Source: Spirochaetia bacterium
Lineage (GTDB): Bacteria; Spirochaetota; Spirochaetia; DSM-27196; Salinispiraceae
Assembly: GCA_038204425.1 (NCBI GenBank)
Contig: JBBRCZ010000003.1
Location: forward strand, 128,001-192,000
Length of the DNA: 64,000 bases
Direction: 5' to 3'
The first letter of the stretch is position 1; every line of letters starts with the position of its first letter. Both the position numbers and the translations under genes were made by a program. A model generated the notes under the pieces. The model was given only the letters and a program-made list of their open reading frames with translations, did no database searches and had not been told where the DNA came from. Of this stretch, positions 1-64,000 are shown piece after piece.

Positions 1-2
1 AG

Positions 3-1961
3 GGTTCATTGCAGGTACATGCTATGTCGGCAATTCTACACTACGGTGAAGACACAGCTCGGCATCGCCTTGAACAGCTGCGAAACATATCAATTATCGA
101 CGATGCAACCATGCTCAAGCTTGATGAAACCAGTGTCAAAAATTTAGAGCTACTATGCAATCTGCAAGATGGCGGGACCGCATTTAGTCTTCTGGCTCAG
201 ATGCATCACACCAAAACACCCATGGGAATGCGATACCTGCGTCAAACAATTGTGGAGCCCTTGCTCAGTAAGAGCCTGATAGACAGACGCTTGCAAAAGG
301 TCTCTTTTTTGTACCATCAGCAAGACTTTTTGACAGAGCTGAGAGTTTTGCTGTCCAGGGTGCAAGATATAGAACGAATAGCAAATCGAATTATTCTCGA
401 TAGAGCCCATGCCAAGGAACTTCGCGCATTGGCCGCGTCCATTGATGCCATGATTGAGATAGAAGATAAAATTAGGCAAACCGACTTGGCTTCAAGCGAA
501 GATCACCAAGAGACCCTTACCCTATGTGCTCAGACCGCAGATCTCATTCGAAAGGGTATTTTGGACGAACCTGCCGTTGTAGTACATGAGGGTGGCCTGA
601 TACGGCATGGTTTTGACGAAAAGGTCGACTACTATCGCAGCCTGCAAAGTGACAGCGAGTCGATACTCGAAGCCTATGTCGAAGAGGAACGCAAGCTAAC
701 CGGTTTAACCGCGCTTAAACTCAAATATAACCGCATAATTGGCTATTACTTTGAGCTTAGTAAATCGCACATCGGCGTCAAGCCCGAACACTTTATTCGC
801 AAGCAAAGTTTGGTCAATGGTGAGCGCTTTGCGACCACCAGATTGCGTGAGCTTGAGGATAATATTTTGAGCGCTAAAGAGCTATGTATAGAGCGCGAGC
901 GAGAAATTTTTCTGCAGTTGCGTGACACTATAAAATCAAGCATAAAGTCGCTTTTGGTGATGGTTGGCTCTATCGCTGAACTTGATCTCATAGCCTGTTT
1001 TGCCGTAACTGCCACCCAGCGCGGCTACAGTTGCCCGGTCATTTACGAAGACCAGCGCCTGCATATTTTGCAAGGCAGGCACCCGGTAGTTGAGCAACAT
1101 GTTGGACTTGGCAAGTACATTCCCAATGATTGTAGCCTGTCACTTGCCGCAAGTCCAGAAAAAGTGGCTTTGCTTACTGGTCCCAATATGGCAGGAAAAT
1201 CAACTTTTTTACGCCAAACAGCGTTGATAGTCTTGATGGCGCAGATGGGAAGCTGGGTACCGGCAGAATACGCAGAGATTGGCCTGACTGACAGAATTTT
1301 TTGTCGTGTAGGCGCTTCCGACAACCTCGCCAAAGGTGAGTCAACATTCTTGGTAGAGATGAACGAGACAGCCATGATTCTTAGGCACGCCAGTGAAAAG
1401 AGTCTGATCATAATGGATGAAGTTGGACGTGGGACTGGAACTCAGGATGGCCTTGCGATAGCTAGATCAATCTTAGAGTACCTGGTTAGCGTCATTCAGG
1501 CGCGATGTTTGTTTGCTACTCATTTTCACGAGCTGACCGAATGTGGCGTCAGTGGTTTTAGAAATCTTTCAATGTCGGTTCAGGAGTCGGACGGCAAAGT
1601 TTATTTCCTCAAAAAGGTTGTTGACGGTCCTTCAAGTAACTCATATGGGGTTCATGTCGCGCAATTAGCAGGTTTGCCCGACTCAGTAATCAGGCGCGCG
1701 CGCCTGCTGGTAGAGATCTCACTGGCCAAGCTGGAAACACGGCCCCAGACTACTTTGCCTCCAGTAGTGCAAGAAAATAATGCTGTACAAGAAAACAATC
1801 AAGATCAACAGGCAAGTCTATTTGACGACAGCGAAGAGCTCAGGCTTTCTCTGTTGAGCTTTAATACTGCCAACAAAACTCCCTTAGAAGCTCTCAATTT
1901 TCTCGACCAGGTCAAAAAGCGTTTTGGTCTTGAACAAACAATAAAGAAATCTCGCTCTTAA
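3..1961 (+). CDS. mutS: DNA mismatch repair protein MutS (5'-truncated by window edge)
   Basis: Walker A TGPNMAGKST, GESTFLVEM, DEVGRGT, FATHFHEL, SYGVHVAQLAG; C-terminal beta-clamp-like QASLF and TPLEAL. Confidence 0.97.
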   Translation, partial: GSLQVHAMSAILHYGEDTARHRLEQLRNISIIDDATMLKLDETSVKNLELLCNLQDGGTAFSLLAQMHHTKTPMGMRYLRQTIVEPLLSKSLIDRRLQKVSFLYHQQDFLTELRVLLSRVQDIERIANRIILDRAHAKELRALAASIDAMIEIEDKIRQTDLASSEDHQETLTLCAQTADLIRKGILDEPAVVVHEGGLIRHGFDEKVDYYRSLQSDSESILEAYVEEERKLTGLTALKLKYNRIIGYYFELSKSHIGVKPEHFIRKQSLVNGERFATTRLRELEDNILSAKELCIEREREIFLQLRDTIKSSIKSLLVMVGSIAELDLIACFAVTATQRGYSCPVIYEDQRLHILQGRHPVVEQHVGLGKYIPNDCSLSLAASPEKVALLTGPNMAGKSTFLRQTALIVLMAQMGSWVPAEYAEIGLTDRIFCRVGASDNLAKGESTFLVEMNETAMILRHASEKSLIIMDEVGRGTGTQDGLAIARSILEYLVSVIQARCLFATHFHELTECGVSGFRNLSMSVQESDGKVYFLKKVVDGPSSNSYGVHVAQLAGLPDSVIRRARLLVEISLAKLETRPQTTLPPVVQENNAVQENNQDQQASLFDDSEELRLSLLSFNTANKTPLEALNFLDQVKKRFGLEQTIKKSRS

Positions 1962-1996
1962 AAAATTGGAATCAACATTGCAGCAGTCTATTGAGC

Positions 1997-2701
1997 ATGA
2001 AGCTGTCAAATTTTTTGTATAATTTCCCTGGTCTGGAATGCTGTATTTGCGCCAACTATCTGGTAGACAGTTCTTCTAGGCTGCTTGGTATTTGTCATTC
2101 CTGTGCTAATTCTTTGCATCCTATCAGCGAACCATTTTGTAGTAAGTGCGGAATTAGTTTATTGTCCGAACAAGGTGACTGCCTAGATTGTAGGCCCTAT
2201 GAAGGGCCTTTTCCTCACCTCAAGATGCTCAGGAGCTGCTATCACTATTGGGGTAGTGCAGCCGATTTTTTGCTTGCCTACAAAAAACACTCGTGGATCA
2301 AACTTGCCAATTTCTTTGCTCGAGCACTCGAGAAGTCTTTGTCTGAGTTCTGGACTTCCGAGATGGTCCTGACTACAGCGCCCAGCACTTTTTTGTCACG
2401 CCATATGCGAGGTTTTGATCATACCAAAGCTTTAGTGACCGCCATGAAACCGCACTATCGCAGATCCTTTCAAAGGCTGCTCGTTAGAAAACCCGGCGCC
2501 AGCCAAAAAAGTCTTGGCCGTGATCAACGATCAAGCAACCTGATTGGCAAAATTGCCTATGCGGGTCCAAAAAGAACCAGTAACTGCGTCACCATCATTG
2601 ACGATGTCTGTACCAGTGGAGCAACTCTGTCTTGTTGTGCCGCTGTTTTGAAGGAAGCGGGGTTTGAGAAAGTCTACGCTCTTACCTTGTTTCGGGACTA
2701 A
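1997..2701 (+). CDS. comF: ComF-family phosphoribosyltransferase-like protein with zinc ribbons
   Basis: N-terminal CxxC pairs (CICA, CHSC, CSKC, CLDC), RGFDH, PRPP loop IIDDVCTSGAT; start could be TTG 1991. Confidence 0.85.
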   Translation: MKLSNFLYNFPGLECCICANYLVDSSSRLLGICHSCANSLHPISEPFCSKCGISLLSEQGDCLDCRPYEGPFPHLKMLRSCYHYWGSAADFLLAYKKHSWIKLANFFARALEKSLSEFWTSEMVLTTAPSTFLSRHMRGFDHTKALVTAMKPHYRRSFQRLLVRKPGASQKSLGRDQRSSNLIGKIAYAGPKRTSNCVTIIDDVCTSGATLSCCAAVLKEAGFEKVYALTLFRD

Positions 2702-2732
2702 TGCAGGCCGGCCAAATTTGCCGCTGGGCCAA

Positions 2733-2761
2733 TTGACAAGCCAGGCTGAACGTGCTAATTT
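2733..2761 (+). promoter_or_regulatory. sigma70-type promoter of rimP-nusA-infB operon
   Basis: TTGACA-N17-TAATTT. Confidence 0.7.
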
Positions 2762-2786
2762 CAGGTACTTTTTGATCCAAGGCGTG

Positions 2787-2814
2787 AAAAGAGTCGGTCT
2801 CCGGCTCTTTTTTT
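2787..2814 (+). terminator. rimP-leader attenuator/terminator hairpin
   Basis: AAAAGAGTCGG-TCT-CCGGCTCTTTTTTT between the promoter and rimP; position matches the known rimP leader. Confidence 0.75.
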
Positions 2815-2851
2815 ATTGACTTAGGTCATCCGTCATGGGGAGGCGTGGGCT

Positions 2852-3295
2852 GTGGGCGAGGACGAACTATACAAAGATTTAGAACCACTTATTGACGACT
2901 TGGGCGTAAAGCTCGTCGACTTTAGGTTGGTGCGCCTAAAAACAGGTACCAACGCTCAAATAGTTTTGTTTAAAGAAGGCGGTGTCGGCACCAATGAATG
3001 TGCCGATGTCTATCGTTTGGTCCTACCAAGACTTGAAGTGCTTTTGACAAGTCAGGATATTCATTTGGAAGTATCTAGTCCTGGCTTGGGCCGGGTTCTT
3101 CGACTGCCACGAGAGTACCCGATATTCTTGGGAAAAAATGTTGTAGTATATTTACGCGGTGGTAAGTCTCATCAGGGTAAACTGGTGGAAGCAGACGGTA
3201 GCGAGTTTCAAGTTTTGACCAAGGATGGATTGGTCGGACTCACTTATGACAATGTTCAGAAAACTAAATTAGAAGAATCACAGGAGGGGTCCTGA
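2852..3295 (+). CDS. rimP: Ribosome maturation factor RimP
   Basis: LEVSSPGLGRVL motif; GGGGAGG SD; upstream of nusA. Confidence 0.93.
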   Translation: MGEDELYKDLEPLIDDLGVKLVDFRLVRLKTGTNAQIVLFKEGGVGTNECADVYRLVLPRLEVLLTSQDIHLEVSSPGLGRVLRLPREYPIFLGKNVVVYLRGGKSHQGKLVEADGSEFQVLTKDGLVGLTYDNVQKTKLEESQEGS

Positions 3296-3297
3296 TT

Positions 3298-4932
3298 ATG
3301 GCAGCATCACTTTCCGAGGCAATTAAGCTTATTGTTCAAGAAAAAGGTATTTCTACCGAATTGGTTTTGCAAACCGTCGAAGATTTGCTCATGGCAGCTT
3401 ACAAGAGAAAATATGGTACCACTGAAAATGCAGTCTTTCAATATGACGAAGAAACTGGGGATGCGGCAATTCTAGCACGAAAACTCATCGTCGCCGAAAT
3501 TGAGGATCCAGTTTTAGAAATCACACTTGAAGACGCTCTGGCTTACGACACTGGTTGTGAACTGGGTGATGAGCTTTTGATCGAGATCGATCCGCAAGAA
3601 TTTGATAGGGTGGCAGTACAAAGTGCTAAGCAAAAGGCGCGTCAATCACTACGAGAGATTCAGAAAGATACGCTTTACTCAGAGTTCAATACCAAAGTCG
3701 GCGAGATGATTATTGGTTATTACCAACGCGAGCACAAAGGCAATATAATAGTTGACCTTGGTAAGGTTGAAGGTATAATGCCTAAACGATACCAATCGCC
3801 TCGTGAGGTTTATCGTGCCAATGATCGTATTAAGGCGATGATTTTTGAAGTCAACAAAACCCCAATGGGCTTGCAGGTTGTTTTGTCCCGAACCCACGTT
3901 GAGTTTGTAAAAAAGATTTTTGAGCTTGAAGTGCCAGAAATTTACGATAAAACGGTAGAAATTGTTAAAATTGTTCGCGAACCGGGATATCGAACCAAGA
4001 TTGCTGTTTATTCACATCGTGATGATATTGATCCAGTGGGAGCATGTGTGGGTCTAAAAGGTGTGCGTATTCAAGCTATAGTGCGAGAGCTTGAAGGCGA
4101 GAAAATTGACATTCTCAAATATGACATTGATCCTCGTTCATTTATTAGAAATGCATTGTCTCCCGCTGAGGTTAACCAAGTCGTTATAATTGACGAGCAC
4201 AAGCGGCAGGCGCTTGCGGTTGTCAATGAAAATCAACTTTCTTTGGCAATTGGTAAGCAAGGCTTAAACGTCAGGTTGGCCAATCGACTGGTTGACTGGA
4301 ACATTGATGTTAAAACAGAAGAACAATTCGCAAGCATGGACATCTCAGTTGAGAAGAAGATGGCAGTCAAAGCACTGTTTGGCGATATGGATGAGCCCGA
4401 ACTTATCACTAAGTTATCTGAGTTGGTTGATATGCCAGCCCACATCTTAGAAATACTTGAGCGCAATGGTATTGAGCTTATTGAAACTTTGGTTTCGCTC
4501 ACAACCGAGCAAATTCGTAAGATTGATGGTTTGACGGAAGCAGATGTTGAAAAACTAGAAGAAATCATTAATAGCAGTGTTGAGATCCTCGAGCAGAGCT
4601 CCGGCGAAGATCAGAATGGGCTTGCGTCTGACGAAAAAGAAGAATATTATAGGGACTTCGAAGGGGCTGGATCAGGCGAGCAATCTGGTCTTGTGGAAGA
4701 TGAGGAATATGAAGAAGACGAGGAAGAAGAAGAGATCTCCTTGGTTTCTGAGTTGCCCGGAATTCCACAAGGTATAATTGACGCGCTTGATAAAGCTGGT
4801 AAATCAGAAATCGTTGACTTGATTTCGATGACTCCAGCTCAGCTGCGATCCTTGGACGGGCTTACACCCGCGGATGTTGAGATTCTTCTGAATATCATTT
4901 CCGAAAACGTTGAGATTATCGAAGAAGAATAA
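3298..4932 (+). CDS. nusA: Transcription termination/antitermination factor NusA
   Basis: S1/KH motifs REPGYRTKIAV, DPVGACVG, LAIGKQGLNVRLA; two acidic C-terminal repeats. Confidence 0.97.
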   Translation: MAASLSEAIKLIVQEKGISTELVLQTVEDLLMAAYKRKYGTTENAVFQYDEETGDAAILARKLIVAEIEDPVLEITLEDALAYDTGCELGDELLIEIDPQEFDRVAVQSAKQKARQSLREIQKDTLYSEFNTKVGEMIIGYYQREHKGNIIVDLGKVEGIMPKRYQSPREVYRANDRIKAMIFEVNKTPMGLQVVLSRTHVEFVKKIFELEVPEIYDKTVEIVKIVREPGYRTKIAVYSHRDDIDPVGACVGLKGVRIQAIVRELEGEKIDILKYDIDPRSFIRNALSPAEVNQVVIIDEHKRQALAVVNENQLSLAIGKQGLNVRLANRLVDWNIDVKTEEQFASMDISVEKKMAVKALFGDMDEPELITKLSELVDMPAHILEILERNGIELIETLVSLTTEQIRKIDGLTEADVEKLEEIINSSVEILEQSSGEDQNGLASDEKEEYYRDFEGAGSGEQSGLVEDEEYEEDEEEEEISLVSELPGIPQGIIDALDKAGKSEIVDLISMTPAQLRSLDGLTPADVEILLNIISENVEIIEEE

Positions 4933-4967
4933 AGCATCGGATTGTTCCGACATCAAAAAGGTGAGGT

Positions 4968-7841
4968 ATGGCAGGAGAACAGGATAAAGAGGCGAAAAAA
5001 AAGACGACCTTGATCAAGCATCGCAAAGAAGATGGCGCACCAGCGCTTCCCGCTGGAGAAGTCGAACACAGTTCTGAGGGTCGGATTAAAGTTGTCAAAA
5101 AAAAGATGGTCGTCAAAGTCAGGAATCCAGCTGATCAAAAAGCAGGTGATCTTGATTCCGCCTCCGGCGATGCCACAACTCGGGCTGCGTCCACAGATGG
5201 GAAAGCTAGTCAGTCGGAACATATTCAAAAAGTCGGAAAACCTGTACCAGCCAGAAGCTCAAGACCGCAAGAATCTTCTGAGGTTGGCTCTGGTGATCCC
5301 AATGACAAGTCAAGGGACTACTCAAGTAAACAAGGTGTAGTAGGCGGACGCTACGTAGGGCCAGCTCGCCAGTACGCGCAGGCTCCCAGACCGGATGCTG
5401 ATCGTTCCAATGAACGAAAACCAGCTCCAGAAGCCGGTGCTGAACGCAGCTTTGAGAAACCGGCTGCTAGTCGGGACGGTCCTGAACAGCCAGCTATCGC
5501 AACACCGCCGGCAGATAAACCAGTGCGACCAGCCTATGACCGAAGTCCTTATCAGACACCAGGTTTTCAACCAAGCGGCTACCAGGGTCAAAATCCTAAT
5601 CCAAATTACCGCGGACAGGGTTCCGGCTATCAAGGTCAGAATCCAAATCCAAATTATCAGGGACAAGGCGGCTACCGACCGGGTCCAGGTGCTCCACGTG
5701 GTCCAGGCGGCCCTAGTGGCCCAGGTGGACCAGGCGGTGACAATCGTGGTCCTAGGCCAGGTTATGCTCCAAGAACAGGCGGTCCCGGTGGCCCAGGTGG
5801 ACCAAACCGAGGTGGCCCTGGCGGTAGGCCAGGATATGGTCCAAGACCAGGTGGTAGCAGCGGCGGCTTTGGGCAACGACCAGGACCGGCACAGTCAACA
5901 CCAATAGAAGCAGGAAAAGTAAGCAGCAAGAAGTTTGTTAAGGCCAAAAAGCCTGCTACGTACAACAAACGTGACCGAACGCAAGAAAAAGAGCTGCAGT
6001 TTAAACAAAAGAAAAACCAAGTTAAGACCAACCCAATTCCAAAGTCTATCGACATCATGGAAGTTGTAACGGTTGCTGAACTTGCAAGAAAAATGAATCT
6101 CAAGGCTTCCGACCTCATTTCCAAGCTTTTTGGCATGGGTATGATGGTTACCATCAATCAACAAATTGACGCCGAAACTGCCACCATCCTAGCTGGCGAG
6201 TACGACTGTCACGTAAATATAGTTTCACTGTATGACGAGACTTTGATTGAAGCAGAGAGTGGGGTTGAAGAAGATGTTGTTCTAAGGCCGCCCGTAGTTA
6301 CCATTATGGGTCACGTTGACCATGGTAAAACTAAATTGCTCGATGCTATTCGATCGGCAGACGTCGCAGCGGGCGAGTCTGGTGGTATAACCCAACATAT
6401 TGGTGCCTATCAAGTTGCCACTGCCAATGGGAAAATTACCTTCATAGATACACCTGGACACGAGGCCTTTACAGCCATGAGAGCGCGTGGTGCTCAAGTA
6501 ACTGACCTAGTAATTCTGGTTGTTGCAGCCAATGACGGCGTAATGCCGCAAACTGTTGAAGCCATTCAGCACGCACAAGAGGGCAAGGTTCCTATTATTG
6601 TGGCAGTTAACAAGGTTGATTTGCCCGACGCCAATATGGACCGCGTTAAGCAGCAGTTGTCAGAATACGGCATTTTGGCCGATGACTGGGGTGGACACCA
6701 TTCGTTCTTCCCAATATCTGCACTCAAAAAAATTGGGCTTCAAGAGCTGCTCGATGGCATTTTATTGCAAGCTGAAGTTATGGAGCTTAAGACCAACTCT
6801 AAATGCCGTGCAGAAGGTCGCATAGTAGAGTCTCGCATTGATCAAGGTCGTGGTATAGTTGCTACAGCCTTGGTTCAACGCGGTGAGTTGAGAATTGGCG
6901 ACAGTTTTGTGGCCGGTATTTATCCCGGTAAAGTGCGGGCAATGTTTAATGACAAAGGTGAGCGCATTGAAGTAGCGGGTCCTGCAACACCAGTAGAAGT
7001 ACTGGGTTTCACTGGGATTCCAGAAGCTGGTGATCCATTCCAGGTTACTGAAAGCGATAAGTATGCTCGGGAAATTGGCGAAAAACGACAAGAACTCAAA
7101 AAGGTTGAAATAGCGAAGAATGTTAAGCGTATAACACTCGACAATCTCTACGATTCTATTAAATTGGGCGAAGTCAAAGAACTTAAAGTTGTTATCAAAG
7201 GCGACGTGCACGGCTCTGTGGAAGCTATCAAGACATCATTAGAAAAGCTATCTACGCGTGAAATAGGTCTGTCGGTTATTACCGCCGCTGCCGGAGCTAT
7301 CAATGAAAGCGATGTCATGTTGGCGGCCGCATCCAACGCCATCATAATTGGTTTTCATGTGCGCCCATCGGTTAAAGCCCAAGTTTTGGCTGATCAAGAA
7401 AAAGTTGAAATTCGCAAATACAGCATCATTTATGACGTTGTTGAGGATATCAAGACCGCAATGGAAGGTCTTTTGGCACCAGAGTTCAAAGAAGAACAAT
7501 TGGCTACCGTTGAGGTACGCGAAGTATTTAAGGTGCCCAAGCTCGGAACAATCGCAGGTTCCTACATTACTAAAGGTAGCGTAAAACGTAATGCGATGGT
7601 TCATTTGGTTCGCGAAGGTATAGAGATATACACAGGAAAGATTGTAAGTTTGCGACGCTTTAAGGAAGATGTAAAGCAAGCAGAGGCAGGATTTGAATGT
7701 GGTATTGGTCTTGAGGGCTTTTCTGAAATTATGGTCGGTGACCAACTGGAAGTTTTTGAAATGAAAGAAATTGCCAGAAAATTGGGACAAACACTAATAG
7801 AAGAAGCTGCTGAAGTAGCCAAGAAAAAAGACAAGGCCTAG
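4968..7841 (+). CDS. infB: Translation initiation factor IF-2
   Basis: [21 protein letters not shown]-domain; long G/P/R-rich N-terminus. Confidence 0.98.
5577..5657 (+). repeat. Intragenic 48-nt-period duplication encoding [11 protein letters not shown] x2 in infB
   Basis: ggctaccagggtcaaaatcctaatccaaattac vs ggctatcaaggtcagaatccaaatccaaattat. Confidence 0.85.
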
Positions 7842-7844
7842 ATT

Positions 7845-8234
7845 ATGGCCATGCATAGGCAGACACGGGTTGAGCATTTATTGTCTCAACTGCTTGGCAG
7901 CATGATTGTCAGCGGAGAAATCAAAGATCCTCGTGTGAGTACTTTGGTTTCGATTGGTGATATTAGTGTGGCAAAAGATTTGTCGCACGCCAAAATAGGT
8001 GTCTCGGGTTACATGGATGACAAAGAACTTGAATTGGCTGTGGAAGGACTCAATTCCGCAGCTGGTTTTATTCAATCGAGACTTGCTAAGAGCCTGCAGA
8101 CACGGTTGACACCACGATTGCATTTTGAAGTCAACCGCAATATCAAGGCCGCCTTTGAAATGTCTAAAACACTGGATAGTCTAAATATTAAACATGAAAC
8201 AAGCGATGACAACGGCGGGGATAGCGATACTTGA
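7845..8234 (+). CDS. rbfA: Ribosome-binding factor A
   Basis: IKDPRV, DLSHAK, AAGFIQ, RLTPRLHF; follows infB. Confidence 0.93.
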   Translation: MAMHRQTRVEHLLSQLLGSMIVSGEIKDPRVSTLVSIGDISVAKDLSHAKIGVSGYMDDKELELAVEGLNSAAGFIQSRLAKSLQTRLTPRLHFEVNRNIKAAFEMSKTLDSLNIKHETSDDNGGDSDT

Positions 8235-9096
8235 TAAACCGGAAGGACTTACCTCCTTTCGGGCCTTAGGTGCGCTCAAAAGAAACTTATCAACCAAAAA
8301 AATCGGTCATTGTGGCACTTTGGATTTGTTTGCCAGCGGGCTGCTGCTTGCTTTTGTCGAAGAAGCTACTCGCTTAGTGCCCTGGTTTGTTGGTAAAGAC
8401 AAGAGCTACACTGCTCAGATATGGTTTGGTTCGCAGACAGACACCTTGGACCCTGGCGGCAAGCAAATTGCCAGCGCTGACGTGCCGTCACTCGAGCAAA
8501 TTCTGTCCGTTTTACCAAGTTTTGTAGGAAATATTGCCCAAGTGCCGCCAGCCTATTCGGCAATACACATTGATGGAAAGCGCGCCTACCAGCGCGTGCT
8601 TGCAGGGGAAGAACCGGCACTCAGACCACGTAACATAACTATTCACTCGATAGACTTTCTCAAATGGCAGTCGCCAGTAATGACCATTCAAGTGGCTTGT
8701 TCGTCCGGAACATACATACGTTCATTGGCACGTGACATCGCTTTAGCCTGCTCCTCGGTGGCACACCTGTCAGGTTTGAGGCGAACCCAACTTGGTTCAC
8801 TAAAGGAGTCCGACTCGCGGGTTTGCAGTCCAGATCAATGCGGTATCAATGAAGTTATATCGGGCAGGCGCGTACTTGATTTGATAGGCGAGGTGCAGTG
8901 TCTCGAGCTGCGAGAACAATTTGAAGCCGACTTTAAGCAGGGCAGAGCCATAAAAGAGACATGGTTTAGCTCGCTTGACCTTCCTATTGAATCCCAGACG
9001 GCTATGGTTGCCTGCCAAGATCGCATTGTAGGCGTCGTAACGCTGGTTAGACAGCAAGCTATACGCTACCAACAGGTTTTCCCTCGCGGAATATGA
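8194..9096 (+). CDS. truB: tRNA pseudouridine(55) synthase
   Basis: DKPEGLTS, GHCGTLD, PPAYSAIHIDGKRAY, SSGTYIRSLARD. Confidence 0.95.
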   Translation: MKQAMTTAGIAILDKPEGLTSFRALGALKRNLSTKKIGHCGTLDLFASGLLLAFVEEATRLVPWFVGKDKSYTAQIWFGSQTDTLDPGGKQIASADVPSLEQILSVLPSFVGNIAQVPPAYSAIHIDGKRAYQRVLAGEEPALRPRNITIHSIDFLKWQSPVMTIQVACSSGTYIRSLARDIALACSSVAHLSGLRRTQLGSLKESDSRVCSPDQCGINEVISGRRVLDLIGEVQCLELREQFEADFKQGRAIKETWFSSLDLPIESQTAMVACQDRIVGVVTLVRQQAIRYQQVFPRGI

Positions 9097-9099
9097 TAC

Positions 9100-9128
9100 T
9101 TGACATGGGTCGTTTATACCACGATAAT
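9100..9128 (+). promoter_or_regulatory. sigma70-type promoter of rpsO-pnp
   Basis: TTGACA-N17-GATAAT. Confidence 0.7.
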
Positions 9129-9296
9129 GTCGCCATTATATTGTAGTCCAAGAACATAATTGTGACCTATAGCAAACGGAAAGCAGATAATTTTTTGCCG
9201 ATGATCGCAGCATTCTTTTGGGTGGCGCAGATCAGATAATCAAATTGTTACAGCATGCGCATACAAATTGCATAAGTCACCAAGAAGGAGCTGGAG

Positions 9297-9566
9297 ATGT
9301 CCATTACCAAAGAAAAAACTCAAGAGTTGATCACCACGTTTGGCGTTGGTGAAAAAGATACTGGTCGTACTGAAGTACAGATTGCTATCATTACAGAAAG
9401 AATTAGTAAGTTGACCGAACACTTAAAGTCTTTTGCCAAGGATCATAGTTCACGGCGAGGTTTGCTCAAGTTAGTTGGGCAACGTCGCCGACTCTTGAAG
9501 TACCTCAAGCGAGAAAAACTCGAAACCTACCGAGAACTGATTGCCAAACTTAACCTGCGCAAGTAG
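9297..9566 (+). CDS. rpsO: 30S ribosomal protein S15
   Basis: [33 protein letters not shown]. Confidence 0.98.
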
Positions 9567-9596
9567 TTTCCGCAAGCACTAAGACAAGGAGACTAT

Positions 9597-11681
9597 ATGC
9601 ACAAACTTTCTATTAAGATTGGCGAAAGCGAACTAAGCTTCGAAACAGGGCGCATGGCCAAACAGGCAAATGGTTCGATATTTGCTCAGTACGGTGGCAC
9701 TTCGGTGCTGGCTACAGTATGTTGTGGTACAAAAACCGTTGACAACCTCGACTACGTACCACTTTCGGTTGAGTACAACGAGAAATACTACGCTGCCGGA
9801 AAAATTCCAGGCGGCTTCTTAAAACGAGAAGCTCGACCTAAGGACAAGGAAATCTTGGTTTGCCGTTTGATTGACCGACCTATGCGTCCGCTTTTTGAAA
9901 AAGACTTCAAGAGAGAACTGCAGATCGTACCAACGGTAGTTTCAACTGACCAGATTAATCCATCAGACGTAATAGGGATTGTGGCATCTAGCGCTGCTGT
10001 TCATATTTCGGATATTCCTTTTCATGGTCCGGTTGGTGCCGTTCGTATTTGCCAGGTTGATGGCAAATTAGTCATCAACCCAACATTTCAGCAGATCGCC
10101 AAGAGCAAGTTGGAAATTATTGTTGCCGGCACAGAACAAGGTATTACCATGGTAGAAGGTGGTGCCAAGCAAGTTAGTGAAGAACTTTTGCTTGAGGCCA
10201 TTGAGCTGGCTCGCAAGCCTATAATCGAACTTTGCAAGATTCAACATGAACTGAGAAAGTTGGCCGGTAAGGAGAAACTTCCTTTGGTTCCCAACACCAG
10301 AAAACTCTCATCCTATGATGAGATTTGGGCCTTTGCTCTTCCAAAGTTTGACAAGGCTTGTTTTGTTAAGGGCAAGCACGAACGAAGAACGGCTATTGAT
10401 GAGGTTAAGGCTTCTGTCAAAGAAACGTTTAGCGCCAAAATTGCAGAAGACGAACTAGATCTTTTGCCAGCCATCTATGAAGAACTAGAAACCCATGTTC
10501 TCAGACATTCAATAGTAGACAAAAAAATCCGTGTTGATGGTCGCGGACCTGAAGATATTCGTAAGGTTACCGTTGAAGTTGGCGTTTTGCCGCGCGTTCA
10601 CGGATCTGCGCTTTTTACTCGTGGCGAGACTCAAGCCTTGGCGGTAAGCACGCTCGGAACCGTTTTTGATGAGCAGATTATGGATGATATTGACGGCGAT
10701 AAGCGCGAAAATTTTATGCTTCACTACAATTTTCCACCCTACAGTGTTGGCGAGACAGGCCGATTGGGAACTGGACGTAGAGAAATTGGCCATGGTCATT
10801 TGGCGCATAGGGCTCTTAAAGCAGTTGTTCCAGAGAAGAGTGATTTTCCTTACACTATCAGAGTAGTTTCTGAAGTTCTGGAGTCCAACGGTTCATCATC
10901 GATGGCGTCAGTTTGCAGTGGAAGTTTGTCACTGCTTCAATCTGGAGTTCCGTTACTCAAGCCAGTTGCTGGTATAGCAATGGGTTTGGTCCAAGAAGGT
11001 GATAAAACTGTGGTTATCAGTGATATTTTAGGTGAAGAAGATCATTTGGGCGACATGGACTTTAAAGTGGCCGGAACCGAAGATGGCATTACGGCTTTTC
11101 AGATGGATATCAAACTTCAAAACGTTAGCGCAGAGGTTATGACTCAAGCCTTGCAACAAGCCAAACGCGGCCGTTTACACATCCTTGGCATCATGAATCA
11201 AGTGCTTGCAAAGCCAAACCAAGAAATATCTGAGTACGCCCCACGCATACTTACCTTTAAGGTTGATGTAGAAAAAATTGGCTTGATGATTGGCCCAGGT
11301 GGTAAAACCATCAAGGGTATCAGCGAACGCTACGGCGTGGAAACCAATATTGAGAATGATGGTAGTGTAACCGTCTACGGAAAAGAAAAAAGTGGCGCAG
11401 AAGGCGCCAAAGAAGCCTTTATACGATTGCTTGAAGAACCTCAAGTTGGAAAAGTTTATGAAGGAACTGTTAAACGTATCATGGATTTTGGCGCCTTTGT
11501 TGAGTTTTTGCCCAGCAAAGAAGGACTCTGTCATATCAGCAAAATGTCTGCACGTCGCATCAACAAAGTTGAGGAAGTCTTGACCCTCAACCAGGTAGTG
11601 CAAGTACGCATCATTGAAATTGACAAAATGGGCCGCGTTAACCTTAGCCTGATATTTGAGAACAACGAAATAACCCAGTAA
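9597..11681 (+). CDS. pnp: Polyribonucleotide nucleotidyltransferase (PNPase)
   Basis: Two RNase PH domains (AAGKIPGGFLKRE, RREIGHG, ESNGSSSMAS, DHLGDMDFKVAG), KH and S1. Confidence 0.98.
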   Translation: MHKLSIKIGESELSFETGRMAKQANGSIFAQYGGTSVLATVCCGTKTVDNLDYVPLSVEYNEKYYAAGKIPGGFLKREARPKDKEILVCRLIDRPMRPLFEKDFKRELQIVPTVVSTDQINPSDVIGIVASSAAVHISDIPFHGPVGAVRICQVDGKLVINPTFQQIAKSKLEIIVAGTEQGITMVEGGAKQVSEELLLEAIELARKPIIELCKIQHELRKLAGKEKLPLVPNTRKLSSYDEIWAFALPKFDKACFVKGKHERRTAIDEVKASVKETFSAKIAEDELDLLPAIYEELETHVLRHSIVDKKIRVDGRGPEDIRKVTVEVGVLPRVHGSALFTRGETQALAVSTLGTVFDEQIMDDIDGDKRENFMLHYNFPPYSVGETGRLGTGRREIGHGHLAHRALKAVVPEKSDFPYTIRVVSEVLESNGSSSMASVCSGSLSLLQSGVPLLKPVAGIAMGLVQEGDKTVVISDILGEEDHLGDMDFKVAGTEDGITAFQMDIKLQNVSAEVMTQALQQAKRGRLHILGIMNQVLAKPNQEISEYAPRILTFKVDVEKIGLMIGPGGKTIKGISERYGVETNIENDGSVTVYGKEKSGAEGAKEAFIRLLEEPQVGKVYEGTVKRIMDFGAFVEFLPSKEGLCHISKMSARRINKVEEVLTLNQVVQVRIIEIDKMGRVNLSLIFENNEITQ

Positions 11682-12154
11682 TGGAAGAGGCCACCTATCC
11701 TGGCATCAAAGAAAGAAGCGTAGAGCTTGAGTGGGTGCGATTGCACCCACTTGCTTCTGTACCCACTTATCAAAGCGCTGGTGCGGCCGGTGCTGATGTT
11801 TGTGCGTGTGTAAGTCAAGCTCTTGTTATCGAGCCGCAGTCGACTGTGCTGGTTCCCTGCGGCTTTGCTGTTGCTGTGCCAGAAGGTTTTGAGCTTCAAA
11901 TACGCCCGCGATCTGGTTTGGCACTAAAGAACGGCATCCATGTCAGCAATTCTCCTGGTACCATTGATAGCGACTACCGTGGTGAAATTAAAGTTATTCT
12001 CTTCAATAGTTCTTCAAAGTCTTTTACAATTGAACCCGGCATGCGCATTGCACAAGCTGTTTTGTCTCCCGTTTACCGTGCTATATTTGTTGATAAGTAT
12101 GTGCTTTCGGTAACTGAACGAGGAAGGGGTGGCTTCGGCAGCACTGGTCTATGA
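11681..12154 (+). CDS. dut: dUTP diphosphatase
   Basis: AGAD, PRSGLA, GTIDSDYRGE, RIAQ, RGRGGFGSTG. Confidence 0.97.
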   Translation: MEEATYPGIKERSVELEWVRLHPLASVPTYQSAGAAGADVCACVSQALVIEPQSTVLVPCGFAVAVPEGFELQIRPRSGLALKNGIHVSNSPGTIDSDYRGEIKVILFNSSSKSFTIEPGMRIAQAVLSPVYRAIFVDKYVLSVTERGRGGFGSTGL

Positions 12155-13461
12155 ACAAAAGTCTGATTGGCAGTTTAAAACATTCTATAGGTTCAACACT
12201 CTTTAGATATATTGCCAAGGAATACGTATTTTCTCTTATAGTGGCCTTTCTGTTCTTCTTCGCCATTTTTTTTATCAACCAACTACTGGTCATTGCCCAA
12301 CAAATTTTGTCAAAAAAAGTTGACCTTGGCAAGACCCTTTTACTCATAATCTATGCCATGCCAGCCATCATTGCCTTGGCCTTGCCATTTGCCTCCTTAG
12401 TCGCCTCCTTAATGACTATCGGGCGCTTCTCAAGCGACAATGAGACCGTAGCATTCCAAGCCTGCGGTATCAATCTGATGCAAGTTTTTATACCTATCCT
12501 ATTGGTTGCGCTGGCAGTCGCTGGATTTAGCTTTATTGCCAATGACTATTTTTTGCCACTTGGGACTCTAAACTATGTGAGGTTATACCAAGAACTTATA
12601 TATTCCAACTCCGAGCTCATTGTAGAACCTTATGGCATTACTCGCTTTAGCAATACAGGTATTGTCAGTAGTGACGTCTCGCAAGGAAAATTTGGACCAC
12701 TCTTGTTGATCGACAGCGACGAAGAGGGGAGAACCCGTGTCATCAGCTCCAAATCCGCCCAGTTACTAAAAAACGACACGCAACTGGGTGTTGTTTCACT
12801 TGACCTGAATGATGTTAGGATTCTATCGCTTTCTAAAAACAGAAGCGATTTTGATGAGAGTCAAGCCTCGGTAATTACTTACAATATTTTGCTCAAGAAT
12901 CTCACTTTTGATCTCAACAACCCCGGGCCGCGTGAAATGAGTTCTGCTGACTTGCTCACCAAAATTGGGGAACTGGAACTCAATCATCGCAAGTCCCTAA
13001 AAAAGAAGTCCTTGGACAAAGAGCTTGCTTTTCTTGAGCTAGAAGAAGACTATGGCCGAGCAGGGCAGAATCGAATTGATGCAGGTTCTGGCATTAATAT
13101 TTTTCTTAAACCATTCTTGGAAAGGCTTGGTGCTTTTTCAACTGCCTTTGACTTGTTGCCACGAGATCGTACGTTGCAACTGTATTGGATTGAATTCTGG
13201 AAGAAGTTCTCTATCCCATCGGCTTGCTTTACGCTTATTTTCTTTGGTTTCCCTGCTGGCATGTTTGCCCGTAGAAGTGGTAAATCTATTGGTTTTGGAA
13301 TTGGTTTTGTTATAGCGGTTGTTTTTTGGAGTATGTTGCTTGCTGGTCAGACGATTGGCATGGACAACATAAGTCTATCTCCATTTGTTTTGATGTGGGC
13401 GCCCAATCTTTTGTTCTTGGCTATTGGTGTTGTGCTGATGATTAAAAGGATAGTTAGATGA
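12151..13461 (+). CDS. lptF: LptF/LptG (YjgP/YjgQ)-family permease
   Basis: 3 TM + periplasmic domain + 3 TM; RFSSDNETVAFQACGI motif; paired with the next gene. Confidence 0.8.
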   Translation: MNKSLIGSLKHSIGSTLFRYIAKEYVFSLIVAFLFFFAIFFINQLLVIAQQILSKKVDLGKTLLLIIYAMPAIIALALPFASLVASLMTIGRFSSDNETVAFQACGINLMQVFIPILLVALAVAGFSFIANDYFLPLGTLNYVRLYQELIYSNSELIVEPYGITRFSNTGIVSSDVSQGKFGPLLLIDSDEEGRTRVISSKSAQLLKNDTQLGVVSLDLNDVRILSLSKNRSDFDESQASVITYNILLKNLTFDLNNPGPREMSSADLLTKIGELELNHRKSLKKKSLDKELAFLELEEDYGRAGQNRIDAGSGINIFLKPFLERLGAFSTAFDLLPRDRTLQLYWIEFWKKFSIPSACFTLIFFGFPAGMFARRSGKSIGFGIGFVIAVVFWSMLLAGQTIGMDNISLSPFVLMWAPNLLFLAIGVVLMIKRIVR

Positions 13462-14540
13462 GTGTGCTCAATCGCTATTTGTTAAGATTGTTTTTTCCGC
13501 GCTTTATTTTTTCGGTATTGTTTTTTAGCATGATTATAGAACTGATGGACCTGTTTTTAAACCTGGCTCGCTACATGCAACTCAAGACAGACTTGTCGAC
13601 TATTCTTTACTTGGTGCTGCTGTATTTGCCTAAGTGTGTTTCGTTTAGTCTTCCGGTTAGTATGATTTTTGCCGTCTCATTCACGCTAGGCAGCTTATAC
13701 GCCAACAATGAACTAATCGCTATTTTTTCCTCCGGCATTTCTTTGATTAAACTTTGTGTTCCCATACTCATAGCGTCTTTGATCATCTCGATTGGTTCGT
13801 TCTTTTTTGAAGAGTATGTGGTAATTGACACGGTTAAGGCAAAAACAAACCTTACCAGAAGTCTCTTGGGTTTTAGTGATAGTGGAGGCAACCGTAACAT
13901 TATTCTCTACGACAACAATGGCAAAATTGTTTATCAGGTTGCTGTTTTTATGGAACAAGAAAGTAGCCTACGAGATGTACTTGTAGTGCAAAGAAATCAA
14001 GAGAGTTCCATAGAGTTGGTCATCAAAGCTTCAGAAGCTGAATGGCAAGAATCATTGTGGCTTTTTAAGAATGTTGATCTCTACTATCTTGACACTCAAA
14101 AAGTTGGCAGCGTTAGATATGAACAAAAAGCGGAGTTCAGTTCTGAGCAATTTACCTTGGAGCCGCGTTCTTTTAGACGAGTTACTACCAACGTTGATGA
14201 ACTCAGGATAGCTGACGCCCAACAGTTTCTAACTGATCTAGAACAAACTGGGCAGACCTACAAAAATGCATTGTTGGATTACTATGAACGGTTCTCATTT
14301 GCTTTGACTCCTTTTATTGTTGCATTTGTTTCTTCCGCTATTGGCAGTCGTTTTAGGAAGAACATCCTGCTAATGAGCCTGTTGATGTCATTGCTTTTGG
14401 CAGTTGTATATTATGTGCTGCAAATGGTAGCCGGATTGTTTGCGCGCACAAATCTTATTGACCCCGTTTTTGGAGCCTGGCTGGGGGCAATACTCTATGT
14501 TGCAGCCGGAATAGTGCTATTTAAAAAGGCAAGAACGTAA
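13458..14540 (+). CDS. lptG: LptF/LptG (YjgP/YjgQ)-family permease
   Basis: LNRYL start, NNELIAIFSSGISL motif, same topology as the previous gene. Confidence 0.8.
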   Translation: MSVLNRYLLRLFFPRFIFSVLFFSMIIELMDLFLNLARYMQLKTDLSTILYLVLLYLPKCVSFSLPVSMIFAVSFTLGSLYANNELIAIFSSGISLIKLCVPILIASLIISIGSFFFEEYVVIDTVKAKTNLTRSLLGFSDSGGNRNIILYDNNGKIVYQVAVFMEQESSLRDVLVVQRNQESSIELVIKASEAEWQESLWLFKNVDLYYLDTQKVGSVRYEQKAEFSSEQFTLEPRSFRRVTTNVDELRIADAQQFLTDLEQTGQTYKNALLDYYERFSFALTPFIVAFVSSAIGSRFRKNILLMSLLMSLLLAVVYYVLQMVAGLFARTNLIDPVFGAWLGAILYVAAGIVLFKKART

Positions 14541-14542
14541 CT

Positions 14543-15667
14543 ATGACAATTTTCGAGAGCTCCGCTAACAGTAGCGAATGTTTGGCTAGAACCGGTCAAT
14601 TAAAACTTGCCCATGGATCAGTTGACACCCCGGCATTTATGCCTGTAGGTACATCAGCTACGGTCAAGGCAGTTGAGTTAGATGCGTTAGACAAAATGGG
14701 CTACTCGCTTATCTTGTCCAACACCTATCATCTAATGTTGCGCCCAGGCAAGGAAACCATAGAAATGCACGGTGGCCTACACAAATTTATGCAATGGTCC
14801 GGTAATATTTTGACAGACTCAGGCGGATTTCAAGTTTTTTCTTTGGCGCCGTTTAGAAAAGTTAAAAAAGAAGGCGTCAAGTTTCAAAGCCACATTGATG
14901 GGTCTATGCATTTTCTTAGTCCCGAGCGTGCCGTAGAACTGCAGTGTTCTTTCAATTCTGATATTCAGATGGTTCTTGATGTGTGCACAGCCAAGGGTGT
15001 GACAGAAAAAAAGGCTCTCGAGGCAGTTTATATCACTAGTGACTGGGCAAGAAGAGCACATCAGACCTGGCTTGGGAAGGTTTCCCAAGGGTACCAAGGA
15101 GCGTTGTTTGGCATCGTTCAAGGAAATTTTTTCAAAGAATTGAGACAAAGAAGTGCAGAAGAAATTTGCGCCTTAGATTTTCCTGGTTTTGCTATTGGAG
15201 GGCTTTCAGTTGGTGAAACCTTTGAAGAGTTTTCTGATTTTTTGTCGTTTACTAGTCCACTATTGCCGGCCTCAAAACCGCGATATCTAATGGGCATAGG
15301 TACTCCGGAATATATACTGCAAGCAGTTGAGTACGGCATTGATATGTTCGACTGTGTTTTCCCCACCAGGATTGCAAGAAACGGTACGCTTTTTACAAAA
15401 AATGGTAGGCTGGTAATCAAAAATGAGCGCTACAAGAATGACTTGAGACCAGTGGAAGAGCAAGGCCCTCTTAGCAGATACTCCCGTTCGTATCTAAGGC
15501 ATTTGTTTAAGTCGCAAGAAATTTTGGGGCCCATCTTGGCTAGTCAGCACAATCTCTATTTTCTTAAGAACATGATGACTGAAATCAGACAAGCTATTGT
15601 GACTGACCGCTTTAAAAACTACAAAAAGAATTTCCTAAGCGCGTATCAAGAGGGGATAGCACCATGA
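14543..15667 (+). CDS. tgt: tRNA-guanine(34) transglycosylase
   Basis: TPAFMPVGT, SNTYHL, TDSGGFQ, GGLSVGE, YLMGIG, DMFDCVFPTR; zinc CxCxxC absent. Confidence 0.96.
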   Translation: MTIFESSANSSECLARTGQLKLAHGSVDTPAFMPVGTSATVKAVELDALDKMGYSLILSNTYHLMLRPGKETIEMHGGLHKFMQWSGNILTDSGGFQVFSLAPFRKVKKEGVKFQSHIDGSMHFLSPERAVELQCSFNSDIQMVLDVCTAKGVTEKKALEAVYITSDWARRAHQTWLGKVSQGYQGALFGIVQGNFFKELRQRSAEEICALDFPGFAIGGLSVGETFEEFSDFLSFTSPLLPASKPRYLMGIGTPEYILQAVEYGIDMFDCVFPTRIARNGTLFTKNGRLVIKNERYKNDLRPVEEQGPLSRYSRSYLRHLFKSQEILGPILASQHNLYFLKNMMTEIRQAIVTDRFKNYKKNFLSAYQEGIAP

Positions 15668-17274
15668 GTGATTTGTTGCCAGCACTTGCTCAGCCACCCG
15701 AACAAGAAAGCAAGAAGCTTAGAATTAGCGCGCTAATAGTTATGGCTGGCACCGCTATGAGCAGAGTTCTTGGCTTTGTAAGAAACGCGGTCGTCAGCTA
15801 CTATTTTGGTGGGGCAGGTAAAGTTGACGTACTAAATGCCGTTTTTACCATACCAAATAATCTTCGTAAGCTAGTTGCTGAAGGCGCGCTGTCGTCGGCA
15901 TTTATACCGGTGCTTTCTTCCAGTATTGTTGACAACAAGAGCACGTTACGAAGTAAGGCTCTAGTAGAAACTCTTTTGACTTTTCAGTTTGTGCTCTTGG
16001 TACCGTTTCTGGTTCTTTCTGTCATTTTTTCGCAGCAAATAGTACAATCGATTCTTGGCTTCAGTGAAGCGTCTCAAAAAGAACTTGCTGGTCAGCTTTT
16101 TGCCTACATGATCAATTATGTACTTTTGGTAAGCATTAGCGCCATCCTGATGGCAGTTCTAAATAGTCACAATAATTTTGGTGTATCAGCCTTGGCACCG
16201 CTCATGTTTTCCATAAGCGTAGTTGTCTGTTTGGTGCTTTTTGCTGAAAAACTTTCCGTCTACGCACAGGTAATTGGTGTTTTATTTGGCGGTATTTTAC
16301 AGTTGGCGGTCCAGATCCCATCTGTGCTAAAACTTGGCTACCGGCTACGACTAAACTTTTCTTTCTTTAAGAACGACGACTTTAAAGCCGTCCTGCGACT
16401 TTGGGGGCCAGTTTTAATAACCTCGGCTGTGTTTTCTATCAATGAGATGATAGCCATATATTTTGCGTCCGCCTTGAGCCCCGGGAGTACTACTGCTATG
16501 CAAAATGCACTGGTATTCTGGCAGCTTCCCTTTGGCATCTTCTCGGCCAGCATAAGCACTATCCTCTTTCCCCGCATGTCCAGGCAGATCGCCAACGACG
16601 ATACCAGGGAACTAAAAAAGACGGTTGACTATGGTGTCTCTATGTTGATCTATCTCTTGGTTCCTTCCACGGTGGCGTTAATGGCTTGGGGAGAGGGTCT
16701 AATTAGTGTAGCTCTACAGCGCGGGGCCTTTACTTATGTTCATAGTCAAATGGCTGCAGATGTGCTCTTTGCCTATGCAAGTGGTTTGTTGTTTAGTGGT
16801 TTAGTAGGTTTCTTTCAGCGTTTTTTTTACGCCAACAAGAGTAACAAAGCTCCTCTTATAGCAGCCATTTTGATCCTTGCCAGTGATGTGATCGCAAGTA
16901 TAATCTTTATACAACTTGGCTTCGGTGTAAAGGGACTGGCCTATGCCAACACCATTGCGGGATTCTTGGGACTTATTGTTTTGTTTTTTTATGTCAGAAG
17001 GCGCTTGAATGGTATAAATATCCGCTCTCTACTAAAAAGTTTGTTATTAGCAGGGCTTTCATGTGTTCCTATGGTAGTAATAGCTTTATTTGCAAAGGAT
17101 TGGCTAGATACTATTTGGCGGCAGGGAAGCACTTGGCATGGCCTGTGGATTTTGGCAGCACTACTCTTAGCAAGTATGGTAAGCGTACTAGCTTTGTACC
17201 TTGTCACGGGAGTAAAAGTTGTCGATCTTTTGAGAAGAAGAGGCAAAAAAAATGAAGAACAAATCAAGAACTAG
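15664..17274 (+). CDS. murJ: Lipid II flippase MurJ (MviN)
   Basis: SRVLGFVR, IPNNLRKLVAEGALSSAFIP, QRGAF; polytopic membrane protein. Confidence 0.95.
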   Translation: MSDLLPALAQPPEQESKKLRISALIVMAGTAMSRVLGFVRNAVVSYYFGGAGKVDVLNAVFTIPNNLRKLVAEGALSSAFIPVLSSSIVDNKSTLRSKALVETLLTFQFVLLVPFLVLSVIFSQQIVQSILGFSEASQKELAGQLFAYMINYVLLVSISAILMAVLNSHNNFGVSALAPLMFSISVVVCLVLFAEKLSVYAQVIGVLFGGILQLAVQIPSVLKLGYRLRLNFSFFKNDDFKAVLRLWGPVLITSAVFSINEMIAIYFASALSPGSTTAMQNALVFWQLPFGIFSASISTILFPRMSRQIANDDTRELKKTVDYGVSMLIYLLVPSTVALMAWGEGLISVALQRGAFTYVHSQMAADVLFAYASGLLFSGLVGFFQRFFYANKSNKAPLIAAILILASDVIASIIFIQLGFGVKGLAYANTIAGFLGLIVLFFYVRRRLNGINIRSLLKSLLLAGLSCVPMVVIALFAKDWLDTIWRQGSTWHGLWILAALLLASMVSVLALYLVTGVKVVDLLRRRGKKNEEQIKN

Positions 17275-18664
17275 TCAGCTCTTGTCTGATATTCCCGCGA
17301 AATTGGTTTTGATTTTAATCACTCTTTTTCCGTTTACAAGTTTGGTTGCTCAAGATGTCGTCAAGTTGGATGAAGACAGTACTACCACAACGCTGGCCCC
17401 AAATGTGGAAGAGCTTAATCTTGGAGAAGCACGGCGGATTCTAAAATTTGGTACTAATGCTGCGGTACTATCAGTTGTGCAGCAGGCTATTGGCAACAAA
17501 GACGAGAGAGTCCGCGACGATATTCTATCCCTTTTTGACGCGATCGATGACAACGTTCGCGTAAAGGTGCTCGAGTATGGCCGAGTACTAAATATTTTTG
17601 ATTTGAGAAAAAGAGCTATTATGGTCCTGGAGAACTACAATGACAATAGCCCGGCCCTCAATCGAGAGATTTGTAGCTTTTTGCTGGCCAGCAAAGTAAA
17701 AGCAGACCAAAATTTGATTGATGTGCTTTTGGAAATTTGTCAGTCAAGTCGACCCGAGTTGCAGGCTGCGGCAATTTCTGCTCTGGCTGAGCTTGCTCCA
17801 CCTGCGACCGTAACTGATCTTATCAAACTATTTAAGCAGTCCAATATAAGTACCAACATCAGGGTAGAGATTCTAAAGGCACTTGGTATTCTTACAACGG
17901 AGGATGGTACCGTATTTTTGCGCACCATTGCGTCAGACAGCTCGGAAGAAAAGTCCCTGCAAAATCAAGCTCTTAGCTCACTTGGAAAGATTGGCGACCA
18001 AAGTAGTCTTGAGATTATCAAGGCAGCATTCACCAGCCCTGACGCGTTTCGTAGGGCCAGTGCAATTTCTGCCTTAACTGGGTATGACTTTGATAAAGTA
18101 GAAATTTTTTGGAGACAAGCATTAAGAGACGGCTATTGGCGAAATCGTAGCAATGTCTTGACGGCACTTGCAGATAAAAAAATAGAATCCTTTCTCGATG
18201 CCTATATTTTTATGTCTGAAAAAGATCTTGAACAGCCAGTCAGGATAGAAGCTTTTAAGGCTATCGCAGCATTTGGAAATGCCAAGGCTTGGGATTATTT
18301 GCTCAAAATCCTAGAAAATAAGCAAGCGCCCACCAATAGTAGAATCGTGGTTGTGGAACTTTTGGTAAGCCAGAATTTCGCCGCATCGGTACCCGCACTT
18401 ATGAGAATTTTAAATCAGGAATGGAGCAACGAAAAGTCTGCGTTGGTTCAGGCTATTGCCAGTCGTGCGAGCCAAAAGAAGGATTCTGCGGGCGGTCCAA
18501 TTTTTGAAAAAATGCTGAGTCATCCAAATATCGGTATTCGAGTAGCTGCGATTAGGGCTATCCAAGCCGCTGGTCTTGGCGTCTATCGTCAGCAACTTGA
18601 GAGTATGATCCCCAGTGGTGGTTCTATTAAGAGTGCCGTTGAGGATGCGCTCAAAACACTATAA
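17252..18664 (+). CDS. Exported HEAT-repeat protein
   Basis: N-terminal hydrophobic signal; repeated R..A..AL..L HEAT units. Confidence 0.8.
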   Translation: MKNKSRTSQLLSDIPAKLVLILITLFPFTSLVAQDVVKLDEDSTTTTLAPNVEELNLGEARRILKFGTNAAVLSVVQQAIGNKDERVRDDILSLFDAIDDNVRVKVLEYGRVLNIFDLRKRAIMVLENYNDNSPALNREICSFLLASKVKADQNLIDVLLEICQSSRPELQAAAISALAELAPPATVTDLIKLFKQSNISTNIRVEILKALGILTTEDGTVFLRTIASDSSEEKSLQNQALSSLGKIGDQSSLEIIKAAFTSPDAFRRASAISALTGYDFDKVEIFWRQALRDGYWRNRSNVLTALADKKIESFLDAYIFMSEKDLEQPVRIEAFKAIAAFGNAKAWDYLLKILENKQAPTNSRIVVVELLVSQNFAASVPALMRILNQEWSNEKSALVQAIASRASQKKDSAGGPIFEKMLSHPNIGIRVAAIRAIQAAGLGVYRQQLESMIPSGGSIKSAVEDALKTL

Positions 18665-18691
18665 AAAAACTGCCCGATTGCTCGGGCAGTT
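18663..18691 (-). terminator. Intrinsic terminator between the converging HEAT gene and greA (U-tract on minus strand)
   Basis: AACTGCCCGA-TTGC-TCGGGCAGTT perfect stem preceded by A7. Confidence 0.85.
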
Positions 18692-18714
18692 GCAATTGAT
18701 TGCTTTACAGAATC

Positions 18715-21471
18715 TTATACGGTCAATTGGGTTGTAGTCTTGATCTTTGTCAAATCTGCCTTAACAATTGACTTTATTGAGTATTGATAGGTTCTCTCAT
18801 TAATAACAAACTTAAGTTTTTCGCCTGGTCCTTTTCGGTAGATCTCAGCACCAAAAGGAGAAAGGTAACTAATTACGCCCTCATCTGGGTTTGATTCCCA
18901 TGGACCCATAATCGTATAAGTTTCTTCGGTCTTGGTATCTTCGTTGATTAAGAGCACCTTGGTTCCAAAACCAACCCTGCTTGCGTCAACTTCTTCGATG
19001 TTAAAGGCCTTGGCGTGGTCGAGTTCGTTCTTCCACTTAGCAGCTGTAGCATTAAGAATTTCTTGGCGCTCTTTGGCAGCTTTGTACTCTGCGTTTTCCT
19101 TAAGGTCGCCAAAATCGCGAGCGATAGAAATCTCCTTGGAATTCTTCGCAACTTCGACTTCCTGCAAGTTTTGAAGTGCACGACTTTTTTCTTCATAAGA
19201 GTGGTAAAGCGCAAAGAATGTGCTGCGGTTCGAAGTCTCAATTTCTCGATCTTTGTCGTTCTCACCCTTAAACTTGAAGTCCGGAAATCGCTTTTTGATC
19301 AGAGTCTTAGCTTGGCGAGAAAACTCATGCTCAACTCCCCGTGACTCTTCCATTAAGTTGTAGACTCGTCCAATACCGTCTTTGTCAGCACTGCCTAAGT
19401 AATCTATGAGCATGTTTTCCTTAAACAGAATTGTAGAAGCCTGGCGGTTGAGTCGACGGTTTTCGCTCAGATCTTTCTTGTTTTCCAGTTCACGCGCCGT
19501 GATGTCTAGTAAGTGAATTAGTGCTATCAAAATCTTGTCGGACGGAATGTTGAGTTCTTTAAACCATTCTTCTTCCCGACAGTTCTTGAGAAACCAAACG
19601 GCGACCTCACGATTGTCTCTATAAGCAGTAAAAGCATTGGTGAACAATTCTTGAACCTTATCGGTATAGCCTGCTTTTATCAAATCATTGATATTGTCTT
19701 TGTGAAGTTGCAGTGGAAGCAAGCGCAGATAAATTGGAGGCCAGTTTTTAGTATGTTTTCGAATTATGCCGAGAAATTCTCTGCGTAACTCTGCATTATT
19801 TAGTCTAAGGAATACTGCTTCGGTGTCAGGTCCCAACGCTTCAATGGCTTCTCTAAAGTTAAGATTGACTCCAGGATTGAGGAAGTTAAAGTGCTCAATG
19901 ACTGATCTGACAACCAACATCGAACCCAAAGTAAACTCGTTGACCTGACTCATGTTTCGAACGTAGGCAACAAAGTAGCCAAACATTTCCCTGAACAAAT
20001 CTGACTCCACTGATGATTGTTGATCTTGATCCTGAACAAAGCCCAGAAATTCTTGCAGAATCTTGATTCTATTGAAAAACTCTTTTTCTGCCTTAAATCG
20101 ATTAAAGAACTTTTCTTCCAAACTAATCGGCTGCTCACGAACCATATATACATCTGGTTTGTCTGGCATGTTGCCAAAGGATTCGTCTGTTTTGAGCAAC
20201 TGACGAGCTTTGCTGCTCCAAGAGGTCCATTCGTTTGGTTCTAAGAGTTTAGAATCAGCAAGTTCGAGTTTTACCCGTTTCATGTCAGCTTGGTTATCAA
20301 AACTCTTGATTATGGTCTTTAGAGCCCAGATTGGATCCTTAAGAACTTTCTTTTTTAGTTCATCTTTCTTTTGAGTTGTGCGACAAACCCAAATGTGATC
20401 TTTGCCCAAAATTGTCAGCGCACTGACTGCCAACTTAAGTGACATCTTGTGACCCTTGGTTTTAATAAAGTCGATGGTAATAAAATCATCTTTGATTTCC
20501 ATTATTCGACCTACACCCCATGTTCTATGGTGGACGTAGTTGCCAGCATCAAATGAAATGTGCTTTTCAAAGTCAGCAATAGCATCGTGAACACTTCTCC
20601 AAGAAGCACCGATGTTGGACATGCGCAAGCATTCTTCAAGTTGACTATGATTTTGATGCTTGTTTCGATAGCAAATAACCAGTTCGTTGCGGGCAGTTGG
20701 ACTCTTAGGGTCGTAGTTTACAATTTTCTTGAGGATATCAAGCGCTATGTCCCATTTTTCAGCTGCCTTATAGGCAGGATAAAGGTCTTCGAGCAATTGT
20801 ACGGCCCGGTCTTCTCCCAAGACCTTGGATGCCTTGCCCTCAGCATGAAAAAAGAACTCTACTTCTTCGCTGGCTAAGTCGATTAGTTTTTTCCAGATTT
20901 CGCGAACCTGGCTAAACATCTTGCGATTGATGTAGCGGTGAAGGGCTTTCTTGTAGAATTGGATCGCTTCTTCTGTCTTGCCAAGACCCTCGGCACGTTC
21001 TGCCAACAATTTAACGATATCTGCTTCTTCGTAGTCAACACGAATCAGTTTTTCCCAGACTTCGTATTTTTTGGTTTCATTAGATTCTGCTTCATAGCAC
21101 TTGGCAAGCGTGCGGTAGGCGTGTTTATTTTCGCCAAAGCCAAGAATTCTTTCAGCCAATGATTCTACTATCTTCCAACGATTGTTCTCAATAAAAATAT
21201 TGATCAGAATTAGCAAATTGGCGTCGTTGATAGACTGTTTGGTTAAGTTAATGATGCCTGAAATATAGAGGGCTATGATGCTGTTTTTGCTGAGCTGCAT
21301 GTGTTCTTCACACAGAGCCAAAATTTCTTCTTGACATTTCTGTTCGAAAACTTCTTCCAGAAGCTCGTCCAATTCCTTGAAAACTTGGGTAGTGTAGTTT
21401 CCAATTGTAGCCCTGGTCCACTTCTCCTGATGGAGTTGTTCGGTGATCATGGAGATAAGCTGTTCAGACAT
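18715..21471 (-). CDS. greA: Large spirochete-type transcription elongation factor GreA (TPR-like N-terminal extension)
   Basis: C-terminal Gre domain ARDFGDLKENAEYKAAKE, VGFGTKV, ISYLSPFG; ~750-aa helical N-terminus. Confidence 0.92.
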   Translation of the reverse strand: MSEQLISMITEQLHQEKWTRATIGNYTTQVFKELDELLEEVFEQKCQEEILALCEEHMQLSKNSIIALYISGIINLTKQSINDANLLILINIFIENNRWKIVESLAERILGFGENKHAYRTLAKCYEAESNETKKYEVWEKLIRVDYEEADIVKLLAERAEGLGKTEEAIQFYKKALHRYINRKMFSQVREIWKKLIDLASEEVEFFFHAEGKASKVLGEDRAVQLLEDLYPAYKAAEKWDIALDILKKIVNYDPKSPTARNELVICYRNKHQNHSQLEECLRMSNIGASWRSVHDAIADFEKHISFDAGNYVHHRTWGVGRIMEIKDDFITIDFIKTKGHKMSLKLAVSALTILGKDHIWVCRTTQKKDELKKKVLKDPIWALKTIIKSFDNQADMKRVKLELADSKLLEPNEWTSWSSKARQLLKTDESFGNMPDKPDVYMVREQPISLEEKFFNRFKAEKEFFNRIKILQEFLGFVQDQDQQSSVESDLFREMFGYFVAYVRNMSQVNEFTLGSMLVVRSVIEHFNFLNPGVNLNFREAIEALGPDTEAVFLRLNNAELRREFLGIIRKHTKNWPPIYLRLLPLQLHKDNINDLIKAGYTDKVQELFTNAFTAYRDNREVAVWFLKNCREEEWFKELNIPSDKILIALIHLLDITARELENKKDLSENRRLNRQASTILFKENMLIDYLGSADKDGIGRVYNLMEESRGVEHEFSRQAKTLIKKRFPDFKFKGENDKDREIETSNRSTFFALYHSYEEKSRALQNLQEVEVAKNSKEISIARDFGDLKENAEYKAAKERQEILNATAAKWKNELDHAKAFNIEEVDASRVGFGTKVLLINEDTKTEETYTIMGPWESNPDEGVISYLSPFGAEIYRKGPGEKLKFVINERTYQYSIKSIVKADLTKIKTTTQLTV

Positions 21472-21552
21472 TAATGCGAACTCCTAAAGTTACGGTCTGT
21501 CACATGGGATTACCGTTTTTTTATTTATTACAATACTATACCCCGAAAGTAT

Positions 21553-22485
21553 TCAGCTTGTATACTGCTCATAAATACGAGGAGCCAGTCCCTTAATTTT
21601 GAGCAAGAGTTCTTTTATTCGTTTTTGTTCGTCCGAGGAGCGCTGGTAGTAATCAAGTAGCCAAAAATATTTGTTGACCAAGCGAGGAATTTGTAGGTCT
21701 TTTTCTACGGTTCCGTCCATCAGTTCTCGTTCAAGTTGGTAAATCGCTTGCAGAAGTTTGCCATATTCTAGCGCTCGCAACTCGCGACTTACGTTAAAGA
21801 CACCCAAAAGTTGGCCATAGATTGGTATCCATTCATTGACGAGTTTGCCCACATAACCGTCTTTTTTGACAGACTCAATGATTTTTCTAATTAAACCACT
21901 ATCTAAAGTTTCCAATCTAATCTGTTGAGCATCAATAAAAAAAGCTTCTCTAAAAACGACCTTGGATAGGTCGGGTTCATTTACGAGTGCATAGGCATCG
22001 GCCAACTCGGCCAGAATTTGAGGGTCATCTTTCCTGTTTTTGTTGGCTCCCTCCAAAAAGCGGACTGCCATATCAAAGTTACCGAGACACTTAAAACATA
22101 TGCCCATCCGTGACAGAATCTCAGGATCATGGGCTCCAGCCTCGTTGTTATAAACTGACAAAAAGCGCATAGCGCGTCCAAAAACGTACTGCCTGATTCC
22201 ATAAAGAATCCGGTCGTCTTCCAGGCCAATGCGGTCTTTAAAAGCTTGAAAGTTGGACCATTGGCTAATGAGTAGCTCACATTTTTCAAAGTTGCTTTCT
22301 GCCTGATCGAGCAAGCCTTGTCTTTCATGCCAGTAAATCAAATATTTTAAAAAGCCAAGAACAATTGGATCCTCAAAGTCCAAAGCTAGTGCCTGGTCAA
22401 GGGCCTTGCGTGCTTTTTGCAGGTCGTGATCCTTAAGCGCGTCTAGAGAGAGGTTTAGATAGTGACTTGCAGACAATCGTTCCAT
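21553..22485 (-). CDS. TPR-repeat protein
   Basis: TPR-like helices (MGICFKCLGNFDMAVRFLE, ILAELADAYAL); directly upstream of greA. Confidence 0.75.
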   Translation of the reverse strand: MERLSASHYLNLSLDALKDHDLQKARKALDQALALDFEDPIVLGFLKYLIYWHERQGLLDQAESNFEKCELLISQWSNFQAFKDRIGLEDDRILYGIRQYVFGRAMRFLSVYNNEAGAHDPEILSRMGICFKCLGNFDMAVRFLEGANKNRKDDPQILAELADAYALVNEPDLSKVVFREAFFIDAQQIRLETLDSGLIRKIIESVKKDGYVGKLVNEWIPIYGQLLGVFNVSRELRALEYGKLLQAIYQLERELMDGTVEKDLQIPRLVNKYFWLLDYYQRSSDEQKRIKELLLKIKGLAPRIYEQYTS

Positions 22486-22497
22486 AGTGTCGATTGA

Positions 22498-22525
22498 ATT
22501 ATACCTTTTGAAGTGGCAAAGTCAA
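22498..22525 (-). promoter_or_regulatory. sigma70-type promoter of TPR gene/greA
   Basis: Minus strand TTGACT-N16-TATAAT. Confidence 0.65.
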
Positions 22526-24024
22526 TCAAGCTGCTTTGATGCGTAAGTCTGCATGTCAAACTTCCGCTCAAGACCTTTATCATTCATATATCGAACAGTT
22601 CCAAAAATTGGCCTAGATGACCATGGGCGGTCGTGGACACCAAAACACCATGCGATGCCGGTATAACCGTTGGCGTCTCTGCCATCAAGTTGATAGCGGT
22701 CGTTTAGATAAACTGCAATATCATAGGCCTCACGAGGACTAGAGCTCCACTCAATAATTTTCTTGCCCCAATACATACGCATATAGCCGTGCATGCTTGC
22801 ATGATCTAGTAATTGTTTCTGGGCAGCATTCCACCAGCGGTCATGCGTCTGGGCTTGTTCGAGTTGCTTGAGACTGTAAGTATAAGGACGCGGGTCAGCA
22901 CCATGACTTAAGAGGCTTGCTTTGGCCCAAGGGCTTATACCTTCAAACGACTTGTAGTGTGGATTGTAGTTGACATAGTTAATGGCCAGTTCACGACGCA
23001 CGACTAGCTGCTCAAAAAAAGCACTTGCTGCTAAGGTTAGGCGTTGATGATAGGGGTTGAGTATTTCCAAGGCTCTGAAGTACTTGGCTTCTTGATGCGG
23101 TCTATAGTCAAAAACAATGCCTTCCTGATTGAGAAAGTCTAACACTTGTGCCAAAATATCGGAAACCGCTACGTGGCCAAAATGGATCCAGGCCGACAAT
23201 TGACTGGACGCATCCAAGGCTGGATCGTTATGTTTGAGATGGTAGTACTCTAACTTAAACTGTAAAAATCTATCAAGAGCTGACTGGGCTGCTTGTGCTC
23301 CTCCGTGGAGAAGCAAGGACTTTGCACCACTCACTTGTCCCAAATAGCGTTGTTCTACTAGCTGCCATTGGTCTAGGCTGCGCCAGACCTTAGCGCTGGC
23401 TTTGGTCTGCGCTTGAGACTGATGTCGCGGTACTGTATAAACCGTAGCCAATGAATCCGTCTTGACGCTATCGGTTTCCATTGCGACGGGGAAATGTTTC
23501 ATTATAGCTGGCCTAAAGACAGCCGCTGACCAGGCTTGCTTTGGGTAAGCAAGCTTAGCGGCAACCATGCTATCTGCTTCAATTTGGACACAGTCGCAGC
23601 CGCTTTGCTTGCTTGCGAGCGTCTCGATTAACACCGTGCGCCATTGTTTTTGCCAGTCAAGATAGCCAGTATCAAGTACAATCAAGCTCGCTTGCACTTG
23701 ATCAACTAGTTCAAATACGCGCTGAGCCGGGTTAGTGTATTCAGAAACAAGCACTACAAATTCCAGCCGGTCAGCTTCAAAACGAGCACGCGTTTCTTGT
23801 ATGCCTTCAAGTAGAAAACGATAGTGACTTGCATGTGCATTGGGTACATGTGGTGAAGTAACAAAAATCGTAACTAAGTCCCGACCTCTGCGGCCGGACT
23901 CCAAAAGTGCAAAATCCAAACAAAGATTATTATTTCTTCGTGCTGAGGCTTGCATCCAGTAGATGACGGGTCCCCGTTTATTTTCTTGAGCCTTGATATG
24001 CCACTGAACCCGGCTTGCTTCCAT
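22522..24024 (-). CDS. phr: Class II CPD DNA photolyase
   Basis: GPVIYWM, EQLVVRRELAIN, MHGYMRMYWGKKI, LDGRDANGYTGIAWCFGVHDRPW, IFGTVRYM. Confidence 0.93.
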   Translation of the reverse strand: MEASRVQWHIKAQENKRGPVIYWMQASARRNNNLCLDFALLESGRRGRDLVTIFVTSPHVPNAHASHYRFLLEGIQETRARFEADRLEFVVLVSEYTNPAQRVFELVDQVQASLIVLDTGYLDWQKQWRTVLIETLASKQSGCDCVQIEADSMVAAKLAYPKQAWSAAVFRPAIMKHFPVAMETDSVKTDSLATVYTVPRHQSQAQTKASAKVWRSLDQWQLVEQRYLGQVSGAKSLLLHGGAQAAQSALDRFLQFKLEYYHLKHNDPALDASSQLSAWIHFGHVAVSDILAQVLDFLNQEGIVFDYRPHQEAKYFRALEILNPYHQRLTLAASAFFEQLVVRRELAINYVNYNPHYKSFEGISPWAKASLLSHGADPRPYTYSLKQLEQAQTHDRWWNAAQKQLLDHASMHGYMRMYWGKKIIEWSSSPREAYDIAVYLNDRYQLDGRDANGYTGIAWCFGVHDRPWSSRPIFGTVRYMNDKGLERKFDMQTYASKQLD

Positions 24025-24144
24025 AACTCAATGGTAAACACGTCTCTGGAAATATGTCAGCCATTTTTGGCACATTTTGAAAACAAATTGCACTGGCGCA
24101 GGGGGTCTTCTTCTATTGATTTTGCTTGTGCTATAATTGCCTTT

Positions 24145-25647
24145 ATGGCCAGTTTGCCGGAAGAAACCTGTCGTGTGCTACTTGTCGACGATGAACCACT
24201 CTCAAGTCGCATCAACGCCTACATTGTCAAAGAGTCGGGCTTTGGAACTGCGCAACAATGTAACGATTCACGACAAGTGCTAAGTCTTTTGCGCGATGGA
24301 ATTTACGATGTTATATTCTTGGATCTCAACATGCCTTACCTGACGGGTCAAGAACTGCTGGATCAGATTGGACCTGAGTTTCCTGACATTCCAGTAATTA
24401 TCCTTACCAACGAAGACAAGGTCGAAACGGCCGTCGAGTGTATGAAGCGTGGCGCTTTTGACTTTATGACCAAGCCCATTGATCGCAACCGCTTTTTGTC
24501 GGCTCTTAGACACGCTGTGACCATAAAACAGCTCAAGCAAGAAGTCAAACTGCTTTCGTCGCGTCGTGATGACCACGATTTGGTTCATCCTGAGCTTTTT
24601 TCTGCAATAATTACTCGTTCTCCTTTAATGAAGTCAGTTTTTCTTTATATGGAAGCTATATCAGCAAGTCCGCGCACGTTACTAATTACTGGAGAAAGTG
24701 GTACCGGTAAGGAACGTATTGCAGAAATAGTGCACAAGCTTTCTGGTCGGACGGGTAACTTTGTACCGATCAACGTAGCTGGTCTGGATGAAACCGTTTT
24801 TTCTGATTCTTTATTTGGGCACTTGCGCGGCTCATATACCGGTGCCGAGGGGGCAAGAAAAGGTCTGGTGGAACAAGCTAAGCACGGCACGCTCTTTTTG
24901 GACGAAATAGGTGACCTCGACAGCGGCGCCCAGATTAAACTACTACGACTTCTGCAAGAAGGAGAATACTATCCGCTAGGTAGCGACACCGCCATGAAGT
25001 CACAAGCGCGTGTGGTAGCCGCTACCAATGCTAACCTGCACGAGAGCCAAGCCAATGGTTCTTTTAGAAAGGACCTCTATTATCGCTTAATAGCGCATCA
25101 AATTGTACTTCCGCCCTTGCGCGAACGACTTGAAGACATTCCACTCTTGCTAGAGAGTTTTGTTGCTGAGGCTTCTGCTGCTCTGGCTAGACCTGCCCCG
25201 GCAATCGATGAATCGCTATGTTCAGCATTGCAAGAGCATAAGTTCCCAGGAAACATCAGAGAGCTGCAAGCTCAAGTTTTTGATGCTGTAGGTAAAAGCA
25301 AAGGCTCAGTTTTGCGGCCGGAGCACTTCGGACTTAACAAACCAGTGCTGCTTGGTCAATCAATAGATGCCGCCATCAAAGAAACTTTGCAGCCAGAAAG
25401 TGATGATGCAATTATTAGCCAAGTCCACAATAGGGTTCTCACCGAAGACCCCGTAGCAAGCTTAGCCAAAATCAAAAAGATCCTCAGTGAAGATGGGCTA
25501 CCCAGGTTAGATCAGTTAGAATCCATACTCTTTGAATTGGCCCTCAAAAAAAAGGCTGGTAATCAAAGCGCTGCTTCCCATATAATTGGCGTATCACAGT
25601 CAACACTTTCTCGTTGGCTGCGCACCCAAGCTGAAGTAAAGGATTAA
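24145..25647 (+). CDS. NtrC-family response regulator (REC-AAA+-Fis HTH)
   Basis: LLVDDE..FLDLNMP receiver; GESGTGKE, TLFLDEIGD, FRKDLYYRL, PGNIREL; GSYTGA in place of GAFTGA; ATG 24145 preferred over ORF start 23950. Confidence 0.92.
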   Translation: MASLPEETCRVLLVDDEPLSSRINAYIVKESGFGTAQQCNDSRQVLSLLRDGIYDVIFLDLNMPYLTGQELLDQIGPEFPDIPVIILTNEDKVETAVECMKRGAFDFMTKPIDRNRFLSALRHAVTIKQLKQEVKLLSSRRDDHDLVHPELFSAIITRSPLMKSVFLYMEAISASPRTLLITGESGTGKERIAEIVHKLSGRTGNFVPINVAGLDETVFSDSLFGHLRGSYTGAEGARKGLVEQAKHGTLFLDEIGDLDSGAQIKLLRLLQEGEYYPLGSDTAMKSQARVVAATNANLHESQANGSFRKDLYYRLIAHQIVLPPLRERLEDIPLLLESFVAEASAALARPAPAIDESLCSALQEHKFPGNIRELQAQVFDAVGKSKGSVLRPEHFGLNKPVLLGQSIDAAIKETLQPESDDAIISQVHNRVLTEDPVASLAKIKKILSEDGLPRLDQLESILFELALKKKAGNQSAASHIIGVSQSTLSRWLRTQAEVKD

Positions 25648-25650
25648 TTT

Positions 25651-26397
25651 GTGGATACCAATAGGCCTTTTGCCAAAAAGATATTCTTTCTCTATCCGCA
25701 TAGTGTAGTCGAAGATCAAATGATTACCTTACTCATTCAGTCAGAATATGAAGTGGCCTTGATAAATGACTACAAAAAAGCGGGGCCGATACTCTACCGT
25801 TACCCTTCGTCGGTGATCTTTATCAATATTGAATCCGCACTCGATGAGTCCGGTTGGGAACAATTTATAAGTGAGTTGATGAGAACTCGAGAGAAACACG
25901 ATGCTCGGATCGGTATAGTTGTTTACAATCCCAGACCAGACTTGGCACAAAAGTATCTAATGGAGATTGGCGTGCAATGTGGCTTTGTTGGCATCAAGCT
26001 GGGACTGGCAGATAGCGCCCGCATCATACTTAAGACCTTGGAAGTCAACGAAGCAAAGGGTGGACGGCGTTATGTTCGTGTAAAATGTCCGGCTGGTAAA
26101 GCAAGTTTTAACATTACTAGCGGCGGTAGAGTAATTAACGGAAGCGTCTCGGACATTAGTTCTGCTGGTCTGTCTTGTGTCTTTTCTGAGACAATGATAC
26201 CACCTGTCGATTTTTCCGACATGCAACTGTCTTTATGGGGTATGTTGTTTAAACTACAAGGTCGCCAAGCTGGTGTGAGAACTGGGGAAAAAGGCGAAAG
26301 TCTGTTTGTAGTGATTTTTGAAGAACTTGATCGCAATACCAAAGGCAAAATTTACACTTTTATTAGAAAAGCACTGCAGGCTGAGGTAGACCAGTAG
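25651..26397 (+). CDS. PilZ-domain protein
   Basis: RRYVR and DISSAG c-di-GMP-binding motifs in the C-terminal half. Confidence 0.8.
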   Translation: MDTNRPFAKKIFFLYPHSVVEDQMITLLIQSEYEVALINDYKKAGPILYRYPSSVIFINIESALDESGWEQFISELMRTREKHDARIGIVVYNPRPDLAQKYLMEIGVQCGFVGIKLGLADSARIILKTLEVNEAKGGRRYVRVKCPAGKASFNITSGGRVINGSVSDISSAGLSCVFSETMIPPVDFSDMQLSLWGMLFKLQGRQAGVRTGEKGESLFVVIFEELDRNTKGKIYTFIRKALQAEVDQ

Positions 26398-26469
26398 CTC
26401 TTTTGCGTGGAATTTGATCAATATGGTGATATATTTTGCATCTATGATGCAGCAGTGGAGGCTAAAACT

Positions 26470-26907
26470 ATGAGAAGCAAAGGTGATTTTCCCAATTTAA
26501 ACGATCGTGAACCGGAAGGACTTAAACCAGAGGGGACCCCTTACCGAGTCTTGATTGTGGACGACTCACTTTTTATCGCCAAACAACTTAGCCAGATTCT
26601 TAGTTCCGAAGGTTTTGAGATTGCAGGTATTGCAAGTGATGGCGAAGAAGGTGTTAACAAATACAAAGAACTTCATCCCAACCTTGACCTAGTAACCATG
26701 GACATTACGATGCCCAAACTTGACGGAGTAAGTGCTTTGCAACAGATACTTGAGTTTGATAAAAACGCCCAAGTGATAATGATCTCCGCGCTGGGTAAGA
26801 ATGACTTAGTTAAGAATTCACTCATACTAGGCGCCAAGAATTTTATCGTAAAGCCGCTTGACCGGGCCAAAGTTCTTGAACGTGTTGTCTCAGTTCTCAA
26901 GAGATAA
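26470..26907 (+). CDS. cheY: Chemotaxis response regulator CheY (spirochete CheY3 type)
   Basis: VLIVDDS, LVTMDITMPKLDG, FIVKPL; N-terminal extension KGDFPNLNDREPEG typical of treponemal CheY; GGAGG SD. Confidence 0.88.
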   Translation: MRSKGDFPNLNDREPEGLKPEGTPYRVLIVDDSLFIAKQLSQILSSEGFEIAGIASDGEEGVNKYKELHPNLDLVTMDITMPKLDGVSALQQILEFDKNAQVIMISALGKNDLVKNSLILGAKNFIVKPLDRAKVLERVVSVLKR

Positions 26908-27999
26908 ATCCGGGAAGTTTTGATAGAGCATCCGTATCCAATCTATTGGCTGACAATCCTCATTGTGGCAAGCGCCTTCTTGAAACTCCGATCTCAGATC
27001 GCCATCATGGATGAGTTGGTCATAGACCAGCTGCCATTTGTTGTTATGTAGATAGGCATCGATTACCGTGTGGCTTTTTTTAAGAGCTTGGCCCCACAAG
27101 TCTTGCAAAGACTCAGTCCGTACTTGGGTCTTGTAGCATGGATCGACCCACTCCTGTCGATTGCTATTACTTAAGAGCGACAAGATGGTTTGATTGCACG
27201 GTTCTATACCATTTACCACGCGTGGATGCAAAAGCGAAACGTAGTGTAAGATGTCTTCTTGCTCAGCCGTTTCAACGTACCCATTGGAACGCGCATGCAG
27301 ACAGGCTTGAGTTTTTTTGGCTAGGTCGCAATACTCAGTACTACTTAGCCCCATTGACCAATGATAAAATCCATTTGCATCATTTTTTGCATTCTCAAAT
27401 CGCTCTTGTAGCTGAGTGTCATTCAAACAGCGAGGGTAAACCTGCTTTAGTGAGTCCACTAAGCGGCTTGCAATCTCAGGGACTAGATCAGTTGCGTAAA
27501 GCTTTGGAAACAGTGCGCTATTGAGATTTTTCATATTCTTCCAAGAGCAGCAGTAGTGGTCTATCAGGCGTTCACAGACAACGTGTAAGTGCCGCCACGC
27601 GTCGGTATGACTCTGACTAGGTACTACCCAGCCTGAGCGAAAGTTTATCCAAGGATGCAAATTGCGGTCGAGTATGCCATGACTGAGAAATGCAAGTGAA
27701 AAAACAGTGGGTAAGTCAAGTTTGCCGCTGGCTTTTGTAAGCAAGGACTTAGTAACTTGAGCAAAACCGCGTCGATGTAAAGCTACGCTGATGTACAGAC
27801 CTGAGGGTTTGCTTCTGCGATTATGGTAAAACATGTCGGGCATCTGTGCTCCGTGGTTGAGCGCCACCAACGCTTGATGGTTAAACTCTGATAGAGGACT
27901 ATCTGGATCTAGACTAAGATCACTTAAGAGCGGCGCAAGATCCAAAAAAGGTTTCAGACTTTCGAGCGCAAAAATCAAATGGGCAAGCTGAGACGGCAT
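26890..27999 (-). CDS. Zinc-dependent phospholipase C/P1-nuclease-like family protein
   Basis: MPSQLAH N-terminus, PDMFYH, SHGILDRNLHPWI, HVVCERLID. Confidence 0.65.
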   Translation of the reverse strand: MPSQLAHLIFALESLKPFLDLAPLLSDLSLDPDSPLSEFNHQALVALNHGAQMPDMFYHNRRSKPSGLYISVALHRRGFAQVTKSLLTKASGKLDLPTVFSLAFLSHGILDRNLHPWINFRSGWVVPSQSHTDAWRHLHVVCERLIDHYCCSWKNMKNLNSALFPKLYATDLVPEIASRLVDSLKQVYPRCLNDTQLQERFENAKNDANGFYHWSMGLSSTEYCDLAKKTQACLHARSNGYVETAEQEDILHYVSLLHPRVVNGIEPCNQTILSLLSNSNRQEWVDPCYKTQVRTESLQDLWGQALKKSHTVIDAYLHNNKWQLVYDQLIHDGDLRSEFQEGACHNEDCQPIDWIRMLYQNFPDLSLEN

Positions 28000-28181
28000 C
28001 AGACTACTCTAATCAATTAGCCCAATAAGTGACAGGGGATTTTTGATGCAAGCAGCTAGTATCGCTATACAGAACAAGCCCCATTGATTAGAATAACTTT
28101 ATGTCAGCTCTGGCAAAATAATAACAAAAAGAGATTATCCACCCTGACACTTGGTGTCACTAAAGCGGATATCAGGAGGTC

Positions 28182-29408
28182 GTGGTGAATCAGGAGTCTC
28201 AATCTAAATTGATCTTGGTGGTCAATTGTGGCAGTTCCTCGCTAAAATATGAAGTCTTCTTTATGCCACTTGGTACCAGCCTCGGCAAGGGTATGGTAGA
28301 ACGAATAGGCATGCCTATTGGTAATCTTGACCAAAGCTCACCAAAGGGCAACTACCATCGTGACGCAGTTATTGAAGACCACACCACCGCTATGGATTTG
28401 ATGATACAAGCCTTGATAGACCCAGACATGGGGATTGTTTCTTCGCTAGAAAAAATAAGTGGCGTAGGTCACCGCGTAGTGCATGGTGGCGAAAAGTACG
28501 CCACGTCAGTAGTGATTGATGAACAAGTAATTAATGCTATACAAGAATGTATAGAGCTCGCACCACTACATAATCCCGCTAACCTAATTGGTATTCGGGA
28601 GTCGATCAGGCTTTTTCCTAAAGCAAGCCAGGTTGCGGTGTTTGATACATCGTTTCATCAGACTATCCCACCAGCGGCCTATCTCTATGGATTGCCGCGA
28701 GAACTATACGAAAAGTATAGGATTAGAAAATATGGTTTCCATGGTACCAGTCACCGCTTCGTTTATAAAGAAGCCGTTTCGTACATGAAACGCAGTGATG
28801 AAAATACCAATATTATTTCGTGTCACCTCGGAAATGGGGCAAGTTTGACTGCCATAGAAGCTGGCAAATCCATCGATACGTCGATGGGTTTTACCCCATT
28901 AGAAGGCTTAGTTATGGGTACGCGTTGTGGTGACATAGACCCTCAAATTGTTATTTTCCTGCTTGAACACGGCTATACCCATGAACAATTGAACACTATG
29001 CTCAACAAAAAATCCGGCCTATTGGGCATGACCGGTATTTCCAGTGATATGCGTGATGTCTACAAAGCTTCAATAGAAGGAAATCAAATTGCAAGTGATG
29101 CTCTGGATGTCTATGCTCGCCGGGTTAGGCGCTACATTGGGGCCTACATGGCAGAATTGGTAAAGGTCGACGCATTAGTTTTTACTGGTGGCATCGGGCA
29201 GTGGGCTTTTCACATGCGTGAACGAATTTGTAGTCGCCTTGAAAACTTAGGTATCTTTATGGACTACGAAAAAAATCGCAGCAACGGCCCCTCGATGGGG
29301 GTAGTGAGTACACCCTACTCGCCAGTTACTATTTTGGTAGTGCCTACCAATGAAGAACTGCAAATAGCGACTGACACGCAAAACTTGCTCAATGATAAGG
29401 TGATCTAG
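28182..29408 (+). CDS. ackA: Acetate kinase
   Basis: NCGSSSLK, GHRVVHGG, APLHNP, YGFHGTSH, HLGNGAS, PTNEE. Confidence 0.96.
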   Translation: MVNQESQSKLILVVNCGSSSLKYEVFFMPLGTSLGKGMVERIGMPIGNLDQSSPKGNYHRDAVIEDHTTAMDLMIQALIDPDMGIVSSLEKISGVGHRVVHGGEKYATSVVIDEQVINAIQECIELAPLHNPANLIGIRESIRLFPKASQVAVFDTSFHQTIPPAAYLYGLPRELYEKYRIRKYGFHGTSHRFVYKEAVSYMKRSDENTNIISCHLGNGASLTAIEAGKSIDTSMGFTPLEGLVMGTRCGDIDPQIVIFLLEHGYTHEQLNTMLNKKSGLLGMTGISSDMRDVYKASIEGNQIASDALDVYARRVRRYIGAYMAELVKVDALVFTGGIGQWAFHMRERICSRLENLGIFMDYEKNRSNGPSMGVVSTPYSPVTILVVPTNEELQIATDTQNLLNDKVI

Positions 29409-29411
29409 TCT

Positions 29412-31115
29412 TTGATTCCACCCTTGGTCACTTTTAGCATTCTTTGGCAATCTCGGACCTGCCCATACTTGCTTAAGCAATACCTGCGCTCGGGTGCGCC
29501 AAGTTCCAGCAAGTCTACAACACTTGGGAGCTTGGCAGGCATTTTTGAACAGGTTCGACTAAATTTACTCGGCGCAAGCAATAGCCAATCAGCCGAGGAA
29601 CTATTTGCCGAAGATCGATTTTTGAACTTTCAAAAAAGCCAAGTTATGGATCTTGCCAAGCAGTGTTTTTTGCAAGTAAGCATCATAGAATCTCAAACGT
29701 TATTTGCGATGGAAGGTGAGACGCTGCGTGAACTGGGATGGCTTTCGGCTAAGACCGATGGAAAACTACGAACAAAGAAAGCCTTAGTTTTGCATAAAGA
29801 CAATTGGCAGAGCGAACTAGAAGGCCTTCCTGGATTGGAATCAGCTACGTTTGTTTGGAAAAATCTATGCGCCCAGGTAGACTTTCTCTTTGTCATGCCT
29901 GATGGAAAGTTTGTCGTGCTAATGGTGAGCGCGAGTCCAAGAATCAAAGAATCACTTATTCAAGAAGCAGATTTTGCCCGTTATGTGCTCGAGAACTCTG
30001 GTATGGAAGTCGCACAGGTCTGGTTGCTTCATCCTAATGAATCCTACACTCGACCAAGCGGCCAAGGTCAGATTGACAATGGACAGTTCTTTTCGCTAAG
30101 TCCGCTGGGGCAAAAGCTCAAACATTTGAGCACAAGCGTGAGTTCGCAGCTTCCAACAATCTTTGCCAAGGCACTTGAAGCAGAGCCTTGTGACAGTAAA
30201 CAAGAATGCTTGTTTTGTACTTCGCAAGCCAAAGCCGTTAGCCCGGATAGTGTTCACACGCTACATAGGCCTGGCCAGCTGATTGAACTATTGGAGCAAG
30301 AGGGTGTTCACACTTTGGCAGAAACACAAACGGCATCGCTAAAGACGCGTTCCCAACTAAAAGAACGCCACCTAATTCAAATCCGAGCCCATCTGCAGCA
30401 AGAAGTTATTGTAGACAAAGTTGCACTTGCAGCATTCCTTGGCAGCCTTAGCAGCCCGTACTCGTTCTTGGATTTTGAAAGTACCTGTGAAGCTGTTCCT
30501 CCATTAGATCTGGCCAGAGTCTGGGAGCACTTGCCGTTTTTATTCAGTACCCACCAACTTTTGGGGCACACCTTGCAAAGCATTGCCTCCTGCACCAACG
30601 TCTTTGATCTAGACGATGATCTACTTCACCATAGCTATCTGATAGACCCCGGCGCAGATCGTCAACAGGGCGAACGGTGCTTGATAGAGGCTTTGCTAAA
30701 AGAGCTGCCAGCGCAAGGAAGCATTTTGGCCTACGGTGCGGCTTTTGAACGAAATGTTTTGCATCGACTTGCCCAGCGCCATCCAGATTTAAAACACCAA
30801 ATCACGCACGTTGCAGGGCGGATTGTAGACCTTCAAATTCCATTTGCCAATTTTTGGTTTTACCATCCTGGGCAAATGGGTAGGCTTAGTCTCAAAAAAA
30901 TCTTACCCTTAATTGGTGGCCGTAATCACAGTGCACTAGCCATTAGATCTGGTGGCGATGCCAACCAGCGCTACTATGAACTGTGCCACCCGGCCTTGGG
31001 CGGCATTAAATCTCGCGCTGAACAAGACCAGATAAGCAGAGACTTAACCTTGTACTGCACCATGGACACCCAAGGTCTGGTGACGGTCTTACATACCTTG
31101 ATTAGCCAACTATAG
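29412..31115 (+). CDS. DUF2779-domain protein (Cas4/RecB-like N-half, RNase H-like C-half)
   Basis: FLDFEST, LPFLFSTH, YGAAFERNVL, RIVDL..PF, SLKKILP, YCTMDT. Confidence 0.75.
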   Translation: MIPPLVTFSILWQSRTCPYLLKQYLRSGAPSSSKSTTLGSLAGIFEQVRLNLLGASNSQSAEELFAEDRFLNFQKSQVMDLAKQCFLQVSIIESQTLFAMEGETLRELGWLSAKTDGKLRTKKALVLHKDNWQSELEGLPGLESATFVWKNLCAQVDFLFVMPDGKFVVLMVSASPRIKESLIQEADFARYVLENSGMEVAQVWLLHPNESYTRPSGQGQIDNGQFFSLSPLGQKLKHLSTSVSSQLPTIFAKALEAEPCDSKQECLFCTSQAKAVSPDSVHTLHRPGQLIELLEQEGVHTLAETQTASLKTRSQLKERHLIQIRAHLQQEVIVDKVALAAFLGSLSSPYSFLDFESTCEAVPPLDLARVWEHLPFLFSTHQLLGHTLQSIASCTNVFDLDDDLLHHSYLIDPGADRQQGERCLIEALLKELPAQGSILAYGAAFERNVLHRLAQRHPDLKHQITHVAGRIVDLQIPFANFWFYHPGQMGRLSLKKILPLIGGRNHSALAIRSGGDANQRYYELCHPALGGIKSRAEQDQISRDLTLYCTMDTQGLVTVLHTLISQL

Positions 31116-31191
31116 TGGGGCAAAAGTCCTCTATCTGTATTAGACTTGAGTAGAGCACAAAGACTCTAATGGAATGCTCAAGGAGAATTGC

Positions 31192-31434
31192 ATGTCCGAA
31201 CAAAGCCTAGAAACTATCTATGAAGCCGACAGCCAGATAGAAGCATCGGTAATTGAAAACCTACTTAGTACTAATGGTATTGCTTGCACCATCCGCAATG
31301 TTGGATTGCCGGGAGTTTTTGGAAGCAGCGCTGGAAAAAATCCCCTAGCAGAGTTGTACCAAGTCTTGGTAAAATCGACACAACTTGAACTAGCAGAACA
31401 GACCATTTTAGACTACCAATCGCCTGACGAGTAA
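31192..31434 (+). CDS. DUF2007-like small putative signal-transducing protein
   Basis: IEASVIENLLSTNGIAC...VLVKSTQLELAEQTI; AAGGAG SD. Confidence 0.7.
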   Translation: MSEQSLETIYEADSQIEASVIENLLSTNGIACTIRNVGLPGVFGSSAGKNPLAELYQVLVKSTQLELAEQTILDYQSPDE

Positions 31435-31457
31435 CGACTAAAAGAACCAATACAAGA

Positions 31458-31495
31458 GCCGTGAAGAGCAAAAATCTCATCACGGCCTTTTTTTT
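31458..31495 (+). terminator. Intrinsic terminator
   Basis: GCCGTGA...TCACGGC stem followed by T8. Confidence 0.7.
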
Positions 31496-31498
31496 ACT

Positions 31499-34400
31499 TT
31501 ATTCAGATAAGAAGTAATCCTTGTCGTAACCAAGGTCTCTTGAGTGTGGGTAGCGGCGCAGCAAAACACTAAAGTACTTACGAGCTTCATCGGGACGTTT
31601 GGTTTTCTTATAGTAATCACCCATTATTCGATAAGCATCGTAGGTTTGGCGGTTATCGTATTTTTCTAAATAGGCTTTGGTCGCATATGGTTTTACTAAC
31701 TCCATCGCCTCAATCCAGCTACTTTGTTCAGGCATATTGTTGAGCAGCCTTGCTCGTTCTATATCAATGTACATCTTGCCGGGGCCTGTTAATGACATGG
31801 CCAAAAACGTCCCCGTCGCGATTACAAAAACCACAACTGCCACAATAAAGACGGGTCTAAAGTGTTTAAACTCCAAAGCCGCTATGCGCTTCCTAAAGAT
31901 GATTACCGGTATCATTAGCAGTGTCAGAATCAGGCCAATATATTCATCAGCACTGCGTTGGTAAACCAATTCAACATCTGCCTGTTCTGGATAAATCAAC
32001 ATAAAACCTGGCGCCACTGGATAGAGCTTCTCGCCGTTTTTGGACTTCCAACTTGGCGCAAAAGAAATCTTGATAATATGAGGTTTGCCAACTTGCGTGG
32101 TTTTAAACGTCACCAAGTGATCGCCTACAGATTCGTTGCTAACTTGTGCCAGAGTATGTGTTTGAGCATAGGACCGCCATTCGTCGCTGCGGAAGAAGCG
32201 TTGATGAATATCATCGTAACTTCCAAAGTTGCTAGCTACTTTCTGTTTTAACAAGTCATCGCTAAAGGACTCGGGCACAAAAGGACGTGCCACTAGTTCA
32301 TAGTCTCTATAGAAGCGGTAGAAATCAGTCTTAAATCCACCCGCAGAGTCTTTGACTATCGACAAAGCATCGCTGGGCAAAATGTCTATATAGGAGCTCT
32401 TAAAGCCCTTAAATTCAAAGACATGAAACTTGCCCCATGCTCCAAACAGCTGAAAGTCGGGGTGATTGCGAAAGTGTTCAAGAATACCATCAGAGTAGGC
32501 AATTATAAAACGGGCATTGGCTTGCGTAAAGCGAAGTGGCCAGGTTGGCGGATCAACTTTTGAATAGAGTCGATGGGCCTCTGGGTCAACTGGACTTGGT
32601 GAGTAGGTGCTCTGTAGATAAGTTGTCTGACGTGACATAAAACTAGACCCATAATGTATGCCTTCCATAGAAGGTCGACCCGTAAAGTGGAAGAGGTTTT
32701 CAAAACCGCGCTCGGAACCAAAGTCGGCGTTATCGGCTTGTGGTTGTTTTTCCCACAAAATTCTTCCGTCATTAATGTTTCCTCGCACCGCATCTGACAT
32801 TGCCGTGAGGTTGTTCCATTCTCGTTTGTCTTCGTAACCTGTATAGTTCCAGCGGAACCAGCCAGGGGCATTTACGCCAATTAAAGGTATAAGCACAAGT
32901 GCTATTATCAAAAATACTAGTACTGCTAGCGGACGTACCACGCCCTGCTTAAATTTTTTCATGGCCAAAAAGTTTGACTCCATAAAAATCATGTAAGCAA
33001 AGATTGAGACAATCAGTGCAGCAGGTACAAAGCGAATGCCCGGAATCTCCAGTACCGTCGCTGCGAGAAACATAAAGGCGCAGGCCGCCATCGCATAAAG
33101 AATGTACGCCCCCTGATAAGCAAAGCGATTGGGACTTCCATCTGCAAGTAAAGCGTTTTTGCTGCGCCTGTTCTGAAATATTATGGCAATTGCTGCTATG
33201 CTTGCCCCAACCCAAACGGGCATCAACATGGTGCCAGCGGCCTCGGCAAAGCTATTAAAGTGCCAAATCATAGAAATACTTTGGGCCCACTTCCGCGTCA
33301 GTACCATTGGCACAATCCAAAAACCCATCATAAGTACGCCAACCAGGTAAGTAAAGGGAATCTGTAGAACCAGTGCTTGGGGACGGGCTTCTAGCAGTGC
33401 CAACGCCGGCAGCCTGGCCTTTTTTTCCTTAGCAAAAAAATGTCGTGATCTAAACGCAAAAAAGAATGGCAAAAAGAAGGCCACCATCAAGACAAATATA
33501 TGAGATAGGCCAATTATGCCCAGCAGCACGCCAGACTTTAGCGACCAGGTTCGGCTGTGGTGATCCTTCCAAACTGAAGCAATAAAAAGTGGCAAGAAAG
33601 CAATGGCCCAAGAGTAACAGAACTCACCAGCGAAGGTCGACAAGAGATTGCCGCCAAACATGGTGTAGCTCTCGTTAAATAGGAACAGTAAGCTTAAACT
33701 GCTGCCAGCAAGTGCCGTCCAGTGATTCTTGCTCATCGACTTAACAGCAAAGAACGTTGTTAGGGGCAGGGCAAAGATCCCAAGAAAGGTGGCAATCTTG
33801 AGGGCCACAGTAAGCGGCATTACGTAGCCAAGTAAGGCGGGAAGCAAAAAAGGTAGAACGAAGTAATGCTGACCTTCGAGGTAGCCAAAAAAGTTTGAGT
33901 GGCTGTAGCCAAAAAGTCTTAGGTTGGGCAAAAACTCCTCTTTTAGTGCTTGGAGTGGTTGATACCAAGAGGCCGTGTCTCCACCCGTAACTATAGTATC
34001 TGTAAAGAGAAGTGGGAGTTCAAAGCGAGACAACATAAAGAAATAGATCACAAAAAGGCCAACTAAGGAACTCAAGACAACAAAAGATTTTTTCTTTACC
34101 AAGCGATTAAGACTGAGTAACTTGTTGTGCCTTAGAAAAAGTTTGGTTTCTTTGCTTCGATTGACAACAATCAGGATTGCAAGTGGGTAGGCAATTGCCA
34201 GAGCCAATAAAAACGTTATGCCAAGGATTTTGATTAAGGCGTGAATAACTGCTATTGTTGCGACGGTAATAGCTTGTGAACTGTCTACCGCGCTAGCGCT
34301 CTTGTCAAAAAGCCCAACAATTGCCGAACTTGCCTCGCGGGTAAACTGGGCAAAGCCGCCACTTAGCATTTGCGAGATGGTATCGTTAAAGCCATTTAGG

Positions 34401-34750
34401 TTGCTCACATACCAGGTAACAACGCCAAGCACCGCGACATGCATCATTAAGACAGCGCCCCATTGGGTAGTTGCAACGCCGATTCGCTTAGATCGCAGCA
34501 AAAATAAGCCAGAAACCAGCAAATAAATTGGTACGAGCACCAATACCAAGGAAGAAACAGCAGTTTGCGTAGAAAAGATAAAGCTGTTGCTAGGAAGTGT
34601 CAAAAAACTTGGAATCAGTAGGCCAAGTCCGTATATCCCCGGTATTAGGCCTATCAAACCCACCAAAAGGTTGAAAAGGCCCAAACGGCTTAAGTGAGAA
34701 GGGACTTCAAAAGATCTATTGCTTAGCGTTGCTTCACTCGGGTTTGACAT
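31499..34750 (-). CDS. Large polytopic membrane protein, PTPS-related/YfhO-like (GT-C glycosyltransferase-like) with C-terminal TPR
   Basis: TGGDTASW after the early TMs, GGNLLSTFAGEF, WFRWNYTGYE, KISFAPSWK; many TMs; AAGGAG SD. Confidence 0.65.
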   Translation of the reverse strand: MSNPSEATLSNRSFEVPSHLSRLGLFNLLVGLIGLIPGIYGLGLLIPSFLTLPSNSFIFSTQTAVSSLVLVLVPIYLLVSGLFLLRSKRIGVATTQWGAVLMMHVAVLGVVTWYVSNLNGFNDTISQMLSGGFAQFTREASSAIVGLFDKSASAVDSSQAITVATIAVIHALIKILGITFLLALAIAYPLAILIVVNRSKETKLFLRHNKLLSLNRLVKKKSFVVLSSLVGLFVIYFFMLSRFELPLLFTDTIVTGGDTASWYQPLQALKEEFLPNLRLFGYSHSNFFGYLEGQHYFVLPFLLPALLGYVMPLTVALKIATFLGIFALPLTTFFAVKSMSKNHWTALAGSSLSLLFLFNESYTMFGGNLLSTFAGEFCYSWAIAFLPLFIASVWKDHHSRTWSLKSGVLLGIIGLSHIFVLMVAFFLPFFFAFRSRHFFAKEKKARLPALALLEARPQALVLQIPFTYLVGVLMMGFWIVPMVLTRKWAQSISMIWHFNSFAEAAGTMLMPVWVGASIAAIAIIFQNRRSKNALLADGSPNRFAYQGAYILYAMAACAFMFLAATVLEIPGIRFVPAALIVSIFAYMIFMESNFLAMKKFKQGVVRPLAVLVFLIIALVLIPLIGVNAPGWFRWNYTGYEDKREWNNLTAMSDAVRGNINDGRILWEKQPQADNADFGSERGFENLFHFTGRPSMEGIHYGSSFMSRQTTYLQSTYSPSPVDPEAHRLYSKVDPPTWPLRFTQANARFIIAYSDGILEHFRNHPDFQLFGAWGKFHVFEFKGFKSSYIDILPSDALSIVKDSAGGFKTDFYRFYRDYELVARPFVPESFSDDLLKQKVASNFGSYDDIHQRFFRSDEWRSYAQTHTLAQVSNESVGDHLVTFKTTQVGKPHIIKISFAPSWKSKNGEKLYPVAPGFMLIYPEQADVELVYQRSADEYIGLILTLLMIPVIIFRKRIAALEFKHFRPVFIVAVVVFVIATGTFLAMSLTGPGKMYIDIERARLLNNMPEQSSWIEAMELVKPYATKAYLEKYDNRQTYDAYRIMGDYYKKTKRPDEARKYFSVLLRRYPHSRDLGYDKDYFLSE

Positions 34751-34925
34751 ACAGCTGCTCCTTAATTATCTCTGGTTTAGCTTATAGCTCGTGATTAGGT
34801 TATAACACGGAATTTCTTCAAAGTCACCACGATATTCGAGCGTCTTGCTTTACAATTAGTCCTTGCTTGTCAACTTTCTTTTCTTATTCTGGCAGAACCA
34901 AAGTCGCTCAGACTATACTTATCTG

Positions 34926-36161
34926 GTGAGCAACTTTGACATGATTCATGAAGCCGCATTCTTGATGCCAGGTTTTGATTGTCTGCCGGTACCAATTGTG
35001 CTTCTTGACGACAACTTAATGGTGATTTACCACAACCCAGCCGCCCAACGAGCATTAGCACGACCTTTTAGACCAGGGCACGCACTTGGTGAGCGAATGC
35101 TAGAACAAGCTCTCGCGACTACGCTCTATCAAGCCTTATCTGGCCTGAGTGAGAACGATAGATTAGAAAAAGATCTTAAGTTTAAAAATGATGATGGACC
35201 GGCTGTCAGCGGTATAGTGGTTGCAAGTCGACTGGTTGCTCATTTGGGGGAGCACCGATCGAGCTTTCTTATCGTTTATACGGATATAACCAATCGATCT
35301 GCCATGGAAAATATCATGGAGTCTAGTTTTGACAACTTTATTCAAACGACCATAAATTTGGATGACGCACTTAAACGCATTAAGATGCAACGAACCGTTT
35401 TGTCGCGTTTTAAGCAAAGGATTACCAAAGAACTCGATGTAGCGAGAACGGTGCAAAAAAGTATCATCGCCAGTCATTTTCCCACTAGTTTGGCTTTTGA
35501 AAGCTTTGGAACCAATAGGCCGAGTGAAGAAATTGGCGGCGACTACCTCGATGTAATCCAACTCGATAGTCATCATATGGGATTTATAGTTGCTGACGTC
35601 TCAGGCCATGGAGTTGCTCCGGCCTTGGTAACGACGATTCTTAGAGCTTGGGTGCATGATCTTTTTCCAAAGCACCAACATTTGGGCAGTTTTTTTTCCG
35701 TTCTCAACAAACTTGTCTATGATACCTTTAATACAACAGGGTTTTACTTGACCGCTTTTGGCATGATTTTGAACACCACCAGTGGCGAAATGGAGCTTTG
35801 TTCGGCAGGGCACGATGCAGTAATTCGGGTGCGAGAAATGGACTGCACCGACTTGGGAACCAAATCCGGTGGGCGAGTTATCGGTGCCCTTGAAGACAGT
35901 AGTTTTACTTCACAGATGGTGCAACTTGTTCCTGGGGATCTCATTGTTTGCCATACTGACGGTATTAGTGAGGCACGGACAAAAGATGGCGCGTTTTATG
36001 GGCGCGAACGTATGGCTGATTTTATTCGTTCCAAACGGACGCACACTTTAAAAGAAATTGTAACCGAATTATTGGCCGATGTAGATAGCTTTTCAATGGG
36101 TGAGAAGGCCCACGATGATCAGACGGTTCTTTTGATCCGGTGGAAAACCAGTCTCGATTAA
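34926..36161 (+). CDS. PAS-domain SpoIIE/PP2C-type Ser/Thr phosphatase (RsbU-like)
   Basis: GGDYLD, VADVSGHG, HTDGISE, HDDQT; PAS-like N-terminus (IYHNPAAQ...YTDIT); start uncertain (34926/34941). Confidence 0.88.
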   Translation: MSNFDMIHEAAFLMPGFDCLPVPIVLLDDNLMVIYHNPAAQRALARPFRPGHALGERMLEQALATTLYQALSGLSENDRLEKDLKFKNDDGPAVSGIVVASRLVAHLGEHRSSFLIVYTDITNRSAMENIMESSFDNFIQTTINLDDALKRIKMQRTVLSRFKQRITKELDVARTVQKSIIASHFPTSLAFESFGTNRPSEEIGGDYLDVIQLDSHHMGFIVADVSGHGVAPALVTTILRAWVHDLFPKHQHLGSFFSVLNKLVYDTFNTTGFYLTAFGMILNTTSGEMELCSAGHDAVIRVREMDCTDLGTKSGGRVIGALEDSSFTSQMVQLVPGDLIVCHTDGISEARTKDGAFYGRERMADFIRSKRTHTLKEIVTELLADVDSFSMGEKAHDDQTVLLIRWKTSLD

Positions 36162-36178
36162 ACTAATCTCGCGTTTTC

Positions 36179-36781
36179 TTAAATGCTTAGACCTGACCAA
36201 AAAGGGTGCTGCCACAGCAATGACGAAAAAATAGAAATTGCTCCACGGGTAAAAAACATAGTAACTTGATGAATAAAGACCGATAGTGGGCTGTTGACTG
36301 GTGTTCTTTGGTAGCCGCCGGTTACAAAGGCTACATGGTGGGGTAACAATGTTTTGAACATCTGCAGTCGGTTTTCTATAGTAAGGCTATCATCTTTATT
36401 ATAGAGATCAAGCGGGGTAAACAAACCGGAGCTTACTATAGCGTAGTAGAATATGTTGCGGTACTCTGGAAATTCCTTGGGAAATTCCTCAAGCCATTCG
36501 GCGGAATCAGTAAGATCGCCTTGAGAACTGGTACCATAAACTGGCAAAAAGCCTTCTTTTTTAACATGTTTTTCCCAAAACTTATCGAGTTTGAGCCATT
36601 GTTCACGTTCTTCACCAATCAAAAAAGTCTTTCTTGCGGCTTCTCTCCAATCGTACATTGCCATTTGATGGTAGGTGGCCGAGATCATAATCATGCCTTT
36701 TAATATGCCGAGTATCAGATACGCCAAGACCACTATCTTCAATATTAAATGTAAGGCCTGCTTCATTTTCTCTGTTGGCAT
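36179..36781 (-). CDS. Hypothetical membrane-anchored protein
   Basis: Open ~200-aa ORF with N-terminal TM; AGAGG SD before ATG 36781; no recognised motif. Confidence 0.6.
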   Translation of the reverse strand: MPTEKMKQALHLILKIVVLAYLILGILKGMIMISATYHQMAMYDWREAARKTFLIGEEREQWLKLDKFWEKHVKKEGFLPVYGTSSQGDLTDSAEWLEEFPKEFPEYRNIFYYAIVSSGLFTPLDLYNKDDSLTIENRLQMFKTLLPHHVAFVTGGYQRTPVNSPLSVFIHQVTMFFTRGAISIFSSLLWQHPFWSGLSI

Positions 36782-36974
36782 CAAAAAACCTCTTCGCTCA
36801 AACACTAATGGGAACTTTGGTAAAGTATCAAAGGCTTGCTTGGCGTGCAAGACTGTTAGCTCAAGCTCGATGCTATTATGCCTGTACTATCGCCCAAATG
36901 GCAACCATGCTGACTTGCTTGCCTTGTTATTGTCTCATGCAATAATAGCTTACAAAATTAGTAACAAAATAGTT

Positions 36975-37003
36975 TTGACATTGGGCAGGACTGGCTTTAT
37001 GGT
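36975..37003 (+). promoter_or_regulatory. sigma70-type promoter
   Basis: TTGACA-N17-TATGGT upstream of the FecR-domain gene. Confidence 0.6.
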
Positions 37004-37022
37004 TAATTTATGGAGATTTAAG

Positions 37023-37712
37023 ATGAAAAAAATATCAAGCTTAGTTTGCTTCGCTTTGGTTTTGCTATCCTTGGCGCTACTGATGTCACAAAGTCCTCAG
37101 AATAGTAGCCAACGAGCCGCCACAAGCACGAGCGTCAAGGCCGATTTTAGATTGATTTTGGTCTACGCGGACGATGAGGATCAACTCCAGGTTATCGACA
37201 AAAGTGGCAAGGCGAACAAAATCAGAATTGGTGAGGAACTTATGCAAGGTAGTACCATTGTGAGTCAAAAGACAGCAGCTGAACTTGAGCTTAAGGCTAC
37301 GGGAACCTTGCTTAGAATTAACGCTAATTCTCGCATGCGTTTTGACCAATTGCCAAAAAAATCAGGTGAACAAACGCTGATAGGACTGCTGGTCGGAAAA
37401 ATTAGAATAGCCGCAGCCAAATCAACTAACAGCGATCCGTCACTCAAAATAGTGACACCGACCGCTGCAGCTGGTGTGCGAGGAACCGACTTTGTCATGA
37501 TGGTCAATCCTGGCTTAAAGGATTGGATTTGTGTACAAGAAGGATTGGTACAGTTTACTAAGTTAGCAACTTCTAAGACAGTCGACGTTGGGCCAGGATT
37601 ATTTGCAGAAACCTACGATGCAGTATTTGAAGCCAAACCAGCCGGTGCCGAACGTCTTGCCAAAATTTTTGGCGATGTAGTATTTAGTTCTCGGAAAGCT
37701 ATCATTCAGTAG
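37023..37712 (+). CDS. Exported FecR-domain protein
   Basis: Signal peptide MKKISSLVCF...; LRINANS, TPTAAAGVRGTDF, VQEGLV; GGAG SD. Confidence 0.82.
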   Translation: MKKISSLVCFALVLLSLALLMSQSPQNSSQRAATSTSVKADFRLILVYADDEDQLQVIDKSGKANKIRIGEELMQGSTIVSQKTAAELELKATGTLLRINANSRMRFDQLPKKSGEQTLIGLLVGKIRIAAAKSTNSDPSLKIVTPTAAAGVRGTDFVMMVNPGLKDWICVQEGLVQFTKLATSKTVDVGPGLFAETYDAVFEAKPAGAERLAKIFGDVVFSSRKAIIQ

Positions 37713-37800
37713 GTTTAAGAGCTTGCTTGCGAAAGCAAGTTGCTTGTGAGATACTTTGCTTGCTCAGAAATCTTGACCTTATTAGGAAATGTTAGACTAA

Positions 37801-39195
37801 ATGTCCAAGGCAATAGCAAAATCTTTAGGCGAATTTATTGACCAAGCAAGCTGTCCACAACAGGTAGTGCAGGCTCTAATTGATCTAGGTCGACAAAGTG
37901 GTGCATTGGACCTGTCGCTGGATCAAGCTTGGCGTCTTAAGCCTGGCACTAGCTATATAGTGCCAATTTATGCTCGTTCTGCTTTGTACTTTAGCTTGCC
38001 AACCCTGCAGGATGCCTCGTTGCCTCTGTCATTTGCATGTGCTGCGGCCCATACCGACAGTCCTTGCTTTAGGCTCAAAACCAATGCCACTATCTACGAC
38101 CAAGGCTTACTAATTACGGGGACAGAACCCTACGGCGGTGTCATAGTGGGCTCTTGGTTGGATAGGCCACTCAAAGTTGCTGGAACTGTCGTCTGGCGTG
38201 ACCCGATTAGCAAGGCTCTCAAGGAAAGCTTGCTTGAGTTTCCTGATCTTATCTTGAGTATTCCGCAGCTGGCAATTCACTTTAATAGAGAAGTAAACAA
38301 GGGTTTTGAGTTTAACCCACAGACGCAGTTGCGGGCTTTTTGTCCTGTTGTGGATACCAATGGCCCTGCCAAGGCTTGGGAACGGATAGCGGCGGCCAGA
38401 CTCTTTGACTCTGGCTTGAGTGCGAGCATTCCTTCGACTGATGACATCTTGGCATTGGATCTTTTTCTGGCTGACCGACAGGGAGCATTGCTAGTAGATC
38501 ACGACGGACAGCACCTCAGTGCGCCGCGGCTCGACAACTTGGCTGGGTGTCATGCTCTGTCGCAAGCTTTTTGGGCCACTAAGAACGCCAAGCATATCAA
38601 CGTAGCATTTTTTTTTGACCACGAGGAAATTGGAAGCCAATCTCTTGCAGGGGCGGACTCCGTGTTAGCCTTGCGTCTACTCAGGCGACTATTTCGTTGT
38701 CTACTTGCTCACTATGTGGATGAAGATCAGCGGTTATGGGAAGAGCATTTTGATCAAGCCCTAGCACGCTCGCTCTTGATAAGTGTCGACGCTGCTCACG
38801 CCCAGCATCCAAATTTCCCCGATAAACATGATGCGGCCTATGCACCAAAGTTAAACCAAGGATTGGTTCTCAAGCATAACGTTGCCCACAAGTATGCAAC
38901 TCAAGTCAGCTTAGCCGCTTGGATGCGCGATTTTTGCTCTAAACACGCGATAGATCTGCAAGACTACACTAATCGTGCCGATATGGGATGTGGTTCTACA
39001 CTGGGACCTTTGTTGAGTTCTCAGTTGGGCATGCCGGCTTTAGATTGTGGCATTCCACTTTTGGCCATGCACGCCAGCCGGGAATGGGCTGGCAGTCGTG
39101 ATCAAGAACACTGTATAAGATTTTTGAAAGCGTTCTATAAGGAGGGCACAAATGAAAAGAAACAAACTTTGCACCAATCGAACAGGCCTAGTTAG
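37801..39195 (+). CDS. M18-family (aspartyl) aminopeptidase
   Basis: AHTDSP, YGG..SWLDRPL, RLDNL, DHEEIGS, SVDAAHA.HPN, GSTLGP, LAMHASRE. Confidence 0.92.
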   Translation: MSKAIAKSLGEFIDQASCPQQVVQALIDLGRQSGALDLSLDQAWRLKPGTSYIVPIYARSALYFSLPTLQDASLPLSFACAAAHTDSPCFRLKTNATIYDQGLLITGTEPYGGVIVGSWLDRPLKVAGTVVWRDPISKALKESLLEFPDLILSIPQLAIHFNREVNKGFEFNPQTQLRAFCPVVDTNGPAKAWERIAAARLFDSGLSASIPSTDDILALDLFLADRQGALLVDHDGQHLSAPRLDNLAGCHALSQAFWATKNAKHINVAFFFDHEEIGSQSLAGADSVLALRLLRRLFRCLLAHYVDEDQRLWEEHFDQALARSLLISVDAAHAQHPNFPDKHDAAYAPKLNQGLVLKHNVAHKYATQVSLAAWMRDFCSKHAIDLQDYTNRADMGCGSTLGPLLSSQLGMPALDCGIPLLAMHASREWAGSRDQEHCIRFLKAFYKEGTNEKKQTLHQSNRPS

Positions 39196-39700
39196 CCTAG
39201 TGGGTCGTTTTGGCCTTATAGTTGGCCTGTTTTCTTTGACGAGTCTCCTAGTGGCACAAGAAAGCACCGCTACTAGCACAACTACTCTGCAGTATATGCA
39301 AACTAGTACTACAAGTACGCTTGCTACTCAAGTTGCTGGGTTTAACATGTCGCCGAGCGCAGGATTGATAGGTGCTTGGCGCGCAGAAAAAGCAATTTTG
39401 GAACTGTTTGGCAACCTCAAAGAACTCAACGGAACAGAGCCATTGTATTTCTCAAGCATTAGGTTTGACAGTGCAACTGCAGGAGCATTTGTGATTCCAG
39501 GAAAAATTGGCGAACAGACTTTTGAATTTGACATTAGAGATGGTCAACTCACCATCGCTTACGGTTCACGTCTCAGACCACAGATTGACCTTTTTCGATT
39601 CTTGCCGCTTAGTGACGGCAGTCTCTATCTTCGTTCGACTCGTTTATCTGGCGCCTCCGGGGGAGTTACTTACATTCTACGGCGAACAAACACTCAATAA
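39152..39700 (+). CDS. Hypothetical exported protein (lipocalin-like LIGAW motif)
   Basis: Signal-like hydrophobic stretch, Thr/Ser-rich linker, beta-rich C-terminus; AAGGAGG SD. Confidence 0.65.
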   Translation: MKRNKLCTNRTGLVSLVGRFGLIVGLFSLTSLLVAQESTATSTTTLQYMQTSTTSTLATQVAGFNMSPSAGLIGAWRAEKAILELFGNLKELNGTEPLYFSSIRFDSATAGAFVIPGKIGEQTFEFDIRDGQLTIAYGSRLRPQIDLFRFLPLSDGSLYLRSTRLSGASGGVTYILRRTNTQ

Positions 39701-39937
39701 ATGTCAAACAAAAAATTATATATTGGCAATCTCAGCTATGTAGTACAAGGCGAAGATCTTCGTAAACTTTTTCAGAGTTACGGAGAAATAAACGATATCC
39801 AAGTAATCGAAGGCAAGGGTTACGGGTTTGTTGAGTTTGCCCTAGTAGATCAAGCCCGTGCGGCAAAGAAAGCCCTTGATGGTGCAATTTTTAAAAGCCG
39901 TGTCTTGCGGATAGATTTTTCCCAAGAACAAGCTTGA
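39701..39937 (+). CDS. Single-RRM RNA-binding protein
   Basis: RNP2 LYIGNL and RNP1 KGYGFVEF. Confidence 0.9.
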   Translation: MSNKKLYIGNLSYVVQGEDLRKLFQSYGEINDIQVIEGKGYGFVEFALVDQARAAKKALDGAIFKSRVLRIDFSQEQA

Positions 39938-40039
39938 TTGCTTTGCCGACAAGTTGCTAAGATACTAAGCGATTACCGCCTTGACCTGTCTACTCGGAAG
40001 GGATAGCTTTAAACGGAAAAGTGCGCTTAGGGAGCTGCT

Positions 40040-42850
40040 GTGTTTCTCAAAAATCTAGAAATACTTGGATTCAAATCTTTTGCTGATAGGACACGTATCG
40101 AATTTGCCGATGGCATTTCTGCCTTGCTTGGACCCAACGGTTGTGGCAAGTCAAATGTTGTCGACGCTATAAAATGGGTTTTGGGCGAACAAGCCTCCAA
40201 GTCCCTGCGTGCCGAAGCGATGGAAGATGTGATCTTTAACGGCACCGAGACCCGCAAGGCACTCAACGTGGCCGAAGTAACCTTAACCCTAGGTAATGAA
40301 GATGGCATCTTGCCGCTGGACATGAGCGAAATAACCATACGACGAAGACTTTTTCGCAATGGTGATAGCGAATATTACATCAACAACGCTCCAGTTAAGC
40401 TGCGAGAACTGCGTGAGTTATTCTATGACACCGGAGTTGGTAAGACCGCCTATTCGATTATGGAACAGGGCAAGATCGATCAGATTCTATCCAACAGGCC
40501 CGAAGAACGCCGTAATCTTTTTGAAGAAGCGGCGGGTATTACGCGCTTTAAGGTGCGCGGCCTTGAGGCAGAGCGCAAACTTGAGAAAACCGACGAAAAT
40601 ATTCGCCAGATCGAAAGTATCCTCAGTGAAGTTAAACGTAGCTATGACAGTCTTAAAAAACAGGCAGACAAGACTCACAGCTATCGTGGTCTCAAGGACC
40701 AAGCTTTTGAACTTGACCTCAACATTCAACTGCTCAAATTAAAAGAAACCAAAGAGTCAAGCCAAAAGCAAAGCAAAGAACTAGAAAACCATCAGCGCGA
40801 ACGAGATGAGCTCAAAAAAAACATCGACAACACTAATGAGACTTTAGAATCTAGCCTCGACGAAATGAATGCAATGGAAGCTCAGTTAATTGGCAATCAG
40901 AAAAAGCTCTATGGCATTGAACTAGAAAAGAACAATCACGACAACCAAATAAAGATGCTGGCCGAGCGAATTCGTGAAATTGAAGAAAAAATTGTCCAAG
41001 ATGTGCAAAGGAGTCGTGCAGCCCAAGAAAAAGCCTTGGCGGTGCAAAATCAGTTAGCACAGCATGGAAAAAGTATCAGCGAACTTGGTGAGCAACTAAA
41101 GAAGACTGATGAACATATCCAACAGTTTGCTTCTAATGTCGAAGCTGCACAGTCAAGGATCAAAACCAATAGTGACGAAAGCACGGCCTTGGAGGAGTCA
41201 ATTAAAGCCAACGACCTGCGGATGAGTTCAATTCAGGCCGACTTAACGGCCTTGACCGATCGCATCGTTAGTCAGTTGGATAGGGGCCTTGGTGATAGCG
41301 ACTATGACGCCGGTTCTCGGCAAGAAATAGAAAACAAAGTTTTTGCTCTGCTTGACTCACTCACCATCAATCTGACTGGAAGGCGCGATATTCTTGCTGA
41401 CCTTCAGAAAATTGACTCGGAAGATTCGTTGCGGCAAGGAATTGCCAAGGTCTGTGAGGGTTTTCCCGAAACGCTAAAACTGTTAGATGAACTTAGATTG
41501 GGCATGCAAGATTTTAGTACCTCAATGCCACTTTTTCTTGATGAATTTCTTGCACCGGAGGGCACCATCACCAAAAAGCGCGATTTGGACTCGCTTTTGG
41601 AAAAAACCCATCAAGAAATTATAGCTGCACGAAAAAAAATATCCGATCTTGGGCGTGAAAACACCGGTTTGAGCCTAAAAATTGGTGAGTATCGCGATAC
41701 GCTTGAACAATTGAGACTTGGAAAAGAACGAAGTATCGGTCAAAAAAAATCACTTGAAGAGCAGGTTAAGCGCGACCAAGCGAGCTTGGCTGAGCTACGG
41801 AGCCAGATTGGTGAACTTGAGGCCCAAAGCGCTGAGGATCGCGGCAGGATTAATGGGATTAAGGAAAAAATAGAAGAAGTTAAGCAGCACTTGTCTGACT
41901 TAAGTGTCAAAGAAAAAGAACTGCAAAAGCAACTTGATGAGTTAGAAAAGGGCATTTCAACGCGCTCAAAGACTCTTCTAAATAAAGAAAAACAGCTCAA
42001 ATCTCAGATGCTGTCGTTGGCTGCATTTCAGGATAAGGTAGAGAAGTCCCAGATCACGGGAGCCGAACTTGCTTCAGAAATTAGGAATATTTGTGCCAAT
42101 TTTCGTGAAAAATACTCACGTGACCTGCTTGAGTTTGAATCGCGACAACTTGAGCAGCTAGCTGAGGCTCGCGAGCTTCGTGAGCAGGCTTCAGATATTA
42201 AAGAACAACTTAGGGCACTCGGCAGCGTTAACTTGATGGCCGTCGAAGAGTTTGCCGAAGTCAAAGAACGTTACGACTTCCTAAGTGGTCAGCTTGAGGA
42301 CTTAAGAAAAGCTAAGGACGATCTGGTCAAGGTTACCGATGAGATCCGCCAAGAGAGCGCTCATTTGTTCTCAGAAACCTACGAAAAAATTAGACGGCAT
42401 TTTCATGTCTTGTTTAGGCGACTTTTTGGCGGTGGGCGAGCCGAGATCAAACTGACCAGTCCAGAAGCAGTTTTACAGTCGGGCATAGAAATCTACGCCC
42501 AGCCACCAGGAAAGAAGCTGGAAAACATAGCCCTTCTGTCGGGTGGTGAACGTTCGTTGACGGCCGTTGCGCTCTTGTTTGCAACCTACATCGTTAAACC
42601 TTCGCCCTTTTGTTTGCTCGACGAGATAGATGCGGCGTTGGACGAAAGTAACGTCAATCGCTTTGTTTCGATGCTGATGGAATTTGGTGAAACAAGCCAG
42701 TTTATCATTATCACGCATAACAAAAAGACCGTTACTGGCGCCAAGACACTACTCGGGGTTACTATGGAAGAGTCGGGGGTGTCAAAAATTATCGCAATTC
42801 GATTGTCACATGACGCATCGAGTAGAGAGATAGTTGAAAACAATGGCTAA
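40040..42850 (+). CDS. smc: Chromosome segregation protein Smc (short spirochete/P115 type)
   Basis: GFKSFA, GPNGCGKSN, LSGGE, LLDEIDAALD, IITH; long coiled coils; promoter-like TTGACC-N17-TAGCTT at 39981. Confidence 0.93.
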   Translation: MFLKNLEILGFKSFADRTRIEFADGISALLGPNGCGKSNVVDAIKWVLGEQASKSLRAEAMEDVIFNGTETRKALNVAEVTLTLGNEDGILPLDMSEITIRRRLFRNGDSEYYINNAPVKLRELRELFYDTGVGKTAYSIMEQGKIDQILSNRPEERRNLFEEAAGITRFKVRGLEAERKLEKTDENIRQIESILSEVKRSYDSLKKQADKTHSYRGLKDQAFELDLNIQLLKLKETKESSQKQSKELENHQRERDELKKNIDNTNETLESSLDEMNAMEAQLIGNQKKLYGIELEKNNHDNQIKMLAERIREIEEKIVQDVQRSRAAQEKALAVQNQLAQHGKSISELGEQLKKTDEHIQQFASNVEAAQSRIKTNSDESTALEESIKANDLRMSSIQADLTALTDRIVSQLDRGLGDSDYDAGSRQEIENKVFALLDSLTINLTGRRDILADLQKIDSEDSLRQGIAKVCEGFPETLKLLDELRLGMQDFSTSMPLFLDEFLAPEGTITKKRDLDSLLEKTHQEIIAARKKISDLGRENTGLSLKIGEYRDTLEQLRLGKERSIGQKKSLEEQVKRDQASLAELRSQIGELEAQSAEDRGRINGIKEKIEEVKQHLSDLSVKEKELQKQLDELEKGISTRSKTLLNKEKQLKSQMLSLAAFQDKVEKSQITGAELASEIRNICANFREKYSRDLLEFESRQLEQLAEARELREQASDIKEQLRALGSVNLMAVEEFAEVKERYDFLSGQLEDLRKAKDDLVKVTDEIRQESAHLFSETYEKIRRHFHVLFRRLFGGGRAEIKLTSPEAVLQSGIEIYAQPPGKKLENIALLSGGERSLTAVALLFATYIVKPSPFCLLDEIDAALDESNVNRFVSMLMEFGETSQFIIITHNKKTVTGAKTLLGVTMEESGVSKIIAIRLSHDASSREIVENNG

Positions 42851-43355
42851 AATAAATTTGAGCTTCCTGACGGTGATTGTTGACGCATTGAGGTCGTTTG
42901 CCGAAAATCTAAGCGATAAGCTGTCGTTAGCAAAAGAATCGCTAGGTCCAAAACTCAAATTAGCACTTTTGGCGGCTTTAATTTTGACTATGGTGCTACT
43001 AATTTTGCTTGTACTTTTGTCAATGCCAAGTGCTCCTGTCGCTGCAAAAAGCTCGACTACACTTGAAATTGCTCAGCAGGCAAGCATCTACGGCACAGAT
43101 TTTTCTTTGGGACCTAGCACCCAAACCACCGTCGCTGCACAAGGAATCGACCCTTTTTTAAAGAAGCCTATTTTGCCGCCTGAGCCTCGGCTTTACCTTG
43201 GGGGCGAGATAGAACTGAGCCGACCGCCACAATCATATTGGTCAATTGAAGACCTTGAGCCTTTTTGGCCAAGCTTAAAACAAGACTTGCAACGGGTTTT
43301 AAGAGAACAAAATCAAAAGGATTTTTTGCGTTTGCTTAAGCACGGTAGTAATTAG
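42843..43355 (+). CDS. Hypothetical single-TM protein
   Basis: One TM helix then an S/T- and P-rich region; overlaps the smc stop. Confidence 0.65.
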   Translation: MAKINLSFLTVIVDALRSFAENLSDKLSLAKESLGPKLKLALLAALILTMVLLILLVLLSMPSAPVAAKSSTTLEIAQQASIYGTDFSLGPSTQTTVAAQGIDPFLKKPILPPEPRLYLGGEIELSRPPQSYWSIEDLEPFWPSLKQDLQRVLREQNQKDFLRLLKHGSN

Positions 43356-43372
43356 ACCACTGCCATAATTAG

Positions 43373-43400
43373 TCAACTCAGCAGATATTCTTTCCGATAG
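43373..43400 (+). promoter_or_regulatory. sigma28 (FliA)-like promoter
   Basis: TCAA-N16-TCCGATAG, same architecture as the flaB promoter in this window. Confidence 0.6.
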
Positions 43401-43412
43401 TATAAAAGTTCC

Positions 43413-43421
43413 GGGGGGGGG
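43413..43421 (+). repeat. G9 homopolymer at the ribosome-binding site
   Basis: ccGGGGGGGGGtactATG. Confidence 0.9.
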
Positions 43422-43425
43422 TACT

Positions 43426-44976
43426 ATGCAACTGAAGACTCGTTTGATAGCAATCAACAAAAAGCTGCTCGTTTTGGGGATACTATTGTCTTATTTGGGC
43501 AGTATATCGGCCCAAGAATTACAAGGGCCAGAATCGGATGCTTTGCTTGCTCCAAAGATTGAGTACTCTGATAAGTTGCTACCTGCAATTGAGCTGATAA
43601 TTCCGAGGCTTAAACTCAAATCCGCAAGCCGAAGTCCACTAGTAAACCTAAGTCCCAATCAGGCGAATGACGCCCGGACATTGGCAACAATCAATAAAGA
43701 TGCGCAAAAATTGATTCACGCTTCGGCGATTGCAGTTGCGTCGACCAATCTGGGATTGGAAGTCGTCGCCCTGTCGGCTCAGAACGCTAACCAACTTGTC
43801 AGCAAGCAGCTAGAACTTGCGCCAATCAAGCAGCTTATTGTTCCCGTTGATAGCGAAGTTGTGGTTCAAGCTCTTGTGCGACCAAAAACTACTACAACTA
43901 CCATTGCTAGGCCTGCCTTGACGGTTGCGCGCTTATCGAGTACTAGCACTACTGTCAGGCCGGTAGCGCGAGCTGCTTCTACGAGCACAACTACGGTCCT
44001 TCGGAGCGCTTACGTTAAGGATCCGGTTCCAAGTCCAGCTGCCATTAGGGCCAAAGCGCTGGAGGCCATCAATTATGCCCAGGCCCAGAGTTCTACGCTG
44101 GTTGATGCGCCTTTGGTCCAACAAATCCAGTCTCCGACCACGTCATTACCAAGTCTTAGTCAAACAGTGTTTGGGCAGCTCGGGATCCCCGTAGAAATTG
44201 GTCTCAAGGGACGCGGATGGCTCTATCTTGGCTCGGTTGGACAGCCAAACGCCGTGGCGTTCTTGGAAAAAACAGCAGGTTTTGACGCTGAAAAGTTTAG
44301 ATTCAGAAATGAAAAAACCGGTATGGTAAGCCTGCAGTTCCAGCGACAGGACCTGCAAAGCGGTTTGACCGAGAAGGCAGTTGTGGTACTCACTATCAGT
44401 CCTCGTAGCAACTCAGCTGTTCTCCCAATCAATAGTAGCATTCAAAATCCAACAACTGGAATGCAACAGCAACAAAACTCTCCTGCCACAAGCGCTACCG
44501 GAAGTTTTGAACCAGAGTATCCCTTGGTTTCAGCAGCTGCTGGCAATTCTCAAAATCGAGCTGGTTCAAACTGGAATCAAACAGGGCCGCGCAGTGAGCT
44601 AGGCGCCAACAGCCCAGAAACAAGTGCGGCCCAAGCAAATTTGAGTGTAGAAAGTACCAGTGCCTTAGACGCTATGAAGGTTACTGGTGATGCTGAAAGT
44701 ATGTTTTCTATGGCAGCGTCGTGGGAAAAAGGTAAAAATGCAGTCCCCGCACGAGATCTGTACAAAAGAATCCTCAAAGAACAAACAGCCTATGAAAAAA
44801 CGGACCAAGTAATGTTTGCTTTAGCAAAACTACTAGAAAATGATGCGGTCGTGCGGGATTTACAAGCTTCGCGTGACCTTTACGTGCAGCTACAAAATTT
44901 GTACCCTTACAGTAGCTTAGTAGAGCCAGCGCGGGAGCGGATGCGCTACTTGCAGCGTACCTTCTTTAGGCAGTAA
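43426..44976 (+). CDS. Exported protein with Thr/Ser-rich linkers and C-terminal TPR (BamD/CpoB-like)
   Basis: Signal peptide; GWLYLG beta domain; C-terminal FALAKLLE..SRDLY..L...YPYS. Confidence 0.7.
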   Translation: MQLKTRLIAINKKLLVLGILLSYLGSISAQELQGPESDALLAPKIEYSDKLLPAIELIIPRLKLKSASRSPLVNLSPNQANDARTLATINKDAQKLIHASAIAVASTNLGLEVVALSAQNANQLVSKQLELAPIKQLIVPVDSEVVVQALVRPKTTTTTIARPALTVARLSSTSTTVRPVARAASTSTTTVLRSAYVKDPVPSPAAIRAKALEAINYAQAQSSTLVDAPLVQQIQSPTTSLPSLSQTVFGQLGIPVEIGLKGRGWLYLGSVGQPNAVAFLEKTAGFDAEKFRFRNEKTGMVSLQFQRQDLQSGLTEKAVVVLTISPRSNSAVLPINSSIQNPTTGMQQQQNSPATSATGSFEPEYPLVSAAAGNSQNRAGSNWNQTGPRSELGANSPETSAAQANLSVESTSALDAMKVTGDAESMFSMAASWEKGKNAVPARDLYKRILKEQTAYEKTDQVMFALAKLLENDAVVRDLQASRDLYVQLQNLYPYSSLVEPARERMRYLQRTFFRQ

Positions 44977-45045
44977 GACAAAGCAATTTCGCAAATATAT
45001 GGGTGCTATAGCTCCAAAGACTTCCAACTCAGCCAACAAGTCAAA

Positions 45046-45074
45046 TTGACATCATCCATAGCTGGCGATAGAAT
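45046..45074 (+). promoter_or_regulatory. sigma70-type promoter of the E1-lipoyl-FabH fusion gene/ffh
   Basis: TTGACA-N17-TAGAAT; GAGGAG SD before GTG 45123. Confidence 0.75.
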
Positions 45075-45122
45075 GCCAGCAGATAAAATTGGATTTGTTG
45101 TTTTGGCCTCGAGGAGTTTATA

Positions 45123-48100
45123 GTGAGTAAGAATGCCCTCCAGCTTGAGTTGTTTCTATCAGTGTTTCGCAACATGGTGGCGTCACGAGAGATAGACATA
45201 CTGGAACAGGACTATACCCAGCGCGGTGAAGCGTTTTTTCATGTTTCTGGCACTGGTCATGAGAACATTGCCTTCCTCAATACACATTTGATTCCAGCTG
45301 ACTATCTCCATTGTCATTATCGTGACAAATCCTTGATGTTGGCACGGGGCTTGAGTATAGAACAGTTTTTCTTAAGTCTTTTTTGTAAAGACAATAGTCA
45401 CAGTCGTGGTAGGCAAATGTCTGCTCATTTGTCGGATCCGGACCTTCACATAATGAGTTTAGTCGGACCGGTTGGAAACAATGCCCTTCAAGCGGTGGGA
45501 GCAGCTTCGGCTATAAAAAACCAAAGTCAGAACCCAATTGTACTATGTGGTCTAGGCGATGGAACATCGCAACAAGGTGAAGTGCTAGAGGCGATTGCTC
45601 ATGCAGTTCGCCAGACACTGCCTGTCTTGTTTGTGATCCAAGACAATACCTGGGCAATTTCAACCAAAACCGAAGGGCAGACTTTTTATAATACACCTGA
45701 TGGCGATGCTGAGCAGTATTACGGCATTCCTATTGTGCGTGTCGATGGCAAAGATGCGCATAGTTGTCACGACGTATTTGGCGAGGTAGTAGCGTCTATG
45801 CGCAAAACTCGTAAGCCGGCCATAATTATTTTTAAAGTTGCTCGTATTAACAGTCATACCAACGCTGACGACCACCGTATGTATCGCAGTGCCGAAGAAA
45901 TAGAGGCCACGCGAGCCAGTGGTGACCCCCTAGTCCCCCTAGAGGCATGGTTCCAGACCCAAGGTATTGCCAGCCAAGACTTAAGTGCTATCCGTCAAGA
46001 GATTAAAGAAACGGTCCGCAAGGCAGCCGAGGCAGCTCAATACAGCCCAGAACCCAAGGCCATCTACGACGCCAAAGCGGTATTACCAGCAAGTTTATTT
46101 GACTTAGCCAGAGAAAATAGAGGTGATGAGGCCCAGGGACAGGTGGTTATGCTTGAGGCCCTTAGAGTGACTCTCAAGAACCACTTGGAGTCTGATGCAG
46201 ACGTCTGTTTGTTTGGAGAAGATATTGAGGACCCCAAGGGTGATGTTTTTGGCGTCACCCGAGGCCTTAGTCAGGCTTTCCCTGATAGAGTTGTCAATTC
46301 GCCCTTGGCAGAGGCTACCATTGTGGGTGTAGCAGTAGGGCAGGCCCTTGCTGGCAAAAAACCTGTGGCTTTTTTGCAATTTGCCGATTTTTTCCCTATC
46401 GCCTTCAATCAGATATTTGCTGAACTGGGCTCGATGCACTGGAGAACTGACGGTGCTTGGAAATGCCCGGTAATATTAATGGTCACCTGCGGTGGCTACA
46501 AGCCGGGCTTGGGTCCATTTCATGCTTCGAGTATGGAGTCGATTGCCGTTCACACTCCAGGTGTGGACGTTTTTATGCCTTCTTCGGCGGCAGATGCGGC
46601 GGGTCTTTTAAATGCGGCCTTTGAGTCAAAACGACCCACGGTCTTCTTTTATCCCAAGAGTTGTCTCAATGATCGCAGTCAAGCGACATCCACCGATATA
46701 CACAAACGATTTGTTCCGATTGGAAAAGCACGCTTGGTGCGATCGGGTAGTGACTTTACCTTTGTTGGCTGGGGCAATACCGTGGCTTTGTGTCGTCAAG
46801 CCGCAGACGAACTAAGTAAAGTGGGGATTAACAGCGATGTAATTGACCTGAGATCGCTCTTTCCATGGGATCAAGAAACTGTTTTAAGTTCCGTAAAACG
46901 AAGTCGTCGTATGATTATTGCTCAAGAAGATAGTCATAGCGCCAGTTTGGCAAGTGAAATAAGTGCCACTATCTCTGAACTGATAGTTGGCGAAATTGTA
47001 GTCAAAAGAGTCTCGCGACCTGACACGTACGTGCCTTGTAATTTTGGCAACCAATTGGAAGTTTTGCCATCCTACCAAAAAATTCTAGAAACCGCCGTTG
47101 AGATTTTAGGTGCAAGTATTAGTTGGCAAAAAGACCAGGTTGCCGAAGACGGATACGCCTTTATTGAGGCAGCCGGATCTAGCCCTTCAGATGAGTCAGT
47201 CACCGTTATCCAATGGCGAGTAAAACCTGGTGATGTGCTCAAACCAGGCATGCCGCTAGCTGAGATGGAAGCAGATAAGGCTGCTTTTGAGCTTTCTTGC
47301 CCAATCGGCGGCACGCTGACTCAAGTCTTGGTTCCAGTGGGCATGATGGTAAAGGTTGGTACACCTTTACTGGTGGTTGCTATAGAGGGGCGTAAACCAG
47401 TAATTAAACCACTTACAAGAGAAAACCCAGGTATACCAACTATCGTTTTACCTGAAATCCAAAAATCAAAAAGCATAGTCAGTGACCACCACGAGCTACA
47501 TGAGTCTGGCCGCTACAATCGGCCCAAGTTTTCACGGGCTATGCCGGTTGCTGGTATTGCTGGGATAGTGGCAGTTCCTGGCTCTATTGCAGTATCCAAC
47601 ACACAGATAGCCTCCAAAAGTAGTGACTGGGATGCTCAGGATATTTTCAAGCGGATCGGTATCGAGAGTCGTTACTGGGTGGCTGAGAGTGAAACCACAA
47701 CCTCATTAGCTATTAAGGCAGCACAAAAATTGCTCAAGGCGCATAAACTAAAGGCGTCTGATTTGAGCGCGGTCATCTGTACAACCGGGACTCCCGATAT
47801 AATGACGCCTAGCCTTGCTTGTTTGGTGCTTGATGCTTTGTCCAAAGATCTCAAAGAGTCGCCCTTGATTCCGGCTTGGGATATTAATGCTGCATGCTCA
47901 GGCTATTTATATGGCCTTCAGGCTGCCTGGGATCACTTGTTGCACGAGCCTAGTGGCAAAGTTTTGTTGGTAAGCAGTGAGGTGCTTTCTAGAAAAACTG
48001 ACCCCGTTGACTCAAGTACCGCACCGATCTTTGGCGACGCGGCAACGGCAACGCTGATACTTGGCTGGGACAACTTTAAACAGTTTAAGTGGTTGATAGA

Positions 48101-48545
48101 ACGACCCGTTTTGGCTGCCAAGGCCGAAAGTGGCAAAGCCTTGAGTGTGCCGCTCAAGACTGGCGAATATGTCCACATGGATGGACCCAAGGTTTTTCAA
48201 GAAGCGGTGCGCCATATGGTGCTACTTCTAGAAAAAGCCTGCGCACAAAGTGGTATCAAGGTTAGTGACCTAGATTTAGTTGTACCACATCAGGCCAACC
48301 AAAGAATCATAAATGCTGTCAGACAAAAAGCAAAACTCGACGAAGATCAGGTTTATAGTAATATCCGACACTACGGAAATACTTCATCATCATCGATTCC
48401 GATTGCCTTGGCCAAAATTTTGGACGAAGGCCACCAAGCCAAGTCGATAGGTCTATGCGCCTTTGGTGGAGGCTTTACGTTTGCAGGAGGCATTCTTCGT
48501 GTGCCCGATCAACAAAACGCAAACTTTGCCAGTCAGGAAGAATGA
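45123..48545 (+). CDS. Fusion: 2-oxoacid dehydrogenase E1alpha + E1beta + lipoyl domain + 3-oxoacyl-ACP synthase III (FabH)
   Basis: ThDP motif GDG145-147...DN; E1beta FGEDI..GDVFGVT, PLAE, QFADF; lipoyl EADK719A; FabH AAC925SG, PH1056QAN, GN1086TSS. Confidence 0.93.
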   Translation: MSKNALQLELFLSVFRNMVASREIDILEQDYTQRGEAFFHVSGTGHENIAFLNTHLIPADYLHCHYRDKSLMLARGLSIEQFFLSLFCKDNSHSRGRQMSAHLSDPDLHIMSLVGPVGNNALQAVGAASAIKNQSQNPIVLCGLGDGTSQQGEVLEAIAHAVRQTLPVLFVIQDNTWAISTKTEGQTFYNTPDGDAEQYYGIPIVRVDGKDAHSCHDVFGEVVASMRKTRKPAIIIFKVARINSHTNADDHRMYRSAEEIEATRASGDPLVPLEAWFQTQGIASQDLSAIRQEIKETVRKAAEAAQYSPEPKAIYDAKAVLPASLFDLARENRGDEAQGQVVMLEALRVTLKNHLESDADVCLFGEDIEDPKGDVFGVTRGLSQAFPDRVVNSPLAEATIVGVAVGQALAGKKPVAFLQFADFFPIAFNQIFAELGSMHWRTDGAWKCPVILMVTCGGYKPGLGPFHASSMESIAVHTPGVDVFMPSSAADAAGLLNAAFESKRPTVFFYPKSCLNDRSQATSTDIHKRFVPIGKARLVRSGSDFTFVGWGNTVALCRQAADELSKVGINSDVIDLRSLFPWDQETVLSSVKRSRRMIIAQEDSHSASLASEISATISELIVGEIVVKRVSRPDTYVPCNFGNQLEVLPSYQKILETAVEILGASISWQKDQVAEDGYAFIEAAGSSPSDESVTVIQWRVKPGDVLKPGMPLAEMEADKAAFELSCPIGGTLTQVLVPVGMMVKVGTPLLVVAIEGRKPVIKPLTRENPGIPTIVLPEIQKSKSIVSDHHELHESGRYNRPKFSRAMPVAGIAGIVAVPGSIAVSNTQIASKSSDWDAQDIFKRIGIESRYWVAESETTTSLAIKAAQKLLKAHKLKASDLSAVICTTGTPDIMTPSLACLVLDALSKDLKESPLIPAWDINAACSGYLYGLQAAWDHLLHEPSGKVLLVSSEVLSRKTDPVDSSTAPIFGDAATATLILGWDNFKQFKWLIERPVLAAKAESGKALSVPLKTGEYVHMDGPKVFQEAVRHMVLLLEKACAQSGIKVSDLDLVVPHQANQRIINAVRQKAKLDEDQVYSNIRHYGNTSSSSIPIALAKILDEGHQAKSIGLCAFGGGFTFAGGILRVPDQQNANFASQEE

Positions 48546-48574
48546 ATTAAAATGAACAAGGTTTGGTAGATTAG

Positions 48575-49912
48575 ATGCTAGAAAAAGTAAGTTTGGCCTT
48601 TAGTGATATTATTAGAACAGTTGCTGGCAAGGCGAGTGTAACAGAAAAAAATGTAGAAGAGGCTGTTGAACAGATAAAGCTTGCACTGCTTGATGCTGAC
48701 GTTAGTGTCCGAGTGGTCAGGCGATTTGTCAATCAGACCTTGCAAGAGGCAAATGGCGAAAAGGTACTGCGCTCGGTTAATCCCGGGCAACAGTTTATAA
48801 AAATTGTTCATGACAAAATGGTTGCCCTCTTGGGGGATACCAAGCAAGACCTTCAGCTAAGAGGACCAGACACTGCCAGTGTTATTCTATTGTATGGCTT
48901 GCAAGGCTCAGGAAAAACTACAAGTGCCGGTAAGTTGGGCTTACGATTAAAGAAGCAAGGCCGCAAAGTACTCTTGGTTGCGGCTGACTTGGTGCGGCCC
49001 GCTGCGATCGAACAGTTGGCAATCTTAGGGCAGCAGCTTGAGATCGACGTTTACCGCGAAGATGGAGCTACAGATCCGGTCAAAGTTGCCAAAAACGGCG
49101 TTAACTTTGGCAAAAAAAACCTCTTTGACACGATAATTATTGACACGTCGGGTCGCATGCAAGTTGATGAACCTTTGATGAAAGAATTGCAGCGACTCAG
49201 AGACAGCGTCTCACCGCTTGAATCCTTGCTAGTTGTAGATGCAATGACCGGTCAGCACGCGGTAGAGATCGCGACAGCCTTTGACCAGAACCTCAGTCTG
49301 ACTGGTCTAATTTTGACCAAGTTTGACTCTGATACCCGTGGTGGGGCCGCTCTCTCATTGAGATCGGTAACGGGCAAACCAATCAAGTTCATTGGTACTG
49401 GTGAAAAATCGACTGACTTGGAAGTTTTTCATCCAGAAAGGATTGCTGGCCGTATTCTTGGCATGGGTGACGTTGTCAGTTTGGTTGAAAAAGCTCAAGA
49501 GGTCTTTGATCAAGACCAAGCGATTAAATTGCAACAAAAGATGGCGACTGGCAACTTTACCTTAGAAGACTATCTCGACCAGTTTAGACAAGTTCGCAAA
49601 ATGGGTAGTCTGGAAAAGTTAGCAGAGATGATTCCGGGCATGAAAAACGCTGTTGAAAGTGAGCAGATCAATGAAAAGGGTATCAAGACTGAAGAAGCCA
49701 TTATTCTGTCTATGACCAAGAACGAACGAGGTAACCATCTGATTATTGGCCCTTCAAGACGCAAACGAATAGCGCATGGATCGGGGACTTCGGTGCATGC
49801 AGTCAATCAGTTGCTCAAAAAGTTCGAAAAAACGCGCGATTCTATGCGAAAAATGACCAAAAACAAGAAGTATCAGGCTCAGGTATTGCAACAGATGGGC
49901 ATGCCTGGTTAA
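48575..49912 (+). CDS. ffh: Signal recognition particle protein Ffh
   Basis: GLQGSGKTT, DTSGR, TKFDSDTRGG, RILGMGD, Met-rich M domain. Confidence 0.97.
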   Translation: MLEKVSLAFSDIIRTVAGKASVTEKNVEEAVEQIKLALLDADVSVRVVRRFVNQTLQEANGEKVLRSVNPGQQFIKIVHDKMVALLGDTKQDLQLRGPDTASVILLYGLQGSGKTTSAGKLGLRLKKQGRKVLLVAADLVRPAAIEQLAILGQQLEIDVYREDGATDPVKVAKNGVNFGKKNLFDTIIIDTSGRMQVDEPLMKELQRLRDSVSPLESLLVVDAMTGQHAVEIATAFDQNLSLTGLILTKFDSDTRGGAALSLRSVTGKPIKFIGTGEKSTDLEVFHPERIAGRILGMGDVVSLVEKAQEVFDQDQAIKLQQKMATGNFTLEDYLDQFRQVRKMGSLEKLAEMIPGMKNAVESEQINEKGIKTEEAIILSMTKNERGNHLIIGPSRRKRIAHGSGTSVHAVNQLLKKFEKTRDSMRKMTKNKKYQAQVLQQMGMPG

Positions 49913-50001
49913 TATCCTGTCCCGACCCATTGAGCCAACATTGGGTTTATTAAATTTTGACCTACAGAGCCTCAAAAGACGCTCATAATAAGGAGAGAAA
50001 C

Positions 50002-50247
50002 ATGGTTGTTATCAGAATGAAGCGAATCGGTACCAAGAAACGTCCGTACTACCGAGTGGTTGTATCCGATTCCCGCAAGCCGCGTGATGGTCAGGCCATC
50101 GAAGAACTTGGCTACTATCGTCCAGTGGAAGCTGGTCCAAATCAGTTTGTTGTTAAGGAAGATCGTATCAGAGAATGGGTTTCCAAGGGTGCTCAACCTA
50201 GTGACACTGTTCGTCGATTGCTCAACAACAACAAAATCTATTTCTAA
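50002..50247 (+). CDS. rpsP: 30S ribosomal protein S16
   Basis: [37 protein letters not shown]. Confidence 0.97.
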
Positions 50248-50284
50248 TTCATTCGCTAAGAGAAACTAGGCGAAAGGAGCCGAG

Positions 50285-50518
50285 ATGGAAAAAGAACTCA
50301 TTGAATACGTTGCCAAATCATTGGTTGATGAGCCAGAGAAGGTAGAGGTTCATACAATTGAGGGCGAAAAATCAACTATTGTAGAACTTCGAGTTTCGCA
50401 GGACGATATAGGTAAGATTATTGGTAAGCACGGTCGAATTGCTCGAGCCTTAAGGACGATTTTGTCGGCAGCCTCAACGCGATCTGGCAAGAGAGTCGTG
50501 CTAGAAATACTTGACTGA
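50285..50518 (+). CDS. khpA: KH-domain RNA-binding protein KhpA
   Basis: DIGKIIGKHGRIARALR; lies between rpsP and rimM. Confidence 0.9.
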   Translation: MEKELIEYVAKSLVDEPEKVEVHTIEGEKSTIVELRVSQDDIGKIIGKHGRIARALRTILSAASTRSGKRVVLEILD

Positions 50519-50525
50519 GTGAGTT

Positions 50526-51041
50526 TTGGTGTTAAAAAAAGATTTTTCTGTTGCAGTGATCAAGGCGCCTTATGGCCTCAAGGGAGAAAACAAGCTGCAT
50601 AGTCTATCCGGTGAGTGGGAACATTTGTTTGCGCTGGCCGGACAAGAAGTAGAGCTTGTCAACAAGGGCTCTAGGTCAAGACGTTTTGTTGAGACAGTAC
50701 GTGAAGTGATTCCTCACGTCTTGATTCAATTTAAGGGCGTTGACAGCCCCGAGTCGGCCCGCAGTTTAGTTGGCAATGAGATTGTCCTAGATCGTTCTAA
50801 GGCAGCTCCCCTGGCAGCCGGCGAATACTATCAAGCTGATTTGATCGGTTTTTCTTTGGTTTTTGAAGGTAAAGTTCTTGGCACTGTTGAATCGTTTTGG
50901 GATAGCGGAGCCCATGACTTAATCGTGGTGACTCGTGCCGATCAATCGAAAGTCAATGTGCCTTTTTTAAAGCAGTTTATCGGCGAAGTAAGCATCGAAA
51001 AAGCAAGCATAGAGCTTTTGACCGCATGGATTCTTGCGTGA
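50526..51041 (+). CDS. rimM: 16S rRNA processing protein RimM
   Basis: PYGLKGE, EYYQADLIG, GAHD, VPF. Confidence 0.93.
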   Translation: MVLKKDFSVAVIKAPYGLKGENKLHSLSGEWEHLFALAGQEVELVNKGSRSRRFVETVREVIPHVLIQFKGVDSPESARSLVGNEIVLDRSKAAPLAAGEYYQADLIGFSLVFEGKVLGTVESFWDSGAHDLIVVTRADQSKVNVPFLKQFIGEVSIEKASIELLTAWILA

Positions 51042-51790
51042 CATTTACTGTTTTGTCTTTGTTTCCTGAGATTTTGAATGGATTTTTTGGCAGTTCTATT
51101 ATGGCCAAAAGCATTGAGAAGGGCTTGATCGAGTACAAGCCGATTCAAATCCGTGATTTTTCCAGTGACAAGCACAAAAACTGTGATGATTCACCTTATG
51201 GTGGTGGCGCGGGTATGGTCCTTAAAGTTGAGCCAGTGGCTGCTGCGCTAGACGCTGTGCGTGCAAAGAGCAAGCGAGTCCTTTACATGAGTCCTTCTGG
51301 TAGAAGCTTTAATCAAGCTTACGCACAGGGGCTGGCAAAAGAAAGCGAACTTGTGATAATATGCGGTCGCTACGAGGGATTGGATCAACGACTTATTGAT
51401 GAGTACGTTGACGACGAGATTTCTGTTGGTGATTACGTTCTGTCGTCAGGTGAGACGGCGGCCTTGGTGGTTATCGATGCTATCTATCGTTTGCTGGATG
51501 GTGTTATAAATGGAGCGTCACTTATAGAAGAAAGCCACAGTGGTGGACTTCTTGAGTATCCGCACTACACGCGACCCGAAGTTTTTCGGGGAAGAGCGGT
51601 GCCTAAGGTGCTTTTATCGGGTCATCACAAAATGATCTCGAGATGGCGTCTTAAGCAGAGTCTCATCAAGACACTTAAATTTCGTCCTGATTTATGTCAG
51701 GACAAAACTTTGAGCAAAGAGTTGAGACAAATAAAGAATGAAATTTTTTCAAGGTTGGAAAACCAGGGAGAAGATGATGGACTTAATTAG
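51038..51790 (+). CDS. trmD: tRNA (guanine37-N1)-methyltransferase
   Basis: [37 protein letters not shown]. Confidence 0.97.
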
Positions 51791-52160
51791 ATCGATTAAC
51801 CAAGCTCAGTTGAAGGAGATTACTCCCTTCAATATTGGCGATACCGTAAAAATCAATTTTACGATTATCGAAGGAAAGACTGAGCGTATTCAGGCATATG
51901 AAGGCATTGTGATTGCACGCAACAACTACGGAATCGCCGAAACCATCACGGTTCGCAAGATTTCGTACGGCGTTGGTGTTGAGCGTGTTTTTCCTTTGCA
52001 CTCACCACGCATAGCCGGTTTGGAGGTTATTCGACATGGTCGAGTACGTCGAGCCAAGTTGTATTACTTGCGCGGTCGCGTAGGCAAGAAGGCTAAGGTC
52101 AAGGATCTGATTCGCAGGAAGACTGTGGTCAGCGCTGAACCAACAAGCAACGACAATTAA
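51777..52160 (+). CDS. rplS: 50S ribosomal protein L19
   Basis: [33 protein letters not shown]. Confidence 0.97.
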
Positions 52161-52181
52161 TCATTTGGGCTTTGTTTTAGC

Positions 52182-53078
52182 GTGAAAAACGTAACAGACA
52201 AGCAAAATGAATCAAAAGTTTTGCCGTCAAGTCAAAAACATCCTGTTCAAAAGCAGGATGTTTTTGTTTCTGCGAAGGCCAAAGATGCTGCATTAAAGCA
52301 AGGCACATTGCCGCTACTTGCAGTGACTCAATCGGCCCGCAGTATGCTGGCGTTCTACAGTTTAAACGGCAAGAGTATAATGGTGCCCACACTGGCCGAA
52401 AAATCACTTGAAGCTTTGTTCAGTAAACTTGGAAACCTCGCTACACCATTGATTCGCCAAAGAGCCACCGCACTATTTTTTCAAGTTTGGCAAGGTGAGA
52501 CTCTCACGGCGACCATATATCAACAACTATTAAGTCTTGTCAAAAGCTGGAAAAGTCTGGCTAAGTTTGATCCCTTTCAAAAGTCAAAGTCGCAGCTCAA
52601 CACAGAAGACACAAAAGACAAGAATGAAACCGAGCAGGTGAGTGAAGCGTTGCAGCCAATAGAACTTGACCTGACACAAGCATGGCGCAGCTTAGAACAA
52701 GAGAGCCAGCATGCTAACAAAGATTGGAAGTGGAAGAACTATGTCCTTACTGTTGAAAGCAGTCAAATGGGTGGGTTTCAGGGCAATTTGAGATTTGCTC
52801 ATTCCAGTAGGGCAACGAGCAGCCTAAGAATTGGGGTCGATTTTTTTACCGCAGACTGGTTTGTGTCTTTTTTTTGGGAAGACAAAAAACAGGCGGTTTT
52901 GCGCTATCGAGCCTATCCTGAGCACCTGTGGTCACAAGAAGACTTAGCAAAGCTCAAGAACTACCTACCGCGAGATAGTTTTGCGAAATTTGAGGCAATG
53001 AATTCACAGGATTGGTACGACGGCTTTGATTTTTTTCCAAATAGCCATATAATCCATAACGTGGACGTGTTACAGTAA
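52182..53078 (+). CDS. Hypothetical protein (possibly FliK/YlqG-like)
   Basis: 298-aa ORF ending VDVLQ, directly before the FlhB-like gene. Confidence 0.55.
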   Translation: MKNVTDKQNESKVLPSSQKHPVQKQDVFVSAKAKDAALKQGTLPLLAVTQSARSMLAFYSLNGKSIMVPTLAEKSLEALFSKLGNLATPLIRQRATALFFQVWQGETLTATIYQQLLSLVKSWKSLAKFDPFQKSKSQLNTEDTKDKNETEQVSEALQPIELDLTQAWRSLEQESQHANKDWKWKNYVLTVESSQMGGFQGNLRFAHSSRATSSLRIGVDFFTADWFVSFFWEDKKQAVLRYRAYPEHLWSQEDLAKLKNYLPRDSFAKFEAMNSQDWYDGFDFFPNSHIIHNVDVLQ

Positions 53079-53081
53079 TAT

Positions 53082-53357
53082 ATGCAAAACGCCGATGGTC
53101 ATAAGAGGGCTTTGGCTCTTTGGTATACAAAAGACGTTCCAGCACCTTTGCTTGTAGCAAAAGGGCAGGGGCAGCTCGCGGAGAGAATTGTAGAAGTGGC
53201 CAAACGAAACGGGATTCCGGTTCAACAAGACCTGGCTTTAAGTTCAGAATTGATGGACTTGCGCATAGGTCAAGAGATTCCTGAACGCTGTTTTGAAGTT
53301 ATTGCGGCTCTTTATCGTTTTGTATACGAACAAAGAGGCAAGTTTACGGGGAACTAG
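53082..53357 (+). CDS. Stand-alone FlhB C-terminal-like (EscU/YscU/HrcU, FlhX) protein
   Basis: ALALWY...APLLVAKGQGQLAERI..VAK.NGIPV, IGQEIPE. Confidence 0.88.
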   Translation: MQNADGHKRALALWYTKDVPAPLLVAKGQGQLAERIVEVAKRNGIPVQQDLALSSELMDLRIGQEIPERCFEVIAALYRFVYEQRGKFTGN

Positions 53358-54512
53358 ATGAAAACGATCAAAGTTAGTGACTTAAAAGAGGGAATGAAAT
53401 TTAGCGATGATGTCTATGTTGACGGCAACAATTTGCTAGTGCCAAAAGACATTCCCCTCAAAGAAAAAGACCTTGCCCGACTTGTGAAGTGGAACATTCA
53501 AGACGTAATGACTGATGGCAGCATTGTTTCCGACGCACCAGCAATTGCTACAGGCGCAAAAAAAGAAGGCATGGCTCGTATGGCCTTTACCGGCAATTCT
53601 CAACGAGAGATGGCCGATACGTATTTAGAATTTCAGTCAGCACTCGAAGTCTTTTACGATCATATTCGCAATAACGAAGCTGTTGAGTCACAGGATATAA
53701 ACCAATTAGTTGACAATATTCTCAAGATTTTGGTTGATCGTCGCAACGATTTTATTCAGTACATATTGTTTGGACTGCAAGGTGAGAGCGGCTACGTCGA
53801 AAACGCTATCAACTGTGCGGTCTTGAGTACCTTGGTGGCTCAAAACATGAACCTCCCGCGCCACAAAATTGTCCTCTTAGCTGCCGGAGCATTGTTGCAC
53901 GATGTTGGTATGCTACGTGTTCCAAAAGAAATAGTGCAAAAGACGGAATCTCTGACAGGATCAGAGTTACAACAAATCAAGACTCACCCAGTTCATTCTT
54001 ATAGGGTTATTAGCAAAGAAATAAGAATGCCAGAAGAAGTTGGCCAAACAGCTTTGCAACACCAAGAACGCTGGGATGGTCTGGGTTACCCCAAAGGACT
54101 TAAAGGCAAAGAAATCACCGTCTTCGCGCGTATAGTCGCTGTAGCTGATGCTTTTGAAGCCATGGTAAGTGAACGCCCTTATCGCGACAGCATGAATGGT
54201 TATGCCGCCATGCGCGCCATCATGAGTGACAACGGTAGGCGGTTTGACCCAGAGATTCTTAAAGTGTTTATTAAGGCTCTTGGTATTTATCCAATAGGTT
54301 CGATAGTCTTGCTTTCGGACGCGAGTATAGGTCGGGTTGTCGAGAACCACGGCGATGCTCCTTTGCGTCCGAGGATCAAAATTATGATAGACTCACTTGG
54401 AAAAACACATTTCCAAGATGAAGGGCAAGTTATAGACCTAATGGAAGACCGATCTATTTTTATTGCTAGAGCAGTCAATACCAAAGAACTTAATGCATCG
54501 GTTGGGGCTTAA
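53358..54512 (+). CDS. HD-GYP domain c-di-GMP phosphodiesterase
   Basis: LLHDVG, HQERWDGLGYP, VADAFEAM..RPYR, FDP. Confidence 0.92.
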   Translation: MKTIKVSDLKEGMKFSDDVYVDGNNLLVPKDIPLKEKDLARLVKWNIQDVMTDGSIVSDAPAIATGAKKEGMARMAFTGNSQREMADTYLEFQSALEVFYDHIRNNEAVESQDINQLVDNILKILVDRRNDFIQYILFGLQGESGYVENAINCAVLSTLVAQNMNLPRHKIVLLAAGALLHDVGMLRVPKEIVQKTESLTGSELQQIKTHPVHSYRVISKEIRMPEEVGQTALQHQERWDGLGYPKGLKGKEITVFARIVAVADAFEAMVSERPYRDSMNGYAAMRAIMSDNGRRFDPEILKVFIKALGIYPIGSIVLLSDASIGRVVENHGDAPLRPRIKIMIDSLGKTHFQDEGQVIDLMEDRSIFIARAVNTKELNASVGA

Positions 54513-54891
54513 AAAAACGATACGCTCAGACCAGGGCCGCCGAGACAGAGGCGCGCACGGGGAAGCCTTAGCAGCAAAGTTTCTTGAAGAACAGGGGATG
54601 CAAATTCTGCAAAGGAACTTCAGAAATAGGTATGGAGAGGTCGATATTATAGTCAGGGATGGTTCAAGCGTTGGCTTTGTAGAAGTTAAGACTTGGAAAC
54701 CAGAAAATTTGAGCCAGCTTTCAAAAACACTTGGGAAAACCAAATGTGCAAGGATGCGTGTTCTGGCTCAAGATTGGTTGCAAACTTGTGTGGGTTTGGT
54801 CGGCGTAGATAGTTTGCGACTCGACTTGTGCTTGGTAGACTTGATTTCGGGAAGTGTTGAGTATTTTCCATCAGCGCTTGACTATCGTTAA
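54493..54891 (+). CDS. yraN: YraN-family predicted endonuclease
   Basis: GAHGEALAAKFL, RNFR..YGEVDII, FVEVK; start uncertain. Confidence 0.88.
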   Translation: MHRLGLKKTIRSDQGRRDRGAHGEALAAKFLEEQGMQILQRNFRNRYGEVDIIVRDGSSVGFVEVKTWKPENLSQLSKTLGKTKCARMRVLAQDWLQTCVGLVGVDSLRLDLCLVDLISGSVEYFPSALDYR

Positions 54892-54910
54892 AAAGAGGGT
54901 AGGAACTTAC

Positions 54911-55093
54911 ATGCATTTTTTTGAACATGAACATAGGCAAGAAAATGATAGCAGCCAACTCTCGTCTAGTCAAATTGAAGACATTAGAAAGAAGCTGGAA
55001 AGCAATCCCTATATGCTTGATGCCGTCCAGAGCTTGGCAAGCGAACTTAGCATAGAGTTAATGGAAAATCAGTACGGTATTTCTTTTCATTGA
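54911..55093 (+). CDS. Small hypothetical protein (FlgM C-terminus-like)
   Basis: 60-aa ORF with purine-rich SD; IEDIRKKLESNPYMLDAVQSLASEL. Confidence 0.55.
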   Translation: MHFFEHEHRQENDSSQLSSSQIEDIRKKLESNPYMLDAVQSLASELSIELMENQYGISFH

Positions 55094-55794
55094 GACAGTG
55101 GCGGCAAGCCGGAAATGCTCCTTATCAAATTCATAGCTCGATCACGGGTCTGTTTTAGATAAGAATAATTCTGCGACAGCCTAAATAGTGATTCAAACAA
55201 TTCATCAGATGCAATTTTTTTTCCTCGTTGGTAGTACTTCTCAATAACCAAGCAAATGTTGTTCATTAGGTCATTGTGAGGTCCATGGGGAAAGTTGTCG
55301 GATAGATGCCGAGTCAAGTGCAGAGTGGTTTCTTGCTTTGGTTCAGCTTCTAGCAAAGCCCAGCTTCGCCAAGCTTCACCAAGAACTGTGGCGTCCTTTT
55401 CCAATGCAATAATCTGCGCCAACAAGTCGATTGCTGCTTCACCTCCACACAAAACCAATAGGCTAAGAGCCTGAAGTCTCACCTCCACCTGTCTGTTTAT
55501 TGATTTGCTTTCTGGTAGCACTGTAGTGGTCCACATGCCAATTGACACAACTTTGAGTAAATTAAATAAATTTGGATCGTTTGCACCGGTCTGGCCAAGC
55601 TTAATTGCTTCCTCTAGTTGGCCAAGTGCAAGATACTGTAGGTCTTTGTTCTTGTGTGAAAGCAGACCCAAAGACAGCTCATATTGGCCTTGGTCCAGAT
55701 GGGGCCTTGAGACGGCAACCCAAGTTGATTCTTGGGCTGCAAGACTGGGCAAGAGTACAAAAACTAGGCAGTACAAGGCAAGAAAGCGCCACAT
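55087..55794 (-). CDS. Exported helical/HEAT-like hypothetical protein
   Basis: Signal peptide MWRFLALYCLVFVLLPSLAAQ; EVRLQALSLL HEAT-like unit. Confidence 0.7.
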   Translation of the reverse strand: MWRFLALYCLVFVLLPSLAAQESTWVAVSRPHLDQGQYELSLGLLSHKNKDLQYLALGQLEEAIKLGQTGANDPNLFNLLKVVSIGMWTTTVLPESKSINRQVEVRLQALSLLVLCGGEAAIDLLAQIIALEKDATVLGEAWRSWALLEAEPKQETTLHLTRHLSDNFPHGPHNDLMNNICLVIEKYYQRGKKIASDELFESLFRLSQNYSYLKQTRDRAMNLIRSISGLPPLSQ

Positions 55795-55800
55795 GAGATC

Positions 55801-55842
55801 AGTCTAACACGACTTGACCGCAATTAGATAGGCAGTTACTAT
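55801..55842. promoter_or_regulatory. Overlapping divergent promoters (coaD and gene 55087-55794)
   Basis: Plus TTGACC-N17-TACTAT (55814-55842); minus TGT-TAGACT (55809-55801). Confidence 0.6.
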
Positions 55843-55847
55843 CGCCT

Positions 55848-56327
55848 ATGCTTACCGTTCTGTTTCCAGGTTCATTTGATCCTCCAACCAATGGGCACTT
55901 AAATTTGATCCATAGATCAGCGACTATCTATGACCATGTACATGTAGTCGTGGCCGTAAACAACCAAAAGTCGTATACTTTTAGTGCCGAAGAGCGACTA
56001 GAAATGATGCAGAAAATTTGCGCGCGGTTTAGCAATGTAAGTGTTCACCTCTGGGACAAACTGGTGGTTGAATTTGCGCGTCAAGTTAAGGCTCGCGTCA
56101 TGGTAAGAGGAGTAAGGGCCTTGGCAGACTTCAATTACGAGTTTGAGTTATCTATCCTAAACAAAGGACTTGATCCAGATATCGAAACAGTCTTTATGCC
56201 AACTGATCCCCAATATTTTGTGCTACGTTCGTCCGCAATCAAAGAACTTGCTCGCCTTGGTGGTGATATTTCCAAGATGGTTCCTCAAGAAATAGTGAAA
56301 GACGTTATCGCCAGAATGCGAAAATAA
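55848..56327 (+). CDS. coaD: Pantetheine-phosphate adenylyltransferase
   Basis: PGSFDPPTNGH, VRGVR..DFNYE, SSAIKE. Confidence 0.97.
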   Translation: MLTVLFPGSFDPPTNGHLNLIHRSATIYDHVHVVVAVNNQKSYTFSAEERLEMMQKICARFSNVSVHLWDKLVVEFARQVKARVMVRGVRALADFNYEFELSILNKGLDPDIETVFMPTDPQYFVLRSSAIKELARLGGDISKMVPQEIVKDVIARMRK

Positions 56328-56373
56328 GTTGACCTGCATAAGCCGATGATAGCATTTTTGATTTAGGCGACTA

Positions 56374-56402
56374 TTGACATCTATGTTGCTATCCGGTAAG
56401 GT
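56374..56402 (+). promoter_or_regulatory. sigma70-type promoter of rpmF-acpP-rnc
   Basis: TTGACA-N17-TAAGGT. Confidence 0.65.
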
Positions 56403-56440
56403 GCTAAACAATTATTGTTAATAAGTGAGGAAGAGTTAAC

Positions 56441-56629
56441 ATGGCAGTACCAAAGCATCGTACCTCTAAAGCGAGGACACGACGCCGAGCCTCCATAAAC
56501 TCCAAGCTTGTAGTTTCAAGCTTGTCGGAATGCCCTAACTGCGGTGGTATGAAAATGCCACACAGAGTGTGTCCCAAGTGTGGTTTTTATAGAGGAAAGC
56601 AAGTAATCAATCCTGAAAATCTGGCATAA
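56441..56629 (+). CDS. rpmF: 50S ribosomal protein L32 (zinc-binding form)
   Basis: MAVPKHRTSK, CPNCG, HRVCPKCGFY. Confidence 0.97.
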   Translation: MAVPKHRTSKARTRRRASINSKLVVSSLSECPNCGGMKMPHRVCPKCGFYRGKQVINPENLA

Positions 56630-56671
56630 TACCGGAATGTACATGTCCGGATACAACAATTGGAGGAAGCA

Positions 56672-56911
56672 ATGGCTGATGAATTGTTCGAGAAGTTAAA
56701 GAAGTTGATCGCTGACAAATTGGAAGTCGAGGAGTCTAAAATTACTCCCGAAGCATCTTTTCGCCAAGATCTTGGTGCAGACAGCCTTGACACGTATGAA
56801 TTGGTGTACGCGATAGAAGAAGAGCTTGGAATTCAAATTCCAGACGAAAAAGCAAACGAGTTCGAAACCGTCAAGGACGCTCTGGAATTTATTCGTTCTG
56901 CTCAGAAGTAA
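56672..56911 (+). CDS. acpP: Acyl carrier protein
   Basis: DLGADSLD phosphopantetheine site; GGAGG SD. Confidence 0.97.
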   Translation: MADELFEKLKKLIADKLEVEESKITPEASFRQDLGADSLDTYELVYAIEEELGIQIPDEKANEFETVKDALEFIRSAQK

Positions 56912-56938
56912 GCTTTTGTAACTGCTGATTGTAAAAGA

Positions 56939-57664
56939 ATGAGCGTAAAGCCAGCCTTTGACGATGAGCGAAAACGTTTATTACTATCGTTTCAAAAAAA
57001 ATGTAAACTTAGGTTCAAGAGCTTAGAGCTTTTGAACCTTTCTTTTTGTCATCGATCTTGGTCAAATGAAAAATCTGACAATCCCCATAACAATGAGCGG
57101 CTAGAATTTTTGGGTGACTCGGTTCTGGGCATGGTTGTCGCTGGCTATCTTTTTGAAAACTATCCGCACTATTCCGAGGGAGAACTCGCCAAAATTAAGG
57201 CTTTTGTAGTGTCAGAAGAGAGTCTGGCATCAATCGCGCTTAGCTTGCACCTGCCTGACTTTTTGCTTTTGGGCAAGGGTGAAGAGATGTCCGGCGGCAG
57301 AAATCGCAAGGCAATTCTCGCCGACGCTTTGGAAGCCGTCATCGGGGCCATCTACTCAGATTCTGGCATAAAGAATGTTCAAGACTTTATATTGGCCGTA
57401 CTGATTCCGGAAATTGAGAATGTAGTTAACGACAAACACAAAAAAGACTATAAAACACTATTGCAAGAAGCCGTTCAAAAAAACTACAAAATGTTTCCAC
57501 GCTATGTTTTGACCAGCAAGTCTGGTCCAGATCACGATAAGATCTTCTGGATGGAAGTCCATATTGCTCAAGAAAGTTTTGGTCCGGCAAGTGGTAGCAA
57601 TAAAAAAATGGCCGAACAAGCTTGTGCTCAAATCGCGTGGCAGGCACTTTTCTCTTTAACCTAG
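56939..57664 (+). CDS. rnc: Ribonuclease III
   Basis: NERLEFLGDSVL, ADALEAVIGA, dsRBD DYKTLLQE..GPDH. Confidence 0.97.
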   Translation: MSVKPAFDDERKRLLLSFQKKCKLRFKSLELLNLSFCHRSWSNEKSDNPHNNERLEFLGDSVLGMVVAGYLFENYPHYSEGELAKIKAFVVSEESLASIALSLHLPDFLLLGKGEEMSGGRNRKAILADALEAVIGAIYSDSGIKNVQDFILAVLIPEIENVVNDKHKKDYKTLLQEAVQKNYKMFPRYVLTSKSGPDHDKIFWMEVHIAQESFGPASGSNKKMAEQACAQIAWQALFSLT

Positions 57665-58957
57665 TCCTTGATAGTAGAGCATTGCTTGTGCACAAAGATA
57701 CTCACGTCGATTTTTTTTTGGATCAGCAATAACCTCTGCAAGTAAGGACTGCAGAATCACACCCAATCTTTTGTCCTTTACTATACCAAGAGCCAAGAGA
57801 TCTACCCCAGTGACACTCAATTGTCCAAGGGAAAGCGGTGGGTCTTGCTCGAGCAGCAGCTGACAGCGATTTAGGGCCTTGGCAGAGTTAGGGCGATTGC
57901 CTTTGAAGGCAGCATAGGTCTCATGGAGATTGATGAGCGATAGAGCGACTTCTCGGCCCGCATCGGCCATAAAAAGGCGCAATCGGGCATCGGACCACGT
58001 TTCCTGATAGAGATCAAGAGATAGCTCCGTTGATTTGAGAACAAAGCGCAGTTCTTGCTTACTTAGCTTCAACGACCGCAGGGTCTGCTCCAATGCTGCG
58101 AGATCAGTGCTGCCAATAAACAGACCAGCTAAGCTCAGCAAATAGTCATCGTGGATGGTAGCTAGGCAGTTGAGGCGTAGCAAAAATTCATCCTCATTGA
58201 GCAACATAAAACTTGGCATAAAGGTAGTAAGAATGTGGAGTTGGTTCAACATCTTTAGGCCGGCACTTGCTTGCTTTGAGGTCAAAATCTTAAACAGTTC
58301 GTCCCTAAAGCGCTCCACCGAAACGCCACTTAGGCCCTGAGCAGACTTCTTCATTCCGGCGAGTGTCTCTGGGCTAATAGTAAAGTTGAGCTGGCATGCA
58401 AAGCGAATACCTCTTACAATGCGTAGCGCATCCTCATTAAAACGATCAAGTGCCTTGCCGACGGTCCTAATCAGGCCTGCCTTGAGGTCATCTTGCCCTC
58501 CGTGAGGGTCTATTAAGATTGATCGATCTAAATCAATCGCCATAGCGTTTACCGTGAAGTCACGACGTTTAAGGTCCTGATAAAGATCTTGTGTAAAGTG
58601 AACCTGATCTGGACGCCTAGCGTCACTGTAGTCGCCATCTATCCTAAAGGTGGTTAGTTCAAAGTGAATGCCTGATTCTACAATGGTGACTGTTCCGTGT
58701 TGTATGCCAGTTGGAATGACCGTGCGAAAAAGTGGAATAATTTCATGCGGAAGTGCATTTCCTGCCAGATCGAGGTCCTTTGGTTTGTAGCCCAAAACCA
58801 AATTTCTGACTGCTCCGCCTACCAAAATTGTTCTAAAACCAGCCTTTGAGAGACGTGTCCTAACCCTTCCAAGTGCAGTCCATTCATGGCCGAGTACTGA
58901 TTGGGCGAGCTTGATGAGTTGGTCTGCTGAGGACTCAATGCTAATTTGATTTGGCAC
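57656..58957 (-). CDS. cca: CCA tRNA nucleotidyltransferase
   Basis: VGGAVRN, KDLD, ELTTFR, DLKRRDFTVNA, RFNEDALR, SVER. Confidence 0.9.
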   Translation of the reverse strand: MPNQISIESSADQLIKLAQSVLGHEWTALGRVRTRLSKAGFRTILVGGAVRNLVLGYKPKDLDLAGNALPHEIIPLFRTVIPTGIQHGTVTIVESGIHFELTTFRIDGDYSDARRPDQVHFTQDLYQDLKRRDFTVNAMAIDLDRSILIDPHGGQDDLKAGLIRTVGKALDRFNEDALRIVRGIRFACQLNFTISPETLAGMKKSAQGLSGVSVERFRDELFKILTSKQASAGLKMLNQLHILTTFMPSFMLLNEDEFLLRLNCLATIHDDYLLSLAGLFIGSTDLAALEQTLRSLKLSKQELRFVLKSTELSLDLYQETWSDARLRLFMADAGREVALSLINLHETYAAFKGNRPNSAKALNRCQLLLEQDPPLSLGQLSVTGVDLLALGIVKDKRLGVILQSLLAEVIADPKKNRREYLCAQAMLYYQGLG

Positions 58958-58993
58958 AAGATACTATTTCATGCAGATTGTTAGACTGTCAAT

Positions 58994-59022
58994 AAAAAAA
59001 CCGCCCCTTTGTGGAGCGGTTT
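58994..59022 (-). terminator. flaB intrinsic terminator
   Basis: Minus strand AACCGCTCC-ACAAA-GGGGCGGTTTTTTT; a second hairpin CCAAAAG..CTTTTGG at 59032-59052. Confidence 0.85.
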
Positions 59023-59053
59023 CTTGCGAACCCAAAAGACTTTGGCTTTTGGA

Positions 59054-59926
59054 CTACTGAAGAAGCTGCAGAACCTGTTGGTTCTTTTGGTTGGCTTGTG
59101 CAAGCATTGCATTGGCGCTCTGAGTAAGGATCTGGTTTTTGGTAAACTCGACAGTTTCCTTAGCCATGTCCACATCACGAATGCGGCTTTCGCTAGCCTG
59201 CAAGTTTTCTGCACCAATACTCAAACCAGCACGAGCGAGCTCGAGTCGGTTCTGGTAGGCGCCGAGGTCAGCACGTTGCTTAGATACAGCCTTGAGGGCC
59301 TTATCCAAGACACCAATTACTGTGTTTGCTTTGTCTGGAGTTGACAGGCTGATAAAGCTGGCGGTGTGTGGCAAGCCTGATGTACTCTGGAGACCCAAAC
59401 CTTGGGCAGTCATGGTACCGATGTAAACACGTTCGCGTTGGTCCATGTTGGCACCAATGTGGAACCACATAGAAGCGGTAACAGTGTTAGTACCGGTGTC
59501 TGCAGCGAACCTACCGGTCAACAAGTTCATGCCGTTAAACTGGGCATGGCTGGCTACGCGATTGATTTCGTCTACGAGCTGACTAACTTCAACCTGGATC
59601 TGCATTCTGTCTTCTGACGAATAAATACCGTTTGAAGACTGAACAGCGAGTTCACGAATACGTTGCAAAACATCTTGTGATTCTTGCAAATAACCTTCGG
59701 CAGTCTGGATTAGAGAAATACCATCGGCAGCGTTCCGTTCGGCTTGGTTCAAACCGCGGATTTGTGAACGCATCTTTTCTGACACTGCCAGACCAGACGC
59801 ATCGTCACCGGCACGGTTGATTCTCAGGCCAGAACTCAGTTTTTCGATGTTCTTTTCTAGTCCAATATCATTGAACTTGTTCTGGCGCTGAGCGAACATA
59901 GCACTCAGGTTGTGATTGATTATCAT
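59054..59926 (-). CDS. flaB: Periplasmic flagellar filament core protein FlaB
   Basis: [59 protein letters not shown]. Confidence 0.98.
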
Positions 59927-59949
59927 ACAATCCTCCTTGACATTGGTCC

Positions 59950-59971
59950 ACGTAAACTTCCTTGTCTACGT
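59950..59971 (-). promoter_or_regulatory. Putative CsrA-binding hairpin in the flaB leader
   Basis: Minus strand ACGUAGAC-AAGGAA-GUUUACGU, GGA in a hexaloop just upstream of the AAGGAGG SD. Confidence 0.65.
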
Positions 59972-60052
59972 CGTCACAAAAAACTACGTTTTTTGCAAAC
60001 GCTCAGTCTCATTTTCGGCAACGCCGGTGTGACTGGGGCACTCCTGTATTTA

Positions 60053-60080
60053 CTCTCGGCAAACAACCAAGCAAGCTTGA
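60053..60080 (-). promoter_or_regulatory. sigma28 promoter of flaB
   Basis: Minus strand TCAA-N16-GCCGAGAG. Confidence 0.7.
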
Positions 60081-60121
60081 GAGATCTTGCTCAAATTTGT
60101 AAAAGTATGCAGACTGCTTTA

Positions 60122-60790
60122 ATGCAAAGAAAGAAGTGGGGTGTACTCTTTATAGGCGGGGAGGGCCCTTCTGAGCAGAGGGTAGCTCAAATCTGCCAAG
60201 ATGCAGACCTTATCGCGGCGGCTGATGGTGGCTTACAAAAGGCTTTAGATTCGGGCGTTGTTCCTGCAGCAGTTATTGGTGATATGGACAGTTTTACCTC
60301 TGCTATACCGGACGGAATTGAACTCGAGCACCATCCAATAGATAAGGACTACTCTGACACCGAACTGGGTATTGCTTGGCTACGAAGAAAAGGCATGCAA
60401 AACATAGTTTTAATTGGTGGTGGTGGTGGACGAATGGATCATCTTTTTGCAATTATGACACTGTTTTGGTTGCCGAATCCACCTTGTCGTTGGTATACGG
60501 CTCAGGATGAGTTAATCTTTGTCCGAGAATCAATGAGTATTGTCGCGCCATTGGAACAAATTGTGAGTATCTTTGCGATACCGGGCAAGCCCGTTAGTGC
60601 AAAGTCTCAGGGACTGTTTTGGCCACTGGACAATCTGGTCTTAGATACCAGTCATCTGAGTCTTTCAAATAGGGTAATTGCCAAGCAAGTGCAGCTGAGT
60701 GTTTTGTCGGGCGCTCTTTTGTTTTTGAGAAATCTATCAGATGATTCTAAGATCATTTCATTTAAGGCCAAGGTAGATGCTGATAGCTAA
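60122..60790 (+). CDS. thiN: Thiamine diphosphokinase
   Basis: AADGG, IGDMDS, DKDYSDTE, GGRMDH, GLFWPL, LSN; ATG 60122 preferred. Confidence 0.93.
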   Translation: MQRKKWGVLFIGGEGPSEQRVAQICQDADLIAAADGGLQKALDSGVVPAAVIGDMDSFTSAIPDGIELEHHPIDKDYSDTELGIAWLRRKGMQNIVLIGGGGGRMDHLFAIMTLFWLPNPPCRWYTAQDELIFVRESMSIVAPLEQIVSIFAIPGKPVSAKSQGLFWPLDNLVLDTSHLSLSNRVIAKQVQLSVLSGALLFLRNLSDDSKIISFKAKVDADS

Positions 60791-62722
60791 TTGGCAGCAA
60801 AGGAGCTCGCGGTGCCACCGAGAACAGTCAGTCAGTTAGTACAAGCTCTCACGGACAACGAGCGTCGTGAATTGTCTGAGCGAATCCAACGTAGTTTGTC
60901 GCTTGTTAAAAAAGATCAAGCTCCTATTTACCATGGTACGATTAACGCCGACTATCGTGCGCAAATGGTCAGTCAAGGTTTACATGACCTTACGCTGGTC
61001 CAACGACTCAAGCTATGGATAAGAAAAGTCTTGAGTGGTCGTAGCAATGAAGAGCTTTTTGTGGAACTCAAATTAGCCGACATGGGGCGCGAGCTGGGCA
61101 ACGCAAACCTTGCAGACACTGCCTCTAAGACGGTGATGCCACGTTTTGCTGAAATGTGTCTCAAACTCTATCGTCGTGTACTGGTGCTCAAGCCATTCTT
61201 TGTGTTTCTGTGGGGCTCTGACGACAATATGCGCGAGGCGATCCAGGGATTGCTGCAAGCTAAAATACCAAATGCCAAAAACGGTCTCAATGATTTTCTG
61301 ACCCAGGACGAAATGGAGCAGCTTTTTGAAGAATCAGAAACTAAGGCTGCCTTGAGACAGGAACTCTTGAATCGACTTAATAGCTATCTCGACAATATTG
61401 CTCCTGATGTGTTTGCAAACATCGAAGAAGGCTTGCTACCTTTATATTATTTCAAAGAGCTTTGCTTTTACAACTTCCCTGGACTACTGTCATTTTTTTT
61501 GGGTGGCGGCAAACTGCTCAAGGAGATCCCCAACCCTGACTTTAGGTCTTCCAGTATTGAGAAAGTACTTGACGAGCTAGAACACTTGTACTTTGCGATG
61601 CATACGGCGACCAAAGGTGGAGATGGCGATCGTTTACATGCTGAGATCTATGAACATTATCAAGACAAACAGAAAGAGCTCGAAAAAAAGAAACTAACAG
61701 AAAGCATAGGCGCGCCGCAGAACTTCTTCGATCCAGTGGATAGAGAAATTTCCCCTCCCCAGCAAGAAACACTAGAGGCCTTAGATGAAGAGTTTGACCT
61801 AGCCAACGCCACTAGTGAACAAGATCTTATCACTAAAGTGGTAAAAAATGAAAAAGAGGATCTAATCAAAAACTTTAGGCGCATGATCCGTGACACTGTC
61901 AAAGACGTCAGTTTGGTGCTTGAGAATGGCAAACTTGCCGATCTGATTCGATTCTTTCGCAATGATCCTTACTACAAGTTTCTTGCATATGTACCAAGTC
62001 TAAATCTGCGAGATTTTTATTACGCGTCAACTCGTATGCATGTCTTGGAAGAGCTTGACCAAAGTTACTCGTCATTGCGTGAGTTAGTGATAAAGCGTTT
62101 GATAAGAGGTGTCTTTAAGTTTGGTTTCAAGGAATTTGAGAACTATCGGCGCTTCCCAATGGGCATCAACAGAAGTTCGTTGCCTCCATTTAGGTATGTT
62201 GATTCTTTGTGTATTCTCCACAACTACCTTGGTTCCATTTTTGCAGCCTACGTGCGTGACTTGATGCGTATTTTAATGAAGGCCTTGCCGTCACGAAGCA
62301 AAGACAATCAAGGAGAGTTTACCTTTCATATCAACGGTCTTGAGAACATCTTTGAAAGTTTAAAGATTCTAGAGAATAGTTTTGCTATTGAAAACGCCGA
62401 GGGAAAAAATCTAAGTCGGCTAAGGTCCAACATGGAGAAGGATATTGGCCAAGAACGTATGTATCGCATCTATGTCATTCAAAAGGATAAGGAACTAAGG
62501 CCTTTGTTAGAAGAAGGGCTCGAGCACCTGCGAGCCTTAATTGACTTGTTGGAAGACGTGCTCAAGATGCCTGTGGACGTGATTAATGAACGATTCCAAG
62601 CCGCTAGCGGCATGACTATCGCTGGTGGCTACTTCCAACGATTTAAAGATATTCAAAAAGAAATGAAGATGGCGGCCAAAGCAGTCCGCTACCAAAAACT
62701 ATTGGAAGAAGAGAAAGTCTAG
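60791..62722 (+). CDS. Conserved spirochete helical protein (possibly DUF5312-like)
   Basis: 643-aa helical ORF; family assignment is from recollection only. Confidence 0.55.
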   Translation: MAAKELAVPPRTVSQLVQALTDNERRELSERIQRSLSLVKKDQAPIYHGTINADYRAQMVSQGLHDLTLVQRLKLWIRKVLSGRSNEELFVELKLADMGRELGNANLADTASKTVMPRFAEMCLKLYRRVLVLKPFFVFLWGSDDNMREAIQGLLQAKIPNAKNGLNDFLTQDEMEQLFEESETKAALRQELLNRLNSYLDNIAPDVFANIEEGLLPLYYFKELCFYNFPGLLSFFLGGGKLLKEIPNPDFRSSSIEKVLDELEHLYFAMHTATKGGDGDRLHAEIYEHYQDKQKELEKKKLTESIGAPQNFFDPVDREISPPQQETLEALDEEFDLANATSEQDLITKVVKNEKEDLIKNFRRMIRDTVKDVSLVLENGKLADLIRFFRNDPYYKFLAYVPSLNLRDFYYASTRMHVLEELDQSYSSLRELVIKRLIRGVFKFGFKEFENYRRFPMGINRSSLPPFRYVDSLCILHNYLGSIFAAYVRDLMRILMKALPSRSKDNQGEFTFHINGLENIFESLKILENSFAIENAEGKNLSRLRSNMEKDIGQERMYRIYVIQKDKELRPLLEEGLEHLRALIDLLEDVLKMPVDVINERFQAASGMTIAGGYFQRFKDIQKEMKMAAKAVRYQKLLEEEKV

Positions 62723-62808
62723 GATGAGATAGTTTTGGACATTTTTCACGGTATCGCGTCGAATTGCCGTACAATGAACGCAATCGACGTGGGGAAGGGT
62801 GCAAGTTA

Positions 62809-63183
62809 ATGTTAACAAGCAATCGCAGTGACCTAAAAATTGAAGTCGATTACTATTTACAGCGTTCGTTACATCTTTTGGAAACTGCTTCAACCATCGG
62901 CTTTTTTTTGATGCTTTTGTCGGCACTTATTTTTGCTATAGGCAATTTCCAAGGTTTTGTGTCTAAGAGCCAAGAACAACTTTTGACAATTATGCGCGTT
63001 ATGGGAATTGCATTTGTTGGCATTAATACTTGGGCGCTGCTTTTTATTGTGCTTAGAAGTTTTCGACTCAAAAAGCTATTGGTTAAGAAGCTAGCTATGT
63101 CTCTATCTAGTTTGATCTTGGGCTTGCTGTTGGTATTGGTAGCAGGCTTTGTCTTGACGCTAATCGACGGCCAGGCGGCCTAA
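62809..63183 (+). CDS. Small 3-TM hypothetical membrane protein
   Basis: Three hydrophobic helices, GNFQGF loop. Confidence 0.65.
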   Translation: MLTSNRSDLKIEVDYYLQRSLHLLETASTIGFFLMLLSALIFAIGNFQGFVSKSQEQLLTIMRVMGIAFVGINTWALLFIVLRSFRLKKLLVKKLAMSLSSLILGLLLVLVAGFVLTLIDGQAA

Positions 63184-63185
63184 GC

Positions 63186-63974
63186 GTGGCTCTTCCCTAC
63201 AAGACACCAATGCAGCTCCAACATATGAATACTGCCGGTCTCTTGATTCACCAACTATTTAGGATTTTGTCTAAAAAGATTCGGCCTGGCTTGCTGGGCA
63301 AGGACTTGGAGATTTTTTGCAATGATTACTTTAAGACAAACAAGTTGGAGCCCCTGCTTCTAGGGTATCAAGGCTTTCCTGCCAGTATCTGCCTCAATAT
63401 CAATCAAACAGCCGCCCACGGCGTTCCCGCTTTTCAGGAAATTCAAGCCGGAGACCTTGTTACGGTAGATACAGCGGTTCGTTACAAAGGTTTTTGTGCC
63501 GATGCGGCCTGGACTTATTTGCTTCCGCCTTATACAGGTGCCGCTCAGAAAGCCGTTTTTAGTGCTTGGCAAGTGTCGGCAGTGGCAAGCAAAGCTCTAC
63601 TGAGAGGAAAGGGTTTGTCAGGTCTGATCTACGACAGCGCAACACTTGCTAGGCAGCTTGGAGTACAAATTCTTTCACAATTTGGTGGACATGGAATTGG
63701 AAGGTCGATGCATGAAAAGCCGCGCTATTCTTGCCAAGCCGGCTTAACATTTTCGGATATCCCTGGCCCTGGACTTGTCTTGAGTGTCGAACCGATAGTG
63801 AGCCTAGGAAGTGATGCGGTCTTGCAAAAAGATGATGGCAGTTGGCAAACGCAAGATGGTGCACTGTGTGCGCAGTTTGAACACAATATTTACCTTGCTC
63901 ACGGCGATACTATTGGTCAATGTCTGACGCTGCCTGAGCTGTTCTTGCTTGACGCCCAACAAGCACCATTCTAA
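63186..63974 (+). CDS. map: Type I methionine aminopeptidase
   Basis: GYQGFPASIC, AAHGVP, D..D, GHGIG..MHE, EP, AQFEH metal ligands. Confidence 0.9.
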   Translation: MALPYKTPMQLQHMNTAGLLIHQLFRILSKKIRPGLLGKDLEIFCNDYFKTNKLEPLLLGYQGFPASICLNINQTAAHGVPAFQEIQAGDLVTVDTAVRYKGFCADAAWTYLLPPYTGAAQKAVFSAWQVSAVASKALLRGKGLSGLIYDSATLARQLGVQILSQFGGHGIGRSMHEKPRYSCQAGLTFSDIPGPGLVLSVEPIVSLGSDAVLQKDDGSWQTQDGALCAQFEHNIYLAHGDTIGQCLTLPELFLLDAQQAPF

Positions 63975-64000
63975 GCAATTGTCAGGTAGGCTTGTTTTCC

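Follow-up and report, generated by a model that had tools for sequence, protein, structure and literature searches.

A candidate lipoyl-dependent ketosynthase that may start lipid chains directly from 2-oxoacids

What does a 2-oxoacid dehydrogenase E1 do when it is joined, through a lipoyl domain, to a FabH-type ketosynthase III (KAS III)? The question is raised by a gene at 45123..48545 (+ strand) of the window, by which we mean the whole 64-kb stretch of DNA analysed. It starts with GTG, 8 nt downstream of an AGGAG, and encodes 1140 aa in the order E1alpha-E1beta-lipoyl-linker-KAS III. The first-pass annotation had described a single uninterrupted ORF of this length, and the frame indeed contains no internal stop codon. 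A promoter-like TTGACA-17-TAGAAT (45046..45074, +) lies ~50 nt 5' of the start codon and matches the consensus at 11 of 12 positions; it is a consensus match only, four such sites being present and 4.6 expected from shuffles. A search of public sequencing runs listed no RNA run containing this stretch.

A search for relatives yielded at least 120 full-length homologues at 52-68% identity, and 25 aligned homologues (53-68% identity) were used to assess residue conservation. The same architecture occupies one open frame of 1108-1233 aa at 30 of 37 related genome loci; at the remaining seven, a contig start truncates the gene in five cases and a contig end in one, and the last (L031) is a FabH-only gene. 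The 30 complete single-frame loci are spread over at least seven phyla, with hosts in the Spirochaetota, Pseudomonadota (alpha, beta and gamma), Verrucomicrobiota/Kiritimatiellales, Planctomycetota, Sumerlaeota and Actinomycetota. By this comparison of sequences the fusion is old and widespread. Short matches resembling split versions were not counted as natural splits, many of them lying on short contigs or starting inside E1beta. The ESM Atlas offered automatic names only, and a literature search confined to non-subscription sources found, in the text available, no published description of an E1-lipoyl-KAS III or lipoyl-KAS III protein.

The E1alpha module (residues 17-313; 45171..46061, +) matches Pfam E1_dh with 164.3 bits (E 4e-48), and the E1beta module (46149..47060, +) matches Transket_pyr over residues 343-515 (88.6 bits) and Transketolase_C over residues 534-646 (88.4 bits), each above its Pfam cut-off (22, 27 and 25.9 bits, respectively). 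Residues 9-311 align to the alpha subunit of a Thermus thermophilus 2-oxoacid dehydrogenase (1um9_A) with coinciding motifs, and the top PDB match of E1beta is 1um9_B (198 bits, residues 341-659). The ThDP/Mg motif G145-D146-G147...N175 and the H245-T246-N247-A248-D249-D250 loop are invariant in 25/25 aligned full-length homologues. The protein therefore has the domains and ThDP/His-loop motifs of a heterotetrameric alpha/beta-type 2-oxoacid dehydrogenase E1. Its scores fall below the NCBIfam PDH equivalog cut-offs (PDH_E1_alph_x, 180.9 vs 411; PDH E1beta, 206.9 vs 454). It had been proposed that the E1 motifs look more BCKDH-like. In PDB bit scores, E1alpha scores 122 with the T. thermophilus BCKDH-type protein and 110 with human BCKDH, outscoring PDH E1alpha at 87, but only 64 with Pseudomonas putida BCKDH, so that BCKDH-likeness is only weakly indicated. 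For the 2-oxoacid substrate, a branched-chain acid or another acid larger than pyruvate is the somewhat favoured candidate, with pyruvate possible, if doubtful. On the product side, one paper gives iso-C14:0 and anteiso fatty acids for Coraliomargarita (PMC10288369), which is a lead only; a literature search for fatty-acid profiles of Cysteiniphilum gave nothing naming that genus.

The lipoyl domain (residues 692-751; 47196..47375, +) matches Pfam Biotin_lipoyl above cut-off (E 1e-12) and, in NCBIfam, acetoin and PDH E2 proteins over their lipoyl portions. Its predicted lipoyl-lysine, K719 (codon AAG, 47277-47279, +), lies within E716-A717-D718-K719-A720, which is invariant in 25/25 full-length homologues; D-K-A is a mark of lipoyl domains and M-K-M of biotinyl domains. 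The linker that follows (residues 758-805; 47394..47537, +) has AlphaFold2 pLDDT values <50 at 758-766 and 779-805, with a conserved K762-P-x-T-R-E-x-P-G770-x-P772 segment between these two stretches and a short strand predicted at residues 771-775. The domains themselves are well folded in the model (mean pLDDT 80.6), and the low-confidence linkers beside the lipoyl domain fit a swinging arm. A complex prediction combining lipoyl residues 680-762 with two copies of KAS III residues 805-1135 returned no answer (score 0.00) and is neutral either way. In line with the earlier claim that the protein has no E2 acyltransferase catalytic domain, a Pfam search at E <= 0.01 gave no match to 2-oxoacid_dh (PF00198, E2 catalytic), a model that does find three other genes in the same genome; nor was there a match to E3_binding (PF02817, peripheral subunit-binding domain) at this threshold. 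Since the fusion has no E3-binding domain, re-oxidation of its arm would have to work in trans.

The KAS III domain spans residues 809-1127 (47547..48503, +; NCBIfam PRK09352, 247.5 bits), with Pfam ACP_syn_III at 920-979 (56.2 bits) and ACP_syn_III_C at 1040-1126 (91.7 bits), both above cut-off. Alignment of the triad places the catalytic codons at 47895-47897 (C925), 48288-48290 (H1056) and 48378-48380 (N1086), all on the + strand. These residues correspond to C112, H244 and N274 of E. coli FabH, are kept in 30/30 fusions and are invariant in 25/25 aligned full-length homologues, as are the other motif residues singled out by the first-pass annotation (GDG145-147, N175, the H245 loop and K719). 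With motifs invariant throughout, all modules of the fusion look catalytically competent and under selection.

A second family indicates what the KAS III domain may be doing. Proteins of ~490-546 aa combine a lipoyl domain with KAS III, the two being separated in most cases by an E3-binding domain: among 95 members scanned with Pfam, ACP_syn_III was found in 95, Biotin_lipoyl in 91 and E3_binding in 59 (at E <= 0.001). Database names for this sister family, of which L086 is an example, include Spirochaeta lutea, Salinispira pacifica, Ereboglobus luteus and Pelagicoccus spp. At 4/4 loci examined, which are close kin, the gene immediately 5' on the same strand encodes a fused E1alpha-beta of 659 aa. 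Identity to the window protein is ~31% over lipoyl-KAS III and ~28% over E1. Read from its domains, the sister family is an E2 domain order with KAS III instead of the acyltransferase domain, which gives independent comparative support to the earlier suggestion that FabH occupies the E2 catalytic position in the fusion. In a FastTree phylogeny of 114 KAS III sequences, the fusion domains form one clade (30/30 together with L031, support 1.0), the sister-family domains another (39/39, support 0.996), and the two are joined in a larger clade (support 0.88) that excludes 44 other stand-alone FabHs. The sister family is equally uncharacterised. Two further candidates for lipoyl-linked forms, the second KAS III of G013 (584-aa frame) and the KAS III of G005 (699-aa frame), were rejected as ordinary FabHs in over-long open frames.

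We consider it fairly probable that the fusion is a self-contained, probably dimeric 2-oxoacid:malonyl-ACP priming enzyme following a four-step route. First, the fused E1alpha-beta with ThDP would decarboxylate the 2-oxoacid and reductively acylate the lipoyl group on K719. The lipoyl domain, on its flexible linkers, would then bring the S-acyl-dihydrolipoyl arm into the KAS III substrate tunnel, and the acyl group would pass to Cys925 by transthioesterification, at the very point where the E2 catalytic domain of a normal complex transfers it to CoA. In a third step malonyl-ACP would dock, His1056 and Asn1086 would drive decarboxylation, and Claisen condensation would deliver 3-oxoacyl-ACP to type II fatty-acid synthesis. 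Finally, one of two genomic dihydrolipoamide dehydrogenases would re-oxidise the dihydrolipoyl arm in trans. The E2-like layout of the sister family, the joint KAS III clade and the loss of CoA-adenine contacts described below lead us to infer, with good support, that the lipoyl arm hands its acyl group directly to the KAS III cysteine. We also infer lipoylation of K719, the four chemical steps, ACP as the acceptor, CoA independence and the identity of the 2-oxoacid. The fusion thus probably uses 2-oxoacids directly to prime lipid chains, and this route is so far undescribed.

The genome provides the partners that such a route would use. As had been stated, no E2 or E3 gene is present in the 64-kb window; elsewhere the genome has three E2 and two lpd genes, the latter agreeing with the expectation of an E3 encoded at a distance. 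A wider inventory of fabH, E2, lpd and lipoylation genes also returned lplA, lipA, fabF, fabG and the genome's own FabH at C4:113663-114682, and an ACP gene lies inside the window (56690-56893). Acyl-CoA could come from the complete PDH and the OGDH that are also encoded, and from an additional, third E1/E2/E3 set. A further fused E1alpha-beta, the third in this genome (C7, 818 aa), shares only 24% identity with the fusion E1 and was rejected as a recent paralogue. Stand-alone KAS III also occurs in 15/15 other fusion genomes examined. The fusion is therefore unnecessary to explain fatty-acid initiation as such, and a normal FabH beside it in every fusion genome examined implies an extra initiation route and not the sole one.

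Tethering alone might also account for the architecture: E1 would acylate lipoyl domains in the ordinary way, a separate E2 would make acyl-CoA, the nearby fused FabH would capture it, and the reaction would be CoA-dependent. Such an arrangement could draw on the three E2 proteins and two Lpd of the genome, agrees with the missing E3-binding domain and would use the normal FabH substrate, acyl-CoA. The CoA site argues otherwise. PMC4606726 gives Thr28, Trp32 and Arg151 as the E. coli FabH residues contacting the adenine of CoA. Each of the three is replaced in 30/30 fusions (kept in 0/30, 0/30 and 0/30), whereas stand-alone FabH controls keep them in 37/43, 39/43 and 42/43 cases, and the genome's own stand-alone FabH retains all three. 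Among pantetheine contacts, Arg36 is kept in 24/30 and Asn247 in 30/30 fusions, and Arg249, which we take to be an ACP-docking residue, in 29/30. Loss of the adenine contacts, while the triad and the residues contacting the arm and ACP persist, fits a donor other than CoA. The Thr28 position holds Trp in 24/25 close homologues and in 12/30 fusions across phyla; it lies one helical turn from the lost Trp32, and might represent a partial rebuilding of the nucleotide site. The sister family has also lost Trp32 and Thr28, but keeps Arg151 in 56/115 members and has lost Arg36 in 115/115, so that the pattern of residue loss differs between the two families. Tethering is further opposed by the gene neighbourhoods, with no recurrent E2, E3, fab or lipoate gene among 124 neighbouring ORFs at 15 loci and no E2 or E3 neighbour in the window, and by the sister family, which places KAS III where the E2 catalytic domain belongs. 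Moreover, E1-E2 docking uses an E3/E1-binding domain, which the fusion neither has nor needs. We therefore regard tethering as unlikely.

An acyltransferase role is similarly unlikely. Here the KAS III domain would take the acyl group off the lipoyl arm and load it onto holo-ACP, or onto some other acceptor thiol or hydroxyl, and the resulting acyl-ACP would be elongated by another synthase. The domain falls just under the NCBIfam FabH cut-offs (PRK09352, 247.5 vs 249; TIGR00747, 214.5 vs 292.1), which the genome's stand-alone FabH exceeds (384.4 and 354.2, respectively); it is a divergent member, and its acceptor could differ. Transacylation is a side activity of FabH, and several acyltransferases are KAS III-like. 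However, KAS III-like acyltransferases often alter the His/Asn pair, whereas the malonyl-decarboxylation pair His1056/Asn1086 and the G-N-T-S-S stretch are invariant in 30/30 fusions and 115/115 sister proteins. The invariant pair and the Arg249 kept in 29/30 fusions support condensation with malonyl-ACP indirectly.

It is rather improbable that the fusion supplies starters for a specialised lipid or a polyketide-like compound as opposed to membrane fatty acids. The gene does behave as an accessory one, being patchy in its own phylum (4/201 sampled genomes) and always accompanied by a normal FabH in the fusion genomes examined; a fatty-acid hydroxylase gene lies just 5' of the fusion at a Rhizobium locus, and a PlsC-type acyltransferase adjoins it at a Neisseria locus. 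Yet no conserved biosynthetic partners and no polyketide or secondary-lipid cluster were seen at 15 loci, where the neighbours are housekeeping genes that are not conserved, and in the window the gene sits between smc and the ffh-rpsP-rimM-trmD-rplS block. The only patterns observed were local to a lineage, namely PtsP and an ammonium transporter at four Verrucomicrobiota/Kiritimatiellales loci, and aconitase and NeuB at two spirochaete loci.

An assembly chimera or frameshifted pseudogene, the kind of flaw that the first-pass annotation had named as refuting its reading, is ruled out: three public DNA runs from two studies, one of them carrying no flag as a possible source of this DNA, yield contigs that span 44500-49200 with zero differences and cross all three junctions (E1alpha/E1beta, E1beta/lipoyl and lipoyl/KAS III), the architecture recurs at 30 independent single-frame loci and in at least 120 full-length homologues, and no evidence favouring such an artefact was found.

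Returning to priming by the lipoyl arm, we lean slightly towards a general description of these proteins as lipoyl-dependent ketosynthases, with an acyl-dihydrolipoyl donor in place of acyl-CoA or acyl-ACP, CoA-independent initiation and a dimeric mini-complex. Two evolutionary forms are proposed in many bacterial phyla: one is the full fusion, the other an E1alpha-beta paired with lipoyl-E3-binding-KAS III. If this mechanism is true, the lipoyl group would be a third kind of acyl donor in ketosynthase chemistry, type II fatty-acid synthesis would gain a new entry bypassing the acyl-CoA pool, and the E2 position of 2-oxoacid dehydrogenase complexes would be evolutionarily exchangeable. It would also account for a direct flow of 2-oxoacids from amino acids or glycolysis into lipids in some bacteria, and branched or unusual fatty-acid starters could then be engineered with a compact module of one gene.

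Among known systems, the fusion is comparable to the sister family in that a lipoyl domain precedes a KAS III from the joint clade, the triad is intact and an E1alpha-beta accompanies them; the sister system, however, comprises two genes and retains an E3-binding domain (59/95), while the fusion is one gene without it. The glycine cleavage H protein is likewise a lipoyl carrier that has neither an E3-binding domain nor an E2 core and is serviced by dihydrolipoamide dehydrogenase, but is small and free-standing and carries an aminomethyl and not an acyl group. With canonical FabH, both that of E. coli and the genome's own, the fusion shares the fold family, Cys112/His244/Asn274, Asn247, Arg249 and G-N-T-S, and differs in the replacement of Thr28, Trp32 and Arg151 and in having Thr or Ser for Phe87. 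Bkd or PDH feeding FabH via acyl-CoA, as in iso/anteiso priming in Bacillus and Staphylococcus, resembles the fusion in its start and end chemistry: a ThDP alpha/beta E1, reductive acylation of a lipoyl-lysine, a Cys-His-Asn KAS III and re-oxidation by E3. In contrast to those complexes, the fusion has no E2 catalytic domain, 24-/60-mer core or E3/E1-binding domain; its E1alpha is joined to E1beta, and its KAS III, devoid of CoA-adenine contacts, follows the lipoyl domain covalently, so that the acyl-CoA intermediate is presumably skipped.

The gene at 45123-48545 (plus strand) consists of one open reading frame, 1140 codons long and starting with GTG, preceded on the same strand by AGGAG 8 nt upstream and by a promoter-like TTGACA-17-TAGAAT (45046-45074), a match to consensus only. 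A Pfam scan of the full protein placed six domains in order, each over its curated cut-off: E1_dh (residues 17-313), Transket_pyr (343-515), Transketolase_C (534-646), Biotin_lipoyl (692-751), ACP_syn_III (920-979) and ACP_syn_III_C (1040-1126). The same scan gave no match to 2-oxoacid_dh (E2 catalytic) or E3_binding. Residues 809-1127 were assigned by NCBIfam to KAS III (beta-ketoacyl-ACP synthase III) with 247.5 bits, narrowly below the cut-off of 249, and the N-terminal two thirds matched E1alpha and E1beta of the PDH type, at scores well short of the equivalog cut-offs. The Pfam and NCBIfam results bear out the first-pass annotation, which had described an E1alpha, E1beta, lipoyl and FabH protein lacking an E2 catalytic domain.

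Contigs from three public DNA runs, which belong to two studies, cover the stretch 44500-49200 without any difference; one of these runs is not flagged as a possible source of the assembly. Every domain junction is spanned by at least one contig (44500-47628, 46127-49048 and 45545-48084). A search of 5.8 billion proteins found at least 120 full-length relatives with an identical domain set and 52-68% identity; those among the matches listed are 962-1189 aa long, all except two having at least 1102 aa. Genomes were also scanned for the lipoyl-KAS III part, with one genome per species, yielding 37 loci. In 30 of these a complete, unbroken frame of 1108-1233 aa encodes the entire architecture; the other seven are cut at a contig start (five), cut at a contig end (one) or FabH-only (one, L031). 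A chimera or frameshift at a junction, which the first-pass annotation had named as fatal to its reading, is excluded by the junction-spanning contigs and the 30 single-frame loci. The fusion is real and conserved. Its loci are found in Spirochaetales, Methylococcaceae, Cysteiniphilum litorale, Francisellaceae, Neisseriaceae, Rhizobium, Devosia, Verrucomicrobiota, Kiritimatiellales, Pontiella, Opitutaceae, Planctomycetaceae, Phycisphaeraceae, Sumerlaeota and Miltoncostaeaceae. The gene is accessory and patchy in distribution: of 201 genomes sampled from its phylum, 4 carry it (3 of 105 genera). One relative from the same class, 46% identical (G174:C14:28271-29581, minus strand), has a 1116-aa frame with one in-frame TGA.

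Across 25 aligned full-length members there is no variation in the ThDP/Mg motif G145-D146-G147...N175, in the loop H245-T-N-A-D-D (H-S-S-A-D-D in T. thermophilus 1um9_A), in the lipoyl motif E716-A-D-K719-A720 or in the KAS III triad C925, H1056 and N1086. Joint invariance of the E1, lipoyl and KAS III motifs points to purifying selection acting on all three catalytic modules together. In an AlphaFold2 model based on this alignment (mean pLDDT 80.6, pTM 0.62) every domain is confident, and pLDDT drops below 50 at residues 758-766 and 779-805. These low-confidence stretches fit flexible tethering of the lipoyl domain. Between them, in the otherwise disordered lipoyl-KAS III linker, lies the conserved segment K762-P-x-T-R-E-x-P-G770-x-P772 (47406-47447, plus strand; residues 762-775), of which G770 and P772 are invariant in 25/25 and P772 nearly so in a wider range of sequences; residues 771-775 are predicted by AlphaFold2 to form a short strand. 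E1 enzymes of the alpha/beta type are alpha2-beta2 tetramers and FabH forms homodimers. Both arrangements would be satisfied if the fusion were a homodimer.

In the published E. coli FabH-CoA structures, the adenine is hydrogen bonded to Thr28 and stacked between Trp32 and Arg151, with Arg36 and two Asn residues holding the pantetheine (PMC4606726). All groups were placed in an alignment with E. coli FabH from NC_000913.3, whose Cys112, His244 and Asn274 correspond to C925, H1056 and N1086, and we counted the residues kept in 43 control stand-alone FabHs from the genome scan, in 30 fusions and in 115 members of a sister family of shorter lipoyl-KAS III proteins. Thr28 is kept in 37 of 43 controls compared with 0 of 30 fusions and 1 of 115 sister members, Trp32 in 39, 0 and 0, and Arg151 in 42, 0 and 56, respectively. 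The corresponding counts are 41, 24 and 0 for Arg36, 43, 30 and 115 for Asn247, and 43, 29 and 114 for Arg249; the Cys/His/Asn triad is complete in every sequence (43/43, 30/30 and 115/115). The residue losses of the fusions and the sister family are therefore not identical. Three control misses at Trp32 are alignment gaps caused by trimming, and substitutions at Trp32 or Arg151 occur in only one control, L031, itself a member of the fusion clade; Thr28 is replaced by Val or Lys in three controls. All three adenine-contacting residues are kept in the FabH of the window's own genome. A Trp occurs at position 28, one helical turn from 32, in 24 of 25 close fusion relatives and in 12 of 30 fusions across phyla. 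With the adenine contacts replaced and the triad, Asn247 and Arg249 kept, the nucleotide end of the CoA site appears to be gone in the fusions, the tunnel, the catalytic machinery and Arg249, which we take to be an ACP-docking residue, being retained. This pattern would be predicted for an acyl donor on a protein-bound arm.

Besides the fusion, the window contains smc, ffh, rpsP, rimM, trmD and rplS together with genes for a flagellin and a DUF5312 protein; this is housekeeping DNA, and the bacterium, spirochaete-like and flagellated, has a genome of 2.84 Mb with a completeness of 95.6%. Elsewhere this genome encodes a stand-alone FabH that passes the NCBIfam FabH cut-offs and adjoins fabF and fabG, a PDH operon (lplA-E1alpha-E1beta-E2-lpd) whose E1 subunits exceed the PDH cut-offs, sucA and sucB with sucCD and sdh, and lipA. 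A third E1/E2/E3 set (G000 C7:127263-132565, or 3264-8566 of locus L008; minus strand) comprises an 818-aa fused E1alpha-beta with merely 24% identity to the E1 of the fusion, lpd, and an E2 that contains an E3-binding domain; the cluster also includes genes for an SDR and a DeoR regulator. The absence of E2 and E3 genes reported in the first pass thus holds for the window but not for the genome, where the PDH operon, sucB and the third set provide them. The E3 expected to be encoded elsewhere is available as the lpd genes of the PDH operon and third set, and the suggested genome check likewise recovered the separate fabH, E2 and lipoylation genes. Four ACP-like genes are present, the best match (PP-binding, 54.8 bits) lying at 56690-56893 on the plus strand, about 8 kb 3' of the fusion, flanked by a CoaD-like cytidylyltransferase gene (55848-56327) and rnc (56939-57664). 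As the usual FabH and PDH genes are retained here, and a stand-alone KAS III was also found in 15/15 other fusion-bearing genomes searched, the fusion acts beside normal fatty-acid initiation and does not replace it.

The genes neighbouring the fusion vary between loci: among 124 ORFs around 15 fusion loci there was no recurrent E2, E3, fab or lipoate gene, and no biosynthetic cluster. In four loci from Verrucomicrobiota/Kiritimatiellales (L021, L024, L025 and L042) a GAF-PtsP gene of the enzyme I-Ntr type is divergent and upstream of the fusion, followed in three by an ammonium transporter; a sodium:alanine symporter is downstream in two. Within the window, the 516-aa ORF directly 5' of the fusion (43426-44976, plus strand) has no Pfam or NCBIfam match, and the 173-aa (42834-43355, plus strand) and 1083-aa (31499-34750, minus strand) ORFs have no Pfam match. 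The match of a 91-aa ORF (53082-53357, plus strand) to the FlhB/YscU export-gate family is confined to the C-terminal end, at positions 262-335 of the 335-position profile, and an HD-domain protein gene comes directly after this ORF.

Alongside the observed architecture, conservation, residue patterns and partner availability, we infer a series of chemical steps. E1 would decarboxylate a 2-oxoacid and reductively acylate the lipoyl group on K719, the lipoyl arm would hand the acyl group to Cys925, decarboxylation of malonyl-ACP and condensation would give 3-oxoacyl-ACP, and the arm would be re-oxidised by Lpd in trans. The fusion probably performs such CoA-independent priming. When compared with PDB entries, the E1alpha part scored 122 bits against the T. 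thermophilus BCKDH-type protein, 110 against human BCKDH, 87 against PDH E1alpha and 64 against P. putida BCKDH; for the E1beta part 1um9_B was best (198), followed by PDH betas (177-178). At the position of Phe87, 28 of 30 fusions have Thr or Ser, and a small residue here suggests a roomier primer pocket. Pyruvate is a possible but rather unlikely 2-oxoacid; a branched-chain or other larger substrate may well be used by the fusion. No published account of an E1-lipoyl-KAS III or lipoyl-KAS III protein was found in full-text searches of mostly openly accessible literature, and relatives of either family carry unspecific database names ('transketolase', 'thiamine pyrophosphate-dependent enzyme', 'beta-ketoacyl-ACP synthase 3', '2-oxoisovalerate dehydrogenase E1 component').

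A FastTree phylogeny (LG+gamma, 338 columns; unrooted, with approximate supports) was built from 114 KAS III sequences: 30 fusions including that of the window, 39 sister members (every third of 115), 43 stand-alone FabHs, E. coli FabH and the FabH of the window's genome. The fusion domains form one clade with L031 (30/30, support 1.0), as do the sister domains (39/39, support 0.996), and the two clades unite with a support of 0.88, separate from the other 44 sequences. The simplest reading of the tree is that lipoyl-linked KAS III arose once, and that fusion to E1 came later with loss of the E3-binding domain. The nested L031 protein, from an Isosphaeraceae genome (7986-9026, plus strand), is a stand-alone KAS III of 346 aa that, like the fusions, has lost the CoA-adenine residues, carrying Ala at position 32 and Phe at 151. 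The flanks examined contain no E1 or lipoyl gene, and L031 may be a secondarily separated form of the fusion.

The sister family is exemplified by L086, a locus in an uncultured Spirochaetales genome, where two genes are separated by 12 nt. The first encodes a fused E1alpha-beta of 659 aa. The product of the second has 511 aa and comprises Biotin_lipoyl (10-81), E3_binding (129-164; scoring 28.7 bits, cut-off 23.7) and ACP_syn_III plus ACP_syn_III_C (288-511). A database search found at least 120 relatives of the 511-aa protein (345-546 aa), many on long contigs, including proteins named for Spirochaeta lutea, Salinispira pacifica, Ereboglobus luteus, Rariglobus hedericola, Pelagicoccus albus and Pelagicoccus mobilis. 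Among the first 95 of 120 listed relatives, a Pfam scan identified ACP_syn_III in all 95, Biotin_lipoyl in 91 and E3_binding in 59. Within the order to which L086 belongs, 5 of 80 genomes have the full-length form. The E1alpha-beta gene is directly upstream on the same strand in 4/4 sister loci examined, which are close kin (about 70-80% identity) and carry the weight of roughly one observation. The defining order of an E2 is lipoyl domain, peripheral-subunit-binding domain and catalytic domain, and the sister family has the same order with KAS III as the catalytic domain. This provides independent support for the first-pass proposal that KAS III occupies the E2 catalytic position, and the fusion is best read as a 2-oxoacid dehydrogenase variant in which KAS III holds the place of the E2 catalytic domain.
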